A program made the translations under genes and the position numbers. A DNA stretch of 32,000 nucleotides from Sinorhizobium meliloti (GTDB lineage: Bacteria; Pseudomonadota; Alphaproteobacteria; Rhizobiales; Rhizobiaceae): NCBI RefSeq assembly GCF_017876815.1, contig NZ_JAGIOS010000002.1, positions 1,440,001 through 1,472,000 on the forward strand, given 5' to 3'. Positions within the stretch are counted from its first letter, which is position 1. The number at the start of each line of letters is the position of its first letter. The notes below the pieces were generated by a model that saw only the letters and a program-made list of their open reading frames with translations, did not search any database and had not been told where the DNA came from. This document shows positions 1-32,000 of this stretch, one piece after another.

Positions 1-530
1 TGGAAGTTCAGAACATCAACTCCGGCTCCACCGTCGTAAGTGTCATCACCGCCGCCACCGGTAACAAGATCGTTGCCGTCATTGCCATTCAGGACATCGT
101 TTCCAAGGTGGCCTACAATTTCATCGTCGCCGGCAGACCCGTTGAATGTATCATCGCCACTCAGGAGCCAGCTTTCAAGTCCAGACTTGTCGAATCCATC
201 GGCAGCGTCTTGGAATAGTTCAAGTGATAGGTCCAGGCCGGTTATAGTCTGCACCAAGGCCGTTCCGTTGTTCAGAAGGACCTCGATCGATGTCACTGTC
301 CCGCCGACGGCGTCTCCGTTCGCGTCGAAACTGAACCCCGTGCCGACCAATTTCAGTTTGAGGCCGTTGTCCAGGCGATAAAGCACGTCCGTGCTGGTGG
401 TCGTGGAGCGGCTTGCCTTGCTCATGTCCACAAGTTCAGCGAAGGAGGGGTTGACGCTTATGCCGGTGAGGGGTGGGTTGTACTGGTTAGGATAGAGTCC
501 TGCTGGGAAATGATACGTAATCGTCGCCAT
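1..530 (-). CDS. RTX-type (hemolysin-type) calcium-binding repeat protein, N-terminal part; 3' end lies beyond the window edge
   Basis: Absent from the ORF track because it runs off the window. Reverse-strand ATG at 530-528 is preceded by GGAGGAAAGC. The translation [23 protein letters not shown]... ends in consecutive GGxGxD-type nonapeptides ([27 protein letters not shown]). Confidence 0.75.
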
Positions 531-1545
531 GCTTTCCTCCAGGGGCCGGGAGCTTCCGGCTAAAAATGAATATTAGAATGAATAAAAAAAGGATGCACTT
601 ACGGGCAATTATAGGTTGCCATAAATACCAGACGACAGTTCTGCTGTCACATAGCCTATTTGGGTAAGGGTTAGTCGATTGCCGCTGATGTGTCCGCGAG
701 ATTTAGCGTCAGCCTGCCTCGAGCTATCCCACTTACGCTTTCAGTCAACGGTGCGATGACCACCTTCTGCCGAGCTAGTCCAGGGGCCTTAAGGCCACTG
801 TGATCGGCTTCGCCGGAAATACCCACCGACCTCCGTGGCCTAGCAACCGTTTCCTTTTGGAGTGTCCGATCACGTATTTTCGTCGGTGAATGCATTGTCG
901 CGAAAAAGCTTGGAGAGGACCCTGAACGCCTTCAGGCGATCGTCAGCAACGACGACAATCTCTCCTACTGCAGTATCATCAGCGTCTACGATGGCACAGA
1001 CGAGGCACTCACCGCTCTCACTGACGATGGGGTTGACGAGCTGAGACAAATGCTCGCCCATGCTCGCCGCACCGCTGACGAATGGAACGACTTCCTCGAA
1101 GCCTTCGTCGATGACGAAGAGCTCATCGCGCGCATCAAAGCGAAATCTCCGCGGTAACAACCGGGCGGTTACAGTCGACCTGACCGGAGCCTGACAGAGA
1201 AATAGCGAAAGCAAAATTCAGCGAAGAGGTGACGACCGTCATCGTGTAATGCCTCGCCTGCTTCGACCCGGCTTCGATCGTCGTCGATGCGGTCACGAAG
1301 GATACAGCGGACGATCACGCACCAGTCTGTAGAAGGCTACCATCCGACGAAGAAGGCCGGCAGCAACCCGTCAGCGAAGCGGAAGGTGCTGCTCGAAGAC
1401 CCGCAAGACCTTCCTCGAGGATACGGCGACCATCGCCATCAGCGACCGGGCGGTCCGGCTGCGCGCTCTCCAACGCAAGGCAGAGAACCGAGCAAGGTGC
1501 CGCGGCGTCATTGCTTGAGCATGCCGGCAATGAAGGAGGAGACAG

Positions 1546-3432
1546 CTACACACACAGGTTTATGTTCATGGACACGGGATGGGGTTCGTACTTCGATATG
1601 GCGCAGACGAAATCCACTGACCCGTTGCCATTCGTTCCCGCGAGGTCGAAGCCAAGCCGCGGATAGAAATCCGACACCATTGCGTTGCGCTCTGTTGGTA
1701 TATAGCGCCCGCGAATGCTGACCACACCGGCTGACACCGCCTGCTCGATCAGGCTGTTCATTAAGCCCTGTTCAACGCCCCGCTCAAGGACGCGGCACGA
1801 TTGCAGCCAGGTGTCGATCTCCCATTCGGAACCCTTCTTGAGGACAATGACGACTCCGATCGTCCCGTGCTGTGCAAACTTATCGTCGAGCCTTATCTGC
1901 CAACCGATAAAGTTTGGGTCTCCCTGCATGCGCCGAACGTCTTCCTCGTTGTAGCGGCGGGTGGTCAGGTTGAACTGGTTGGACTTGTTGATGAGTTGAA
2001 CGATGCGCGGACGGCCTACCTCGTCGAAGGGTGAGATGGTCATCCGCATGTCTAGGGACTTCAGATACTCCTCATAATTGCCTACCCGCGCGCGGATCTC
2101 CGCAACTGCCGCACGCCCCCCGTAGCTGTTTGCCCGCGCCAGATCGTCGCAGTTCAGCGGCAGATGGTCGAAAAGACCTGAACCCGCGACGCGATCGATG
2201 AAGAAGGACGGATCCTCGCCTACCTCAATTGTGGAAACGAGCGGAAGCTCCCGTCGGACGCGTTCGCGTTCGGCAGGATTGTCGTCAACATAGGCAAGTG
2301 ACTCAAGACCGAGACCGAGTTTTTCGGCGATCGCACGAATATTAGTGGCCTTGTCGTCCCAATTGGCCTGAAACACGGCGATGTGCTCTTCTTTTAATAG
2401 CATATCAGGGTGCCGCCGGAACGGCTCACGCGCAACGGCATCGGTGTTTTTCGAACAGACGGCGAGGACTACTCCGCGTTTCCGGAGCCCCAGGACGAAG
2501 TTTTGAAACGCGACGAAGGCCTCTCCCTCTGCCGAATTCTGGCCGATCCGGATACCGGCGAGACCGTCGTCGCCAATGACGCCGCCCCAAAGCGTATTGT
2601 CGAGGTCGAGCACGAGGGCGCGGGCGCTCTTGCCGGTCATGGCAGCGAGAAGAGAAGCAATGTTGTCCGCCGCCAGTGGGCAGAGTTCAACGTTGAAGGG
2701 CACCTTCGCCGAATGATAGGCGATCGGGTCGAACCAGCGCTCAATACCGATCCGTGAAGCAAGGGCGGCTTGATCCCACATCAGCCACCGCCCCTCTGCA
2801 GCGCCATCGCCAAGCATCATGTTGACCCGCAGCCGGAACCGGGCGATCGAACCCGGCGTTGCGATGTCTGCGGAGGTCAGTTGTATGCACGGCGGCAGCG
2901 TCGCAATGATTGCCGGGCATCCGGTTTTCGATCGCGCCGCCTCGGCGATGGCGGAAGCGATCCTTTCGGCCTCCTGCACAGCCTCGTCCTCGGCAGCCCT
3001 GTCCAGCAGTGGCCGTTCCCCTTGGAGGGTGCTCTCATCCAGAACGGCAAGCACGGCATCGAGTCCCCGCTCGAAACAATTTTTGGCGGAGAATGCGAAG
3101 CCAGCTACCCCGTCGTATGGCGCTTCATGCGCCGAGACGAGGAGACCACGCGCCAAACCTGCCGCACCCAAGGGATCGCAGAGATAGCTCAGCGTCCGGT
3201 TTCCGAGGAGGCCGAGTTCGATGCGGGTGAAGCCGTTTCCCTTAATTTTTCCCAGCCGCTTGCCGAGGCGCTCGATCCTGAGCTGTTGGCGTGGGCCCAA
3301 CTGCTGGTTGGCCACCGATCTGGTGGCGGCGTAGTCGGGCATTTCGCCGCCGGCGGCAATTGCCTCGAGCTCGGCCACGCGTGCGGCCCAGTTCTCCTCA
3401 AGCGGCGGTCTCCACGGAAAGAACGTGTTCAT
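1546..3432 (-). CDS. HAD-superfamily subfamily IIIC / FkbH-like domain protein (putative carrier-protein loading enzyme)
   Basis: 628-aa ORF with ATG preceded by GGGGAGG. HAD motifs are present: LVLDLDNTLWGG (DxDxT), VCSKN, YVDDNPAE. The C-terminal part has a GNAT-like region containing WLQSCRVLERGVE, as in FkbH-like proteins. Confidence 0.9.
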   Translation of the reverse strand: MNTFFPWRPPLEENWAARVAELEAIAAGGEMPDYAATRSVANQQLGPRQQLRIERLGKRLGKIKGNGFTRIELGLLGNRTLSYLCDPLGAAGLARGLLVSAHEAPYDGVAGFAFSAKNCFERGLDAVLAVLDESTLQGERPLLDRAAEDEAVQEAERIASAIAEAARSKTGCPAIIATLPPCIQLTSADIATPGSIARFRLRVNMMLGDGAAEGRWLMWDQAALASRIGIERWFDPIAYHSAKVPFNVELCPLAADNIASLLAAMTGKSARALVLDLDNTLWGGVIGDDGLAGIRIGQNSAEGEAFVAFQNFVLGLRKRGVVLAVCSKNTDAVAREPFRRHPDMLLKEEHIAVFQANWDDKATNIRAIAEKLGLGLESLAYVDDNPAERERVRRELPLVSTIEVGEDPSFFIDRVAGSGLFDHLPLNCDDLARANSYGGRAAVAEIRARVGNYEEYLKSLDMRMTISPFDEVGRPRIVQLINKSNQFNLTTRRYNEEDVRRMQGDPNFIGWQIRLDDKFAQHGTIGVVIVLKKGSEWEIDTWLQSCRVLERGVEQGLMNSLIEQAVSAGVVSIRGRYIPTERNAMVSDFYPRLGFDLAGTNGNGSVDFVCAISKYEPHPVSMNINLCV

Positions 3433-3470
3433 AAAGCCGTGCCTCCCCGCGCCGGGGCGTTGATGATCGA

Positions 3471-3719
3471 TCAGTTCTGCTTGCGCTTGACCACGGCATC
3501 GATAAGGCTGCCGAGGTTCTTGAAACCTTGCACCTCAGCCGTGCTGAAGCGGACTGCGAGCTCCTGCTCGATCAGAACCATCAGTCTGACATTGGACAGG
3601 CTGTCCCATTGCGGAACGTCGCGGGCCGTCGTCTCCAGGGTGATCGGGCCGTCGTATTCATCGAACAGCTCACGGATCACGTCTGCGACTTGGGATAGAT
3701 AAAGTTGATGGTCAGACAT
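3471..3719 (-). CDS. acyl carrier protein (phosphopantetheine-binding)
   Basis: 82 aa and acidic, with the phosphopantetheine attachment motif QWDSLSNVRL. It lies 38 nt upstream of the FkbH-like gene on the same strand. Confidence 0.85.
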   Translation of the reverse strand: MSDHQLYLSQVADVIRELFDEYDGPITLETTARDVPQWDSLSNVRLMVLIEQELAVRFSTAEVQGFKNLGSLIDAVVKRKQN

Positions 3720-3780
3720 TTGTTCAACCTTGGTTTGGCGGCAGTTTTCAGGCCGTCGACAGCGCTTTGCGGTGCGCGAT

Positions 3781-5010
3781 TCAATTCCTTGCAGTTCGTT
3801 CGAGATAACTGTTTCGAAGCCGATAACTCTTCACCTCGGTCCGGATACGGCGCTCATAGGCCTCGACGTCTGCCGCCGTCAGCCTGTTTTCGCCCGTCGA
3901 AAGTGACGTAAGTGTTCGCCTGAGTAGCCCCGGGTTATAGACGTGCCCAGGATCACGAAAGTTGCCGAGGTCACCGGCAATCCTGGGGTCATCATCCCAT
4001 GCAAACACGCGCACATTGCGCAGGGTGTCTATCGATTGGACAAAGCATCGCCGCGACAGCAGAACCTCGTCCAGCAACGTCGCGCTTATGTCGCTCATGC
4101 GAAAATAGTAATTGGCGTAGGAGAGGATGGGTATGATGACGTCGACCTGCACGCCCTTCTCGACGAATTTCCGAATCCTCGGCACGAGCTGCTCATTCAC
4201 GGCACTGAAGCTCGCACATGTCCTGCCGCTCGGGGCGTCAACGACTGACCGATACTCTTCGATCACGGCCTGCAGTTCAGCCATTTGGGCGGGCATCTGA
4301 AAGGAGCGGTATTGCCTCTCCGTGAACTTGGCGTACCCTTCGTCGTCTTGCGCTTCGTAGCTCGTCTCCCCCAACAGGACCTTCCATGTTCGCCGCAATG
4401 ATTTCAGGTCGACCATTCGGATGTCGTCGCTGATTTCCTCGTCATAGAGATACTCTGGAAAGCCCTGGCGCATCTTTTCTGGGTCGAGAATGTACATCCA
4501 GTCAAACGTGATGATGATCCGCTTGGCTTGCGCGTTGATGGCGAGTTGATCGAGAACGATGTCGCGGTCCATCGGTCGGGGCCCGCCATAGCTGAGATTG
4601 TAGGCTACGACACTTCCGCCCAGCGCTGCGGATATGTCATCGGGGGAATACATGGCCGTGGTCGAGCCGCCGACAAGAAACGTGTTGATTCCCGATTGCT
4701 TCGAGACGACGTCTACCCACCGCACGACGACATCGCGCGGGACGTCATTGCGCGTCAGTTTGAGCCTCGCTCCCCAGCGGTAGATGTCGTATGGATCCGT
4801 CGCAATGACGATCGTCACGATCGAAAGATACCCCAGCCAGACAAGGCAAAAGGTCACGATCATTGGAAGGGCGGCGCGCCAGCGTGGCGAGAAGCTCGGC
4901 TTCTTACGGAGCGTACCCCTCCGGCCATGCACATGCTCCGCTCCCATCCATCGACCTGCGGCCGACGGTAAATGTGGATTTGTCGACGCGACAAGCATCT
5001 TTCCGACCAT
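3781..5010 (-). CDS. membrane-anchored hypothetical protein, possible DltD/SGNH-like partner of the MBOAT
   Basis: 409-aa ORF starting 3 nt after the MBOAT stop. It has a basic stretch followed by one TM helix (AALPMIVTFCLVWLGYLSIVTIVIA). A Ser motif (FLVGGSTTAM) lies early and DPGH (a D-x-x-H motif) lies near the C-terminus. The exact start is uncertain (M1, M5 or M22 of the ORF). Confidence 0.6.
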   Translation of the reverse strand: MVGKMLVASTNPHLPSAAGRWMGAEHVHGRRGTLRKKPSFSPRWRAALPMIVTFCLVWLGYLSIVTIVIATDPYDIYRWGARLKLTRNDVPRDVVVRWVDVVSKQSGINTFLVGGSTTAMYSPDDISAALGGSVVAYNLSYGGPRPMDRDIVLDQLAINAQAKRIIITFDWMYILDPEKMRQGFPEYLYDEEISDDIRMVDLKSLRRTWKVLLGETSYEAQDDEGYAKFTERQYRSFQMPAQMAELQAVIEEYRSVVDAPSGRTCASFSAVNEQLVPRIRKFVEKGVQVDVIIPILSYANYYFRMSDISATLLDEVLLSRRCFVQSIDTLRNVRVFAWDDDPRIAGDLGNFRDPGHVYNPGLLRRTLTSLSTGENRLTAADVEAYERRIRTEVKSYRLRNSYLERTARN

Positions 5011-5013
5011 GGC

Positions 5014-6582
5014 TTAAAATCCCTGATAGAGGAAAGGCGGCTGCCGCGAGACATAGTGCAGCGACGAGATGGTGAGGATAGCGGCAAAAGCAGCCCAGCC
5101 CCAGGAAGGTCGCCAGATGCTGCGCAGGAACGCGAAGCCGTAGCTCTCGTTTTCATAGGTCATCATGGCCGGCCGATAACGGCGCATCAGCTCCACGGCA
5201 TTTGGCATTAGATAGATGATTGAAAATGCACAGAACAGCATGAGCACGGGTTCACGCATTTCGAAGGCCGATGGGGCATCGAGTGATGCGCCGAACATCT
5301 GCGCATAAAGATGAAACGCGGCGCCGACGCTTTCGGAGCGGAACATCGCCAGGCTGAGGCAGATCAGCATAAAAAATATTGCCCGCTCCACGAGCAATCG
5401 GAAGAACGGCGATGTAGACTTGCACATGCGCTTGTATTTCTTGCTGCCCCTTATCTGCGCCTCGGCCGCAGACCAAACGCCTTGCATCAGGCCGAAGGCC
5501 ACGAAGGTCCAGGCGGCGCCATGCCATAGGCTGAGAACCTGAAAGTTGATTAGCATCGGCAGCCAGAGGCTGAGGACCTGTGTCGGCAGCGGCGAAAGCC
5601 GATGCACTGCGCAGTACCGCGTCCCCGCGATCGAAAGCGGCGTAAATAGGAAACGCGCGATCACGCGGGTCAGCGTCATGTTCCAGCGCCGGTAGTAATC
5701 GAGGATACCATTGGCTTTGAACGGCGAATAGAAGTTGAGCGGGTATCGCAGACCAAACATGCGCGCGAGGCCGAGCGCCATGTCGGAATAGCCTGAAAAA
5801 TCAAAATAGAGCTGCGCCATGTAGGAGAGAGCGCCGATCCAGGCATGTGCGGGATCCATCACCGCCCCGGCGCCGGCAGCGCCAAAGACAAGATCGACGG
5901 TTGGTGCAATATTGTCGGCGATGACGACCTTCTTGAACATGCCGATCGAGATGAAGGCGAGTCCCACGGCGATATTGAGCGGGTCGAAACTGATGAACTT
6001 CCTGGATTTTACCTGGGGATGGAATTCGTGCAGATAGGTAATTGGGCCGATGATCAACTGCGGAAAGAAGCTGACGAAAGCGCCATAACGGCAAAACGCC
6101 CAAAAACCGGACCTCAACGAACGAGTCCCTTCGAAAAATTCGACCACGCTCTTTTCGCGAACATAGGCATCCGCCAGAAAGGCCGCCTGATGGAACGTGT
6201 AGAATGAAATACCAGCCGGTATCGCCACGCCGGCAATATCGGTCAGGAAGTCATTATTGTCGCCAAGAAGAACTGTAACGATCTTGTATTTGAAGTAGCA
6301 CAGCGAGGCTATGTTGTATCCTTGGCCGCATCCATACAGCACTCTGCGGTATGGATTACTGTCGTCCATAGCAAGAAGCGCGTTGGATACCCCGAAATTG
6401 ACAAGCAGGGCGACCAGCAGCAGAAATACCGACGATATGCCGTAGGGAGCATAAAAGATAATTGACGCCGTAAAGATGACGAGTAGTGCCTCATTCCTGC
6501 CTCGCGTCAAAAGAGCAACATAAAACGCAATAAGTGTCACCGGCAGGAAGAGAAATAGGAAGAGTGGATCGATAAAGATCAT
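5014..6582 (-). CDS. MBOAT family O-acyltransferase (AlgI/DltB-like)
   Basis: Polytopic membrane protein with MBOAT motifs YYRRWNMTLTRVI and SLWHGAAW. I moved the start from the track value 6747 to the ATG at 6582 (MIFIDPLFLFLFLPV...). The upstream extension is non-membrane, covers an AT-rich intergenic stretch and contains a hairpin. Confidence 0.9.
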   Translation of the reverse strand: MIFIDPLFLFLFLPVTLIAFYVALLTRGRNEALLVIFTASIIFYAPYGISSVFLLLVALLVNFGVSNALLAMDDSNPYRRVLYGCGQGYNIASLCYFKYKIVTVLLGDNNDFLTDIAGVAIPAGISFYTFHQAAFLADAYVREKSVVEFFEGTRSLRSGFWAFCRYGAFVSFFPQLIIGPITYLHEFHPQVKSRKFISFDPLNIAVGLAFISIGMFKKVVIADNIAPTVDLVFGAAGAGAVMDPAHAWIGALSYMAQLYFDFSGYSDMALGLARMFGLRYPLNFYSPFKANGILDYYRRWNMTLTRVIARFLFTPLSIAGTRYCAVHRLSPLPTQVLSLWLPMLINFQVLSLWHGAAWTFVAFGLMQGVWSAAEAQIRGSKKYKRMCKSTSPFFRLLVERAIFFMLICLSLAMFRSESVGAAFHLYAQMFGASLDAPSAFEMREPVLMLFCAFSIIYLMPNAVELMRRYRPAMMTYENESYGFAFLRSIWRPSWGWAAFAAILTISSLHYVSRQPPFLYQGF

Positions 6583-6719
6583 ATCAAACCCAACCAAAAT
6601 ATCAAATTTGGTCCGAAGCCACTTATCTGAGGCTACGAATCCTACATATGATTTAATTCGTCTGTGTCTTGCGCTACCAACGCAGCTCGCTACGGAGCCT
6701 GAATAGCAATAAATTTTCT

Positions 6720-6741
6720 GGCGGCCATATTTGAGGCCGCC
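6720..6741 (-). terminator. GC hairpin GGCGGCC-N8-GGCCGCC, weak candidate terminator between the VOC gene and the MBOAT cassette
   Basis: Perfect 7-bp inverted repeat. On the - strand it is followed by AGAAAATTTATT, an interrupted T tract. It sits in an AT-rich intergenic region about 220 nt downstream of the VOC gene stop. Confidence 0.3.
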
Positions 6742-6962
6742 GAACAATTAAGAGACAACTATAGGTTACGCACTGAACCACGAGGGTTTCGGCAGAGCCT
6801 TCTATCGCAGCTAAAATCAGGGGTAAAAAAGCACGCATTTAACGAGATGTAAATAGGACAGTAATGCCTTCGGCTATGTGACGGCGACTTAAATCAAAGT
6901 TCAAACCTATGGCGGCTTGACGAAAATGCGTCGGCACCGCTCTCCTGAAGCTGGTGGTCCTT

Positions 6963-7430
6963 TCACGCCCAGCCGTTGAGGGGTGCGAGCGGATCGCCTT
7001 CGGCGCCCTCCACGGTCGCTCTTGTCATGAGTTCGACAACCAGGCCTGCCCGAGTGACTACGAAAGCAAGACGCCTCTTGAAAACCGCGCCATAGCAGGG
7101 CGCAACCACTACCATTGCGCCATCTGCCTCGAGTTTCGCCACGTCGTCCTCCAGACTGTCTGAGAACAGGCAGACGTGATCGAGGCCGCCGCCCTTGGCC
7201 AGCCGACTCGCGACGGGATTCGGCCCGTCACGCAACGGAGCCACCAGTTCTATCGGAACGCTGTCGAGATAAATAAGGAGCGCGCAGGACACATTCTGGG
7301 TCGGATCAATTGCAGGCGGCACAACCAGCCTGGCTCCCTGCTGCGTCCACGTTTTCAGCGCACGATCCATGTTCGGCACGACGAACCCATAGTGAAACAC
7401 TTTACGCGGATCGAACGTGATCTCTGCCAT
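6963..7430 (-). CDS. VOC family protein (glyoxalase / methylmalonyl-CoA epimerase-like)
   Basis: 155 aa. FHYGFVVPNMDRAL...IELVAP...GGGLDHVCLFSD...VVELM matches the paired beta-alpha-beta-beta-beta VOC pattern, including the metal-ligand His/Glu positions. Confidence 0.8.
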   Translation of the reverse strand: MAEITFDPRKVFHYGFVVPNMDRALKTWTQQGARLVVPPAIDPTQNVSCALLIYLDSVPIELVAPLRDGPNPVASRLAKGGGLDHVCLFSDSLEDDVAKLEADGAMVVVAPCYGAVFKRRLAFVVTRAGLVVELMTRATVEGAEGDPLAPLNGWA

Positions 7431-7478
7431 AGCTGGAGGCCCTGCTTGGGGTTAATGGCGTAATTTTTGCACGAGACG

Positions 7479-8160
7479 TTAGCCGACCCGGCGCAGCTGC
7501 GCGAGCGATTTCTTGCGGAGACTCCGCAGCGCCTTCGAGAGCGGCAGGCTCTCCGTCACGAGCTCGCAAGGATGCGCCACTTCGGAAGTGTCGGACCTTG
7601 CCGGGCGAGCGCCGCCCGCGGCGGGTTCGGCTGGCGGTCGTTCGTCAAGCCCCTATCCGGAGTAGAAGGGACAGGCCCGGCGGTGGTAACCCCTGATGCC
7701 GCGCAGGAGCGCCTCGAAGCCCGCAAGCGAGGTGATCGTGTTGACGTGGTCGACGGTGCGCATCGGCGGGCGAGCACGTCGGGATGCGGCTTGTGGAGGA
7801 TCTGGGCATCCGCTTGCTCGCACGCGAGCCGCGCCAGGTCATTGTTGGTCATGCGGCTGAGACAGCCGTACCGGATTGAAACATGGTCCTCCACCTGGCC
7901 GACGACCAGGACCCGCTTGCGCGTCTTCTCGCCGGAACCTCCTCGGGCGTGCGCTGACGCGCGCCATTATGCTGCTGATGCCGCTTTCGGTGAGAAGCGC
8001 GATGCCGGCGCGCGCACGAGCCATCAGTGCCGGACCCTCTTCGTGGTCGTAGGTCTTCAGCAGCTCTTCGAGTCTGAGGGAATGTCGGCAATCGAAATAG
8101 AGCGCCCTGCGGTCGAGCGGCAGGGAGAGGGGAGGCGTGCGGCTGGTTCGCTCGATAAGT
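7479..8160 (-). pseudogene. KpsC/KpsS-family (capsule polysaccharide Kdo transferase) gene remnant
   Basis: Reading the - strand in shifting frames gives [67 protein letters not shown], and [24 protein letters not shown]-stop-GL(T)ND. These are the conserved Capsule_synth blocks. Several frameshifts are required, and the Trp codon of the GWGL block is TAG (7653-7655). Confidence 0.7.
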
Positions 8161-8405
8161 CAGCTAAGCGACTCCACCCGGGTTCTCGATTTCTTGGCTC
8201 CGCCACGTCGATCAGATCGGTGCCACGATTGGGACCTCCACTTCGATCACGGAGATGCAACCACCAATTGGTTCGGAGGCCATCACCTCTTATGGGTCAA
8301 CGTATGCGATCGGTGCTCCAGGAAGGACGGACAGTTGATTCCTCTTCGGGAAGGCGAGAACATCGATCGTGCCACTTTTGGCCGGAAGATTTGTGCGGCC
8401 ACATG

Positions 8406-9656
8406 CTATGCCGCTATTTTCAACTTCGCCTGTTCCAGCGACCAATACTCCATGTCGAAGAGATCTGCCTCGCTGATCGGAGTGAAACAGCCATAGGCTT
8501 CCGCGGCGTTGATTACCCGGGCAGCCTGTTCGCAGAGATCTCCGCCGATTTTGGCCGCCTTGGCATTCGCGCCGATCGCGAACATGCCTTTGCCAAGCAC
8601 CAGAACGACCCGTGGATAGACGTCCAGTATCCGTTTCGGCTCGTTGGCGCGGGTCGCGTTTTTCTCAAAGTAGGCCCTGTAACGGTCCGCATAAGCGGCT
8701 AACGCGCTCTCGATTGCGCGTTCATCCGCATCGGCCCCGATGATCATCGGCCAGGGCTTGATACGAATTACGTGGTCTGGCGTCACCGTGCCGCGCAGAC
8801 TGATCGCCTCCACGTTCGGCTTCGATGTGAGTTCACGGATCGCTTGAGTCGAACGGTAATCGAGGAAGACACCCTTTGCGAAAGGCGACCCTTGCCGCAT
8901 CAGTGCTTTTTCCAGCCGCTTAGCAAGCCCCGCGTCTCTCTCGCCGTCATTGGGCTGCGGGCCCGTCAACGCCACGCCGGCGCGGGCGAGTTCCTCCTCT
9001 GCCAGTGTGACGAATTCGATCATCAGCTCATAGGAGGCACGGGCATCGTTTGCGAACGTGAAGAGGCCGTGATTTTCCAGCCATAGACCCTCGCAACCCG
9101 CATGCTCGCGATTGATGCGGTCCGCGGCGATGGAAAGATCGAAGCCGGGCATCACATAGGGCACATAGGCGAGGCGATCGCCATAGATGCGACGAACGGT
9201 GTCGCGCATGTTCGGTTGGTCGGCGAGCGCCAGGACCGCTGTCGCATGCGTGTGGTCGACGTAGGCAAAGGGTATGAAGGCGTGCAGCAGCGCTTCGACG
9301 GACGGGTTCGGCGCGTCCTTCTCGATGAGGCTGGCACGCAACAGTGAAACCATGTCCGGGTCTGAGAGTTTCGGGGTGTTACGGGCTTCGAGCAAAGGCG
9401 CGAGGCGCACGGCGGGCAGGCCCGGCGCCTCGATCGTGTCGAGGTCCCAGCCGCTTCCCTTGATGTGCATGAGGTCCTCTCCCTCGTCAGACCTTACCTT
9501 GACCGAGGTGTTGCCGCCGCCGTGCAGCACAAGGTCCGGGTCACTGCCGATGATACGGGAGGTGTAGATACGAAGGCCGAGGGCCTCGCTCTGTCCCGCG
9601 GCGCGTGCCGCCTCTACAAAACGTGCTGCGTCCTCGTCGTTCCAGCGGCTTTCCAT
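8406..9656 (-). CDS. class II aldolase/adducin-domain protein; equals the N-terminal half of bifunctional aldolase/short-chain dehydrogenases, SDR half missing
   Basis: Start re-set to the ATG at 9656 (MESRWNDEDAARF...); the track start at 9950 overlaps lsrB. Motifs: LVLHGGGNTSVK, HIKGSGWDL, VDHTHATAVLALA, PYVMPGFDL. The protein ends at ...MEYWSLEQAKLKIAA, which is where full-length RhaD-like homologues continue into a Rossmann SDR domain. Confidence 0.8.
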   Translation of the reverse strand: MESRWNDEDAARFVEAARAAGQSEALGLRIYTSRIIGSDPDLVLHGGGNTSVKVRSDEGEDLMHIKGSGWDLDTIEAPGLPAVRLAPLLEARNTPKLSDPDMVSLLRASLIEKDAPNPSVEALLHAFIPFAYVDHTHATAVLALADQPNMRDTVRRIYGDRLAYVPYVMPGFDLSIAADRINREHAGCEGLWLENHGLFTFANDARASYELMIEFVTLAEEELARAGVALTGPQPNDGERDAGLAKRLEKALMRQGSPFAKGVFLDYRSTQAIRELTSKPNVEAISLRGTVTPDHVIRIKPWPMIIGADADERAIESALAAYADRYRAYFEKNATRANEPKRILDVYPRVVLVLGKGMFAIGANAKAAKIGGDLCEQAARVINAAEAYGCFTPISEADLFDMEYWSLEQAKLKIAA

Positions 9657-9684
9657 GCGAATTGTCCTGTCTATGATTGAAGGT

Positions 9685-9710
9685 CGGCGGGCAACCGGAG
9701 CCGCCCGCCG
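9685..9710 (-). other. intercistronic GC stem-loop between lsrB and the aldolase gene
   Basis: CGGCGGGC-N10-GCCCGCCG, an 8-bp perfect stem, begins 12 nt after the lsrB stop. No U-tract follows on the - strand, so it is more likely an mRNA structure than a full terminator. Confidence 0.3.
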
Positions 9711-9721
9711 TTTGTGCGTGC

Positions 9722-10759
9722 TTAGAAGTCGAAGTTGCCAATGTTTTCCTTGGTGAAAACGGTGCGCTCCGGCAGCAGGATGATGCCGTTGCCATCGGCT
9801 TCGTAATCGTAGCCCTGTACCTTGTTGGCTGAGACTTCGACGGTTCCGACGCCGGGGATCTCCAGTTTCTCGCCGACCTTCATGGGGCCGTTCTTCAAGA
9901 CGTGATCGGCAACGAAGACCGAGATCTTGCCTTGCTGCGTGACGTCCCAAAGGCCGAAGCGCTGGATCGTGCCGCGCTCGATATAGGGCCGCATGACATT
10001 TGGGGTGGAGAAGCCGACGATAGTGACGCCCTCGGCGCGCTCCAAATTTTCCGCCGCCTGCGCCGCTGCCGGCAGGGCGTTTGCATCGGGCGCGATGATC
10101 GCGTCGAGGTCAGGATAGGTCTGCAGGATACTTTCAGCCGTCTGCAGTGATTTCTGAGCGTCGTTGTAGCCATACTGGGTGGTAACGATTTCCCAGCCCG
10201 GATGCTCCTTGGCGATCTTCGCCTTGGCGGCTTCCGCCCAGGCGTTCTGGTCGGTCACGGTCGGGCTCGAGTAGAAGAAGGCAACCTTGGCCTTTTCCTT
10301 CTTCACACCCTCGGCCGCCATGTCGACCAGAAGGCCGCCAAGCTGCTCAGGCGTGCCTTGGTTGATGTAATAGCTGCGGCAATCCGGGTTGACGTCGCTG
10401 TCCCAGGTCATGACGAGCACGCCGCGTTCCATGGCGCGCTTCAGCGCCGGGCACAGGCCGTCCGGAGAGACGGAGGAGACGATGAGCGCGTTGTAGCCCT
10501 GGTTGACGAAGTTGTTGATGAACTGGACCTGCCCGGAAACGCTCGGCTCCGTCGGGCCGTCATAGGTGACCTTCGCGCCGACTTCCTCGCCCGCCTTCAC
10601 CGCGCCGGCGCCGCCGGAGGTGAAGAAGCCGACACCCACCAGCTTGGGGATGAAGGCGATCTGGTTTTCTGCATGCGCAGCGCCCGAGGCGAGCATGGTG
10701 CCGGCCAAAAGCGCCGCGGCGAGGGCGCTCGATTTCATGATGGTCTTGATCATTCTCAT
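9722..10759 (-). CDS. lsrB: autoinducer-2 (AI-2) periplasmic binding protein LsrB
   Basis: Signal peptide (..[10 protein letters not shown]) followed by long blocks that I recognise as near-identical to enterobacterial LsrB: [94 protein letters not shown] overlap with the lsrD stop. Confidence 0.92.
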
Positions 10760-11769
10760 TCTCCTCCTGAAGTGACGGCCACCCGGTTCTGTCTCTGTTG
10801 CCGGGCGACCGCGATGAAATCGGCCAGCATCGCGCTTGCGTGGCGCAATGCGACCGCGACGACCAGCAACCCTCCCGAAAGTGCGCTGGAAATCTGGCTG
10901 GGGACGCCGGCCGCCTGCAAGCCCTGCTGCAGGTAACCGATGACGAAGGTGGCAAGCAGGGTGCCGAGGATGGAGCCCTGACCGCCATAGATGGAGGCGC
11001 CGCCGAGTACGGCCGCGGTGACGGCTGGCAGCAGCGTCGCCGAACCGAGGTCGACGCGCGCGGAGCCGAAATAGGCCGACATGACGAGGCCTGCGATGGC
11101 CGCCGAAACGCCGGTAATGACATAGGTGAACGTCTGGACGCGGCCGACCGGGATACCGGCGAAATGGGCAGCCCTTTCAGACTGGCCGGAAAGGAACACG
11201 GTGCGACCGAAGCGAGTGAAATGCAGAAGGACGATGAGCACGAGCGAGAGTGCGAGGAAGAGCGCGAGAGGTGCCGGCAGCCCAAGGAATTCGGCATAGC
11301 CGAAGGCGTTGAAGGCCTCCGGAAAGTTACCGATGCCCTCGTAGCCGCCCGCGCCGACGAGACCGGAGGCGACGGTCGCCGTACCCTGGAAAAGATAGAG
11401 GCTGCCGAGCGTGACGACGAGCGGCTGTATCTTGGACAGGTGGATGACCGTGGCGTTGAGGAGCCCGCAGAGCGCGCCGGTAACCAGAGCGAGCAAGATG
11501 GAAAGCGGAAGCGGCACGCCGTAGAATGTCGCGACGCCAAACATGATGGCAGTAAGGCCGATTACTGAGGCGAAAGACACGTCAATGCCGCCGGCAATTA
11601 TGACAAGGGTCAGCGGTAGGGCGACGATGCCGATCTGAACGAAGTCTGAGGTGCCGTAGATCAGGTTCGTAAGATTGAGGAAGCGCGGATTGACGAGACC
11701 GAAGATGAGAAGTTCTGCGACGAGCATGGCAAAGAGGGCGGTCTCCCAGCGGAAGATCAGCTTTTTCAT
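10756..11769 (-). CDS. lsrD: AI-2 ABC transporter permease LsrD
   Basis: 337-aa polytopic permease. [47 protein letters not shown] and [22 protein letters not shown] align with LsrD. ATGA overlaps at both ends. Confidence 0.9.
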
Positions 11770-12797
11770 CGGCTTGCCTCCACATTGCGCGCCGTCGTCG
11801 TCTCACGGGATTGTGTTGGGCCGCGCTCGTGCACCCCATAGCGGCGGGCACGGATGCGCCGGTCGATAATCTGGCGGATGCGGCCGTCGAGGAGCAGGAC
11901 CGAGAGCAGGATCGCGCCTGCAATGAAGTCATTCCAATAGGCCGGGATCTTCAAGAAAACGAGGGCACTGTCTATCGAAGTGATAAAGATAACGGCGGTG
12001 AAGACGCCAGCGACCGAACCGGTGCCTCCGAGAAGGCTCACGCCTCCTAGCACATTGACGGCGATGGCCTTCAGTTCGATGCCGTTACCGGCCTGATTTG
12101 GGATGAAGCCGATCTGGGCGGCGAAGACGAGGCCGGCGAGGGCGGCGCAGACGCCCGTTGCAACGAAAGCGGAAAACTGCACCAGCTTAACCGGTACACC
12201 GAGATGGTGGGCAGCCGCGCGGTTATCGCCGACTGCGTAGAAATTGCGGCCGAAGCGCGTCCTTCGCAGTACGATCCAGGCGAGCGCAACAAGTGCCAGC
12301 ACAACAATCGTGAGGACGGAGAAGCCGAAGCCGAGATTGGCGGCGAGCGCCTTCAGACCCTGCGGCAGGTCCTCGATCCAGCGCCCGCCCGTGAGGACGA
12401 GCATGATGCCGCGATAAAGTCCAAGCGTGCCAAGGGTGGCGACGATGGATGGAATGCCGAGATAGGCAACCATCAGACCGTTGAAGGCCCCGGCGACAGC
12501 ACCGGTTGCAAGGCAGAAGGCGATGGCGAGCGGCAGGCTCACGCCGGCTGTGAGCGAAAGGCCGAGCACCGCGGCGCTGAGGCCAAGCACCGAACCGCTC
12601 GACACATCGATATTGCGCGTCAGGATGACCATCATAGTCCCGAGCGAGATCAGCATCAGGACGAGGCTGTTGGAGACAACCACCGAGGCAGTGGCGCCGG
12701 ACAGATAGCCGGGCGCGGCCGTGCCGATCGCGGCGTAGGCGACGGCAAGCACTAGGATGAGCGTTGCGACGCGATTGCGGGAAAAGAGATCAAGCAT
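11766..12797 (-). CDS. lsrC: AI-2 ABC transporter permease LsrC
   Basis: Start re-set to the ATG at 12797 (MLDLFSRNRVATL...), which overlaps the lsrA stop (ATGCTTGA). LTRNIDVSSGSV, IVATLGTLGLYRGIMLVLTGGRWIE, FYAVGDN and QIGFIPNQAGNG match LsrC. The upstream 152 codons of the track ORF lie inside lsrA in another frame. Confidence 0.9.
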   Translation of the reverse strand: MLDLFSRNRVATLILVLAVAYAAIGTAAPGYLSGATASVVVSNSLVLMLISLGTMMVILTRNIDVSSGSVLGLSAAVLGLSLTAGVSLPLAIAFCLATGAVAGAFNGLMVAYLGIPSIVATLGTLGLYRGIMLVLTGGRWIEDLPQGLKALAANLGFGFSVLTIVVLALVALAWIVLRRTRFGRNFYAVGDNRAAAHHLGVPVKLVQFSAFVATGVCAALAGLVFAAQIGFIPNQAGNGIELKAIAVNVLGGVSLLGGTGSVAGVFTAVIFITSIDSALVFLKIPAYWNDFIAGAILLSVLLLDGRIRQIIDRRIRARRYGVHERGPTQSRETTTARNVEASR

Positions 12798-14307
12798 GGC
12801 GGCCCTCCGAGGCGCCGAAGGCGAGGCGGGCGATGGCGTCAACCGAGATCTGGTCCGTGAGTTTGCCGCCAGACTGGCCGAAGGCCATGATCTCGACCCG
12901 GTCGGCAAGCTGTTCGATCTCGTCGAAGTCGGATGAAATGAGGATGATGGCGACGCCGTCGGCGGCAAGCCGGCGGATGACGTCGTAGAGGTCGTTGCGT
13001 GCCGCCACGTCCACGCCGCGCGTGGGCTCGTCGAGAATGAGCACCTTGGGCCGAGCGGAAAGGCATTTGGCGAGCAGCACCTTCTGCTGGTTGCCACCCG
13101 AAAGACCGCGCGCCTCCTGGTCGGCGCCGGTGCACTTGATGCCCATGCTCGCGCGGAACCCATCGAAGACCTTACGCTCGGCGCCGGGCCGCAGAAAGAA
13201 GGGCAGGCGGTGCACCAGGTAGGACGAAACGTTCCAGGAAAGCGGTGCTTCAAGGAAAAGGCCGTGCTGCTGGCGGTCTTCAGGCAGGTAGACGAGGCCG
13301 AGGTCGATGCATATGCGCGGTGAGCGCTTCTTCAGTTCCGCGCCATCAAAGACGACGCTGCCCCCCATCTGCGGCCGAAGGCCGAAGAGCGTTTCGGCGA
13401 ACTCCGTGCGTCCGGCGCCCACGACCCCGGCAAGGCCGAGGATTTCGCCGGCCCGCACGTCGAGGCTGATATTGCGGAACCCTTCGCCGCTGAGGTCGCG
13501 CACGCTGAGACGCGGCTTGCCGATCTGCGAAACCTTGCGGCACACACGCTTCTTGTCGGCATCATCCGCGATCTGCACACGGCTCATCGCGTCGATAATC
13601 ACGGCGTCGCTGTAGCTGTCGAGCGGCCCGCTAAGCACGATCACACCGTCGCGCAGTACGCTGATTGTGCCGCAGATCTCGCGAATCTCGCGCAGCTTGT
13701 GCGAGATGAAGAAGATGCCGACACCCTGACTCTGGAGCTTGCGCACGCGCTGAAAGAGGGCGCTGGTCTCGAAGGGGGTTAGCGCCGAAGTCGGTTCGTC
13801 GAGTATCAGCACGCGCGCGTCACGTACGAGACCGCGCAGGATTTCGACAATCTGCCGCTCGGCGATTTCAAGGGCGGCGGCCTGCACGTCGAGGTCGAGC
13901 GAGACTGAGAGCTCGGCGACGAGTTGCTCGACGCGCGGCCTTAGCGCGCGGGGAGAGGCTGCAAGGCCAAGGCAGATGTTTTCCAGAACGCTCTGGTTGG
14001 GCAGGATATGCGCCTCTTGCGGCACCAGGTAAAGCCCGAGTTTCTGCGCGAGCGCCGGCGATGCATGGGTGAGGGCGCGGCCGTTGATCTCGATGGCGCC
14101 GGCATTAGACGCAATGACGCCCGACATGATTTTCATGAGGCTCGACTTGCCAGCGCCGTTGCCGCCGAGAAGCGCATGCACCTCTCCCGCGTGCAAAACT
14201 AGGGAAACACCTTTTAGCACCGGAACGGCACCGTAGGACTTCCAGACGTCCGTCAGCTTCGCGACCCTCCCGGCCACCGGGCTCCCAGCCATTCCGCACC
14301 TGTTCAT
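12790..14307 (-). CDS. lsrA: AI-2 ABC transporter ATP-binding protein LsrA (duplicated ATPase domains)
   Basis: 505 aa with Walker A GGNGAGKSS, signature LSGGNQQK, Walker B LILDEPT twice, and sugar-type tandem ABC architecture. First gene of the lsrACDB string. The true start may be the second ATG at 14292, which follows AGGTG. Confidence 0.9.
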   Translation of the reverse strand: MNRCGMAGSPVAGRVAKLTDVWKSYGAVPVLKGVSLVLHAGEVHALLGGNGAGKSSLMKIMSGVIASNAGAIEINGRALTHASPALAQKLGLYLVPQEAHILPNQSVLENICLGLAASPRALRPRVEQLVAELSVSLDLDVQAAALEIAERQIVEILRGLVRDARVLILDEPTSALTPFETSALFQRVRKLQSQGVGIFFISHKLREIREICGTISVLRDGVIVLSGPLDSYSDAVIIDAMSRVQIADDADKKRVCRKVSQIGKPRLSVRDLSGEGFRNISLDVRAGEILGLAGVVGAGRTEFAETLFGLRPQMGGSVVFDGAELKKRSPRICIDLGLVYLPEDRQQHGLFLEAPLSWNVSSYLVHRLPFFLRPGAERKVFDGFRASMGIKCTGADQEARGLSGGNQQKVLLAKCLSARPKVLILDEPTRGVDVAARNDLYDVIRRLAADGVAIILISSDFDEIEQLADRVEIMAFGQSGGKLTDQISVDAIARLAFGASEGRHA

Positions 14308-14313
14308 ATGTAA

Positions 14314-14370
14314 TTCATGAAAGTCATGTGATCACATAGCTCAATCGTCGTCAATATGCCCGTCACGTGA
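14314..14370. promoter_or_regulatory. cluster of perfect palindromes in the lsrA-lsrR divergent intergenic region (candidate LsrR operators/promoters)
   Basis: TTCATGAA (14314-14321), ATGTGATCACAT (14326-14337) and TCACGTGA (14363-14370) lie within the 225-nt AT-richer spacer between divergent lsrA and lsrR. Confidence 0.4.
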
Positions 14371-14532
14371 TGAACGACTATAGGAAGCCAGTGCATCGCT
14401 CGAAGCTCGGATTAGCCGCGCAAAATCAACGGATTGGAACTGGGAAGAATATTTCGCAGGCCTAACGCGTTGACGGATCAAAAGTTTTATTGGTATTCAA
14501 ATGATCAGAAATCGACCGAGGGAGCCGCTTGC

Positions 14533-15480
14533 ATGGCGTCGGACAACGGAGAATGGAGTTATGCCGACACGGACGAGGAGATCCTCACCCGTATCGCTTG
14601 GTATTACTACAACGACGGGCTGACGCAGAACGAGATCGGCGAGAAACTCAACATGTCGCGCATCAAGGTGTCGCGTCTTTTGGAGAGCGGCCGACGCTCC
14701 GGCATTATTCAGGTGCGTATCAACTCGAGATATCAGGGCTGCCTGGCGCTCGAGCGGCAGATCAAGGAGCGCTACGGGCTGTTGGAAGCCTACGTGGTGC
14801 CGCAGCTTCCCGATCAGGATCCGAGTGATCGGCTGGGTCAGGCGGCCGCGCAATTTCTCATGCAACGGCTTCAGCCGGACGACCTTCTGGCGGTCGGTTG
14901 GGGCGCGACCGTGAGCAACACGATCCAGCGGCTCGGCCATGTCGCCAACGAGCGCAATATTGGCCTAGTCAGCCTGACCGGCGGCGTCGGCACTTATGTC
15001 GACGGCATGCGAACGGCCAACTGGGGCAGCAGCGTTCATCTCGTACCGGCGCCGCTCGTCGTGCGCGACCCGGATGTCGCACGCAACCTCTCTTCCGAAC
15101 CCGCCGTCGCCAACTTGCTCGAAATGGCGCTCAACGCGAGTTACCAGCTCGTTGGCATCGGTGAACTTTCGGCCACCTCCACTGTCGTGCGTTCCGGCTA
15201 TGTCAGCCCCGATGAGGTGGAGCCGTTGCGCCGCAAGGGCGCCGTCGGCGACATCCTCTGCCAGTTCTACAACGAATGCGGAGAGCCACTCGAGTTGCCG
15301 CTGCACGATCGAGTGATCGGCGTGAAGCTCGCGGCGCTGTCGCGCGCGGAAAAAGTCGTGGCGGCGGCGGGTGGCATCCATAAGGTACAGGCCATCCATG
15401 CAGCGCTTTGCGGAAAGGTCGTCGGCATCCTCATAACCGACGAGACGACCGCGAGCCGCCTCATCGAGCTCGAGGACTGA
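14533..15480 (+). CDS. lsrR: SorC/DeoR-type transcriptional repressor LsrR
   Basis: Start re-set to the ATG at 14533, preceded by GAGGGAG. N-terminal HTH (IAWYYYNDGLTQNEIGEKLNMSRIKVSRLLESGRRSGIIQVRI) plus a sugar-phosphate-binding SorC domain. Divergent from lsrA and followed by lsrK, as in E. coli lsrRK. Confidence 0.9.
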   Translation: MASDNGEWSYADTDEEILTRIAWYYYNDGLTQNEIGEKLNMSRIKVSRLLESGRRSGIIQVRINSRYQGCLALERQIKERYGLLEAYVVPQLPDQDPSDRLGQAAAQFLMQRLQPDDLLAVGWGATVSNTIQRLGHVANERNIGLVSLTGGVGTYVDGMRTANWGSSVHLVPAPLVVRDPDVARNLSSEPAVANLLEMALNASYQLVGIGELSATSTVVRSGYVSPDEVEPLRRKGAVGDILCQFYNECGEPLELPLHDRVIGVKLAALSRAEKVVAAAGGIHKVQAIHAALCGKVVGILITDETTASRLIELED

Positions 15481-15484
15481 GACC

Positions 15485-17047
15485 ATGAAGACTTCCTATA
15501 TGCTGGCCGTCGATGCCGGCACGGGCAGCGGCCGCGCGGTGATCTTCGACGAAAACGGCAACCAGATCGCCAGCGCCCAGCACGAATGGTGGCACCGGGC
15601 CGATCCGCGCTTTCCGGGCTCGATGGACTTCGATGTGGAGGGCAACTGGTCGCTGCTGTCACGCGCCATTCGCCAGGCGATCGCCGAATCCCGCATTGCA
15701 CCCGCCGAGATCCGTGCAGTCAGTGCCACCAGCATGCGTGAGGCGATCGTCGCCTATGACCGCAGCGGTCGGGAAATCTGGGCCTGCGCCAACGTCGACA
15801 GTCGCGCCGTGAGCGAGGTGCGCGACCTGAAGCGCGATTTTGCCGATCTGGAGCGGACGCTTTATACTGAGAGCGGGCAGACTTTCGCGCTCGGCACCCT
15901 GCCGCGCCTGCTCTGGCTGAAGCGCAACCTGCCGGACGTCTATGCTCGCATCCACAGGATCAGCATGCTGTCAGATTGGGTTCTGGCGCGTCTCTCCGGC
16001 GTCATCGCGAGCGATCCTTCCAATGCCGGCACGACCGGTCTCTACAGCCTAACGAAACGCAATTGGATGCCTGAGGCGCTGAGCAAGGCCGGCATGCGCG
16101 ACGATATCTTCCCGGAAAGCGTCGAGCCGGGCACGGTGATCGGCCGGGTCACCGAAAGGGCGGCTAGCGAGACGGGCATTGCCACGGGCACACCCGTTGT
16201 CATGGGAGGCGGCGACTGCCAGAGCGGGGCAGCGGCAGTCGGTGTCGTGAATGAAGGTGACTGCGCCGTGCTCGGGGGGACCTTCTGGCAGCAGGTGGTG
16301 AATGTCGGCCCGTCCGTGTCCGATCCGTCTATGGACCTGCGCATCAATCCGCATGTCGTCAACGGCCTAAACCAGGCCGAGGCGATAAGCTTCTTCGTCG
16401 GCATGGTAATGCGTTGGTTCCGCGACAGTTTCGGCGCGGAAGAGGTCGCGGCGGCCGGGCCCGGCGGCGATGCCTACAGGCTCCTCGAGGAGAAAGCAGC
16501 CGGGGTGCCGGTGGGCGCTTACGGCATCATTCCGGTCTTCTCCGACGTCATGCACTACGGCAACTGGTATCACGCCGCGCCTTCGCTTCTGAACCTTTCT
16601 ATCGACCCGGAAAAATCGGGCAAGGCCGCGATCTTTCGCGCCCTTCAGGAGAATGCGGCGATTGTCGCGGCCCGCAACCTTTCGGCTATCTTCAAGCTTT
16701 CCGGCAAAACGCCGGATAAGATCGTCTTTGCGGCCGGCGCGTCGAAATCAGCCCACTGGTCGCAGATCCTTGCGGATGCCACCGGCCTTCCGGTCGTAAC
16801 GCCCGTGGTCAAGGAGGCGACGGCGCTCGGCTGCGCCGCAGCGGCGGCAATCGGGATCGGCCTACGCCGCAACTTCGTCGAGGCGGCGGCGAGCTGGGTG
16901 CGCTGGGACAAGCGTTTCGAGCCGAATTTCGACCACAAGGTTATCTACGAGGCGGCGGGCGAGCGCTGGGCACGCGCCTACGCGCTGCAGCGACAGCTCG
17001 TGGACGAGGGCGTCACCACGGCCATGTGGAAGGCGCCAGGTCTCTGA
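15485..17047 (+). CDS. lsrK: autoinducer-2 kinase LsrK (FGGY carbohydrate kinase family)
   Basis: 520 aa. LAVDAGTGSGRAVIFDENGNQIA, PGSMDFD, WACANVDSRA, DPSNAGTTGL, VLGGTFWQQVVN, AAPSLLNLSIDP and the C-terminal LWKAPGL-type end match LsrK along the whole length. Confidence 0.92.
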   Translation: MKTSYMLAVDAGTGSGRAVIFDENGNQIASAQHEWWHRADPRFPGSMDFDVEGNWSLLSRAIRQAIAESRIAPAEIRAVSATSMREAIVAYDRSGREIWACANVDSRAVSEVRDLKRDFADLERTLYTESGQTFALGTLPRLLWLKRNLPDVYARIHRISMLSDWVLARLSGVIASDPSNAGTTGLYSLTKRNWMPEALSKAGMRDDIFPESVEPGTVIGRVTERAASETGIATGTPVVMGGGDCQSGAAAVGVVNEGDCAVLGGTFWQQVVNVGPSVSDPSMDLRINPHVVNGLNQAEAISFFVGMVMRWFRDSFGAEEVAAAGPGGDAYRLLEEKAAGVPVGAYGIIPVFSDVMHYGNWYHAAPSLLNLSIDPEKSGKAAIFRALQENAAIVAARNLSAIFKLSGKTPDKIVFAAGASKSAHWSQILADATGLPVVTPVVKEATALGCAAAAAIGIGLRRNFVEAAASWVRWDKRFEPNFDHKVIYEAAGERWARAYALQRQLVDEGVTTAMWKAPGL

Positions 17048-17087
17048 GTTTTATAGATCCGTCAATCAACATAGCAGGAATTAAGAC

Positions 17088-17402
17088 ATGCTCATCCAGA
17101 TGGTTAGCATCAACGTCAAGCAAGGCCACGCCGCAGATTTTCTGGAGGCGTTCCGCATAAACTACGAAGGCACGCGCCAGGAGCCCGGTAATCTGCGCTT
17201 CGACGTCCTGCGCAATCCGGACGACGACCACAGCTTCGTCATCTATGAAGTCTTCAAGTCGCCTGAGGCGCTCGACGCGCACCGCAAGACCGAACACTAC
17301 CAGGAATGCGTGCGCCGGATCGACCCGATCCTCGCCGGCCCACGGACCAAGACCTTCTATAATGTCGAGATGGCCGATTTTCTCGCCGCGGGCCAAGCCT
17401 AG
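17088..17402 (+). CDS. lsrG: phospho-DPD isomerase LsrG (ABM monooxygenase-fold)
   Basis: 104 aa. INVKQGHAADFLEAFRINYEGTRQEPGNLRFDVLRNPDD..FVIYEVFKSPEALDAHRKTEHYQECV aligns with E. coli LsrG (EGNLRFDVLQDP, FYIYEAYKDE, HKTTPHYKTCV). Confidence 0.88.
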   Translation: MLIQMVSINVKQGHAADFLEAFRINYEGTRQEPGNLRFDVLRNPDDDHSFVIYEVFKSPEALDAHRKTEHYQECVRRIDPILAGPRTKTFYNVEMADFLAAGQA

Positions 17403-17749
17403 CAGGTTTGGAATACGGCAGAGCTCCTCGGACGGTGGACACTACTTCGTTCAGGGGTTGAGCGACCCTTCTGCACTGATTAAATTCGATAAGCCGCTGG
17501 ACGAGCTTCGGGCTGCGCTGGCAGAGTTTGACTGGGAGACAGAGCCGTTCACAACCCTGGGCGGTGGGAATTGCCGCGATGCTGCGGCGTTCGCGTCACC
17601 CCAACGCCGCCGCTGTTCCTGACCAAGAATTTCGGCTCGCATCCCATACCTTGCCTAAAACACGTCGGTAACGACGTCGTCAATGACGGCCATCAACGCG
17701 CTATCCGGCAGGCGGTGCCAATCGGGCGGTTAGCCTGAAAAGGGGGCAT

Positions 17750-18169
17750 TCAACCTGAAACCGTGTCAGCGAAGCATGATGCGATCATCTTGTTTGCTCC
17801 TAAGTCCCTTGCCCATTTTGCGATCTCGGGTTCGTCACTCTTCTCAGCGATGCCGCCCCACACTTCCTTCAGCACGGGGTTTCCTGACGAAGAGTCGAAG
17901 AAAAAATAGCCTGGGTCAGCAACCGGGACATCGGCATATACAATCGTCCATGTGCCGGCCTGCATAAAATTGATGATGCTGATCTTGGACGGTTGGACCT
18001 TCTGATCAAGGCCATTGGCAACAAGCCTCGAGTAGTCGGCTTTGCGTGTGGCGCTGAGCTTCGTATCAACGCCTTTGCAGGGATCAGCCGCCAATGCGGC
18101 ATGTTGTGGTAGTTGGAGGATGACAGCAGCTAAACCGAATGCGAAAAGTTGTTTTAGAAACGTGGACAT
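17750..18169 (-). CDS. secreted hypothetical protein
   Basis: Start re-set to the ATG at 18169, giving a Sec signal peptide MSTFLKQLFAFGLAAVILQLPQHAALA/ADP. I recognise no family. Confidence 0.55.
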   Translation of the reverse strand: MSTFLKQLFAFGLAAVILQLPQHAALAADPCKGVDTKLSATRKADYSRLVANGLDQKVQPSKISIINFMQAGTWTIVYADVPVADPGYFFFDSSSGNPVLKEVWGGIAEKSDEPEIAKWARDLGANKMIASCFADTVSG

Positions 18170-18231
18170 CAGGGCAGTACTCGCTCCAGAAAGCTTCTGG
18201 TAGATAACCACACATCGTGTTCGCGGACAAA

Positions 18232-18290
18232 TGGTAAGCTACCGCTTAAACCACGAAAAGTCCGGGCTCGGTTCCCGGGCTTGCAACCAA
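18232..18290 (+). repeat. tRNA 3'-half-like fragment, degenerate copy 1 (putative att scar)
   Basis: Ends in CCGGG-CTCGGTT-CCCGG GCTTGCA A CCA, i.e. a T-arm-like hairpin, an acceptor 3' strand and CCA. There is no matching 5' acceptor strand and the T-loop is non-canonical. It is a direct repeat of 18640-18697. Confidence 0.55.
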
Positions 18291-18312
18291 CATACAGAGC
18301 GACCGCCCCGTT

Positions 18313-18450
18313 TCATCTTAGGGGCGTCTGAGGAACCACTTCTGGCACATCCGGTGGCACCTCACTTTCTGGGACGAACCCAAGGATGCTCACCACGAGA
18401 GCGATGAGAACGCAGATGAGTACGAGGAAGGCAACACCGGTTCTGTCCAT
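18313..18450 (-). CDS. small hydrophobic ORF (45 aa, one TM helix), hypothetical
   Basis: Below the ORF-track cut-off. The ATG at 18450 gives MDRTGVAFLVLICVLIALVVSILGFVPESEVPPDVPEVVPQTPLR. The Shine-Dalgarno sequence is weak. It lies between the two tRNA-like repeats. Confidence 0.3.
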   Translation of the reverse strand: MDRTGVAFLVLICVLIALVVSILGFVPESEVPPDVPEVVPQTPLR

Positions 18451-18639
18451 TCATTATTAGCAATTCCGAATGTGATGAATTCGAGGCAAAGACTAAGAGG
18501 CTCGCATCCTGTCGCCGCGACCAGACCCGCGCCCGGGGGGTACCGGGCAAATCAAAGGAGAAGAAGGTCGATTAATCTAAATAATATTCGTCAAAGTGGA
18601 CTGATCCGAAGCAATCAACTCTGACGCAAGCAGGGCAAC

Positions 18640-18697
18640 TGGTAGGCCGAGGCCTATAACCTCGAAGAACGGGTTCGATTCCCGGGCCTGCAACCAA
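18640..18697 (+). repeat. tRNA 3'-half-like fragment, copy 2 (anticodon-arm-like hairpin to CCA end; not an intact tRNA)
   Basis: CGAGG-CCTATAA-CCTCG hairpin, short variable region, canonical T-arm GGGTTCGATTCCC, then GCCTGCA-A-CCA. The best 5' partner (GCAGGGC at 18630) would give only about 67 nt with no D-stem. The last 19 nt differ from copy 1 at one position. Confidence 0.6.
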
Positions 18698-18720
18698 ATT
18701 CGAGACGATGGCTATCTGCG

Positions 18721-18912
18721 TCAGTCTTCGTCCCAGAGCATTTCCATTATCTCGTCAGGGGATTCCTTAACCTGAAACGTCGCGCAATCTGCGTTTTTGG
18801 GAGCGAAGGTGACGAGAGTGGTGCGTCGTTGACCTTCAACCCGCTGGAAGTGCGTCACAGCGTCCATGTTGACGAAAATTGGTCCGTTGTTGTCGTGTAG
18901 TTCGAGCCACAT
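18721..18912 (-). CDS. small hypothetical protein (63 aa)
   Basis: ATG at 18912 preceded by GAGAGGA. MWLELHDNNGPIFVNMDAVTHFQRVEGQRRTTLVTFAPKNADCATFQVKESPDEIMEMLWDED. The upstream part of the track ORF is unlikely to be coding. Confidence 0.45.
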   Translation of the reverse strand: MWLELHDNNGPIFVNMDAVTHFQRVEGQRRTTLVTFAPKNADCATFQVKESPDEIMEMLWDED

Positions 18913-19150
18913 GGTTTGTGTCCTCTCGACAATTCGTCGGCTCGCGGAAGTATAGCACAAGGGTGAGTGAAATGAGCCCGTACCGCGTCGAATACGATTC
19001 CGGCCCTGAGGGCATGGAGGGGATGAAGCCGTCAAGAACGAGTGGGCGGACAAAGGCTATCGCCTCGATCAGGTGGCCCGAGATCGACTTAGGAGTGGCT
19101 TCTGATGTTCTCCTTAAGCACGTTCACTTGCTAACTCCTTCCAACGTTAA

Positions 19151-19603
19151 TCCATATCAGTCCCGAGGCACGAGACGTTCGCGCAGGAACTCTTCAAAGG
19201 CAAGTCAGCCGATGAGGCATATGCGTCCGCGGGGTATAAGCCGGACAGGGCAACGCTTCCCGCCTGACAGCAAATGACGGCATCAAAGACCGCGTGGCCG
19301 AAATCCAAGGTAAGGGCGCTCTCAAGGCGGAAGCGACTGTCGAGCGTGTTTTGAAAGAGCTCTCCCGTATCGGCTTCTCCGATCTTGGCCGCGTGTTCGA
19401 TGCGAACGGCAGGCTGCTTCGACCTGAAGAGCGGGATGTCAGCCGCCGCGGTCGCTTCGGTCGAAGTGGTGACCCGCAACATCGGCGACGGTGAGGTCGA
19501 GCACGTCCACAAATCTAAGGTCTGGGACATAAATAGCGCCTTGGAGACCCTCGCCAAGCACCTCGATTGTTCATCGAGCGTGTCGAGCACTCTCGGAGCA
19601 TGA
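19151..19603 (+). pseudogene. phage terminase small subunit remnant (no start, at least two frameshifts)
   Basis: Frame-hopping translation gives RHETFAQELFKGKSADEAYASAGYKPDR / NASRLTANDGIKDRVAEIQGKGALKAEATVERVLKELSRIGFSDLGRVFDANGRLLRPEE / DVSAAAVASVEVVTRNIGDGEVEHVHKSKVWDINSALETLAKHL. This is a typical TerS HTH followed by a coiled region. The frame opens directly after a TAA and has no start codon. Confidence 0.6.
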
Positions 19604-20070
19604 GCCTCAATGTCTCGCCAGAGGATGCCGAACTGTGGCGCATGCAGGTGGCTCGATTAACGGAGAAACAGCGAGAGGCTAATCGCCTTCTCGCCGGCCC
19701 GGCGCGCAACATCATGCCCCGCGGCGGGTCTCGGTCGGGAAAGACGTTCGTTCTTTGTCGGGCGATGCTCCAGCGAGCGATAAATGCTCCGGGTTCGCGG
19801 CATGTCATAGTCAGATTTCGATTCAACCACGCGAAGACGTCGGTCTGGTCCGATACGCTGCCCAAAGCCTGGCCCTCTGCTTCCCGTCGGTTCGGGTGAG
19901 GGTTTGACAAGACCGACTTCTATGTCGAGCTGCCGAACGGATCGCAGATCTGGATAGCCGGCCTCGATGATAAAGAGCGCGTCGAGAAGATCCTGGGACA
20001 GGAATACGCCACTCTCTATTTCAACGAGAGCAGCCAAATCCCCTGGGCATCCCGCCGTCCGGTGGTGTAG
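19600..20070 (+). pseudogene. phage terminase large subunit, N-terminal fragment (frameshift near 19898, truncated near 20070)
   Basis: MSLNVSPEDAELWR...LLAGPARNIMPRGGSRSGKTF (Walker A)...RHVIVRFRFNHAKTSVW, then after a frameshift DKTDFYVELPNGSQIWIAGLDDKERVEKILGQEYATLYFNESSQIPW. The nuclease half is absent. Confidence 0.7.
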
Positions 20071-20079
20071 CTATGCCGA

Positions 20080-20241
20080 TCAGAACACGCCCAGAGAGCT
20101 GAGCAACGAAACTGCGCCAACGATCAGAACCACGATCTGAGCCATCTGCTTCATCGTAGAGTCGATCGGAAGTTTCTGCACGAGATAGAGCAAAACGATG
20201 ACGAATAGGATTGTGACGAGGATGCTGATTGCGGCGGACAT
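20080..20241 (-). CDS. small two-TM membrane protein (53 aa)
   Basis: Below the ORF-track cut-off. MSAAISILVTILFVIVLLYLVQKLPIDSTMKQMAQIVVLIVGAVSLLSSLGVF. The layout (TM, LP.D loop, TM) resembles widespread small membrane proteins of about 50 aa. GAAGGA lies 10 nt upstream of the ATG. Confidence 0.5.
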   Translation of the reverse strand: MSAAISILVTILFVIVLLYLVQKLPIDSTMKQMAQIVVLIVGAVSLLSSLGVF

Positions 20242-20322
20242 GTCCCCCAGGTCCTTCAACTAAGCGCCTTGCGGCATGAAGGCGTAAATATGGCTGAGCT
20301 CTCGAAAAGGAAGGGAGGACGG

Positions 20323-20520
20323 ATGGCGAACCCAATCTATGCCCGTCTGCAGGCGACGGCGCAGCGCCTCATCGCAAAATATGGGCCCGGCGTGGCCCGT
20401 CGCTGGGGGCAGGCGCCAGGCCTCTCACCGCCCCGTCCGCCACCGGGACGGCTGCGCGCGGCGTTAACACAATGCGGTTGCGGTCTCTACTCGCCTATTC
20501 GGGCTAAACCCAAAGCCACA
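20323..20520 (+). pseudogene. phage-type gene 5' fragment (MANPIYARLQATAQRLIAKYG...)
   Basis: ATG at 20323 after GGGAGGA. The first ~21 residues resemble N-termini that I associate with small phage virion proteins. After that the reading frame becomes Pro/Arg-rich and non-protein-like although it stays open to 20862. Confidence 0.3.
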
Positions 20521-21006
20521 ATCAGAGACCGTGCAGTCTCTGCAGCGTCGTTTGAAATTCTCAATTCGCGCGTATGTGAATTCGAACGCTCAGAAGCTGG
20601 GCCTCTTCTTTCGTCGAGAGAGAAGGGCCTTTCTGCGTCTAAGAGCAAAAGACCCGCGATCCGGGCCGGGGTCACATTCCATGGCGTCCCGTCGCGCCTG
20701 TGGGTAGGCCGTCGGATGCTTTTTTGTTCCGGCAGCCCGAAATCGTCTCTGTCGCGCATCAACCGAAATCCTCCGGTGCCCATTCGCAAGGCCAGTACTC
20801 CGGTGCGGCTAAGACGGTGGAGCCTCAGAGCCGTGGAGAAGGGGACGATTTTTACAACCTAAGCCCATCACTCACCCAAGGGGCGAGCGACGGCGGCCGC
20901 TCGGGGTGATAACTCTAATATGGCAAAGGTTCGCGCGGCGGCCTGCCTAAGACCCTTGCCATCGTCGACAAAGTCCAATCAGCAGGCATTCAGGAGAATG
21001 CTGCAA

Positions 21007-21456
21007 TCACTCGGGCTGCGGCAGGGGGATCAATGTTTTCGTCTTGCTCTTGGTCGGCTTTTCGCCCGGAACATGGGACATGGTCTTCGTGCGGCTCTGC
21101 AGTCCGTCGTCCGTAACCTTGGTCTTGGTCTGCGACTTGCTGAATGTTCCTTTGTCCATGGCCTGAGCCTTTGACTGCCCCTGCAATTGGGAGGGATTGT
21201 CGTTTATTTTCGTCTGGCTCTTTGCCTTTCCTTCCGAGGTTGCTGCGCTTCCGCCTACGCCAATCGAGGACGTCGTTCCGTCGTCGGTCCTGCATGTGCC
21301 TGCCGTTCCGATCGTGCTGGCCGAGGTGCCACCGGCCGCGGCGCTTCCGCCAGATCCAACCGTTCCCGCCGCATCGCACTCTTGAGCCTCCGCTGGCACG
21401 AACGCAGCCGTTGCGGACGCGACGACGAAAAATGCAAGTATCGTTCTTCGAAGCAT
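21007..21456 (-). CDS. secreted low-complexity protein (Gly/Ser/Thr-rich N-half, Lys/Thr/Gln-rich C-half)
   Basis: Start re-set to the ATG at 21456, 5 nt after AAAGGAG. Signal peptide MLRRTILAFFVVASATAAFVPAEA/QE, then CDAAGTVGSGGSAAAGGTSASTIGTAGTC and KSQTK-type repeats. Confidence 0.6.
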   Translation of the reverse strand: MLRRTILAFFVVASATAAFVPAEAQECDAAGTVGSGGSAAAGGTSASTIGTAGTCRTDDGTTSSIGVGGSAATSEGKAKSQTKINDNPSQLQGQSKAQAMDKGTFSKSQTKTKVTDDGLQSRTKTMSHVPGEKPTKSKTKTLIPLPQPE

Positions 21457-21467
21457 AACAGCTCCTT

Positions 21468-21845
21468 TCATTTCTTCGGCTTGATGATTGCGCAGGTCCC
21501 ATCCGAACGGCGCGTGATGGTCGTGCCGTCGGGGCGGGTCACGGTAGCGGTCGCAAAGCTCTCTCCACCGGAGGACCCACTCGTCACTGAGGATCCGGCA
21601 CTGCTCGTGGCAGAGCCACCGCTTGCCGAGGTGCCGCCGCCGACCGTCGTGGACGAGGATACGCTGCCAGACCCTACAGTGACTGACGACGAAACGCGGC
21701 TCCCGTCCGACTGTTCTGGTTCGATGACCACGCACGTCGAGCCGTCATCGAGCTTAATCTCTTTCGCTGCGGCATGGTCAGGGGCAGCCATAGCAGCCGC
21801 GAACAGCGCCGTGATAACCGGGACTAGAAATGAACTGGAGGTCAT
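21468..21845 (-). CDS. secreted Ser/Gly/Thr-rich low-complexity protein (125 aa)
   Basis: ATG at 21845 after GGAGGAGG. Signal peptide MTSSSFLVPVITALFAAAMAAPDHAAA. The motifs DDGSTCVVIEP and SDGTCAIIKP bracket a Ser/Gly/Thr tract. Confidence 0.65.
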   Translation of the reverse strand: MTSSSFLVPVITALFAAAMAAPDHAAAKEIKLDDGSTCVVIEPEQSDGSRVSSSVTVGSGSVSSSTTVGGGTSASGGSATSSAGSSVTSGSSGGESFATATVTRPDGTTITRRSDGTCAIIKPKK

Positions 21846-21909
21846 CGGGCCTCCTCCTTCTTGAAAACGCTGGCTTCGGAAGGGTCCTCCGAAGCCAGCC
21901 GATTTGATA

Positions 21910-22449
21910 TCAGCAGGACGGTCTGTTGCCCTTGGAGCCGTCCTTCTTGGCGAGGCCAGGAGGACAATTCTTGTTGCTCTCATCGTCCTGGGCGGCGTCG
22001 CGGGCGCTGTTTTCATCGCCTTGGACACTGCCGGTGGTCTCATCCGATGTTCCGCCACCTGATCCAGCGGCTGAGCCACCGGTTCCAACGGAGCTGCTGG
22101 TGCTTCCACCGCCTGCGGAAGAGCCGCCGGTGCCAAGGGTCGAAGCGGAGCCGGCGCTACCCGACCCGGCGGCTGATCCACCCGTTCCCACGGAGCTGCT
22201 TGACGTACCGCCGCCGGCCGAAGATCCGCCCGTTCCCAGTGTCGATGCAGAGCCGGACTGGCAATCGCTGGTGTTCGGATCGCAACCGCCACCAGCCGAG
22301 CTTCCGCCCGTTCCGACGGTGCTGCTTGAGGTCCCACCGCCGGCGCTGGTGCCGCCGGTGCCAATCGTTGTGCTCGATTGCGCGAACGCGCCCAGCGTGG
22401 TGCCCGCGAGAAGGCCTGCCGCGAGGGCCGTCCTGATGAAATACCGCAT
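21910..22449 (-). CDS. secreted Gly/Ser/Thr-rich repeat protein (179 aa)
   Basis: ATG at 22449 after AGGAAAGGA. Signal peptide MRYFIRTALAAGLLAGTTLGAFA/QSS. Three copies of (S/T)xGTGGSSAGGGTSSSxVGTGGSxAGxG, and Cys pairs CDPNTSDC and C..C at the C-terminus. Confidence 0.65.
   Translation of the reverse strand: MRYFIRTALAAGLLAGTTLGAFAQSSTTIGTGGTSAGGGTSSSTVGTGGSSAGGGCDPNTSDCQSGSASTLGTGGSSAGGGTSSSSVGTGGSAAGSGSAGSASTLGTGGSSAGGGSTSSSVGTGGSAAGSGGGTSDETTGSVQGDENSARDAAQDDESNKNCPPGLAKKDGSKGNRPSC
22060..22385 (-). repeat. in-frame tandem DNA repeats inside the 21910-22449 gene
   Basis: GCGGCTGAGCCACCGGTTCC... at 22067 recurs as GCGGCTGATCCACCCGTTCC... at 22169, a period of 102 bp (34 aa). A third, more diverged copy follows with a 126-bp spacing caused by the CDPNTSDCQSGSA insertion. 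Confidence 0.7.
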
Positions 22450-23162
22450 TGGAGTTCCTTTCCTCACGTTAATGTCCTTGTGGCTGCAACCTGCCTACCA
22501 ACCCAAACCAGCATGACGTGTTCCGGGCTGGGACTTCGGACCGAAGGGGTCCCGGCGCAAAGTCTGAAGGCCTACTCGGACCTTCGCCCGTTCGGCGCGC
22601 GCATAGGTCTGAGCGGCGATTCCGAATGGAACCGCGCGGCCGGATCGCTCGTTTTCTGCGCTCGGGCTTCGCGCAGCCCTGCTCACCAAATTGATTGTGA
22701 TGGCACTTCGGGGGCCGCAGCTCTGTTTGTGTCTCACGACATTCGCGATATTGTGGAAAGGGATGACGGCGTCTTCTCATCATCGTCGTCTGGCCACCAC
22801 CCCCATCCATTCATGAAGGAGCGCTTCTTTCGCCTGCTGACCATCGAGGCGGAGTAATAGAAGCTGCAGCAGCTGGTGCTCCGAAATTCTCCGACGGCAG
22901 GTAAGCGGCGCTGTCCTTCCGGCAATCTCAGATCAGCTTTTGCACTTTGAGCCCGTCGGCCGTGATCTGTCTCGTCGGCCGGTCAACAGCTGACCCCGCG
23001 TGTGCTTCCTGGCCTTTTCGTCATCCAGGACGGTTCCTATCCTTCATGTTTGATCATGGAGGAAAGCATCGCGACGATCCGATCACGAGCTCGTTTCAGA
23101 AAAGTAGCACGAGGTTGCATACCTAGGCGCGCGGGGGAAGTGACGCGGAAGAAGGCCCTTGA

Positions 23163-23420
23163 AGCTTCCGTGGGGCGGGGTCTGTGCGGAAAGGCGAACG
23201 AGGGACCGGAATTGCAGCAAGCCTTTTGCATGACGTTACAGAGCATGCACGAGATCACGGAGTTCTGCAGTTGGAGCTTGCGGTGAATGCAGAAAATTCG
23301 GCAGCGATGCGATTCTATCAACGCCACGGTTTCGTAGAGGTTGGCCGCATTCCAAACGGCTTCCTGGGGCACGGTACCAAGAACGACGAGTTAATCATGG
23401 TCCTGTGCTTGGAGAGATAA
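23163..23420 (+). pseudogene. GNAT family N-acetyltransferase, C-terminal fragment
   Basis: VRKGERGTGIAASLLHDVTEHARDHGVLQLELAVNAENSAAMRFYQRHGFVEVGRI is the acetyl-CoA-binding motif A plus motif B. An in-frame TGA at 23160 and non-GNAT sequence upstream mean the N-terminal half is missing. Confidence 0.6.
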
Positions 23421-23443
23421 CCATTTCCGTATCGCTTCCACTC

Positions 23444-23462
23444 CGCCCCATTTAGTGGGGCG
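23444..23462 (+). terminator. hairpin CGCCCCA-TTTAG-TGGGGCG after the GNAT fragment
   Basis: Perfect 7-bp stem 24 nt after the stop codon. No T-tract follows, so this is a weak call. Confidence 0.25.
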
Positions 23463-23938
23463 CTCCGGCGACGTTTACCCTCCGAGAAAAAATGGGCACA
23501 ACAAGCGCCGGCCGGCCGACGGCCCGACCCGTTCGACCGGGGCTTGACCGGTCAAAAGGCTAGCCGCAGGAGGTTCAGCATGGCGCCGGCAAGCCGCTCC
23601 ACGGACTCGAGGATGGATCTCTCGCACTCCTCGCCAAGCCGACGGCCGCTGCCCCGCTAACTCAATGGTTGGCGCAGCTGCGATTTCTTTTTGAGAGGGC
23701 GAACGGTGCGTACAAGGATGCCTAATTGGATATGACTGGATGGGCGGCCTAAGCGCGCGTTGCAGAAACCGCGGTCACATTGGCCCATTTTGCCACTACA
23801 GCCGCAGCGCCGGCTGTAAGCAAGGCGCTCGCAGGAGTGAATTGGTTAGGTTAGCAATTAAGTGACCTCAGCGTGCTGCCAACGTGCTCGGACTTCGAAG
23901 AGCGGTGATCCGTTTGGCCTTGGACAGTCCAGCGGAGC

Positions 23939-24157
23939 CTACTTCTTGAAACGAACACCCACGCCGCCACCATTTTCCGGGATGAACTCAATTCCTGCCT
24001 TGGCGAACGCCGCGACGATGCTTGCAAGATTATTGACGATGGGAACGTGAGCTCCCCGTTCAAAATCCGCAATGGTCTGGCGAGACACGCTGGCTGCTTT
24101 GGCCAACTCTGCTTGGCTCCAACCCAACATAGCTCGCGCCCCACGGCACTGCTCCAT
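23939..24157 (-). CDS. XRE-family helix-turn-helix transcriptional regulator (72 aa)
   Basis: Start re-set to the ATG at 24157. MEQCRGARAMLGWSQAELAKAASVSRQTIADFERGAHVP...AGIEFIPENGGGVGVRFKK is a common alphaproteobacterial HTH_3 protein pattern. Confidence 0.8.
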   Translation of the reverse strand: MEQCRGARAMLGWSQAELAKAASVSRQTIADFERGAHVPIVNNLASIVAAFAKAGIEFIPENGGGVGVRFKK

Positions 24158-24230
24158 CGTAAGAAGATCGTTACTCAAGGCAAACTTTCTGATTGACTTC
24201 TGACATTTTGTAGGAAAAATAACCGGCGAC

Positions 24231-24262
24231 GATCGAACAGGTGCGCGAACACCTGCTCGATC
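24231..24262. promoter_or_regulatory. 13-bp imperfect inverted repeat in the divergent XRE / hypothetical-gene promoter region (candidate operator)
   Basis: GATCGAACAGGTG-CGCGAA-CACCTGCTCGATC with 12 of 13 positions complementary. It sits 74 nt upstream of the XRE start and 34 nt upstream of the 24296 ATG. Confidence 0.4.
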
Positions 24263-24295
24263 TGACCACAACCCAAGCTGTAAGGAGCTCGGATC

Positions 24296-24844
24296 ATGGC
24301 TGATTCCGACAATAGCAGAACTTTGTCTACGGTCACCCGGGGAGATTTCTATTCCTTCGCGGCGGCGTCATTACCCACATCTCAAGAGCTTGCCAGGGCG
24401 ACGCGCCTACCTTCGGATGCGTGCAATGACGATCCCGCGCTCGTGGTCTGCAAACAGTGGTGCAACGCCCGGGAACATCTGAGCGCGCCACGTTTGCGCC
24501 AGCAGCGGCACGAAAGCTCGCTCTTTTCGGCTGTTTTGCCCGCACCGCTTGAGCAATCCGCGGGTTTGCGAGCTTACGAAAAGGCGCTCGAAGCTGAAGA
24601 TCGTGCATCCGCCGCGGAGGACCAGGCCGCGGAAGCCCTATGGCGGACACCAGCGCGATCGGCTGCAGGCGCAACGGCCAAGCTCCACGCCCTCGGCACG
24701 AAGTGGCAACCATCTTCCACAAGCGAAGAAGAACCCTGGCCACAAATCCGCTCCGTCATCGCCGACCTCCTGAAGATCGACACCGGCTCTGTTGCGAGCC
24801 GCCTGTCTATGCCCGAACGCCAATCCGAGCTTCAAGGCGATTGA
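24296..24844 (+). CDS. hypothetical protein (182 aa), divergent from the XRE gene
   Basis: ATG 9 nt after AAGGAG. Ala/Glu-rich and predicted soluble. I recognise no family. The antisense ORF 24333-24743 is rejected as Arg/Pro-rich. Confidence 0.55.
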   Translation: MADSDNSRTLSTVTRGDFYSFAAASLPTSQELARATRLPSDACNDDPALVVCKQWCNAREHLSAPRLRQQRHESSLFSAVLPAPLEQSAGLRAYEKALEAEDRASAAEDQAAEALWRTPARSAAGATAKLHALGTKWQPSSTSEEEPWPQIRSVIADLLKIDTGSVASRLSMPERQSELQGD

Positions 24845-25007
24845 ATGGGAATGGTTCACCAGGACACGTGATCCCCGGCGCGCCGCCGACCTGACAAGCT
24901 ATGCGCACCGCGCCTTTGCATGCATTTCGCCGTGGGAGCACCGCGTTCGGGAACTGCTTCCAATGCGGCGTTCCGACTCTACCAAAAACTAAAACAAGGA
25001 ACTTCAA

Positions 25008-26603
25008 ATGAAACTGGGAAGCCCATTTCGGCCACGCCTGCTTTCCGCGCTTCTGATCTCCATCTTCCTCGGAAGTGCTCCGGCGACGCCGGCGCAAGAA
25101 CGCGGAGAGCTTCGGATCGCTACATCCTACAAGCTGATGACGCTGGATCCGCAATATGCCAATCTCAACGAGAACACCTCACTGCTCTCCCATATTTACG
25201 AGCGGCTCGTCTACCAGGACGAGAATCTCGAATTGAAGCCTGGGCTCGCCACCTCCTGGCGGCCACTGTCCGACACGCAATGGGCGTTCAAGCTCCGTGA
25301 CAAGGTCCGCTTCCATGACGGCTCGGCCTTTGACGCCGATGATGTCGTCTACACGATCGAGCGCATCCGGGACTTCCTCAAACCGCCGAGCGGCGGCTTT
25401 CGCTCCTATGTCAGCGGCATCAAGTCGGTCTCGGCACCCGATCCTCTCACAGTGCTGATCGAAACCGACGGCGCGGTCCCCAATCTGCCACTCTTCTTCT
25501 CCTCCCTCTTCGTGATGAACCGGCCCTCTGAGGGGGTCGAGACGACCGAGGACCTCAACGCGGGGCATCCGCCCAACGGCACTGGACCCTACCGGTTCGA
25601 GAGCTGGAGTTCCGGCGAGAGCCTGAGACTGGCCCGGAACGACGACTACTGGGGCGGCAAACCTGCCTGGTCCAAGGTTACCTTCCGGGTGATCGAGAAC
25701 CCGGCAGCGCGCGTGGCGGCGCTCAGCACGGGAGAGGTCGATGTGGCCGACGCGATCCCGGCCCGCGACGTTGCCTCCTTGAAGGAGCGCGGCGCCAGGG
25801 TCGCGAGCGTCGGTGCTGCACGTGTCAACTTCGTACAGTTCGACGTCGCGCGAGACACGCTTCCGGGAGTGACTGACAAGTCGGGCGAGCCGATCGCCAA
25901 TCCGTTCAAGAACCCGCTCGTGCGCCGAGCGCTTACGCTGGCGACTGACCGGGGCATTCTCGTCGACAAGATTCTCGCCGGTTATGGCACGGCCGCCGCT
26001 CAGGTCTTTCCGAATGGTCTGCCGGGCACCTCGGCGAAATTGCTGCCTGAGGCTCCAAACTATGACGAAGCAAAGATGCTTCTCGCGAAGGCCGGTTTCC
26101 CGGACGGCTTCAACCTTGTTCTTGCCGGGCCGGCGGGCCGTTACCCCGGTGACGCCGAAAGCCTTCAGGCAGTCGCCCAGAGCTGGGCCCGCATCGGCGT
26201 CAATGCTCAACCAGCGGCCGCGCCTTTCTCGGTATTCAACACCAAGCGGGCGGCAGGGGATTACGGCGTCTGGTACGGCGGCACCTCCGGCGAGGCGGTC
26301 GACATCATTCTCCATACTCTGCTGGCATCCCCGGACCCAGAGCGCGGGACCGGTGCGTTGAACTTCGGGAAGTATCGCAACGAGGCCTTCGACGCGATGC
26401 TCGCAAGGGCGGAAAGCATTGCGGTAGGGCCGGAGCGCAATGCGGCACTCGCGCAGGCGACGGAACTCGTGATGGCCGACCAGCCGATCATACCGCTCTA
26501 CCATTTCCATCACATCGTCGGTTACGGCTCGCGGATCGGCTCCTATGTCCTGCACCCCCGCGGCTGGACGACCGCGATGCAGACGCTTCCGGCGATGGAG
26601 TAA
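25008..26603 (+). CDS. ABC transporter substrate-binding protein, family 5 (peptide/nickel, DppA/OppA-like)
   Basis: 531 aa with ATG after AAGGAA and signal peptide ...LGSAPATPAQE. Typical family-5 blocks: LATSWRPLSDTQWAFKLRDKVRFHDGSAFDADDVVYT, YRFESWSSGESLRLARNDDYWGGKP, NFVQFD. Confidence 0.9.
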   Translation: MKLGSPFRPRLLSALLISIFLGSAPATPAQERGELRIATSYKLMTLDPQYANLNENTSLLSHIYERLVYQDENLELKPGLATSWRPLSDTQWAFKLRDKVRFHDGSAFDADDVVYTIERIRDFLKPPSGGFRSYVSGIKSVSAPDPLTVLIETDGAVPNLPLFFSSLFVMNRPSEGVETTEDLNAGHPPNGTGPYRFESWSSGESLRLARNDDYWGGKPAWSKVTFRVIENPAARVAALSTGEVDVADAIPARDVASLKERGARVASVGAARVNFVQFDVARDTLPGVTDKSGEPIANPFKNPLVRRALTLATDRGILVDKILAGYGTAAAQVFPNGLPGTSAKLLPEAPNYDEAKMLLAKAGFPDGFNLVLAGPAGRYPGDAESLQAVAQSWARIGVNAQPAAAPFSVFNTKRAAGDYGVWYGGTSGEAVDIILHTLLASPDPERGTGALNFGKYRNEAFDAMLARAESIAVGPERNAALAQATELVMADQPIIPLYHFHHIVGYGSRIGSYVLHPRGWTTAMQTLPAME

Positions 26604-26609
26604 GCGGTC

Positions 26610-27587
26610 ATGGGCATGATCTCGGTTGCATTGGGAAGGCTGGGCCAAGCCTTCCTGCTCCTCATCGCCATGTCGTTGATCGGCTTTATCGGCATCCACA
26701 GCGTCGGCAATCCGGTCTTCAACGTCGTCAACATCGAAACAGCTACGCCCGAGGATATTCACGCCGCAACGATCGCGCTCGGTCTTGATCAGCCGATCTG
26801 GCGCCAATACCTCGCATTCATCGGCAATGTCGTCAGCGGCAACTTCGGCACCTCCTACATCTATCATCTGCCCGCCTTCGAGTTGGTGATGAGCAAACTG
26901 CCGGCAACGCTTGAGCTCGCCTCCATCGCGATGCTGATCGCCGCACCGCTCGGGACGGGACTCGGACTCCTGGCCGGCCGACGCAGCGGCACGCTGTTCG
27001 ACAGAACCCTGGTCAAGGCGAGCGTGTCGGCGCTGAGCATCCCTTCCTTCTGGCTGGCGATGATGCTGATCCTCGTCGGCGCTATCCTGACCGGCTGGCT
27101 CCCGTCCGGTGGTCGCGGCTCGACTGCGAGCTTCCTGGGTCAGGAATGGAGTTTTCTGACTGCAAATGGATTATGGCACCTCGTGCTTCCGGCCTTGGCG
27201 CTGGCGATACCGAACATCGCTCTGATTGCCCGTCTATCGCGATCGGGGACAATCGAAGTCGAGAACCTGGATTTCACAAGGTTTTGCCGCGCCAAGGGGC
27301 TTTCCGCGCGAAGGATCCTGTTCCGCCACACCCTTCCGAACATCAGCGTACCGATCGTGACGATCATCGGACTGCAGTTCGGCGGCATGCTCGCCTTTGC
27401 CGTGGTGGTGGAAACGATCTTTTCGTGGCCGGGCGTCGGCAAGCTTCTGATCGACTCCATCCAGCTCCTCGACCGGCCAGTGGTGATGGCGACGCTGACC
27501 GTCATTGCCGTCGCCTTCGTCGCGCTGAATGCCCTCGTCGACTTGTTCTATGCCGTGCTCGACCCGCGCGTGCGCCTGTCTTCATGA
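26610..27587 (+). CDS. ABC transporter permease (DppB/OppB-like)
   Basis: 325 aa and polytopic, with an EAA-type loop (ARLSRSGTIEVENLDFTRFCRAKGLS) and a C-terminal DLFYAVLDPRVRL typical of DppB-type permeases. Confidence 0.9.
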   Translation: MGMISVALGRLGQAFLLLIAMSLIGFIGIHSVGNPVFNVVNIETATPEDIHAATIALGLDQPIWRQYLAFIGNVVSGNFGTSYIYHLPAFELVMSKLPATLELASIAMLIAAPLGTGLGLLAGRRSGTLFDRTLVKASVSALSIPSFWLAMMLILVGAILTGWLPSGGRGSTASFLGQEWSFLTANGLWHLVLPALALAIPNIALIARLSRSGTIEVENLDFTRFCRAKGLSARRILFRHTLPNISVPIVTIIGLQFGGMLAFAVVVETIFSWPGVGKLLIDSIQLLDRPVVMATLTVIAVAFVALNALVDLFYAVLDPRVRLSS

Positions 27588-27600
27588 AAGGTGACCCGTC

Positions 27601-28476
27601 ATGAAAGCCCAAATCGTAAGCGCGCTTAAGAGGCGCCGACACGGACCGGTGCTGACCGCGTCAAAGCTGCTGCTGGCAGGCTACATCCTGGTTGCCATCG
27701 CTGCACCCTTGATCGCGCCGCAAAACCCCTATGACCCGCTGCAGATCTACGGCTGGGAGGCGTCCTCGCCACCCGGTACACGTGGCAGCGGCGGCTATCT
27801 CTACCTGCTTGGAACCGACGGTCTCGGCCGAGACATCGTCAGCACCATTCTCTACGGCCTGCGCATCAGCCTGGTGGTGTCGATCGTCAGTAGCGCGCTC
27901 GCCGCGCTGATCGGGCTGACCGCCGGCGTCAGTGCCGCGTATTTCGGGAAATGGGTCGACATCGCGATCATGCGGCTGGTCGACTTGCAGCTCAGCCTGC
28001 CGACGATCCTGATTGCGCTCATCGCCATCGTCACGCTCGGGCCGGGCATAGACCGGATCATCCTGGCGTTGATCATCGCGCAATGGGCGACCTATGCCCG
28101 GATCGCCCGCGGCGTCGCACTCAGCGAAGCGAACAAGCCTTACATGGATGCGGCCCGCTTGATGCGACTACCAACGTCCCGGATCATCTTCCGCCACCTG
28201 CTTCCGAACAGCATCGCGCCCGCCGTCACCTTGATACCGATCGAGGTCGGCCATGCCGTCGCACTCGAGGCGACCCTCTCCTTTCTTGGGCTGGGCGTCC
28301 CGATCGACAAGCCCTCGCTCGGCTCAGCGGTCGCAAACGGGTTCCAGTACCTCCTGACCGGCCAGTACTGGATCAGCCTGTTCCCGGGCCTCGCCCTCTT
28401 CGGCCTGATCGCCAGCATCAATCTCGTCGGCGAAGACGTTCGCCGCAGCCTCGATCCAAGGAACCATTCGCGATGA
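27601..28476 (+). CDS. ABC transporter permease (DppC/OppC-like)
   Basis: 291 aa with ATG after AAAGGTGA. LGTDGLGRDIVSTILYGLRISL and YMDAARLMRLPTSRIIFRHLLPN are DppC-type motifs. ATGA overlap with the next gene. Confidence 0.9.
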   Translation: MKAQIVSALKRRRHGPVLTASKLLLAGYILVAIAAPLIAPQNPYDPLQIYGWEASSPPGTRGSGGYLYLLGTDGLGRDIVSTILYGLRISLVVSIVSSALAALIGLTAGVSAAYFGKWVDIAIMRLVDLQLSLPTILIALIAIVTLGPGIDRIILALIIAQWATYARIARGVALSEANKPYMDAARLMRLPTSRIIFRHLLPNSIAPAVTLIPIEVGHAVALEATLSFLGLGVPIDKPSLGSAVANGFQYLLTGQYWISLFPGLALFGLIASINLVGEDVRRSLDPRNHSR

Positions 28477-30146
28477 CCGTGGAACACGTGACGACACCCC
28501 TGCTACGGGTTGAGAACCTTGGCCTTCGCCATGTCTCGGGCTCAGCCACAACGCCAATCCTGTCCGACGTGAGTTTCGAACTCGGGCGCGGCGAGATCCT
28601 CGGCATCATCGGCGAGTCCGGCGCCGGCAAGTCGACTGTCGGCAATGCCATCCTCGGGCTGCTTTCGCCTGAGTTCCAGCAGACCTCCGGAACGATCGAG
28701 TTCGATGGCAAGGCGATCGACGGGATGACTGCCTACGAGCGCCAGACGCTTCGAGGACGGCGGATATCGGCGATCTTCCAGGACCACACCGCCTCGCTCG
28801 ATCCGCTGATGAGCGTCGGCGCCCAAGTCGAAGAAACCTGCCTTGCGCTCGACAGCTCGCTTTCCAAGCGCGAGGCGCGTGCCCGCGCGATTGATCTGCT
28901 TGCCCGCGTCGGCATTCCCGAACCGGAGCGGCGATACCGCAACTACCCGCACCAGTTCTCCGGCGGGCAGAGGCAACGCGTCGTCATCGCCATTGCGCTT
29001 GCCGGCTCTCCCGACATCATCATCGCCGACGAGCCGACCTCGGCGCTCGATGCCACGGTTCAGAAGCAGGTTCTGGAACTTCTAAAAATCCTTGTCGACG
29101 AAACCGGTGTCTCGATCATCCTCGTCACCCACGACATGGGCGTGATCTCCGAAATCACCAACCGGGTTCTCGTCATGCGAAAGGGCCAGGTAGTCGAAGC
29201 AGATCACACTGCGGTCATCCTCGATCAGCCCCGCCACGACTACACGAAGAAGCTGCTCGCCGCTGTCCCAAGGCTTCGGATCCCGACAGGCACTGCCAAC
29301 ACGGAAGACAACGGCCGCCAGGCGAACTCTCCCGCCACAGACGGCGACCAGAACCCGCTTCTCATCGCCGAAGGGGTTTCGAAACAGTTCGCGCCGCAGG
29401 ATTTTGCCTGGGGCGTCGGACGGGGCAAGCCGAGATTCGGCCTGCGCGACGTCGGTATTCGCCTGGCGCGCGGGTCGATCACCGGGATCGTCGGCGAGAG
29501 CGGCAGTGGAAAGACGACGTTCGGCCGCATCCTCGCGGGCCTCGACAAGGCGCCGACCGGCCGGATCACGATCGGGGAACACGCCTTCGACGTTTCGCGA
29601 AGCGGCCGCCGCAGCGGTCTTCTCGGCCGCGTCCAGATGATCTTCCAGGATCCATCCGTCTCGCTCAACCCCCGAATGACCATCGGCGAGACGCTCGACG
29701 AAAGCATTCGCTTCGGCGCAAGGACCGGCTCCAGCAAAGAGCCGGCGGACCTGGCTGCAATGATGGATCGGCTTGGTCTTCCGCGAAGCTTGCTCGGCCG
29801 CCATCCGCATCAGCTCTCCGGTGGCCAAAAGCAGCGTGTCTGTATCGCTCGCGCCCTGTTGGCACGGCCTGAGATCATCGTCGCGGACGAGCCGACGTCC
29901 GCGCTCGACGTCTCGGTTCAGGCCGAGATCGTCCAACTCCTGAAGGACACGATCGCGGAGCGAGCGATGACGATGGTCTTCATCTCCCATGACCTCGCGA
30001 TCGTTCAAGCGATGTGCAGCTCCGTCTACATCTTCAAGGACGGCCGGATCGAGGATTTCGGGCCCACCGAGTTCATCTTCTCGCGATCCGACAATCCCTA
30101 CACCCGCGCCCTCATCAACGCCCGCCCGCAGCGGTTCACATGCTGA
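28473..30146 (+). CDS. fused double ATP-binding protein of the peptide ABC transporter (DppD-DppF-like)
   Basis: Start re-set to the ATG at 28473 ([16 protein letters not shown]...); the track start at 27951 lies inside the permease gene. Two Walker A motifs ([18 protein letters not shown]) and two signatures ([16 protein letters not shown]). Confidence 0.9.
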
Positions 30147-30178
30147 GCGGCGCGGCATTGCCACAGAAGGTCACCTCA

Positions 30179-31414
30179 ATGAATGACAGGTTCACATTGG
30201 CCGTAACCGGCCAATCTCTCATCAAGCACGATATCCGCGACATTCCTGCTCCTGCCTTCGGTGAGGTTCAGTCCCTCCTTCGCCAGGCGGATCTCTCATT
30301 CACCAACTTCGAGGGAACGATCCTTGGGCGTCACGGCGGGTGGCCGCTCAAAGGTTCGTTCTTCGGCTGCAGCGATCCGGTCGTTCTCGACACCCTCCGG
30401 GCGATAGGGTTTCGGGCCCTTTCGCTCTCGAACAACCATGCTTTCGACCTCGGCCCGTCCGGCGTGCTTTCGACGCTCGAGGAAGTGGAGAAGCGAGGCT
30501 TCCTGCATGCCGGCCTCGGCCGCGATCAAGCGCAAGTCTCGCGGGCGAGCACCGCAACGATCGGCGGGCGGCGGGTCGCGATCGTCGCGATGGACGGAGG
30601 CCCCGGTCCGGATTTTATGTATGCTGCCGATGGCGACGACGACCGACCAGCACGCCCGGGCGTCAACCGGCTGCGGTTATCCCAGGCCATCGAGGTCGAT
30701 GAGACTGCGTTCGATCAAATCCGAGCGATCCGGGATAGGGTCGGCTACACGGCCATCGATCTTGCCAATGACAGCCAGCCGGACGATCCGCGGCACCCTG
30801 CCCCGGATACCGAGATCGGCATCGCGCGGGCGGTCTTCAGGCGATCGGAGCGGTTTGGACGAACCGTCAGAATAGATGAGGCCGATCTCGCGCGAAACCT
30901 CTCTGCGATCGCGGCTGCAGCCAAGGATGGATCTCTGGTGGTCGCTTATCTGCACCATCATCATTGGGCATCCGACTGGTACCAGGTTCCCGACTGGGTG
31001 AGCGGCGTTGCCAGAGAGTGCATCGATGCTGGTGCGACCATGTTCGTCAGCCACGGTGCGCCCGTTCTCCAGCCGATCGAGATCTATCGGGGGCGGCCGA
31101 TCTTCTACAGCCTGGGGAATTTCATTTTCCATGTGCGTTCGGAGAAGTCGACCTGGACGGCACCCGAAGTCTGGGAGAGCGTCGTCGGGGTCTGCTCGTT
31201 CGGCGAGGACAATCGACTTATCGAGATCACGCTCTATCCCGTCGTCATCGGTGGCGACGAGGCATTGGCGGACAGGGTGCTGGAACGACGCCTGGCGCCA
31301 CATCTTGCGACCGGGGAAAGTGCCGCGCGCATCCTGCGGCGGTGTTCAGAACAATCGGCCAGGCTCGGCGTCGACATCGAGCTTTGCGGCGATGTCGGTG
31401 TCATCAGGCTTTAG
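30179..31414 (+). CDS. CapA family protein (PGA_cap metallophosphatase-like), apparently cytoplasmic
   Basis: MNDRFTLAVTGQSL...ADLSFTNFEG...SLSNNHAFD...HHHHW...VSHGAPVLQPIEIYRGRPIFYSLGNFIF matches CapA/PGA_cap motifs. No signal peptide or TM helix. An alternative start at 30140 overlaps the ATPase stop. Confidence 0.8.
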   Translation: MNDRFTLAVTGQSLIKHDIRDIPAPAFGEVQSLLRQADLSFTNFEGTILGRHGGWPLKGSFFGCSDPVVLDTLRAIGFRALSLSNNHAFDLGPSGVLSTLEEVEKRGFLHAGLGRDQAQVSRASTATIGGRRVAIVAMDGGPGPDFMYAADGDDDRPARPGVNRLRLSQAIEVDETAFDQIRAIRDRVGYTAIDLANDSQPDDPRHPAPDTEIGIARAVFRRSERFGRTVRIDEADLARNLSAIAAAAKDGSLVVAYLHHHHWASDWYQVPDWVSGVARECIDAGATMFVSHGAPVLQPIEIYRGRPIFYSLGNFIFHVRSEKSTWTAPEVWESVVGVCSFGEDNRLIEITLYPVVIGGDEALADRVLERRLAPHLATGESAARILRRCSEQSARLGVDIELCGDVGVIRL

Positions 31415-31544
31415 CCTGCAGCGCCTCATACCAAGGAGCTCACTATTTCCTCCACCGCGACAGCGGGAAGCGACAGTGAGCCCGCCCCTTTCAGCTAAAA
31501 ACGCGACCGACACGCGTCGCATCTTCTGCATGAGGATGAAGTGC

Positions 31545-32000
31545 ATGAGAGTTCGGGAAGAACTTGTCAGCCGGTTTTTTCGCTATGCCGCGATCGAGAG
31601 CCAAAGCAACGGCCGCTCGCAGTCCCTGCCGTCCTCGCCGGGACAGGCGGCACTTGCCGCCCTGCTTGCCGACGAGATGCGCGCCATCGGCCTGGAGGAC
31701 GTCTTCACCGACGGGCATGCCATCGTGACGGGAATAAAACGTGGCAACAGGCCTGCAGCACCACCGATCGGCTTCATCGCGCATCTCGACACGGTCGATG
31801 TCGGCCTCTCGCCCGTCGTCCGCCCGCAAGTCCTCCGCTTCGAAGGCGAGGACCTTTGCATCAACCGTCAAGAGGACATCTGGCTACGGGTCGCCGAACA
31901 TCCGGAGATTCTGGATTGGGTCGGGGAAGACATCATCGTCGGCGACGGCACCAGCGTGCTCGGTGCGGACAACAAGGCCGCCATCGCGGTGATCATGACG
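31545..32000 (+). CDS. pepT: peptidase T (tripeptide aminopeptidase, M20B), 5' part; runs off the window
   Basis: Absent from the ORF track because no stop occurs in the window. MRVREELVSRFFRYAAIESQS...IGFIAHLDTVD...GDGTSVLGADNKAAIAVIMT parallels E. coli PepT (LLERFLNYVSLDTQS, IGFISHVDT, LGADDKAGIAEIMT). Confidence 0.85.
   Translation, partial: MRVREELVSRFFRYAAIESQSNGRSQSLPSSPGQAALAALLADEMRAIGLEDVFTDGHAIVTGIKRGNRPAAPPIGFIAHLDTVDVGLSPVVRPQVLRFEGEDLCINRQEDIWLRVAEHPEILDWVGEDIIVGDGTSVLGADNKAAIAVIMT

Follow-up and report, generated by a model that had tools for sequence, protein, structure and literature searches.

In described MBOAT/SGNH pairs, the acyl group is carried as an acyl-Tyr shuttle on an FXYXXF motif and then passes to the SGNH serine; the motif and its role have been described in PatA and DltX, and the universally conserved MBOAT histidine is needed in both PatA and DltB (PMC12148441). 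According to the same 2025 mechanistic paper, MBOAT/SGNH pathways other than Dlt have no carrier protein (PMC12148441), as the first-pass annotation of the present locus had likewise stated. Both FkbH enzymes and FkbH domains use 1,3-bisphosphoglycerate (1,3-BPG) to load carrier proteins with glycerate (PMC9057759; PMC13122637), and an acyl-S-enzyme intermediate, phosphoglyceryl-S-OzmB, has been described for OzmB, a 366-aa protein (PMC9057759). The locus analyzed here combines an MBOAT, a 409-aa membrane-anchored protein, a small acyl carrier protein (ACP), and an FkbH-type enzyme. Neither a characterized pathway nor a published description of this four-gene composition was found in the searchable literature, in line with the annotation, which knew of no such system.

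The four genes lie on the minus strand at positions 1546 to 6582 of the window (the whole 32,000-nt stretch analyzed, part of Sinorhizobium meliloti pSymB), with intergenic gaps of 3, 61, and 38 nt. The co-directional arrangement, ORF coordinates, and gaps had been given correctly by the annotation, and the motifs that it quoted were borne out by translation, namely, RWNMTL (N301) and LWHG (H354) in the MBOAT and WDSLS (Ser40) in the ACP. Translation also verified VGGSTT (Ser116) and DPGH (D353/H356) in the 409-aa protein. The intergenic region 5′ of the MBOAT gene has a GC fraction of 0.463, compared to 0.602 for the whole window, and probably holds the promoter region of the cassette. The rkp capsule-export genes are found ∼8 to 12 kb from the cassette in pSymB. 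The DNA 3′ of the cassette differs among S. meliloti strains and contains a degenerate DUF6678 gene. The features of the locus are as follows.

1546..3432, minus strand: 628-aa long-form FkbH/HAD-IIIC enzyme, proposed ACP loader (TIGR01686, TIGR01681)
1789..1800, minus strand: SCRV with Cys546, putative acyl-S-enzyme site (alignment)
2593..2607, minus strand: HAD motif I DLDNT (D276/D278/T280), phosphatase nucleophile motif, invariant compared with Streptomyces durmitorensis FkbH
2647..3240, minus strand: N-terminal domain of the FkbH-like enzyme, residues 65 to 262, homologous to the BF1531 N-terminal domain
3471..3719, minus strand: 82-aa ACP (PF00550 and weak ACP NCBIfam matches)
3600-3602, minus strand: codon of Ser40 in WDSLS, phosphopantetheine attachment site of the ACP (motif)
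3781..5010, minus strand: 409-aa type II membrane-anchored periplasmic protein, proposed SGNH/DltD-like terminal acyltransferase (predicted fold)
3943..3954, minus strand: D353-P-G-H356 (DxxH), putative acid and base of the triad in the 409-aa protein (conservation)
4663..4665, minus strand: Ser116 in LVGGSTT (GxS), putative nucleophile of the 409-aa protein (conservation)
4798..4887, minus strand: transmembrane anchor of the 409-aa protein after a basic cytoplasmic tail (predicted helix, residues 42 to 71)
5014..6582, minus strand: 522-aa MBOAT-family membrane acyltransferase (PF03062, E 1.4e-16)
5017..5034, minus strand: FLYQGF hexapeptide, residues 517 to 522, with Tyr519; FXYXXF acyl-shuttle motif fused to the MBOAT (translation)
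5521..5523, minus strand: His354 of LWHG, putative catalytic His of the MBOAT (DltB alignment and translation)
6583..6962, no strand: AT-rich intergenic region 5′ of the MBOAT gene (46% GC)

The MBOAT matched PF03062 at 61.1 bits (cut-off 27). Its start was placed at the ATG at 6582; the mechanical ORF extends to a TTG at 6747, and the 522-aa form was adopted because all orthologs align from its residue 1. The only PDB entries matched by its sequence were those of DltB (6bug/8jem, E 2e-17), with WHG aligned with the DltB catalytic His region. However, the identity with DltB was 24 to 28% over about half its length, compared to 28 to 35% over 80 to 98% of its length for non-Dlt MBOATs, and the score against the DltB equivalog TIGR04091 was 112 bits, under the 375 cut-off. 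Since the protein is closer to non-Dlt MBOATs and carries a fused C-terminal FXYXXF, a DltB lineage was rejected, and by sequence the enzyme is of the PatA/AlgI type. Of the original label “AlgI/DltB-like,” only the MBOAT family and the AlgI type were retained. Its nearness to MBOATs that presumably use acyl-CoA, rather than to DltB, counts against our preferred explanation. The FLYQGF hexapeptide was unchanged in 24 of 25 other cassette copies (FLYEGF in the remaining one, locus L007), and its counterparts in variant loci were FIYAGF, FIYMGF, FAYQVF, and FIYGVF. This fusion of the shuttle motif to the MBOAT means that DltX is not needed. Position 301 is Asn in S. meliloti and Ensifer sp. USDA 6670 and His in all other orthologs, which counts against a functional cassette, although many eukaryotic MBOATs have Asn at the equivalent position.

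The 409-aa protein matched no Pfam or NCBIfam model in profile searches, including DltD, the one match anticipated by the annotation that failed while those of the MBOAT, PP-binding, and FkbH/HAD-IIIC profiles succeeded. Its family is large, with 1286 representative clusters detected at E<=1e-3 by an exhaustive profile search, and just 1 of 95 members gave a weak ALGX match. Its AlphaFold2 model (pLDDT 91.9, pTM 0.87) was searched against the PDB with Foldseek, and the best nine matches were DltD chains (E 6e-5 to 1e-3); PAF-AH/GDSL SGNH folds came next, at a TM-score of about 0.6 by target length. The global TM-scores against DltD were low, about 0.35, which counts against our preferred explanation. 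By sequence, comparison with DltD gave an hhalign probability of 0.5%, and no similarity to any Pfam SGNH family was detected. DltD family membership was therefore rejected on sequence, the likeness being one of fold and catalytic residues only. Among 95 homologs, down to about 18% identity, G114, S116, and H356 were invariant and D353 was kept in at least 90%, with Glu replacing it in some close homologs. The anchor helix reads PRWRAALPMIVTFCLVWLGYLSIVTIVIAT, and by the positive-inside rule the catalytic part is inferred to face the periplasm. Thus, the anchor, the fold, and the Ser/DxxH conservation of the proposed DltD/SGNH-like protein held up, and its sequence membership in DltD did not.

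The carrier protein and FkbH/HAD-IIIC assignments both survived profile searching, the former narrowly. The ACP scored 21.4 bits against PF00550 (cut-off 20.8), a marginal match that counts against our preferred explanation; WDSL was kept in every ortholog. Its top PDB match was the putative ACP 2lml (E 4e-12), and DltC was not matched at E<=1. The FkbH-type enzyme scored 288.6 bits against TIGR01686 (cut-off 146.65, E 5.8e-86, residues 271 to 597) and 61.3 bits against the HAD-IIIC model TIGR01681 (cut-off 35.75, E 1.6e-16). Alignment with the FkbH of a methoxymalonate cluster from Streptomyces durmitorensis showed that DLDNT, S327, K361, DD383-384, and Cys546 are common to both enzymes. Cys546 is the sole cysteine invariant between the cassette and polyketide-context FkbH proteins, and we infer that it is the acyl-S-enzyme site. 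Because the HAD motifs and this cysteine are shared with polyketide-context enzymes, glyceryl-S-ACP appears to be the likely acyl donor, so far as can be judged from sequence. The 341-aa Streptomyces FkbH lacks the N-terminal domain of the cassette enzyme. That domain matched PDB 3slr (BF1531) at E 4.5e-5 as a profile, compared to E 1.7e-52 for the HAD domain. This long form has no characterized member, so the substrate could differ. In the reference sequence of strain 1021, the FkbH gene has lost 1 bp, which also counts against our preferred explanation; the gene is intact in strain 2011.

Searching from the 409-aa side gave 18 genome loci, and searching from the FkbH N-domain side gave 11 metagenome loci. 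The order MBOAT-409-ACP-FkbH was kept in every one of them, in the metagenome loci as far as the contigs reach. The hosts of these syntenic loci are Rhizobiaceae and Sphingomonadales, and the flanking genes vary between lineages. When 25 loci were clustered, no fifth gene of at least 90 aa was common to all. dN/dS was 0.04 to 0.29 in every computable comparison of cassette genes (0.14 to 0.29 within S. meliloti), so that all four genes are under purifying selection. Given this synteny and these ratios, the arrangement is not due to chance. The co-occurrence predicted by the annotation was thus found, the four genes forming a unit across genera with unrelated flanks. Nor is the system confined to this replicon, a possibility that had been left standing; it is one member of a broader class that also includes rearranged and extended variants. 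Distantly related bacteria have all four parts in a different order, as seen on Tistrella pTM1 and Rhodobacteraceae pSC52_6 and in the metagenome loci L027, L029, and L043. In some variant loci, genes for a SAM methyltransferase and a MaoC dehydratase are inserted among the cassette genes, and sulfotransferase and PAPS-synthesis genes are often neighbors. Several loci are inside polysaccharide clusters (Wzy, pyruvyl transferase, sulfotransferase, and NDP-sugar enzymes). In Sphingobium, a poly-amino-acid polymer is suggested by the PGA_cap, Mur-ligase, and ATP-grasp genes that adjoin the cassette.

These analyses establish which genes are present and the families to which they belong, along with the conservation of the catalytic residues, the predicted fold, the strict synteny, and the purifying selection, and overall they support the interpretation first put forward. 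We consider it fairly probable that the four genes make up a self-contained and horizontally mobile cassette that O-acylates an extracytoplasmic polymer by way of a carrier protein, although none of the steps has biochemical or genetic support. In the cytoplasm, the FkbH-type enzyme would convert 1,3-BPG to an acyl-S-enzyme on Cys546, its HAD domain (D276/D278) would strip the 3-phosphate from the bound acyl group, and the D-glyceryl group would be handed to the ACP at the phosphopantetheine arm borne by Ser40. Glyceryl-S-ACP would dock at the cytoplasmic face of the MBOAT, whose His354 would catalyze transfer via the membrane tunnel to Tyr519 of its own FLYQGF on the periplasmic side. The 409-aa protein would then accept the acyl group on Ser116 (in a triad with D353/H356) and esterify a glycan hydroxyl in the periplasm or at the cell surface. 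It is by inference that 1,3-BPG is taken as the substrate and glyceryl as the acyl group, that the ACP is taken to hand this group to the MBOAT, and that a Tyr intermediate is proposed; the acceptor is likewise inferred. To our knowledge, S. meliloti polysaccharides have not been reported to carry a glyceryl ester.

The same architecture might serve another acyl group, if the long-form enzyme loads a lactyl, phosphoglyceryl, or other acyl-phosphate-derived group or if glyceryl-ACP is modified before transfer. The extra N-terminal domain, shared only with uncharacterized BF1531, leaves room for this, as do the methyltransferase and dehydratase inserted in sister cassettes and the frequent sulfotransferase/PAPS-synthesis neighbors; in the case of suomilide, on-carrier O-methylation and sulfation of FkbH-loaded glycerate have been proposed (PMC13122637). 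However, the S. meliloti cassette has no tailoring gene, its HAD phosphatase motifs and Cys are intact as in the methoxymalonate-context enzyme, and the characterized FkbH proteins in the cited literature all convert 1,3-BPG to glyceryl (PMC9057759; PMC13122637), which leaves a different acyl group unlikely, if still worth considering. Less likely again is an acceptor other than a glycan (a membrane lipid, lipid A, an osmoregulated glucan-like small molecule, or a periplasmic protein), since known bacterial MBOAT/SGNH pairs all act on envelope glycopolymers (PMC12148441) and many of the loci are embedded in polysaccharide clusters. Some flanks do point that way, for example, those of L023, which are unrelated to polysaccharide synthesis, and the Sphingobium neighbors. 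For DltD itself, the acceptor is a lipid-anchored polyol phosphate rather than a sugar.

It could also be argued that the MBOAT works with the 409-aa protein as an ordinary O-acetylation pair dependent on acetyl-CoA and that ACP and FkbH merely lie adjacent and serve an unrelated pathway. PatA/AlgI-type enzymes with a fused shuttle motif use acetyl-CoA, and in two loci with distant 409-family members (L030 and L044) the MBOAT gene is upstream with no ACP or FkbH on the short contig stretch available. This explanation is very unlikely, because ACP and FkbH were found in 29 of 29 close loci and were kept despite reordering in the Tistrella, Rhodobacteraceae SC52, and three metagenome variants, and no ketosynthase or other acyl-ACP consumer is conserved near the cassette. 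Hardly credible is the notion of a decaying, nonfunctional relic in S. meliloti. The His-to-Asn change at MBOAT position 301, restricted to the S. meliloti/USDA 6670 lineage, the strain 1021 deletion, and the strain-variable downstream DNA with its degenerate gene could be read as decay, but about 40 S. meliloti pSymB records have intact ORFs (95 to 99% identity), the within-species dN/dS is low, the strain 2011 FkbH gene is intact, and many eukaryotic MBOATs have this Asn.

The carrier-dependent O-acylation cassette that we favor is a variant within the MBOAT/SGNH envelope-acylation systems, with its biochemistry and target polymer inferred. Compared with the Dlt pathway (DltA, DltB, DltC, DltD, and DltX; teichoic acid D-alanylation), the proposed route has the same logic: in the cytoplasm, a loader charges a small carrier protein dedicated to the pathway, the MBOAT passes the group to the Tyr of FXYXXF across the membrane, and an anchored Ser/Asp/His-triad protein delivers it to the polymer (PMC12148441). 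DltD is also the best structural match of the 409-aa protein, and DltB is the sole solved structure matched by the MBOAT sequence. However, the loader is FkbH/HAD-IIIC instead of the adenylating DltA ligase, and the acyl group is therefore expected to be non-amino. The cassette has no DltX, the motif being fused to an MBOAT that falls under the DltB equivalog cut-off and nearer to non-Dlt MBOATs; its 409-aa protein has no DltD sequence similarity, and its host is a diderm. The PatA/PatB, AlgI/AlgJ/AlgX, and WssH-type O-acetylation systems of diderm hosts likewise have an MBOAT of about 500 aa, to whose C terminus FXYXXF is fused, and a periplasmic catalytic-Ser partner. Those systems use acetyl-CoA without a carrier (PMC12148441), whereas in the cassette an ACP and loader are obligatorily linked and the partner is in none of the Pfam SGNH families. 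BF1531 (Bacteroides fragilis, PDB 3slr), of which the N-terminal part alone was crystallized, is a long form like the cassette enzyme, with homologous N-terminal and HAD domains. Finally, the systems pairing FkbH/OzmB with a discrete ACP (OzmE, FkbJ; formation of glyceryl-ACP for methoxymalonyl-ACP and tetronate polyketides) share with the cassette the FkbH domain, for which the cassette enzyme scores far over the curated cut-off, the HAD motifs and invariant Cys, and a small discrete ACP gene alongside (PMC9057759). Unlike the aligned polyketide-context FkbH, the cassette enzyme carries an additional domain of about 270 aa at its N terminus, and the cassette has no dehydrogenases, O-methyltransferase, ketosynthase, or PKS/NRPS; in their place, the consumer of the acyl group is a membrane acyltransferase.

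The proposed Dlt-like cassette comprises four genes on the minus strand. Translation of the window confirmed the four ORFs, the gaps of 3, 61, and 38 nt between them, and the motifs cited in the first-pass annotation. The genes are the following.

Genes of the cassette (window coordinates)
5014-6582, minus strand, MBOAT, 522 aa counted from the ATG common to all orthologues
3781-5010, minus strand, ORF of the 409-aa protein
3471-3719, minus strand, ORF of the 82-aa acyl carrier protein (ACP)
1546-3432, minus strand, ORF of the 628-aa FkbH-like enzyme

The window belongs to the S. meliloti megaplasmid pSymB, and the 5,037-bp stretch carrying the cassette was matched by 40 Sinorhizobium pSymB records at 95 to 99% identity; its counterpart in strain 1021 lies at 631,205-636,239. 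The four genes also co-occur outside this replicon, as would be expected of the unit proposed in the first-pass annotation. When a profile of the 409-aa protein was scanned against one genome per species, 18 loci were recovered, in Ensifer/Sinorhizobium, a Rhizobium MAG, a "Rhizobiales bacterium," Qipengyuania, Erythrobacter, Aurantiacibacter, Alteraurantiacibacter, and Sphingobium aquiterrae. All 18 had the order MBOAT-409-ACP-FkbH, one of them shortened by a contig end. A reverse scan of metagenome contigs with the N-terminal domain of the FkbH-like enzyme gave 11 loci, each of which carried the cassette to the limits of its contig.

The surroundings differed from lineage to lineage. The flanks included Wzy, pyruvyl transferase, sulfotransferase, and Asn synthase genes in Erythrobacter, PGA_cap, Mur-ligase, and ATP-grasp genes in Sphingobium, and unrelated metabolic genes in one soil-metagenome locus. 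On pSymB, the lsr autoinducer-2 (AI-2) uptake operon lies on one side and rkp capsule-export genes lie ~8 to 12 kb away on the other. Clustering of all ORFs of at least 90 aa from 25 loci with an orthologous cassette, a filter that the ACP falls below, found only the three large cassette genes in 25 of 25; the next-largest groups were out-of-frame ORFs overlapping the cassette genes, and no fifth gene of this size was conserved in all 25. The dN/dS ratio was 0.04 to 0.29 in all comparisons that could be computed, whether made within S. meliloti or across genera. Given this linkage across lineages, the differing flanks, and the low dN/dS ratios, the cassette is real, functional, and horizontally mobile, with anything said of its function being a prediction.

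Some features of the pSymB neighborhood were recorded alongside. According to the annotation of strain ml59, the DNA next to the cassette (window ~8400-17400) contains a complete lsr-type AI-2 uptake and processing operon with an lsrF-like aldolase gene, lsrB, lsrD, lsrC, lsrA, a regulator gene, lsrK, and an lsrG-like monooxygenase gene. On the 3′ side of the FkbH-like gene, there was no conservation with ml59 past position ~1173 (window 1-1172), meaning that the conserved block ends just beyond the cassette; of the DUF6678 gene of ml59, only frameshifted fragments are left (~1165-1412). Further away, at 17000-19000, the GC content dips to 0.53 to 0.57, and the ml59 counterpart holds short hypothetical genes and a terminase fragment, which suggests a small phage remnant or variable patch. 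A scan for promoters and terminators gave counts that were not clearly higher than those in shuffled sequence.

The putative loader, the 628-aa enzyme, consists of an N-terminal domain (residues ~65 to 262), a HAD-IIIC domain, and an FkbH-specific C-terminal region. It matched the FkbH model TIGR01686 over residues 271 to 597 (288.6 bits; cutoff, 146.65) and the HAD-IIIC model TIGR01681 (61.3 bits; cutoff, 35.75). Its HAD-IIIC domain matched PDB 3slr, the Bacteroides fragilis protein BF1531, with an E value of 1.7e-52, and its N-terminal domain (window 2647-3240), an extra feature of long-form FkbH, is homologous to that of the same protein (E = 4.5e-5). BF1531 has been crystallized yet remains uncharacterized, and a literature search for it returned nothing relevant. 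A degenerate LLGNRT sequence stands in the N-terminal domain where a GDS-like motif would be. Kinship between this domain and the 409-aa family was ruled out (hhalign probability, 0.5%).

For comparison, the enzyme was aligned with a Streptomyces FkbH of 341 aa, which is encoded in a methoxymalonate sub-cluster together with FkbI-, FkbJ-, and FkbK-like genes, an FkbM-family methyltransferase gene, and a type I PKS gene. Invariant between the two were DLDNT (D276/D278/T280), S327, K361, D383/D384, and C546 in the sequence SCRV. As the sole invariant cysteine in this alignment, C546 is inferred to be the residue that may carry the acyl group. The characterized FkbH enzyme OzmB converts 1,3-bisphosphoglycerate (1,3-BPG) to a phosphoglyceryl-S-enzyme, which is dephosphorylated to yield glyceryl-S-ACP (PMC9057759), and FkbH-like domains perform the same glyceryl loading on NRPS carrier domains (PMC13122637). 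By analogy, the most economical prediction for the product of the 628-aa enzyme is glyceryl-S-ACP. Because no long-form FkbH has been characterized, this product, like the loading activity itself, remains an inference.

The presumed recipient of this unit, the 82-aa protein, contains the phosphopantetheine attachment site (Ser40 of WDSL), which is kept in all orthologues. Its sequence resembles generic ACPs more closely than DltC: its best likeness in the PDB was a putative ACP (2lml; E = 4e-12), and among PDB matches at E values up to 1 there were only generic ACPs and no DltC. Of the profile matches anticipated by the first-pass annotation, that of the ACP to the PP-binding family PF00550 was marginal (21.4 bits; cutoff, 20.8). 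Those for the FkbH, HAD-IIIC, and MBOAT families were sound, and the one for the 409-aa protein failed, as there was no match of any kind in Pfam or NCBIfam.

The MBOAT matched PF03062 at 61.1 bits (cutoff, 27; E = 1.4e-16). The only solved structures with similarity to its sequence were those of DltB (E = 2e-17), and its His354, in LWHG, aligned with the WHG of the catalytic His region of DltB. Asn occupies position 301 (window 5680-5682; RWNMTL) in S. meliloti and Ensifer sp. USDA 6670, and His (RWHMTL) occupies it in all other orthologues and in DltB. The Dlt analogy in the first-pass annotation nevertheless did not extend to a DltB-type MBOAT. The score against the DltB equivalog TIGR04091 was 112.1 bits, far below the cutoff of 375. 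In tblastn searches of plasmid records, annotated DltB proteins were matched at 24 to 28% identity over about half of the length, whereas generic "MBOAT family O-acyltransferases" were matched at 28 to 35% identity over 80 to 98% of it. In addition, the last six residues of the protein before the stop codon, F517-L-Y519-Q-G-F522, form an FXYXXF motif. FLYQGF was found in 24 of 25 other copies of the cassette and FLYEGF in the compared locus L007, and related forms stand at the MBOAT end in variant cassettes. The FXYXXF acyl shuttle is located on the separate microprotein DltX in Dlt systems and is fused C-terminally in PatA, AlgI, and related MBOATs, and the acyl group is held covalently by its Tyr on the way from the MBOAT to the SGNH partner (PMC12148441). 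A DltX-like ORF would not fit into any of the cassette gaps (3, 61, and 38 nt). Judged from the fused C terminus, the low DltB score, and the closer match to generic MBOATs, the architecture is of the PatA/AlgI type and not of the DltB type.

The 409-aa protein was the most difficult to place, and methods that compare sequences were uninformative. At E values up to 1, Pfam found no DltD (PF04914) match for 10 homologues, and at E values up to 0.1 it found none for 95; no convincing match to any Pfam family was seen among these 95 sampled members. Neither phmmer nor the 95-sequence family profile retrieved anything, including a DltD chain, from the PDB sequences, and hhalign gave a probability of 0.5% against Staphylococcus aureus DltD. 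The family is nonetheless large. An indexed homologue search had yielded merely 33 relatives, all with at least 46% identity, whereas an exhaustive profile search recovered 1,286 representative clusters at E values up to 1e-3 and 421 at E values up to 1e-10. Across the 95 homologues, which reach down to ~18% identity, G114, S116, and H356 were invariant, and D72, P73, D339, and D353 were at least 90% conserved. GxS (S116) and DxxH (D353-x-x-H356) thus follow the order typical of SGNH enzymes, with the block I Ser and the block V DxxH. The candidates for the block II Gly (G142/G143) and the block III Asn (N138) were invariant among close homologues only, not across the 95-member alignment.

Only structure prediction with a deep alignment, followed by a Foldseek search, was informative. 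With 26 close homologues as input, the initial model had a pLDDT of only 71.5; PatB was among its matches. AlphaFold2 with the deep alignment gave a pLDDT of 91.9 and a pTM of 0.87, predicting a basic tail, a transmembrane helix at residues 42 to 71, and then an alpha/beta domain with parallel strands and a helical insert (residues ~193 to 284). The nine best PDB matches to this model were all DltD chains (3bma, 7dxm, 6o93, and 6pfx; Foldseek probability, 1.00; E = 6e-5 to 1e-3), with a global TM-score of only ~0.35. They were followed by PAF-acetylhydrolase and GDSL SGNH proteins, whose cores superposed at a TM-score of ~0.6 by target length. The DltD/SGNH likeness noticed in the first-pass annotation thus has support in the predicted fold, the membrane anchor, and the Ser and DxxH motifs, and none in sequence comparison. 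We read the protein as one that, on the strength of the model, would work like DltD or PatB yet forms a separate, undescribed family. The name "TonB-dependent receptor," given to it in GenBank and UniRef (3781-5010), was rejected: there is no profile match, and the model shows an alpha/beta fold whose only membrane helix is N-terminal. The name appears to be a misannotation that has spread between records.

The four components were also found in other gene arrangements. In Tistrella mobilis pTM1, an MBOAT ending in FIYAGF and a 340-aa distant relative of the 409-aa protein (hhalign probability, 76%; E = 2e-5) are encoded on one strand, and an ACP and a long-form FkbH are encoded on the other; between the latter two, on the MBOAT strand, is a SAM methyltransferase gene. 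On pSC52_6 of Rhodobacteraceae bacterium SC52, the order is ACP-FkbH-MBOAT-distant relative (hhalign probability, 81%)-VOC-acyltransferase, with sulfotransferase and PAPS-synthesis genes upstream. Two metagenome loci (L027 and L029) have the order MBOAT-relative-methyltransferase-ACP-MaoC dehydratase-FkbH, one of them within a cluster of NDP-sugar, DegT, WbqC, and sulfotransferase genes, and one further locus has FkbH-MBOAT-relative. Two distant relatives have an MBOAT gene upstream, but their contigs end too soon to reveal any ACP or FkbH gene, and one relative lacks an adjacent MBOAT altogether. Accessory genes in these sister cassettes and around the orthologous ones are as follows.

Accessory genes near cassettes (coordinates of each locus)
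L027 (metagenome variant), 1172-4724, homologous SAM-dependent methyltransferase and MaoC-type dehydratase among the ACP and FkbH genes
L029 (metagenome variant), 8158-11643, the same two genes among the ACP and FkbH genes
L026 (sister cassette), 5331-6266, homologous SAM-dependent methyltransferase among the ACP and FkbH genes
L042 (sister cassette), 1433-1543, homologous SAM-dependent methyltransferase among the ACP and FkbH genes
L008, L010, L012-L014, L016, L018, L020, L032, L036-L038, L005, and L034 (14 of 25 close loci), sulfotransferase family, ~280 aa, near the cassette
L029, 12708-13634, and L047 (Rhodobacteraceae variant), 2326-3093, sulfotransferase in variant cassettes, with a PAPS-synthesis gene alongside in one

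The presence of methyltransferase and MaoC genes among the ACP and FkbH genes suggests that, in the organisms with sister cassettes, tailoring of the glyceryl unit takes place on the carrier. In 13 of the 25 close loci, the sulfotransferase-like gene lies within ~2 kb upstream of the MBOAT gene and is read from the other strand; one more locus has it downstream. Since cyanobacterial peptides are known to contain sulfated, O-methylated glycerate units of FkbH-domain origin (PMC13122637), it is conceivable by analogy that the glyceryl substituent, or else the acceptor polymer, is sulfated.

A VOC-family gene (6963-7430, minus strand) stands directly upstream of the MBOAT gene in S. meliloti. It was rejected as a fifth core part, being located beside the cassette only in this species and USDA 6670 and not beside the other orthologous cassettes. 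It is weakly similar (E = 0.03) to the VOC gene of the Rhodobacteraceae variant (L047, 8592-9020). Some VOC enzymes epimerize acyl-thioesters. The adjacency is probably a coincidence; a role cannot be excluded.

In the mechanism we propose, the FkbH-like enzyme would load a glyceryl group onto the holo-ACP, His354 of the MBOAT would shift it to the protein's own Tyr519 in the C-terminal motif on the periplasmic face, and the periplasmic 409-aa protein (Ser116/Asp353/His356) would use it to esterify an envelope polymer at a hydroxyl group. This scheme joins observed elements, namely, the gene parts, residues, predicted fold, and linkage, with a substrate, an acyl identity, hand-offs, and an acceptor that are inferred. 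The frequent polysaccharide-gene neighborhoods point to a glycan as this inferred acceptor.

We know of no glyceryl ester on S. meliloti polysaccharides. In strain 1021 (NC_003078.1), a 1-bp deletion in the FkbH-like gene (window ~2349; codon ~361) splits it into two frames, and strain 2011 and other pSymB records gave a single full-length match. Either the original reference has a sequencing error here, or the loader has truly been lost from the best-studied laboratory strain; the latter could account for the predicted modification having gone unseen. A search for expression or mutant data through guessed locus tags (SMb2100x to SMb2102x) found none, or none attributable to the cassette genes.

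With slightly less than even confidence, the cassette may be the type example of a widespread and undescribed class of envelope modification. In this class, an FkbH-type enzyme would divert 1,3-BPG to a dedicated ACP, and a PatA-type MBOAT and a new SGNH-like family absent from Pfam would install glyceryl esters on surface polysaccharides, with O-methyl-, dehydrated, or sulfated glyceryl in sister cassettes. It would include an undetected symbiosis-relevant surface-glycan substituent in S. meliloti, perhaps missed because 1021 may have a frameshifted loader. If the cassette works as proposed, MBOAT systems fed by a carrier protein exist in diderms as well, a PatA-type MBOAT whose Tyr shuttle is fused to it can serve in them, and the acyl group can be drawn directly from glycolysis through a family known so far only from polyketide and nonribosomal peptide pathways. 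The large family without a Pfam model is a probable third kind of MBOAT partner. Surface polysaccharides of rhizobia and sphingomonads govern symbiosis, phage adsorption, and biofilm properties, and new ester substituents (glyceryl and its derivatives) are predicted on them.

The first-pass annotation knew of no characterized system with this composition, and no published link of an FkbH or ACP to a bacterial MBOAT/SGNH system was found; the search was confined to open-access papers and preprints, and an earlier description elsewhere is not excluded. Searches on gellan glycerate and on Sinorhizobium MBOATs returned nothing relevant. According to a 2025 mechanistic paper, MBOAT/SGNH pathways other than Dlt have no carrier protein and take acyl-CoA (PMC12148441). 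Compared to Dlt, the cassette lacks an adenylating DltA-type ligase, as none of its four genes encodes an adenylating enzyme; its MBOAT carries the fused motif, whereas DltB works with a separate DltX; its ACP is not DltC-like; and its 409-aa protein shares predicted fold features with DltD but not sequence. Compared to the PatA/AlgI type, the MBOAT is alike in having the C-terminal FXYXXF at the protein end. Those systems, however, use acetyl-CoA without a carrier, whereas here ACP and loader genes are linked to the MBOAT gene in 29 of 29 close loci and in the variants, from which the use of a carrier-bound donor is inferred. The predicted system follows the logic of Dlt and pairs its PatA-type MBOAT with a protein of a new family, and its loader is of a kind borrowed from the biochemistry of polyketides.

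Follow-up and report, generated by a model that had tools for sequence, protein, structure and literature searches.

The analyzed window, a 32-kb stretch of Sinorhizobium meliloti DNA, belongs to the pSymB replicon and carries lsrACDB together with a divergent lsrR and lsrK (Table 1), the gene set expected of an Lsr system. LsrB, LsrA and LsrK scored above the equivalog cut-offs, and for LsrD, LsrR and LsrG the Lsr models ranked first with scores below cut-off. As stated in an earlier interpretation of this DNA (hereafter the sequence-only reading), lsrG is also present; it lies after lsrK and not after lsrF, and no lsrF was found in the locus. In the drawing of the S. meliloti locus by Rezzonico and Duffy, lsrF is likewise missing (lsrBDCARKG; PMC2561040).

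Table 1. Features of the lsr locus, numbered from the first nucleotide of the window
Feature	Position	Strand	Evidence or remark
Class II aldolase gene	8406..9656	-	Stand-alone, two-domain, predicted metal-dependent, 416 aa; putative last gene of the lsrACDB-aldolase unit; lsrF slot
Hairpin in the 65-nt lsrB-aldolase spacer	9685..9710	-	G+C-rich, 11-bp stem; RNA fold
lsrB, AI-2 periplasmic binding protein	9722..10759	-	NF011937, 633 bits (cut-off 384)
lsrD, permease	10756..11769	-	Top match NF011612, 391 bits (short of the cut-off of 500)
lsrC, permease	11766..12797	-	Start at MLDLFSRNR, as in the 1032-nt CDS of CP050561
lsrA, ABC ATPase	12790..14307	-	NF011967, 731 bits (cut-off 586); longest ORF, start 15 nt further in according to the CP050561 annotation
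lsrR, SorC-family repressor, divergent from lsrA	14533..15480	+	Top match NF011947, 315 bits (short of the cut-off of 486); Pfam Sugar-bind
lsrK, AI-2 kinase	15485..17047	+	NF008187, 861 bits (cut-off 528)
lsrG, phospho-DPD isomerase, 104 aa	17088..17402	+	Pfam ABM; top match NF007791, 106 bits (short of the cut-off of 135)

The ORF and Pfam analyses agreed with the sequence-only reading that a 416-aa class II aldolase is encoded 65 nt past lsrB in the same direction (ATG at 9656, stop at 8406-8408, translated C-terminus ...EQAKLKIAA). Residues 34-221 matched Pfam Aldolase_II (PF00596) with 85 bits against a gathering score of 22.2, which places the protein in the class II aldolase/adducin superfamily. 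The top NCBIfam models were those of bifunctional aldolase/SDR proteins, of which only the N-terminal ~428 of 685 positions were aligned, with scores below cut-off (NF006192, 469.9 against 639 bits; TIGR02632, 240.6 against 567.75 bits). The protein covers model positions 1-428 and thus corresponds to the ~415-aa two-domain module of the bifunctional enzymes, not to the whole protein: the Pfam scan of the 416 residues gave no adh_short match, and the ORF ends at residue 416. Its neighbors are lsr genes, not the rha genes expected of a RhaD or RhaEW protein. Nor does it belong to the LsrF thiolases (NF006081; PF01791), from which it differs in fold and to which no tblastn similarity was detected at E<=10.

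The sequence-only reading had described the SDR half as missing and had considered that the gene might be a broken hitch-hiker. The description holds for the architecture, in which there is no SDR domain, but not as a truncation. The gap of ~975 nt 3' of the aldolase (7431-8405) is the remnant of a capsule-biosynthesis gene: blastn against plasmids aligned its segment at ~7523-8146, with 87% identity, to a portion of a 'capsular polysaccharide biosynthesis protein' gene that is intact in strain ml21. An SDR remnant in this gap was rejected, as tblastx against all loci returned nothing and blastn led to the capsule gene. The stand-alone forms (410-424 aa) constitute one clade, apart from the aldolase/SDR fusions of 677-712 aa, and all 42 relatives with at least 49% identity fall into it. 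For the aldolase, dN/dS values were 0.08-0.21, with lsrK and lsrG in the same range, indicating purifying selection. The gene is intact in S. meliloti strain 1021, and near-identical 416-aa proteins of this species form a cluster of 147 members. These sequence comparisons are best explained if the aldolase was never fused to an SDR within the stand-alone clade. A decayed, non-functional descendant of a bifunctional RhaD-like gene could be suspected from the ~680-aa models that are matched only in their N-terminal part, and from the ~1 kb without a clean ORF 3' of the gene; however, it is refuted by the conserved stand-alone clade, the purifying selection and the invariant catalytic residues described below, and we regard it as hardly credible.

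Further downstream, a VOC/glyoxalase gene (6963-7430) was rejected as a module member because no homologue was found near the aldolase in other lsr loci; other S. meliloti strains have different genes at this position. A VOC gene is also present in a Celeribacter kinase-aldolase locus, with no detectable relation to the 6963-7430 gene. Since no gene 3' of the aldolase is conserved across loci, the aldolase appears to be the terminal gene of the module. On its 5' side, the ATG is preceded at a distance of 9 nt by an AGGA ribosome-binding site, and in this strain the spacer hairpin is not followed by a U-run, the terminator scan giving no call there. Together with the short spacer and the shared strand, these features suggest that the aldolase may be co-transcribed with lsrACDB. 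A strong hairpin, its stem sequence differing between loci, occupies the same position in 29 of 29 lsrB-aldolase loci and is followed by a T-run in some lineages; read-through from lsrB into the aldolase is therefore an assumption.

Whether lsrB-adjacent class II aldolase genes recur in other alphaproteobacterial lsr loci had been raised as a check by the sequence-only reading, and the answer was clearly positive. Among species-representative genomes, all 29 loci in which lsrB adjoins the aldolase, one for each of 29 species, have the order lsrG-lsrK-lsrR<>lsrA-C-D-B-aldolase. They represent ~16 named genera of three orders (Hyphomicrobiales, Rhodobacterales and Rhodospirillales), and their aldolases are 59-84% identical to the S. 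meliloti query. In four further species the aldolase is still beside lsrG or lsrK despite another gene order or transporter: Stappia, Hoeflea and Pseudotabrizicola show lsrK<>lsrR, a different ABC transporter, RbsD/FucU and then lsrG-aldolase, and Devosia limi shows lsrR-aldolase-lsrK-lsrG. The lsrB-linked aldolases are monophyletic inside the stand-alone clade. The best explanation of this synteny is that the aldolase has become fixed in the Lsr module of Alphaproteobacteria, where it takes the place that lsrF has in the enteric operon. Comparative genomics (29 species with adjacency, and the link to lsrK, lsrR or lsrG in four more) thus strongly supports the earlier suggestion that a non-orthologous enzyme finishes the breakdown of phospho-AI-2.

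The aldolase could also be a passenger by position: it would form DHAP from some unrelated phosphorylated (deoxy)ketose and move with lsr by horizontal transfer, having no activity on phospho-AI-2. Stand-alone relatives of ~50% identity do occur in other sugar loci that lack lsrG and whose FGGY kinases are only 36-40% identical to LsrK, such as the Celeribacter locus (SBP-ATPase-permease-VOC-2-hydroxyacid dehydrogenase-kinase-aldolase). Moreover, clade members in two Paracoccus MAGs have no lsr genes within 10 kb, which also counts against displacement of LsrF, and in S. meliloti the aldolase gene borders a capsule region that varies among strains, and its dS between strains exceeds those of lsrB and lsrK. 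However, the lsr loci contain no additional kinase or isomerase that would serve a different substrate, and the link with lsrK, lsrR and lsrG is kept across three gene orders and two transporter types. In addition, identity to the query drops across lineages in parallel for the aldolase, LsrK and LsrG, as expected for the parts of a co-inherited module. We thus consider a passenger quite improbable. The sequence-only reading had held that common stand-alone homologues linked to unrelated pathways would speak against an Lsr role; stand-alone homologues are indeed common, but the closest are lsr-linked and the next-closest lie beside LsrK-like kinases.

The absence of an LsrF-like ORF from the 32-kb window, also claimed earlier, was borne out: tblastn with E. 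coli LsrF found none even at E<=10, and no DeoC/LacD-type aldolase emerged when the remaining large ORFs were scanned with Pfam. With the same program and threshold, no LsrF was detected in 80 loci, and 33 of 33 lsr-linked aldolase loci are without LsrF within 10 kb. The search in S. meliloti covered the megaplasmids, and an unlinked lsrF finishing the breakdown might still reside on the chromosome. Among 79 Sinorhizobium plasmid records with an LsrF-like match, none carried an LsrF equivalog, and the top match (~31% identical) was a class I FBA whose gene is part of an unrelated polyol operon; no Sinorhizobium was present among the named best 120 relatives of the Shinella LsrF. Pereira 2008, Pereira 2009, Marques 2014 and Torcato 2019 reportedly describe no LsrF orthologue in S. 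meliloti. When we searched the literature for a class II aldolase tied to lsr, the paper on the LsrF structure was the sole result.

On the other hand, LsrF equivalogs are common in Alphaproteobacteria, and in five of eight contexts a class II aldolase paralog comes directly after the equivalog, in some cases with an SDR domain and in others without one. The equivalogs of these clusters scored 480 bits against the 297-bit cut-off of NF006081. In Sagittula, the equivalog is immediately upstream of a stand-alone aldolase (397 aa, 45% identity to the query), whereas Shinella, Martelella and Pseudogemmobacter have a 648-651-aa aldolase/SDR fusion at this place; FGGY or Dak kinases are present in these clusters, and lsrG is absent. 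Orphan LsrF equivalogs occur as well, for example in R. capsulatus, whose genus is reported to have lsr. Because LsrF equivalogs adjoin paralogous aldolases, the two families are not simple alternatives; they may catalyze different steps and can work together. The S. meliloti protein might then be a partner of LsrF and not its replacement, carrying out another step on a phospho-AI-2-derived intermediate (epimerization, isomerization, or cleavage of another tautomer or hydrate), with the final thiolytic cleavage performed by an LsrF-type enzyme encoded elsewhere, or absent. The superfamily also holds epimerases, dehydratases, decarboxylases and dioxygenases, which fits such a partner and means that C-C cleavage is not guaranteed. 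Against it stand the absence of LsrF near the lsr-linked aldolases, the negative Sinorhizobium searches above, the isomerase step that LsrG already covers, and the retention of the acid/base Glu of FucA together with the full set of three His metal ligands. Taken together, we judge a partner role unlikely, and displacement of LsrF remains our preferred reading.

Structural comparison was consistent with an intact enzyme. The AlphaFold2 model (pLDDT 86.8) grouped by its N-half with FucA, AraD, YgbL and DrdA in Foldseek, with a probability of 1.0 to the FucA, AraD and YgbL structures. The C-half gave weak class II aldolase-like matches, by Foldseek on a separate model only; its profile found no solved structure by sequence, and hhalign of the N-half against the C-half showed no significant internal duplication (probability 2.3%). 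H135, H137 and H196 align with the metal ligands H92, H94 and H155 of FucA (H141, H143 and H212 of RhaD) and are invariant in 80 relatives. Pairwise alignment to FucA equated E121 with the acid/base E73, S119 with S71 and N49 with N29, and the equivalents of N29, S71, E73, H92, H94 and H155, which serve metal, phosphate and acid/base functions, are invariant family-wide. These comparisons relied on MAFFT and pairwise alignment, hhalign of the N-domain profile against the single FucA sequence being uninformative; the E121 assignment comes from the pairwise alignment, as the multiple alignment placed the acid/base Glu two columns off. The C-domain motif RGTVTPDHVIRIKP is common to the protein and the SDR fusions, and few residues differ consistently between the stand-alone and fusion groups (A17/Y, A77/P, S175/A and T290/V). 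The protein is best explained as an intact RhaE-type enzyme in which a catalytic class II aldolase domain at the N-terminus is followed by a degenerate aldolase-like domain at the C-terminus.

The LsrG product and its conversion by LsrF to DHAP and acetyl-CoA are established (PMC8016206). From gene context and conserved residues, it seems likely overall that the S. meliloti aldolase is a non-orthologous displacement of LsrF that would take over this step and split the LsrG product, yielding DHAP and a C2 unit, the substrate and C2 product being our proposal. AI-2 imported by LsrACDB would be phosphorylated by LsrK to P-DPD, which LsrG would isomerize to 3-hydroxy-2,4-pentanedione-5-phosphate (P-HPD, or its hydrate), that is, DHAP with an acetyl group on C3. 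The phosphate of P-HPD may be held in the GGGNTS/KGSG pocket, and its C4 carbonyl and C3 hydroxyl may be chelated by the metal at His135/His137/His196. The enzyme would then cut between C2 and C3, probably with C2 in its gem-diol form, in which case water could be the acyl acceptor. Cleavage would free a metal-stabilized DHAP enediolate, to be protonated by Glu121, and acetate. The metal (Zn2+) would act as electron sink in place of the lysine Schiff base of LsrF, and CoA would probably not be needed. Once P-DPD and P-HPD are removed, LsrR would repress the operon again; in E. coli, lsrF mutants accumulate P-HPD and show prolonged or hyper-induced lsr expression when AI-2 is added. It is quite conceivable, though we put it at somewhat less than an even chance, that alphaproteobacterial AI-2 signaling is ended in this CoA-independent way, by a two-domain class II aldolase-fold enzyme that converts the LsrG product to DHAP and acetate.

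Lsr is the best-understood bacterial route for removing and destroying the interspecies signal AI-2, and S. meliloti serves as the model of a bacterium unable to make AI-2 that nonetheless takes up the AI-2 of its neighbors. To our knowledge, the terminal Lsr step is known for enterics only (LsrF). The conserved lsr-linked aldolase is a concrete candidate for the missing terminal step across a whole bacterial class. If the proposal is right, it would represent non-orthologous displacement within a signaling operon, extend the class II aldolase fold to a new type of reaction (cleavage of a 1,3-dicarbonyl phosphate), and yield a class I/class II analogous pair for one step of quorum-signal breakdown, much as fructose-bisphosphate aldolase occurs in two classes. 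Annotation, in which the present labels are 'class II aldolase', 'RhaD' and 'short-chain dehydrogenase', would be corrected, and genome-based prediction of AI-2-quenching bacteria would improve. Finally, it would answer what becomes of AI-2 in LsrB-bearing bacteria without LsrF; the Xavier group, which defined the terminal step, stated that some bacteria with LsrB lack LsrF and that the fate of AI-2 in them is undetermined (PMC7828210).

Among known systems, the sole solved structure detectable by sequence is PDB 3m4r, the N-terminal class II aldolase domain of a conserved Thermoplasma acidophilum protein with no assigned function (E = 1e-40 over residues 30-221; Foldseek 35% identity and a target-normalized TM-score of 0.87), whose structure covers the N-domain alone. 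The single-domain class II DHAP aldolases FucA and RhaD of E. coli share the fold and the six catalytic equivalents; however, identity is only 18-23%, and the S. meliloti protein has an extra C-terminal degenerate aldolase-like domain of ~190 aa and an insertion at ~residues 84-110. Class II-fold decarboxylases of the OtnC/YgbL type (PDB 6voq and 6vop) are structural neighbors, although they are single-domain members of another subfamily and not lsr-associated. They release DHAP from a DHAP skeleton with a C3 carboxyl, which offers a precedent for a class II fold expelling a non-aldehyde group from C3. The closest characterized relatives are the RhaE domains of RhaEW (B. subtilis YuxG and C. 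aurantiacus Caur_2283), an L-rhamnulose-1-phosphate aldolase fused to a lactaldehyde dehydrogenase that forms DHAP from rhamnulose-1-phosphate in vitro (PMC3870299). They have the same ~415-aa two-domain aldolase architecture, with catalytic and C-domain motifs invariant in both groups, whereas the S. meliloti protein lacks the SDR, scores below all curated cut-offs and belongs to a separate stand-alone clade in an lsr and not a rha context. With LsrF (E. coli b1517), it has in common the slot right after lsrB in an lsrACDB unit accompanied by divergent lsrR/lsrK and by lsrG, and may also have in common the substrate (the LsrG product), the DHAP product and the role of ending LsrR de-repression. 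In contrast, LsrF is a class I TIM-barrel enzyme of the DeoC/LacD family that employs a Schiff-base lysine and CoA, whereas the S. meliloti aldolase, with no sequence similarity to it, adopts the alpha/beta fold of the metal-dependent class II enzymes and would probably yield acetate instead of acetyl-CoA as its C2 product.

A gene map of the window, which is part of the megaplasmid pSymB of S. meliloti, was built from ORF lists and profile scans (see table). Positions 6900-10800 were 99.9% identical to plasmid p_2 of strain RCAM1115 and 95.5% identical to pSymB of strain 1021. LsrB, LsrA and LsrK exceeded the NCBI equivalog cut-offs, and LsrD, LsrR and LsrG had Lsr models as their top matches but remained below the cut-offs. 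Several claims of the sequence-only reading were confirmed: a class II aldolase gene begins 65 nt past lsrB in the same direction (ATG at 9656; Pfam Aldolase_II at residues 34-221), its translation gives 416 aa ending in EQAKLKIAA, lsrG lies elsewhere in the locus, and tblastn with E. coli LsrF gave zero matches at E<=10 in the 32 kb. A ribosome-binding site (AGGA) is located 9 nt ahead of the aldolase ATG. The remaining large ORFs of the window, encoding an MBOAT acyltransferase, an oligopeptide-type ABC transporter and a PGA_cap protein, have no relevance to phospho-AI-2.

Features of the lsr locus and adjoining region (positions within the window)
Feature	Position	Strand	Basis
Large ORF, no Pfam match	1546-3432	minus	
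Large ORF, no Pfam match	3781-5010	minus	
MBOAT acyltransferase	5014-6747	minus	
VOC/glyoxalase	6963-7430	minus	ORF list / profile scan
About 975 nt without clean ORF	7431-8405	none	
Capsule gene remnant	~7523-8146	minus	
Class II aldolase	8406-9656	minus	
Hairpin in lsrB-aldolase spacer	9685-9710	minus	RNA fold
lsrB	9722-10759	minus	
lsrD	10756-11769	minus	
lsrC	11766-12797	minus	
lsrA	12790-14307	minus	
lsrR	14533-15480	plus	
lsrK	15485-17047	plus	
lsrG	17088-17402	plus	

Several features of the surroundings were also observed. The window lsrK is intact (520 aa); the RCAM1115 record (L001) has a 1-nt indel in it (20586-22147), and its gene table contains no lsrK protein. An ISRm2011-2 element (~1 kb) is also inserted in RCAM1115, at a site corresponding to about position 2670 of the window, which has no such insertion. 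The MBOAT gene adjoins two large ORFs and an acyl carrier protein gene that is annotated in the related record; this stretch (1546-6747) probably forms a cluster for O-acylation of a polysaccharide or lipid, without connection to lsr.

The key result came from synteny, for which the Lsr proteins of the window were compared by tblastn with 80 species-representative loci around aldolase relatives. As the sequence-only reading had suggested checking, the lsrB-adjacent aldolase recurs in other alphaproteobacterial lsr loci: 29 loci from three orders contain it, all arranged as lsrG-lsrK-lsrR<>lsrA-C-D-B-aldolase and with aldolases 59-84% identical to the query. They belong to Hyphomicrobiales (Rhizobium, Shinella, Ferranicluibacter, Sinorhizobium, Ensifer, Pannonibacter, Kaistia and Arsenicitalea), Rhodobacterales (Paracoccus, Pacificibacter, Tropicimonas, Limimaricola, Tritonibacter and Thioclava) and Rhodospirillales (Thalassospira). 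No LsrF-like sequence was detected by tblastn in any of the 80 loci. Devosia limi shows the arrangement lsrBDCA<>lsrR-aldolase-lsrK-lsrG, and Stappia, Hoeflea and Pseudotabrizicola combine LsrK, LsrR and LsrG orthologues (51-61% identity) with another type of ABC transporter. Thus, the aldolase linkage has been kept through both rearrangement and a change of transporter, implying that the aldolase tracks the genes for phospho-AI-2 processing, not the transporter. The exceptions were two Paracoccus MAGs (L030 and L032; aldolase at 10001-11242, ~60% identity), whose aldolases belong to the lsr-linked clade but have no lsr genes within 10 kb; this could reflect relocation or loss of lsr genes. 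That the aldolase is only a passenger of these loci seems quite improbable to us. The comparison of loci found no conserved genes 3' of the aldolase, which is therefore the module's last gene.

Some of these loci deserve separate description. In L030 the aldolase is flanked by genes for an HAD hydrolase and a beta-eliminating lyase. In the variant lsr-like loci (L034, L036 and L037), LsrACDB is replaced by a different ABC transporter beside LsrK, LsrR, LsrG and the aldolase; this transporter is a candidate second type of importer of AI-2 or a DPD-like compound. In the Stappia locus (L034 1845-11263), the sole annotated one, genes for a permease, a binding protein, a single-domain ATPase and a protein of the RbsD/FucU family come in this order, and lsrG directly precedes the aldolase.

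The likeness of the aldolase to the N-terminal half of bifunctional aldolase/short-chain dehydrogenase (SDR) proteins, claimed from sequence alone, was borne out, since it spans the first ~428 of ~685 model positions (scoring under the cut-offs of these models); the broken gene, offered there as part of one of two readings, was not. Among the best 120 matches in a search of 5.8 billion proteins, almost all were 413-419 aa long, with identity down to 58% (sources including Shinella, Brucella pituitosa, Rhizobium, Kaistia, Thalassospira, Paracoccus, Thioclava and Tritonibacter). In the 80-locus comparison set, relatives of at least 49% identity (L002-L043) were all stand-alone ORFs of 410-424 aa, and those at 50% or less (L044-L081) were SDR fusions of 677-712 aa, with a single 537-aa exception. 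A neighbor-joining tree placed all stand-alone forms in one clade. The dN/dS of the aldolase against six orthologues was 0.08-0.21, compared with 0.07-0.21 for LsrK and 0.06-0.30 for LsrG, and the gene is intact in strain 1021. These results refute the pseudogene reading, i.e., that of a broken hitch-hiker, and the aldolase gene is an intact, conserved part of the alphaproteobacterial Lsr module.

A lost SDR half in the gap downstream of the aldolase was excluded: the gap contains what is left of a gene for capsular-polysaccharide biosynthesis, with 87% identity to a section of the intact copy in strain ml21. After the aldolase in ml21 come an intact NTase/HEPN gene, this capsule gene, genes for KPS-type ABC export and rkpR; thus, the lsr module abuts a strain-variable capsule region. 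Between-strain dS was 0.21 for the aldolase, well above lsrB (0.05) and lsrK (0.08).

The 65-nt spacer contains an 11-bp G+C-rich hairpin without a U-run in this strain, which was not flagged by a terminator scan. A G+C-rich hairpin of 9-13 bp occupies the same position in all 29 lsrB-aldolase loci, with stem sequences unrelated among lineages, so that the structure is kept and the sequence is not; a T-rich stretch follows only in a few lineages (Pannonibacter, Thalassospira and Arsenicitalea). In ABC operons, a stem-loop after the binding-protein gene commonly sets differential expression. The spacer hairpin fits this arrangement and may set the lsrB:aldolase expression ratio; it could also lower read-through into the aldolase gene. 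Judging from gene layout, co-transcription with lsrACDB is plausible.

True LsrF equivalogs do occur in Alphaproteobacteria, and none of the eight lsrF contexts examined lies within an lsr locus. In Shinella (two strains), Martelella and Pseudogemmobacter, a 648-651-aa aldolase/SDR fusion lies directly 3' of lsrF, together with an FGGY or Dak kinase; in Sagittula this place is taken by a stand-alone aldolase of 397 aa that shares 45% identity with the query. Agrobacterium has a separate SDR gene downstream of lsrF and a Dak1/Dak2 kinase upstream, and lsrF is an orphan in Rhodobacter capsulatus and Actibacterium. By tblastn, lsrG was absent from the Sagittula and Shinella sp. H4-D48 loci, and no gene with an ABM domain was listed in the Pfam tables for the remaining contexts. 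Both enzyme families can thus act together in other pathways, which complicates plain replacement: the aldolase might instead be partnered by an LsrF-type thiolase encoded elsewhere, for instance on the S. meliloti chromosome, or no thiolytic step might exist. However, no Sinorhizobium occurred among the named sources of the best 120 relatives of Shinella LsrF, and we regard this alternative as unlikely. The top LsrF-like sequence on Sinorhizobium megaplasmids (~31% identity; L088 7980-8822, S. meliloti R28 pSymB) encodes a class I fructose-bisphosphate aldolase. Its operon, which corresponds to the "putative Lsr system in Rhizobiales" (PMC3420918) and is unrelated to lsr, also contains genes for an aldo/keto reductase, a GlpD-like dehydrogenase, an FGGY kinase and a GMC oxidoreductase.

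The LsrF-aldolase clusters themselves (L087 12001-14908; L090 10001-12904; L089 4867-6947; L094 and L095 7001-9940) look like an uncharacterised pathway for a sugar or polyol. They are accompanied by FGGY or Dak kinases, most include ABC transporters, and those of Shinella and Sagittula have GlpD-like dehydrogenases. The LsrF equivalogs compared, those of Shinella and Sagittula, were 68-72% identical to E. coli LsrF, and Shinella LsrF exceeded the NCBIfam cut-off. The "LsrF" of these clusters is probably misnamed as an AI-2 enzyme.

Six more stand-alone relatives (~50% identity) directly follow FGGY kinases that share 36-40% identity with LsrK; a SorC regulator lies nearby, and lsrG is missing. 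Hence, the wider clade seems to supply the cleavage step of sugar pathways that depend on a kinase. These are L041 2731-12238 (Celeribacter ethanolicus), L033, L038, L039, L042 and L043; the annotated Celeribacter locus additionally encodes a VOC protein, a 2-hydroxyacid dehydrogenase and an ABC transporter.

Rezzonico and Duffy (PMC2561040) gave lsrBDCARKG as the locus of both S. meliloti and R. sphaeroides, and in 2021 the Xavier and Ventura groups noted that some LsrB-bearing bacteria lack LsrF, the fate of AI-2 then having "yet to be determined" (PMC7828210). No paper in the literature searched tied a class II aldolase to lsr. On balance, we favor the aldolase as a non-orthologous substitute for LsrF in phospho-AI-2 breakdown, a case that merits direct enzymatic test.

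The AlphaFold2 model of the aldolase was confident (pLDDT 86.8). Foldseek matched its N-terminal half to 3m4r (an uncharacterised Thermoplasma domain and the only solved relative that sequence search detects), FucA, AraD, YgbL, DrdA and RhaD. N49, S119, E121, H135, H137 and H196 align with FucA N29, S71, E73, H92, H94 and H155, the three histidines having RhaD counterparts in H141, H143 and H212. These six residues, GGGNTS, KGSG and a C-domain motif (G289/T292/P293/D294/H295/R298/K300) are invariant in stand-alone and fused relatives, and lsr-linked proteins differ consistently from fusions at four positions only. The C-terminal half (residues 225-416), when modelled by itself (pLDDT 83.7), had matches confined to structures of the class II aldolase superfamily, all of them weak (E from 5e-3, TM-score 0.35-0.47), and it lacks the metal ligands; we interpret it as a second, degenerate domain of aldolase-like type. 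This half may stand in for the adjacent subunit by which the active site is completed in class II aldolase tetramers.

Among the fusions, the characterised ones are RhaEW of C. aurantiacus and of B. subtilis, which in vitro form DHAP and lactate from rhamnulose-1-phosphate (PMC3870299). LsrG converts P-DPD to 3-hydroxy-2,4-pentanedione-5-phosphate or its hydrate, from which LsrF transfers the acetyl group onto CoA, giving DHAP and acetyl-CoA (PMC8016206). The LsrG product can be viewed as DHAP with an acetyl group at C3, and a class II aldolase holds just such a phosphate/carbonyl/alpha-hydroxyl end on its metal, expelling the C3 substituent; we infer that the present aldolase would do likewise. 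Provided that the C2 carbonyl is hydrated, acetate and the DHAP enediolate would arise by a normal retro-aldol reaction. The proposed route would thus reach an outcome like that of LsrF, but through a metal rather than a Schiff base and without CoA.

Follow-up and report, generated by a model that had tools for sequence, protein, structure and literature searches.

Three consecutive genes on the Sinorhizobium meliloti replicon pSymB, here called A, B and C, encode exported proteins made largely of glycine, serine and threonine, and each is annotated as 'hypothetical protein' in strain RCAM1115. The locus raises the question of whether frames of such simple composition are genuine genes and, if so, what their products could do together. 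It was described in an earlier note on the window (the whole stretch of 32,000 nucleotides analysed here), which was made from the sequence without database searches.

Gene calls and conservation of the trio

The three genes all lie on the minus strand and all start with ATG:

21007-21456, minus strand: gene C, 149-aa precursor
21468-21845, minus strand: gene B, 125-aa precursor
21910-22449, minus strand: gene A, 179-aa precursor

Recomputation of the coordinates, the lengths and the gaps (64 nt between A and B, 11 nt between B and C) gave the values of the earlier note. Each gene is preceded, as described there, by a good Shine-Dalgarno sequence (GAGGAAAGGA for A, AAGGAGGAGG for B and AAGGAG for C). 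The Gly/Ser/Thr-rich composition is also borne out, with Gly, Ser, Thr and Ala together making up 73% of mature A, 59% of mature B and 51% of mature C. The note had left room for the opposite-strand or alternative frames being the expressed ones. Nucleotide differences relative to S. medicae at first, second and third codon positions number 8/8/56 in gene A, 11/9/43 in gene B and 12/9/52 in gene C; because these substitutions are mostly at third positions, the three minus-strand frames are real, selected genes. The same codon-position bias rules out the long opposite-strand open reading frames as true genes; they are mirror artefacts.

The older S. meliloti annotation of the locus is faulty, as gene B appears in strains 1021 and 2011 as a 'membrane-anchored protein' with an over-long 203-aa start. 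Literature searches found no mention of SMb21029-SMb21034 and nothing relevant on SMb21035-40, and an Rfam scan of positions 17000-25000 identified no RNA family. The 'new ORFs' SMb_ORF_4 to SMb_ORF_9 map elsewhere on pSymB.

Gene order and orientation are identical in all 84 related loci examined, mostly from Rhizobiaceae with some from other Hyphomicrobiales, and the A-B-C arrangement is also kept in distant metagenomic relatives. At least 305 homologues were found for C and 40 for B, and virtually all of the S. meliloti pSymB replicons found have the operon. The flanks of the trio are unrelated between genera. Thus the earlier description as operon-like is strengthened by a constant order and by frames conserved in relatives, and the survey of co-travel proposed at the time finds A, B and C together at every locus (84/84). 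Judged by this conservation, the trio is a predicted single, self-contained transcription unit, mainly of Rhizobiaceae. A functional tie to the adjoining AI-2/lsr-like genes or ABC transporter was rejected because other genera do not retain these neighbours.

Export, cysteines and predicted folds

The Sec signal peptides assigned earlier to all three proteins pass a rule-based check for a hydrophobic core and an AxA-like site, with cleavage predicted between AFA and QSS in A, AAA and KE in B, and AEA and QEC in C. By a simple rule, signal peptides are found in 78 of 81 A, 64 of 82 B and 74 of 82 C orthologues. The paired cysteines are likewise as described (CDPNTSDC in A, DGSTC...DGTC in B and ECD...GTC in C), and A contains a second pair that the note had missed, in a C-terminal CPPG...C loop. 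Orthologues have 0, 2, 4 or 6 cysteines in A and 0, 2 or 4 in C, with very few odd counts, in keeping with pairs that come and go as units; B has exactly two in 74 of 82 orthologues, and its C38 and C118 are invariant. A Sec signal by itself indicates export as far as the periplasm; Sec alone does not carry proteins across the outer membrane. By both signal peptides and paired cysteines, the trio fits predicted Sec-exported, disulfide-bonded periplasmic proteins. Lipoproteins were rejected, as there is no lipobox and the cysteine of C lies 2-3 residues past the predicted cleavage site.

After its signal peptide, A has some seven repeats, each of 16 residues and of the type S-S-S-T-(V/I/L)-G-T-G-G-S-S-A-G-G-G, together with an internal C-x6-C loop, an acidic linker and the C-terminal CPPG...C loop. 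The number of units ranges from 4 to 10 among A orthologues, 74 of 81 of which terminate in a C(P/A)PG...C loop. The AlphaFold2 model of A is of low confidence (pLDDT 56) and has short strands about every 8 residues.

The repeat module is common to A and C (hhalign probability 99.1%). Mature C begins with three repeat strands of the A type, of which two lie between the cysteines of the pair, and continues into a conserved Lys/Gln/Thr/Ser domain, GTFSKSxTKT...SRTxTMSHVPGEKP. This domain, formerly described as a Lys/Thr/Gln-rich tail, is in fact the most conserved and strand-forming part of the protein. The AlphaFold2 model of C (pLDDT 88.7, pTM 0.74) shows eight strands, each 10-14 residues long, that follow one another as a meander; C is thus predicted to be an all-beta eight-strand meander and may form either a barrel or an open sheet. 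In the last five strands, small and hydroxyl residues occupy one face and Lys and Gln the other. Mature C has a single aromatic residue and ends in ...LPQPE. An outer-membrane 8-stranded barrel was considered for C and rejected, because the surface is hydrophilic and Lys/Gln-rich and has neither an aromatic girdle nor a C-terminal aromatic residue.

The earlier note had suggested disordered or beta-solenoid-like material. Disorder fails for C, given its confident all-beta model, while a beta-solenoid may still apply to A only, on the basis of the low-confidence model.

Mature B comprises a strand motif, KLDDGSTCVVIE, a Ser/Thr/Gly-rich middle and then TRPDGTTITRRSDGTCAIIKP. Homology of B to A or C was rejected for want of profile similarity, and B is, by profile comparison, assigned to a family separate from that of A and C. 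The trio proteins are predicted to be small, hydrophilic beta-sheet proteins almost free of aromatic residues, with Gly/Ser/Thr/Ala-rich strands that each contain one hydrophobic residue. A low-complexity-looking sequence can encode regular, conserved beta-structure.

The trio could not previously be assigned to a described family, and Pfam, NCBIfam, PADLOC, PHROGs and PDB sequences indeed yielded no credible match. Searches of Pfam, NCBIfam, PADLOC and PHROGs with the three proteins and with the B and C alignments returned only noise (Tcp10_C, a CopK overlap with the signal peptide, and New_glue), and Pfam and NCBIfam searches over every member of the B and C alignments gave nothing above noise. 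PADLOC and PHROGs contained no matching defence or phage family. PDB sequence profiles gave no match for C and a single one for B, which is not credible (E 0.81). Foldseek comparison of the C model with PDB and BFVD found no match at E <= 0.001; one exported product of the operon has a confidently predicted fold without a solved relative. Calcium-binding beta-rolls of the RTX type (GGxGxDxUx, Pfam HemolysinCabind) were rejected, as there is no Pfam match at E up to 1 and the repeats are without Asp.

Promoter motif and intercistronic hairpin

Two further features of the minus strand bear on the expression of the trio:

22500..22524, minus strand: EcfG/RpoE2-type promoter motif GGAACACGTCATGCTGGTTTGGGTT, starting 75 nt upstream of the gene A ATG
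21869..21899, minus strand: GC-rich intercistronic hairpin directly after the A stop codon, with a 14-bp stem and a 3-nt loop, followed by GTTTTC

Upstream of A, at a distance of 75-119 nt and mostly at -75 to -95, 70 of 82 loci (73 of 82 after start-codon corrections) carry a motif of the form GGAAC-N15-18-NGTT, and 4 further loci have GCAAC in place of GGAAC; the background frequency of the motif is 0.0104 per 110 nt. The predicted -10 element is GGTT in Sinorhizobium, which departs from CGTT, the commonest form. The motif upstream of A is identical in strain 1021 and satisfies the strict S. meliloti RpoE2 rule, GGAAC-N18-19-TT (PMC3738161). The window holds four such motifs on both strands together, which is about the chance expectation by our own estimate, so the case for the promoter rests on its conservation across genomes. 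A simple scan found no sigma-70 promoter.

Promoter conservation makes the trio a predicted member of the EcfG/RpoE2 (ECF15) general stress regulon. It has the same motif, GGAAC-N16-17-(C/G)GTT, as the regulons of S. meliloti RpoE2 and R. etli EcfG1/RpoE4, but is absent from the portions of the regulon lists that were available. The accessible RpoE2-overexpression array lists (PMC6180224 supplement) contain no probe set for the trio, though B is annotated in strain 1021, and the chip may lack usable probes for the region; in the same portion of that supplement SMb21028, which lies downstream on the same strand, is up 1.9-fold on RpoE2 overexpression (log fold change 0.94). The trio promoter sequence does not occur in the accessible part of the transcription-start-site and RpoE2 supplementary tables of PMC3616915. 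According to the accessible part of that study, 150 of 202 RpoE2-dependent genes are without predicted function (PMC3616915).

The hairpin in the A-B spacer has a free energy of -30.2 kcal/mol in the window, and a hairpin follows A in all 74 analysable loci, with medians of -26.6 kcal/mol, a 12-bp uninterrupted stem and a z-score of -3.6 relative to shuffled sequences. The stem sequence varies from genus to genus, and most of the T-tracts are weak. In 73 of 82 loci B and C are separated by 9-13 nt, and a Shine-Dalgarno-like site precedes C in 80 of 82; in the window, AAGGAG lies inside the 11-nt gap. No canonical terminator was found after C by a simple scan.

Proposed role and alternatives

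Most genes of the alphaproteobacterial general stress response are without known function, and its protective mechanism, which matters for how well rhizobial inoculants survive in dry soil and on seed, is largely open. The explanation that we favour, with moderate confidence, is that the trio is a general-stress-induced operon of periplasmic or envelope beta-proteins, with A as the major product, B and C as coupled partners and a putative protective function. Transcription of the trio would be driven from an EcfG-type promoter, in S. meliloti by RpoE2, when the general stress response is active, for instance in stationary phase or under heat, osmotic stress or desiccation. The strong hairpin after A probably terminates or stabilises a share of the transcripts, so that the repeat protein A would be made in excess, whereas B and C, translated jointly, would reach levels similar to each other and lower than that of A. 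All three would be exported via Sec, lose their signal peptides and have their disulfides closed in the periplasm. From the predicted regulon membership and the composition, we propose that under stress they work jointly in the periplasm or envelope in a structural or protective capacity, A as the bulk component and B and C as partners or organisers. The operon is a compact, testable and self-contained effector candidate and is apparently stress-controlled.

None of the roles proposed in the earlier note (matrix or adhesin component, O-glycosylated surface protein, bacteriocin-like peptide) gains support, as the trio is not accompanied by genes for secretion, assembly, immunity or glycosylation. 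The EcfG/RpoE2-type promoter, which the note had missed, argues that the trio probably serves as a module for envelope stress and not as a toxin or adhesin. An extracellular matrix, fibre or adhesin, in which A would be a secreted polymerising repeat subunit and B and C a nucleator or anchor like CsgA/CsgB, is unlikely. It would suit a repeat protein with a variable number of units, a hairpin after A suggestive of a major subunit with minor partners, small-residue sheet faces that could stack, and weak fold-search matches to elongated beta structures such as phage tail fibres. However, outer-membrane secretion and assembly genes are lacking alongside the trio, whose flanks vary between genera, Sec alone is insufficient to cross the outer membrane, there is no Curlin repeat or other adhesin domain, and the promoter is of the stress rather than the biofilm-regulator type. 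Curli (CsgA/CsgB) and other functional amyloids do resemble the trio in combining a beta-rich repeat major subunit with minor partners, and the small-residue sheets of the trio could stack; the curli repeat is Gln/Asn-rich whereas that of the trio is Gly/Ser/Thr-rich, CsgG/E/F-type secretion genes are missing and the regulation is different. Membership in these families was rejected, as there is no Pfam match and the neighbours are unrelated and vary between genera.

A reading of C, and perhaps of B, as a soluble ligand-binding beta-barrel of the periplasm, akin to avidins, lipocalins or YceI and charged with carrying a small molecule under stress, with A as an unrelated accessory, is quite doubtful. 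The modelled C would share its eight antiparallel strands in meander, or nearest-neighbour, order with avidins and OmpX/OmpA-type barrels, and weak fold matches include avidins and small barrels (4ggr, 3szi, 2ooj), but every one is insignificant (best E 0.075, TM 0.30 or lower). The putative inner face consists of Gly, Ala, Ser and Thr with very few hydrophobic or aromatic residues, unlike known ligand pockets, and strict co-inheritance with A and B would be left unexplained. Heavy O-glycosylation of the envelope proteins, with the Ser/Thr tracts as glycan sites and the glycans carrying the function, is improbable. Very high Ser and Thr content is compatible with it, and PMT-family and GT2 glycosyltransferase genes lie upstream of the trio in a single locus, that of Chthonobacter, but this neighbourhood is not conserved in other loci, and the conserved Ser and Thr alternate along the strands of a confidently predicted fold, as would suit a structural role. 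We know of no general O-glycosylation system in Rhizobiaceae. A glycine-rich bacteriocin or microcin-like antagonist is very improbable: the products are small, Gly-rich, exported and cysteine-containing, but immunity gene, dedicated exporter, double-glycine leader and conserved neighbours are all missing, the signal peptides are of the ordinary Sec type, and neither PADLOC nor PHROGs offers a match. Nor does an antagonist fit the presence of the operon in nearly every S. meliloti pSymB, or the 60-70% identity of C across genera, which points to purifying rather than diversifying selection.

The favoured stress operon could have a more specific form, to which we give only a small chance. The trio would co-assemble, in the periplasm or at the cell surface, into a regular beta-sheet material of silk-like or polar-zipper type, deployed by the general stress response to make the envelope more stable against drying and osmotic shock, with A as the bulk subunit, B and C as stoichiometric organisers, and C attached through its Lys/Gln face to anionic polymers of the envelope. 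If true, bacteria would have a class of protective protein material not described before, with a new fold.

Known stress proteins offer partial parallels to the favoured stress operon. Hydrophilins have more than 6% Gly and a mean hydrophilicity index above 1, and are typically disordered. With these and LEA-like proteins the trio shares high Gly (14-28%), hydrophilicity, a stress association and a plausible link to desiccation, but its proteins are predicted to be exported and disulfide-bonded. Strict hydrophilins were rejected: at GRAVY values of only -0.29 to -0.79 the hydrophilicity of that class is not reached, and C is predicted to be folded. In E. coli, RpoS controls small periplasmic stress proteins such as YbgS and OsmY, whose part in the envelope is poorly understood. 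They are small, Sec-exported, hydrophilic and controlled by a general-stress sigma factor, as is predicted of the trio, and YbgS is also of low complexity with a cysteine pair. There is no sequence or domain relationship, as OsmY has BON domains and the trio no Pfam domain, and the trio differs from both in being a fixed three-gene module with a repeat protein.

Gene models and conservation of the trio

The window belongs to pSymB of S. meliloti, with 99.9% identity to plasmid p_2 of strain RCAM1115 and 98.8% identity to positions 650140-652628 of pSymB from strain 1021. The three Gly/Ser/Thr-rich genes, each annotated as 'hypothetical protein' in RCAM1115, are arranged as follows.

21910-22449, minus strand: gene A, 179 aa, ATG start
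21468-21845, minus strand: gene B, 125 aa, ATG start
21007-21456, minus strand: gene C, 149 aa, ATG start

Gaps of 64 nt (A-B) and 11 nt (B-C) separate the genes, which have Shine-Dalgarno sites GAGGAAAGGA (A), AAGGAGGAGG (B) and AAGGAG (C). An earlier note, made from the sequence alone, had described an operon-like trio of secreted, cysteine-capped low-complexity proteins, and re-checking confirmed its gene coordinates, their lengths and spacing, and its account of composition and cysteine motifs. In strain 1021, A and B are identical to the window proteins and C is 99.3% identical. Relative to S. medicae, differences at codon positions 1/2/3 number 8/8/56 in A, 11/9/43 in B and 12/9/52 in C, and gap lengths are multiples of three. 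The note had allowed that opposite-strand or alternative frames might be the expressed ones; the third-position bias indicates that the frames are conserved in relatives and that the opposite strand is not the coding one. Judged by this substitution pattern, A, B and C are real genes whose three frames are under purifying selection. Long opposite-strand ORFs were rejected as genes, being mirror images of the biased composition.

In strains 1021 and 2011, gene B is annotated as a 203-aa 'hypothetical membrane-anchored protein' (window 21468-22079, minus strand), an over-extended model whose start falls within gene A in a different frame. The 125-aa start is favoured by the length of orthologues in other genera (113-133 aa), by the strong Shine-Dalgarno site and by a hairpin in the A-B spacer.

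Homology searches found about 38 relatives of A (a search saturated by low-complexity words), 40 of B and more than 305 of C. B and C are well kept across genera, C being 60-70% identical between Sinorhizobium, Rhizobium and Neorhizobium. When one genome was scanned per species, 155 of 185,579 species genomes contained a C relative; the best 80 loci were retained and four added (including Chelatococcus and Chthonobacter), giving 84. The best 80 are mostly from Rhizobium, Neorhizobium, Pseudorhizobium, Sinorhizobium and Pararhizobium, with others from Pseudaminobacter, Mesorhizobium liriopis, Tianweitania, Jiella (three copies), Lutibaculum, a Beijerinckiaceae MAG and an Enhydrobacter MAG. A and B lie directly upstream of C, with order and orientation kept, in 84 of 84 loci. 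The three genes thus travel together, while genes on either side bear no relation from one genus to another. Among 1.84 billion cluster representatives, searched exhaustively with a profile, only 104 matched. Distant metagenomic members are preceded by a B-like gene of the same two-cysteine design, itself preceded by an A-like gene wherever the contig reaches far enough upstream. Small and narrow, the family lacks a described relative.

Some genomes carry the whole A-B-C module in two or three copies (L numbers denote related loci in the cross-genome comparison).

Jiella sp. M17.18: L079, L080, L085
Rhizobium populisoli: L036, L040
R. mesosinicum: L050, L054
R. halophilum: L021, L037

Sequence anatomy and predicted structure

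Protein A has a signal peptide predicted to end between AFA and QSS, followed by some seven units of 16 residues that conform to S-S-S-T-(V/I/L)-G-T-G-G-S-S-A-G-G-G and each contain a single hydrophobic residue. Beyond these lie a C-x6-C loop, then an acidic linker and, at the C-terminus, a CPPG...C loop, a second Cys pair additional to the motifs of the earlier note. Unit number ranges from 4 to 10 among A orthologues, 74 of 81 of which end in a C(P/A)PG...C loop. Protein B has two invariant Cys within two alike motifs, KLDDGTTCTVIE and RRSDGTCDITKP, bracketing a Ser/Thr/Gly-rich middle. Protein C opens with three A-type units, the Cys pair round two of them being present or absent together, and continues into a conserved domain (DGKAxSxTKxNxNPNxLxAQSKAQAxDxGTFSKSxTKTxVxGDELxSRTRTMSHVPGEKPVKSTT). 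Profile comparison relates A to C (probability 99.1%, E 8e-19) and places B in a separate family. None of the three matched a Pfam, NCBIfam or PDB family.

By a simple rule (hydrophobic core plus AxA-type site), signal peptides occur in 78/81 A, 64/82 B and 74/82 C orthologues, and cysteine counts across 82 loci are nearly always even. Both are as expected of proteins exported to an oxidising compartment.

An AlphaFold2 model of C, built with a 62-sequence alignment (pLDDT 88.7, pTM 0.74), consists of a signal helix and then eight strands, each 10-14 residues long and connected to the next by a tight turn, as in a meander. Across the last five, Ala/Ser/Thr/Gly and a single hydrophobic residue occupy one face, and Lys/Gln/Arg the other. 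C is confidently predicted to be an all-beta protein. The model matched no solved structure (best E 0.075, TM <=0.30) and none among predicted viral structures; its predicted fold has no counterpart among solved ones. For A the model has low confidence (pLDDT 56) and suggests short strands every ~eight residues; A is likely beta-rich.

Promoter, hairpin and candidate regulation

The following elements surround the trio.

22524-22500, minus strand: EcfG-type motif GGAACACGTCATGCTGGTTTGGGTT, beginning 75 nt upstream of the A start codon
22628-22653, plus strand: second EcfG-like motif GGAACCGCGCGGCCGGATCGCTCGTT, ~105 nt upstream of the trio promoter, in the opposite direction
21869-21899, A-B spacer: GC-rich hairpin directly after the A stop codon (14 bp, -30 kcal/mol), then GTTTTC
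20080-20259, minus strand: ORF of 59 aa encoding a membrane peptide with two helices, SMb21028 homologue, ~750 nt downstream of C

In 70 of 82 loci, or 73 once mis-called starts are corrected, GGAAC-N15-18-NGTT lies 75-119 nt upstream of A, in most cases at -75 to -95; the background elsewhere in the same loci is 0.0104 per 110 nt. Four further loci have a GCAAC variant; this replaces the GGAAC -35 box in the Jiella copies and the Enhydrobacter MAG. The bases around the two boxes are not conserved, so the motif constitutes a phylogenetic footprint. The strictly conserved site of RpoE2, the S. meliloti general-stress sigma factor, is GGAAC-N18-19-TT (PMC3738161), and for R. etli EcfG1 the motif reads GGAAC-N16-CGTT (PMC3892343). 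In sequence terms, the trio motif is the EcfG-type consensus; the -10 box in Sinorhizobium is GGTT, not CGTT, and the motif is not rare inside the window (four matches, both strands).

The RpoE2-overexpression lists examined from PMC6180224 hold no probe set of the trio, whose GC-rich repetitive genes may lack usable probes; they include SMb21028, downstream of the trio on the same strand, with a log fold change of 0.94 (up 1.9-fold). The window motif scan found no EcfG motif for the SMb21028-like ORF itself, so transcription may read through from the trio.

Of the 84 loci, 19 have such a divergent motif. Its place is fixed in Neorhizobium, ~184 nt upstream of A, where it precedes a 30-aa hydrophobic peptide ORF (~2730-2638, minus strand, in locus L011); the window copy is not followed by a clear ORF. 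A small RNA or peptide may be expressed from it.

A hairpin follows A in 74 of 74 analysable loci (medians: uninterrupted stem 12 bp, free energy -26.6 kcal/mol, z-score -3.6). Its sequence varies between genera and T-tracts are mostly weak. It would act as a partial terminator or 3'-end stabiliser, raising A over B and C. The B-C gap is 9-13 nt in 73 of 82 loci and a Shine-Dalgarno-like site lies <=16 nt upstream of C in 80 of 82, suggesting coupled translation.

Proposed role and neighbouring genes

We infer that the general stress response induces the trio unit, that A is produced in excess of B and C, and that all three reach the periplasm, become disulfide-bonded and act jointly as structural or protective envelope components under stress. 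The trio would then comprise stress-induced exported small proteins from undescribed families, and in this it behaves as do other effectors of the general stress response whose function is unknown. E. coli has RpoS-dependent small periplasmic proteins, which the trio resembles by analogy. With its function proposed on these grounds, the trio stands as a candidate effector of the general stress response of rhizobia, clean and open to testing.

An extracellular fibre or adhesin system is a less likely possibility; the trio has no adhesin domain and no co-inherited secretion or assembly genes. A ligand-binding small barrel agrees with the strand count of C but not with its residue pattern, and no fold match was significant. 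For O-glycoproteins, no conserved genetic support was seen. Ordinary Sec signals, strong conservation and the absence of immunity or export genes make bacteriocins, one suggestion of the earlier note, unlikely. The interpretation in that note is supported in part, for the operon, the signal peptides, the paired Cys and the lack of a described family. The trio does not show what defines curli, RTX repeats, outer-membrane barrels, strict-sense hydrophilins or bacteriocins.

Other features of the window are as follows.

23184-23420, plus strand: short ORF limited to the C-terminal portion of a GNAT acetyltransferase (195-nt CDS in the RCAM1115 annotation)
12790-17047: lsr/AI-2-like set of ABC ATPase, sugar-binding (SorC/LsrR-type) regulator and FGGY kinase
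5014-6747, minus strand: MBOAT-family membrane O-acyltransferase, within the 1546-6747 region

The GNAT fragment is probably a gene remnant, and no convincing gene lies between it and the trio. LsrG is annotated close to the lsr/AI-2-like set in RCAM1115; this neighbourhood is not kept beside the trio in other genera. The MBOAT gene adjoins two large ORFs (409 and 628 aa) without a Pfam match, and the 1546-6747 region (minus strand) may be a polysaccharide-acylation cluster.
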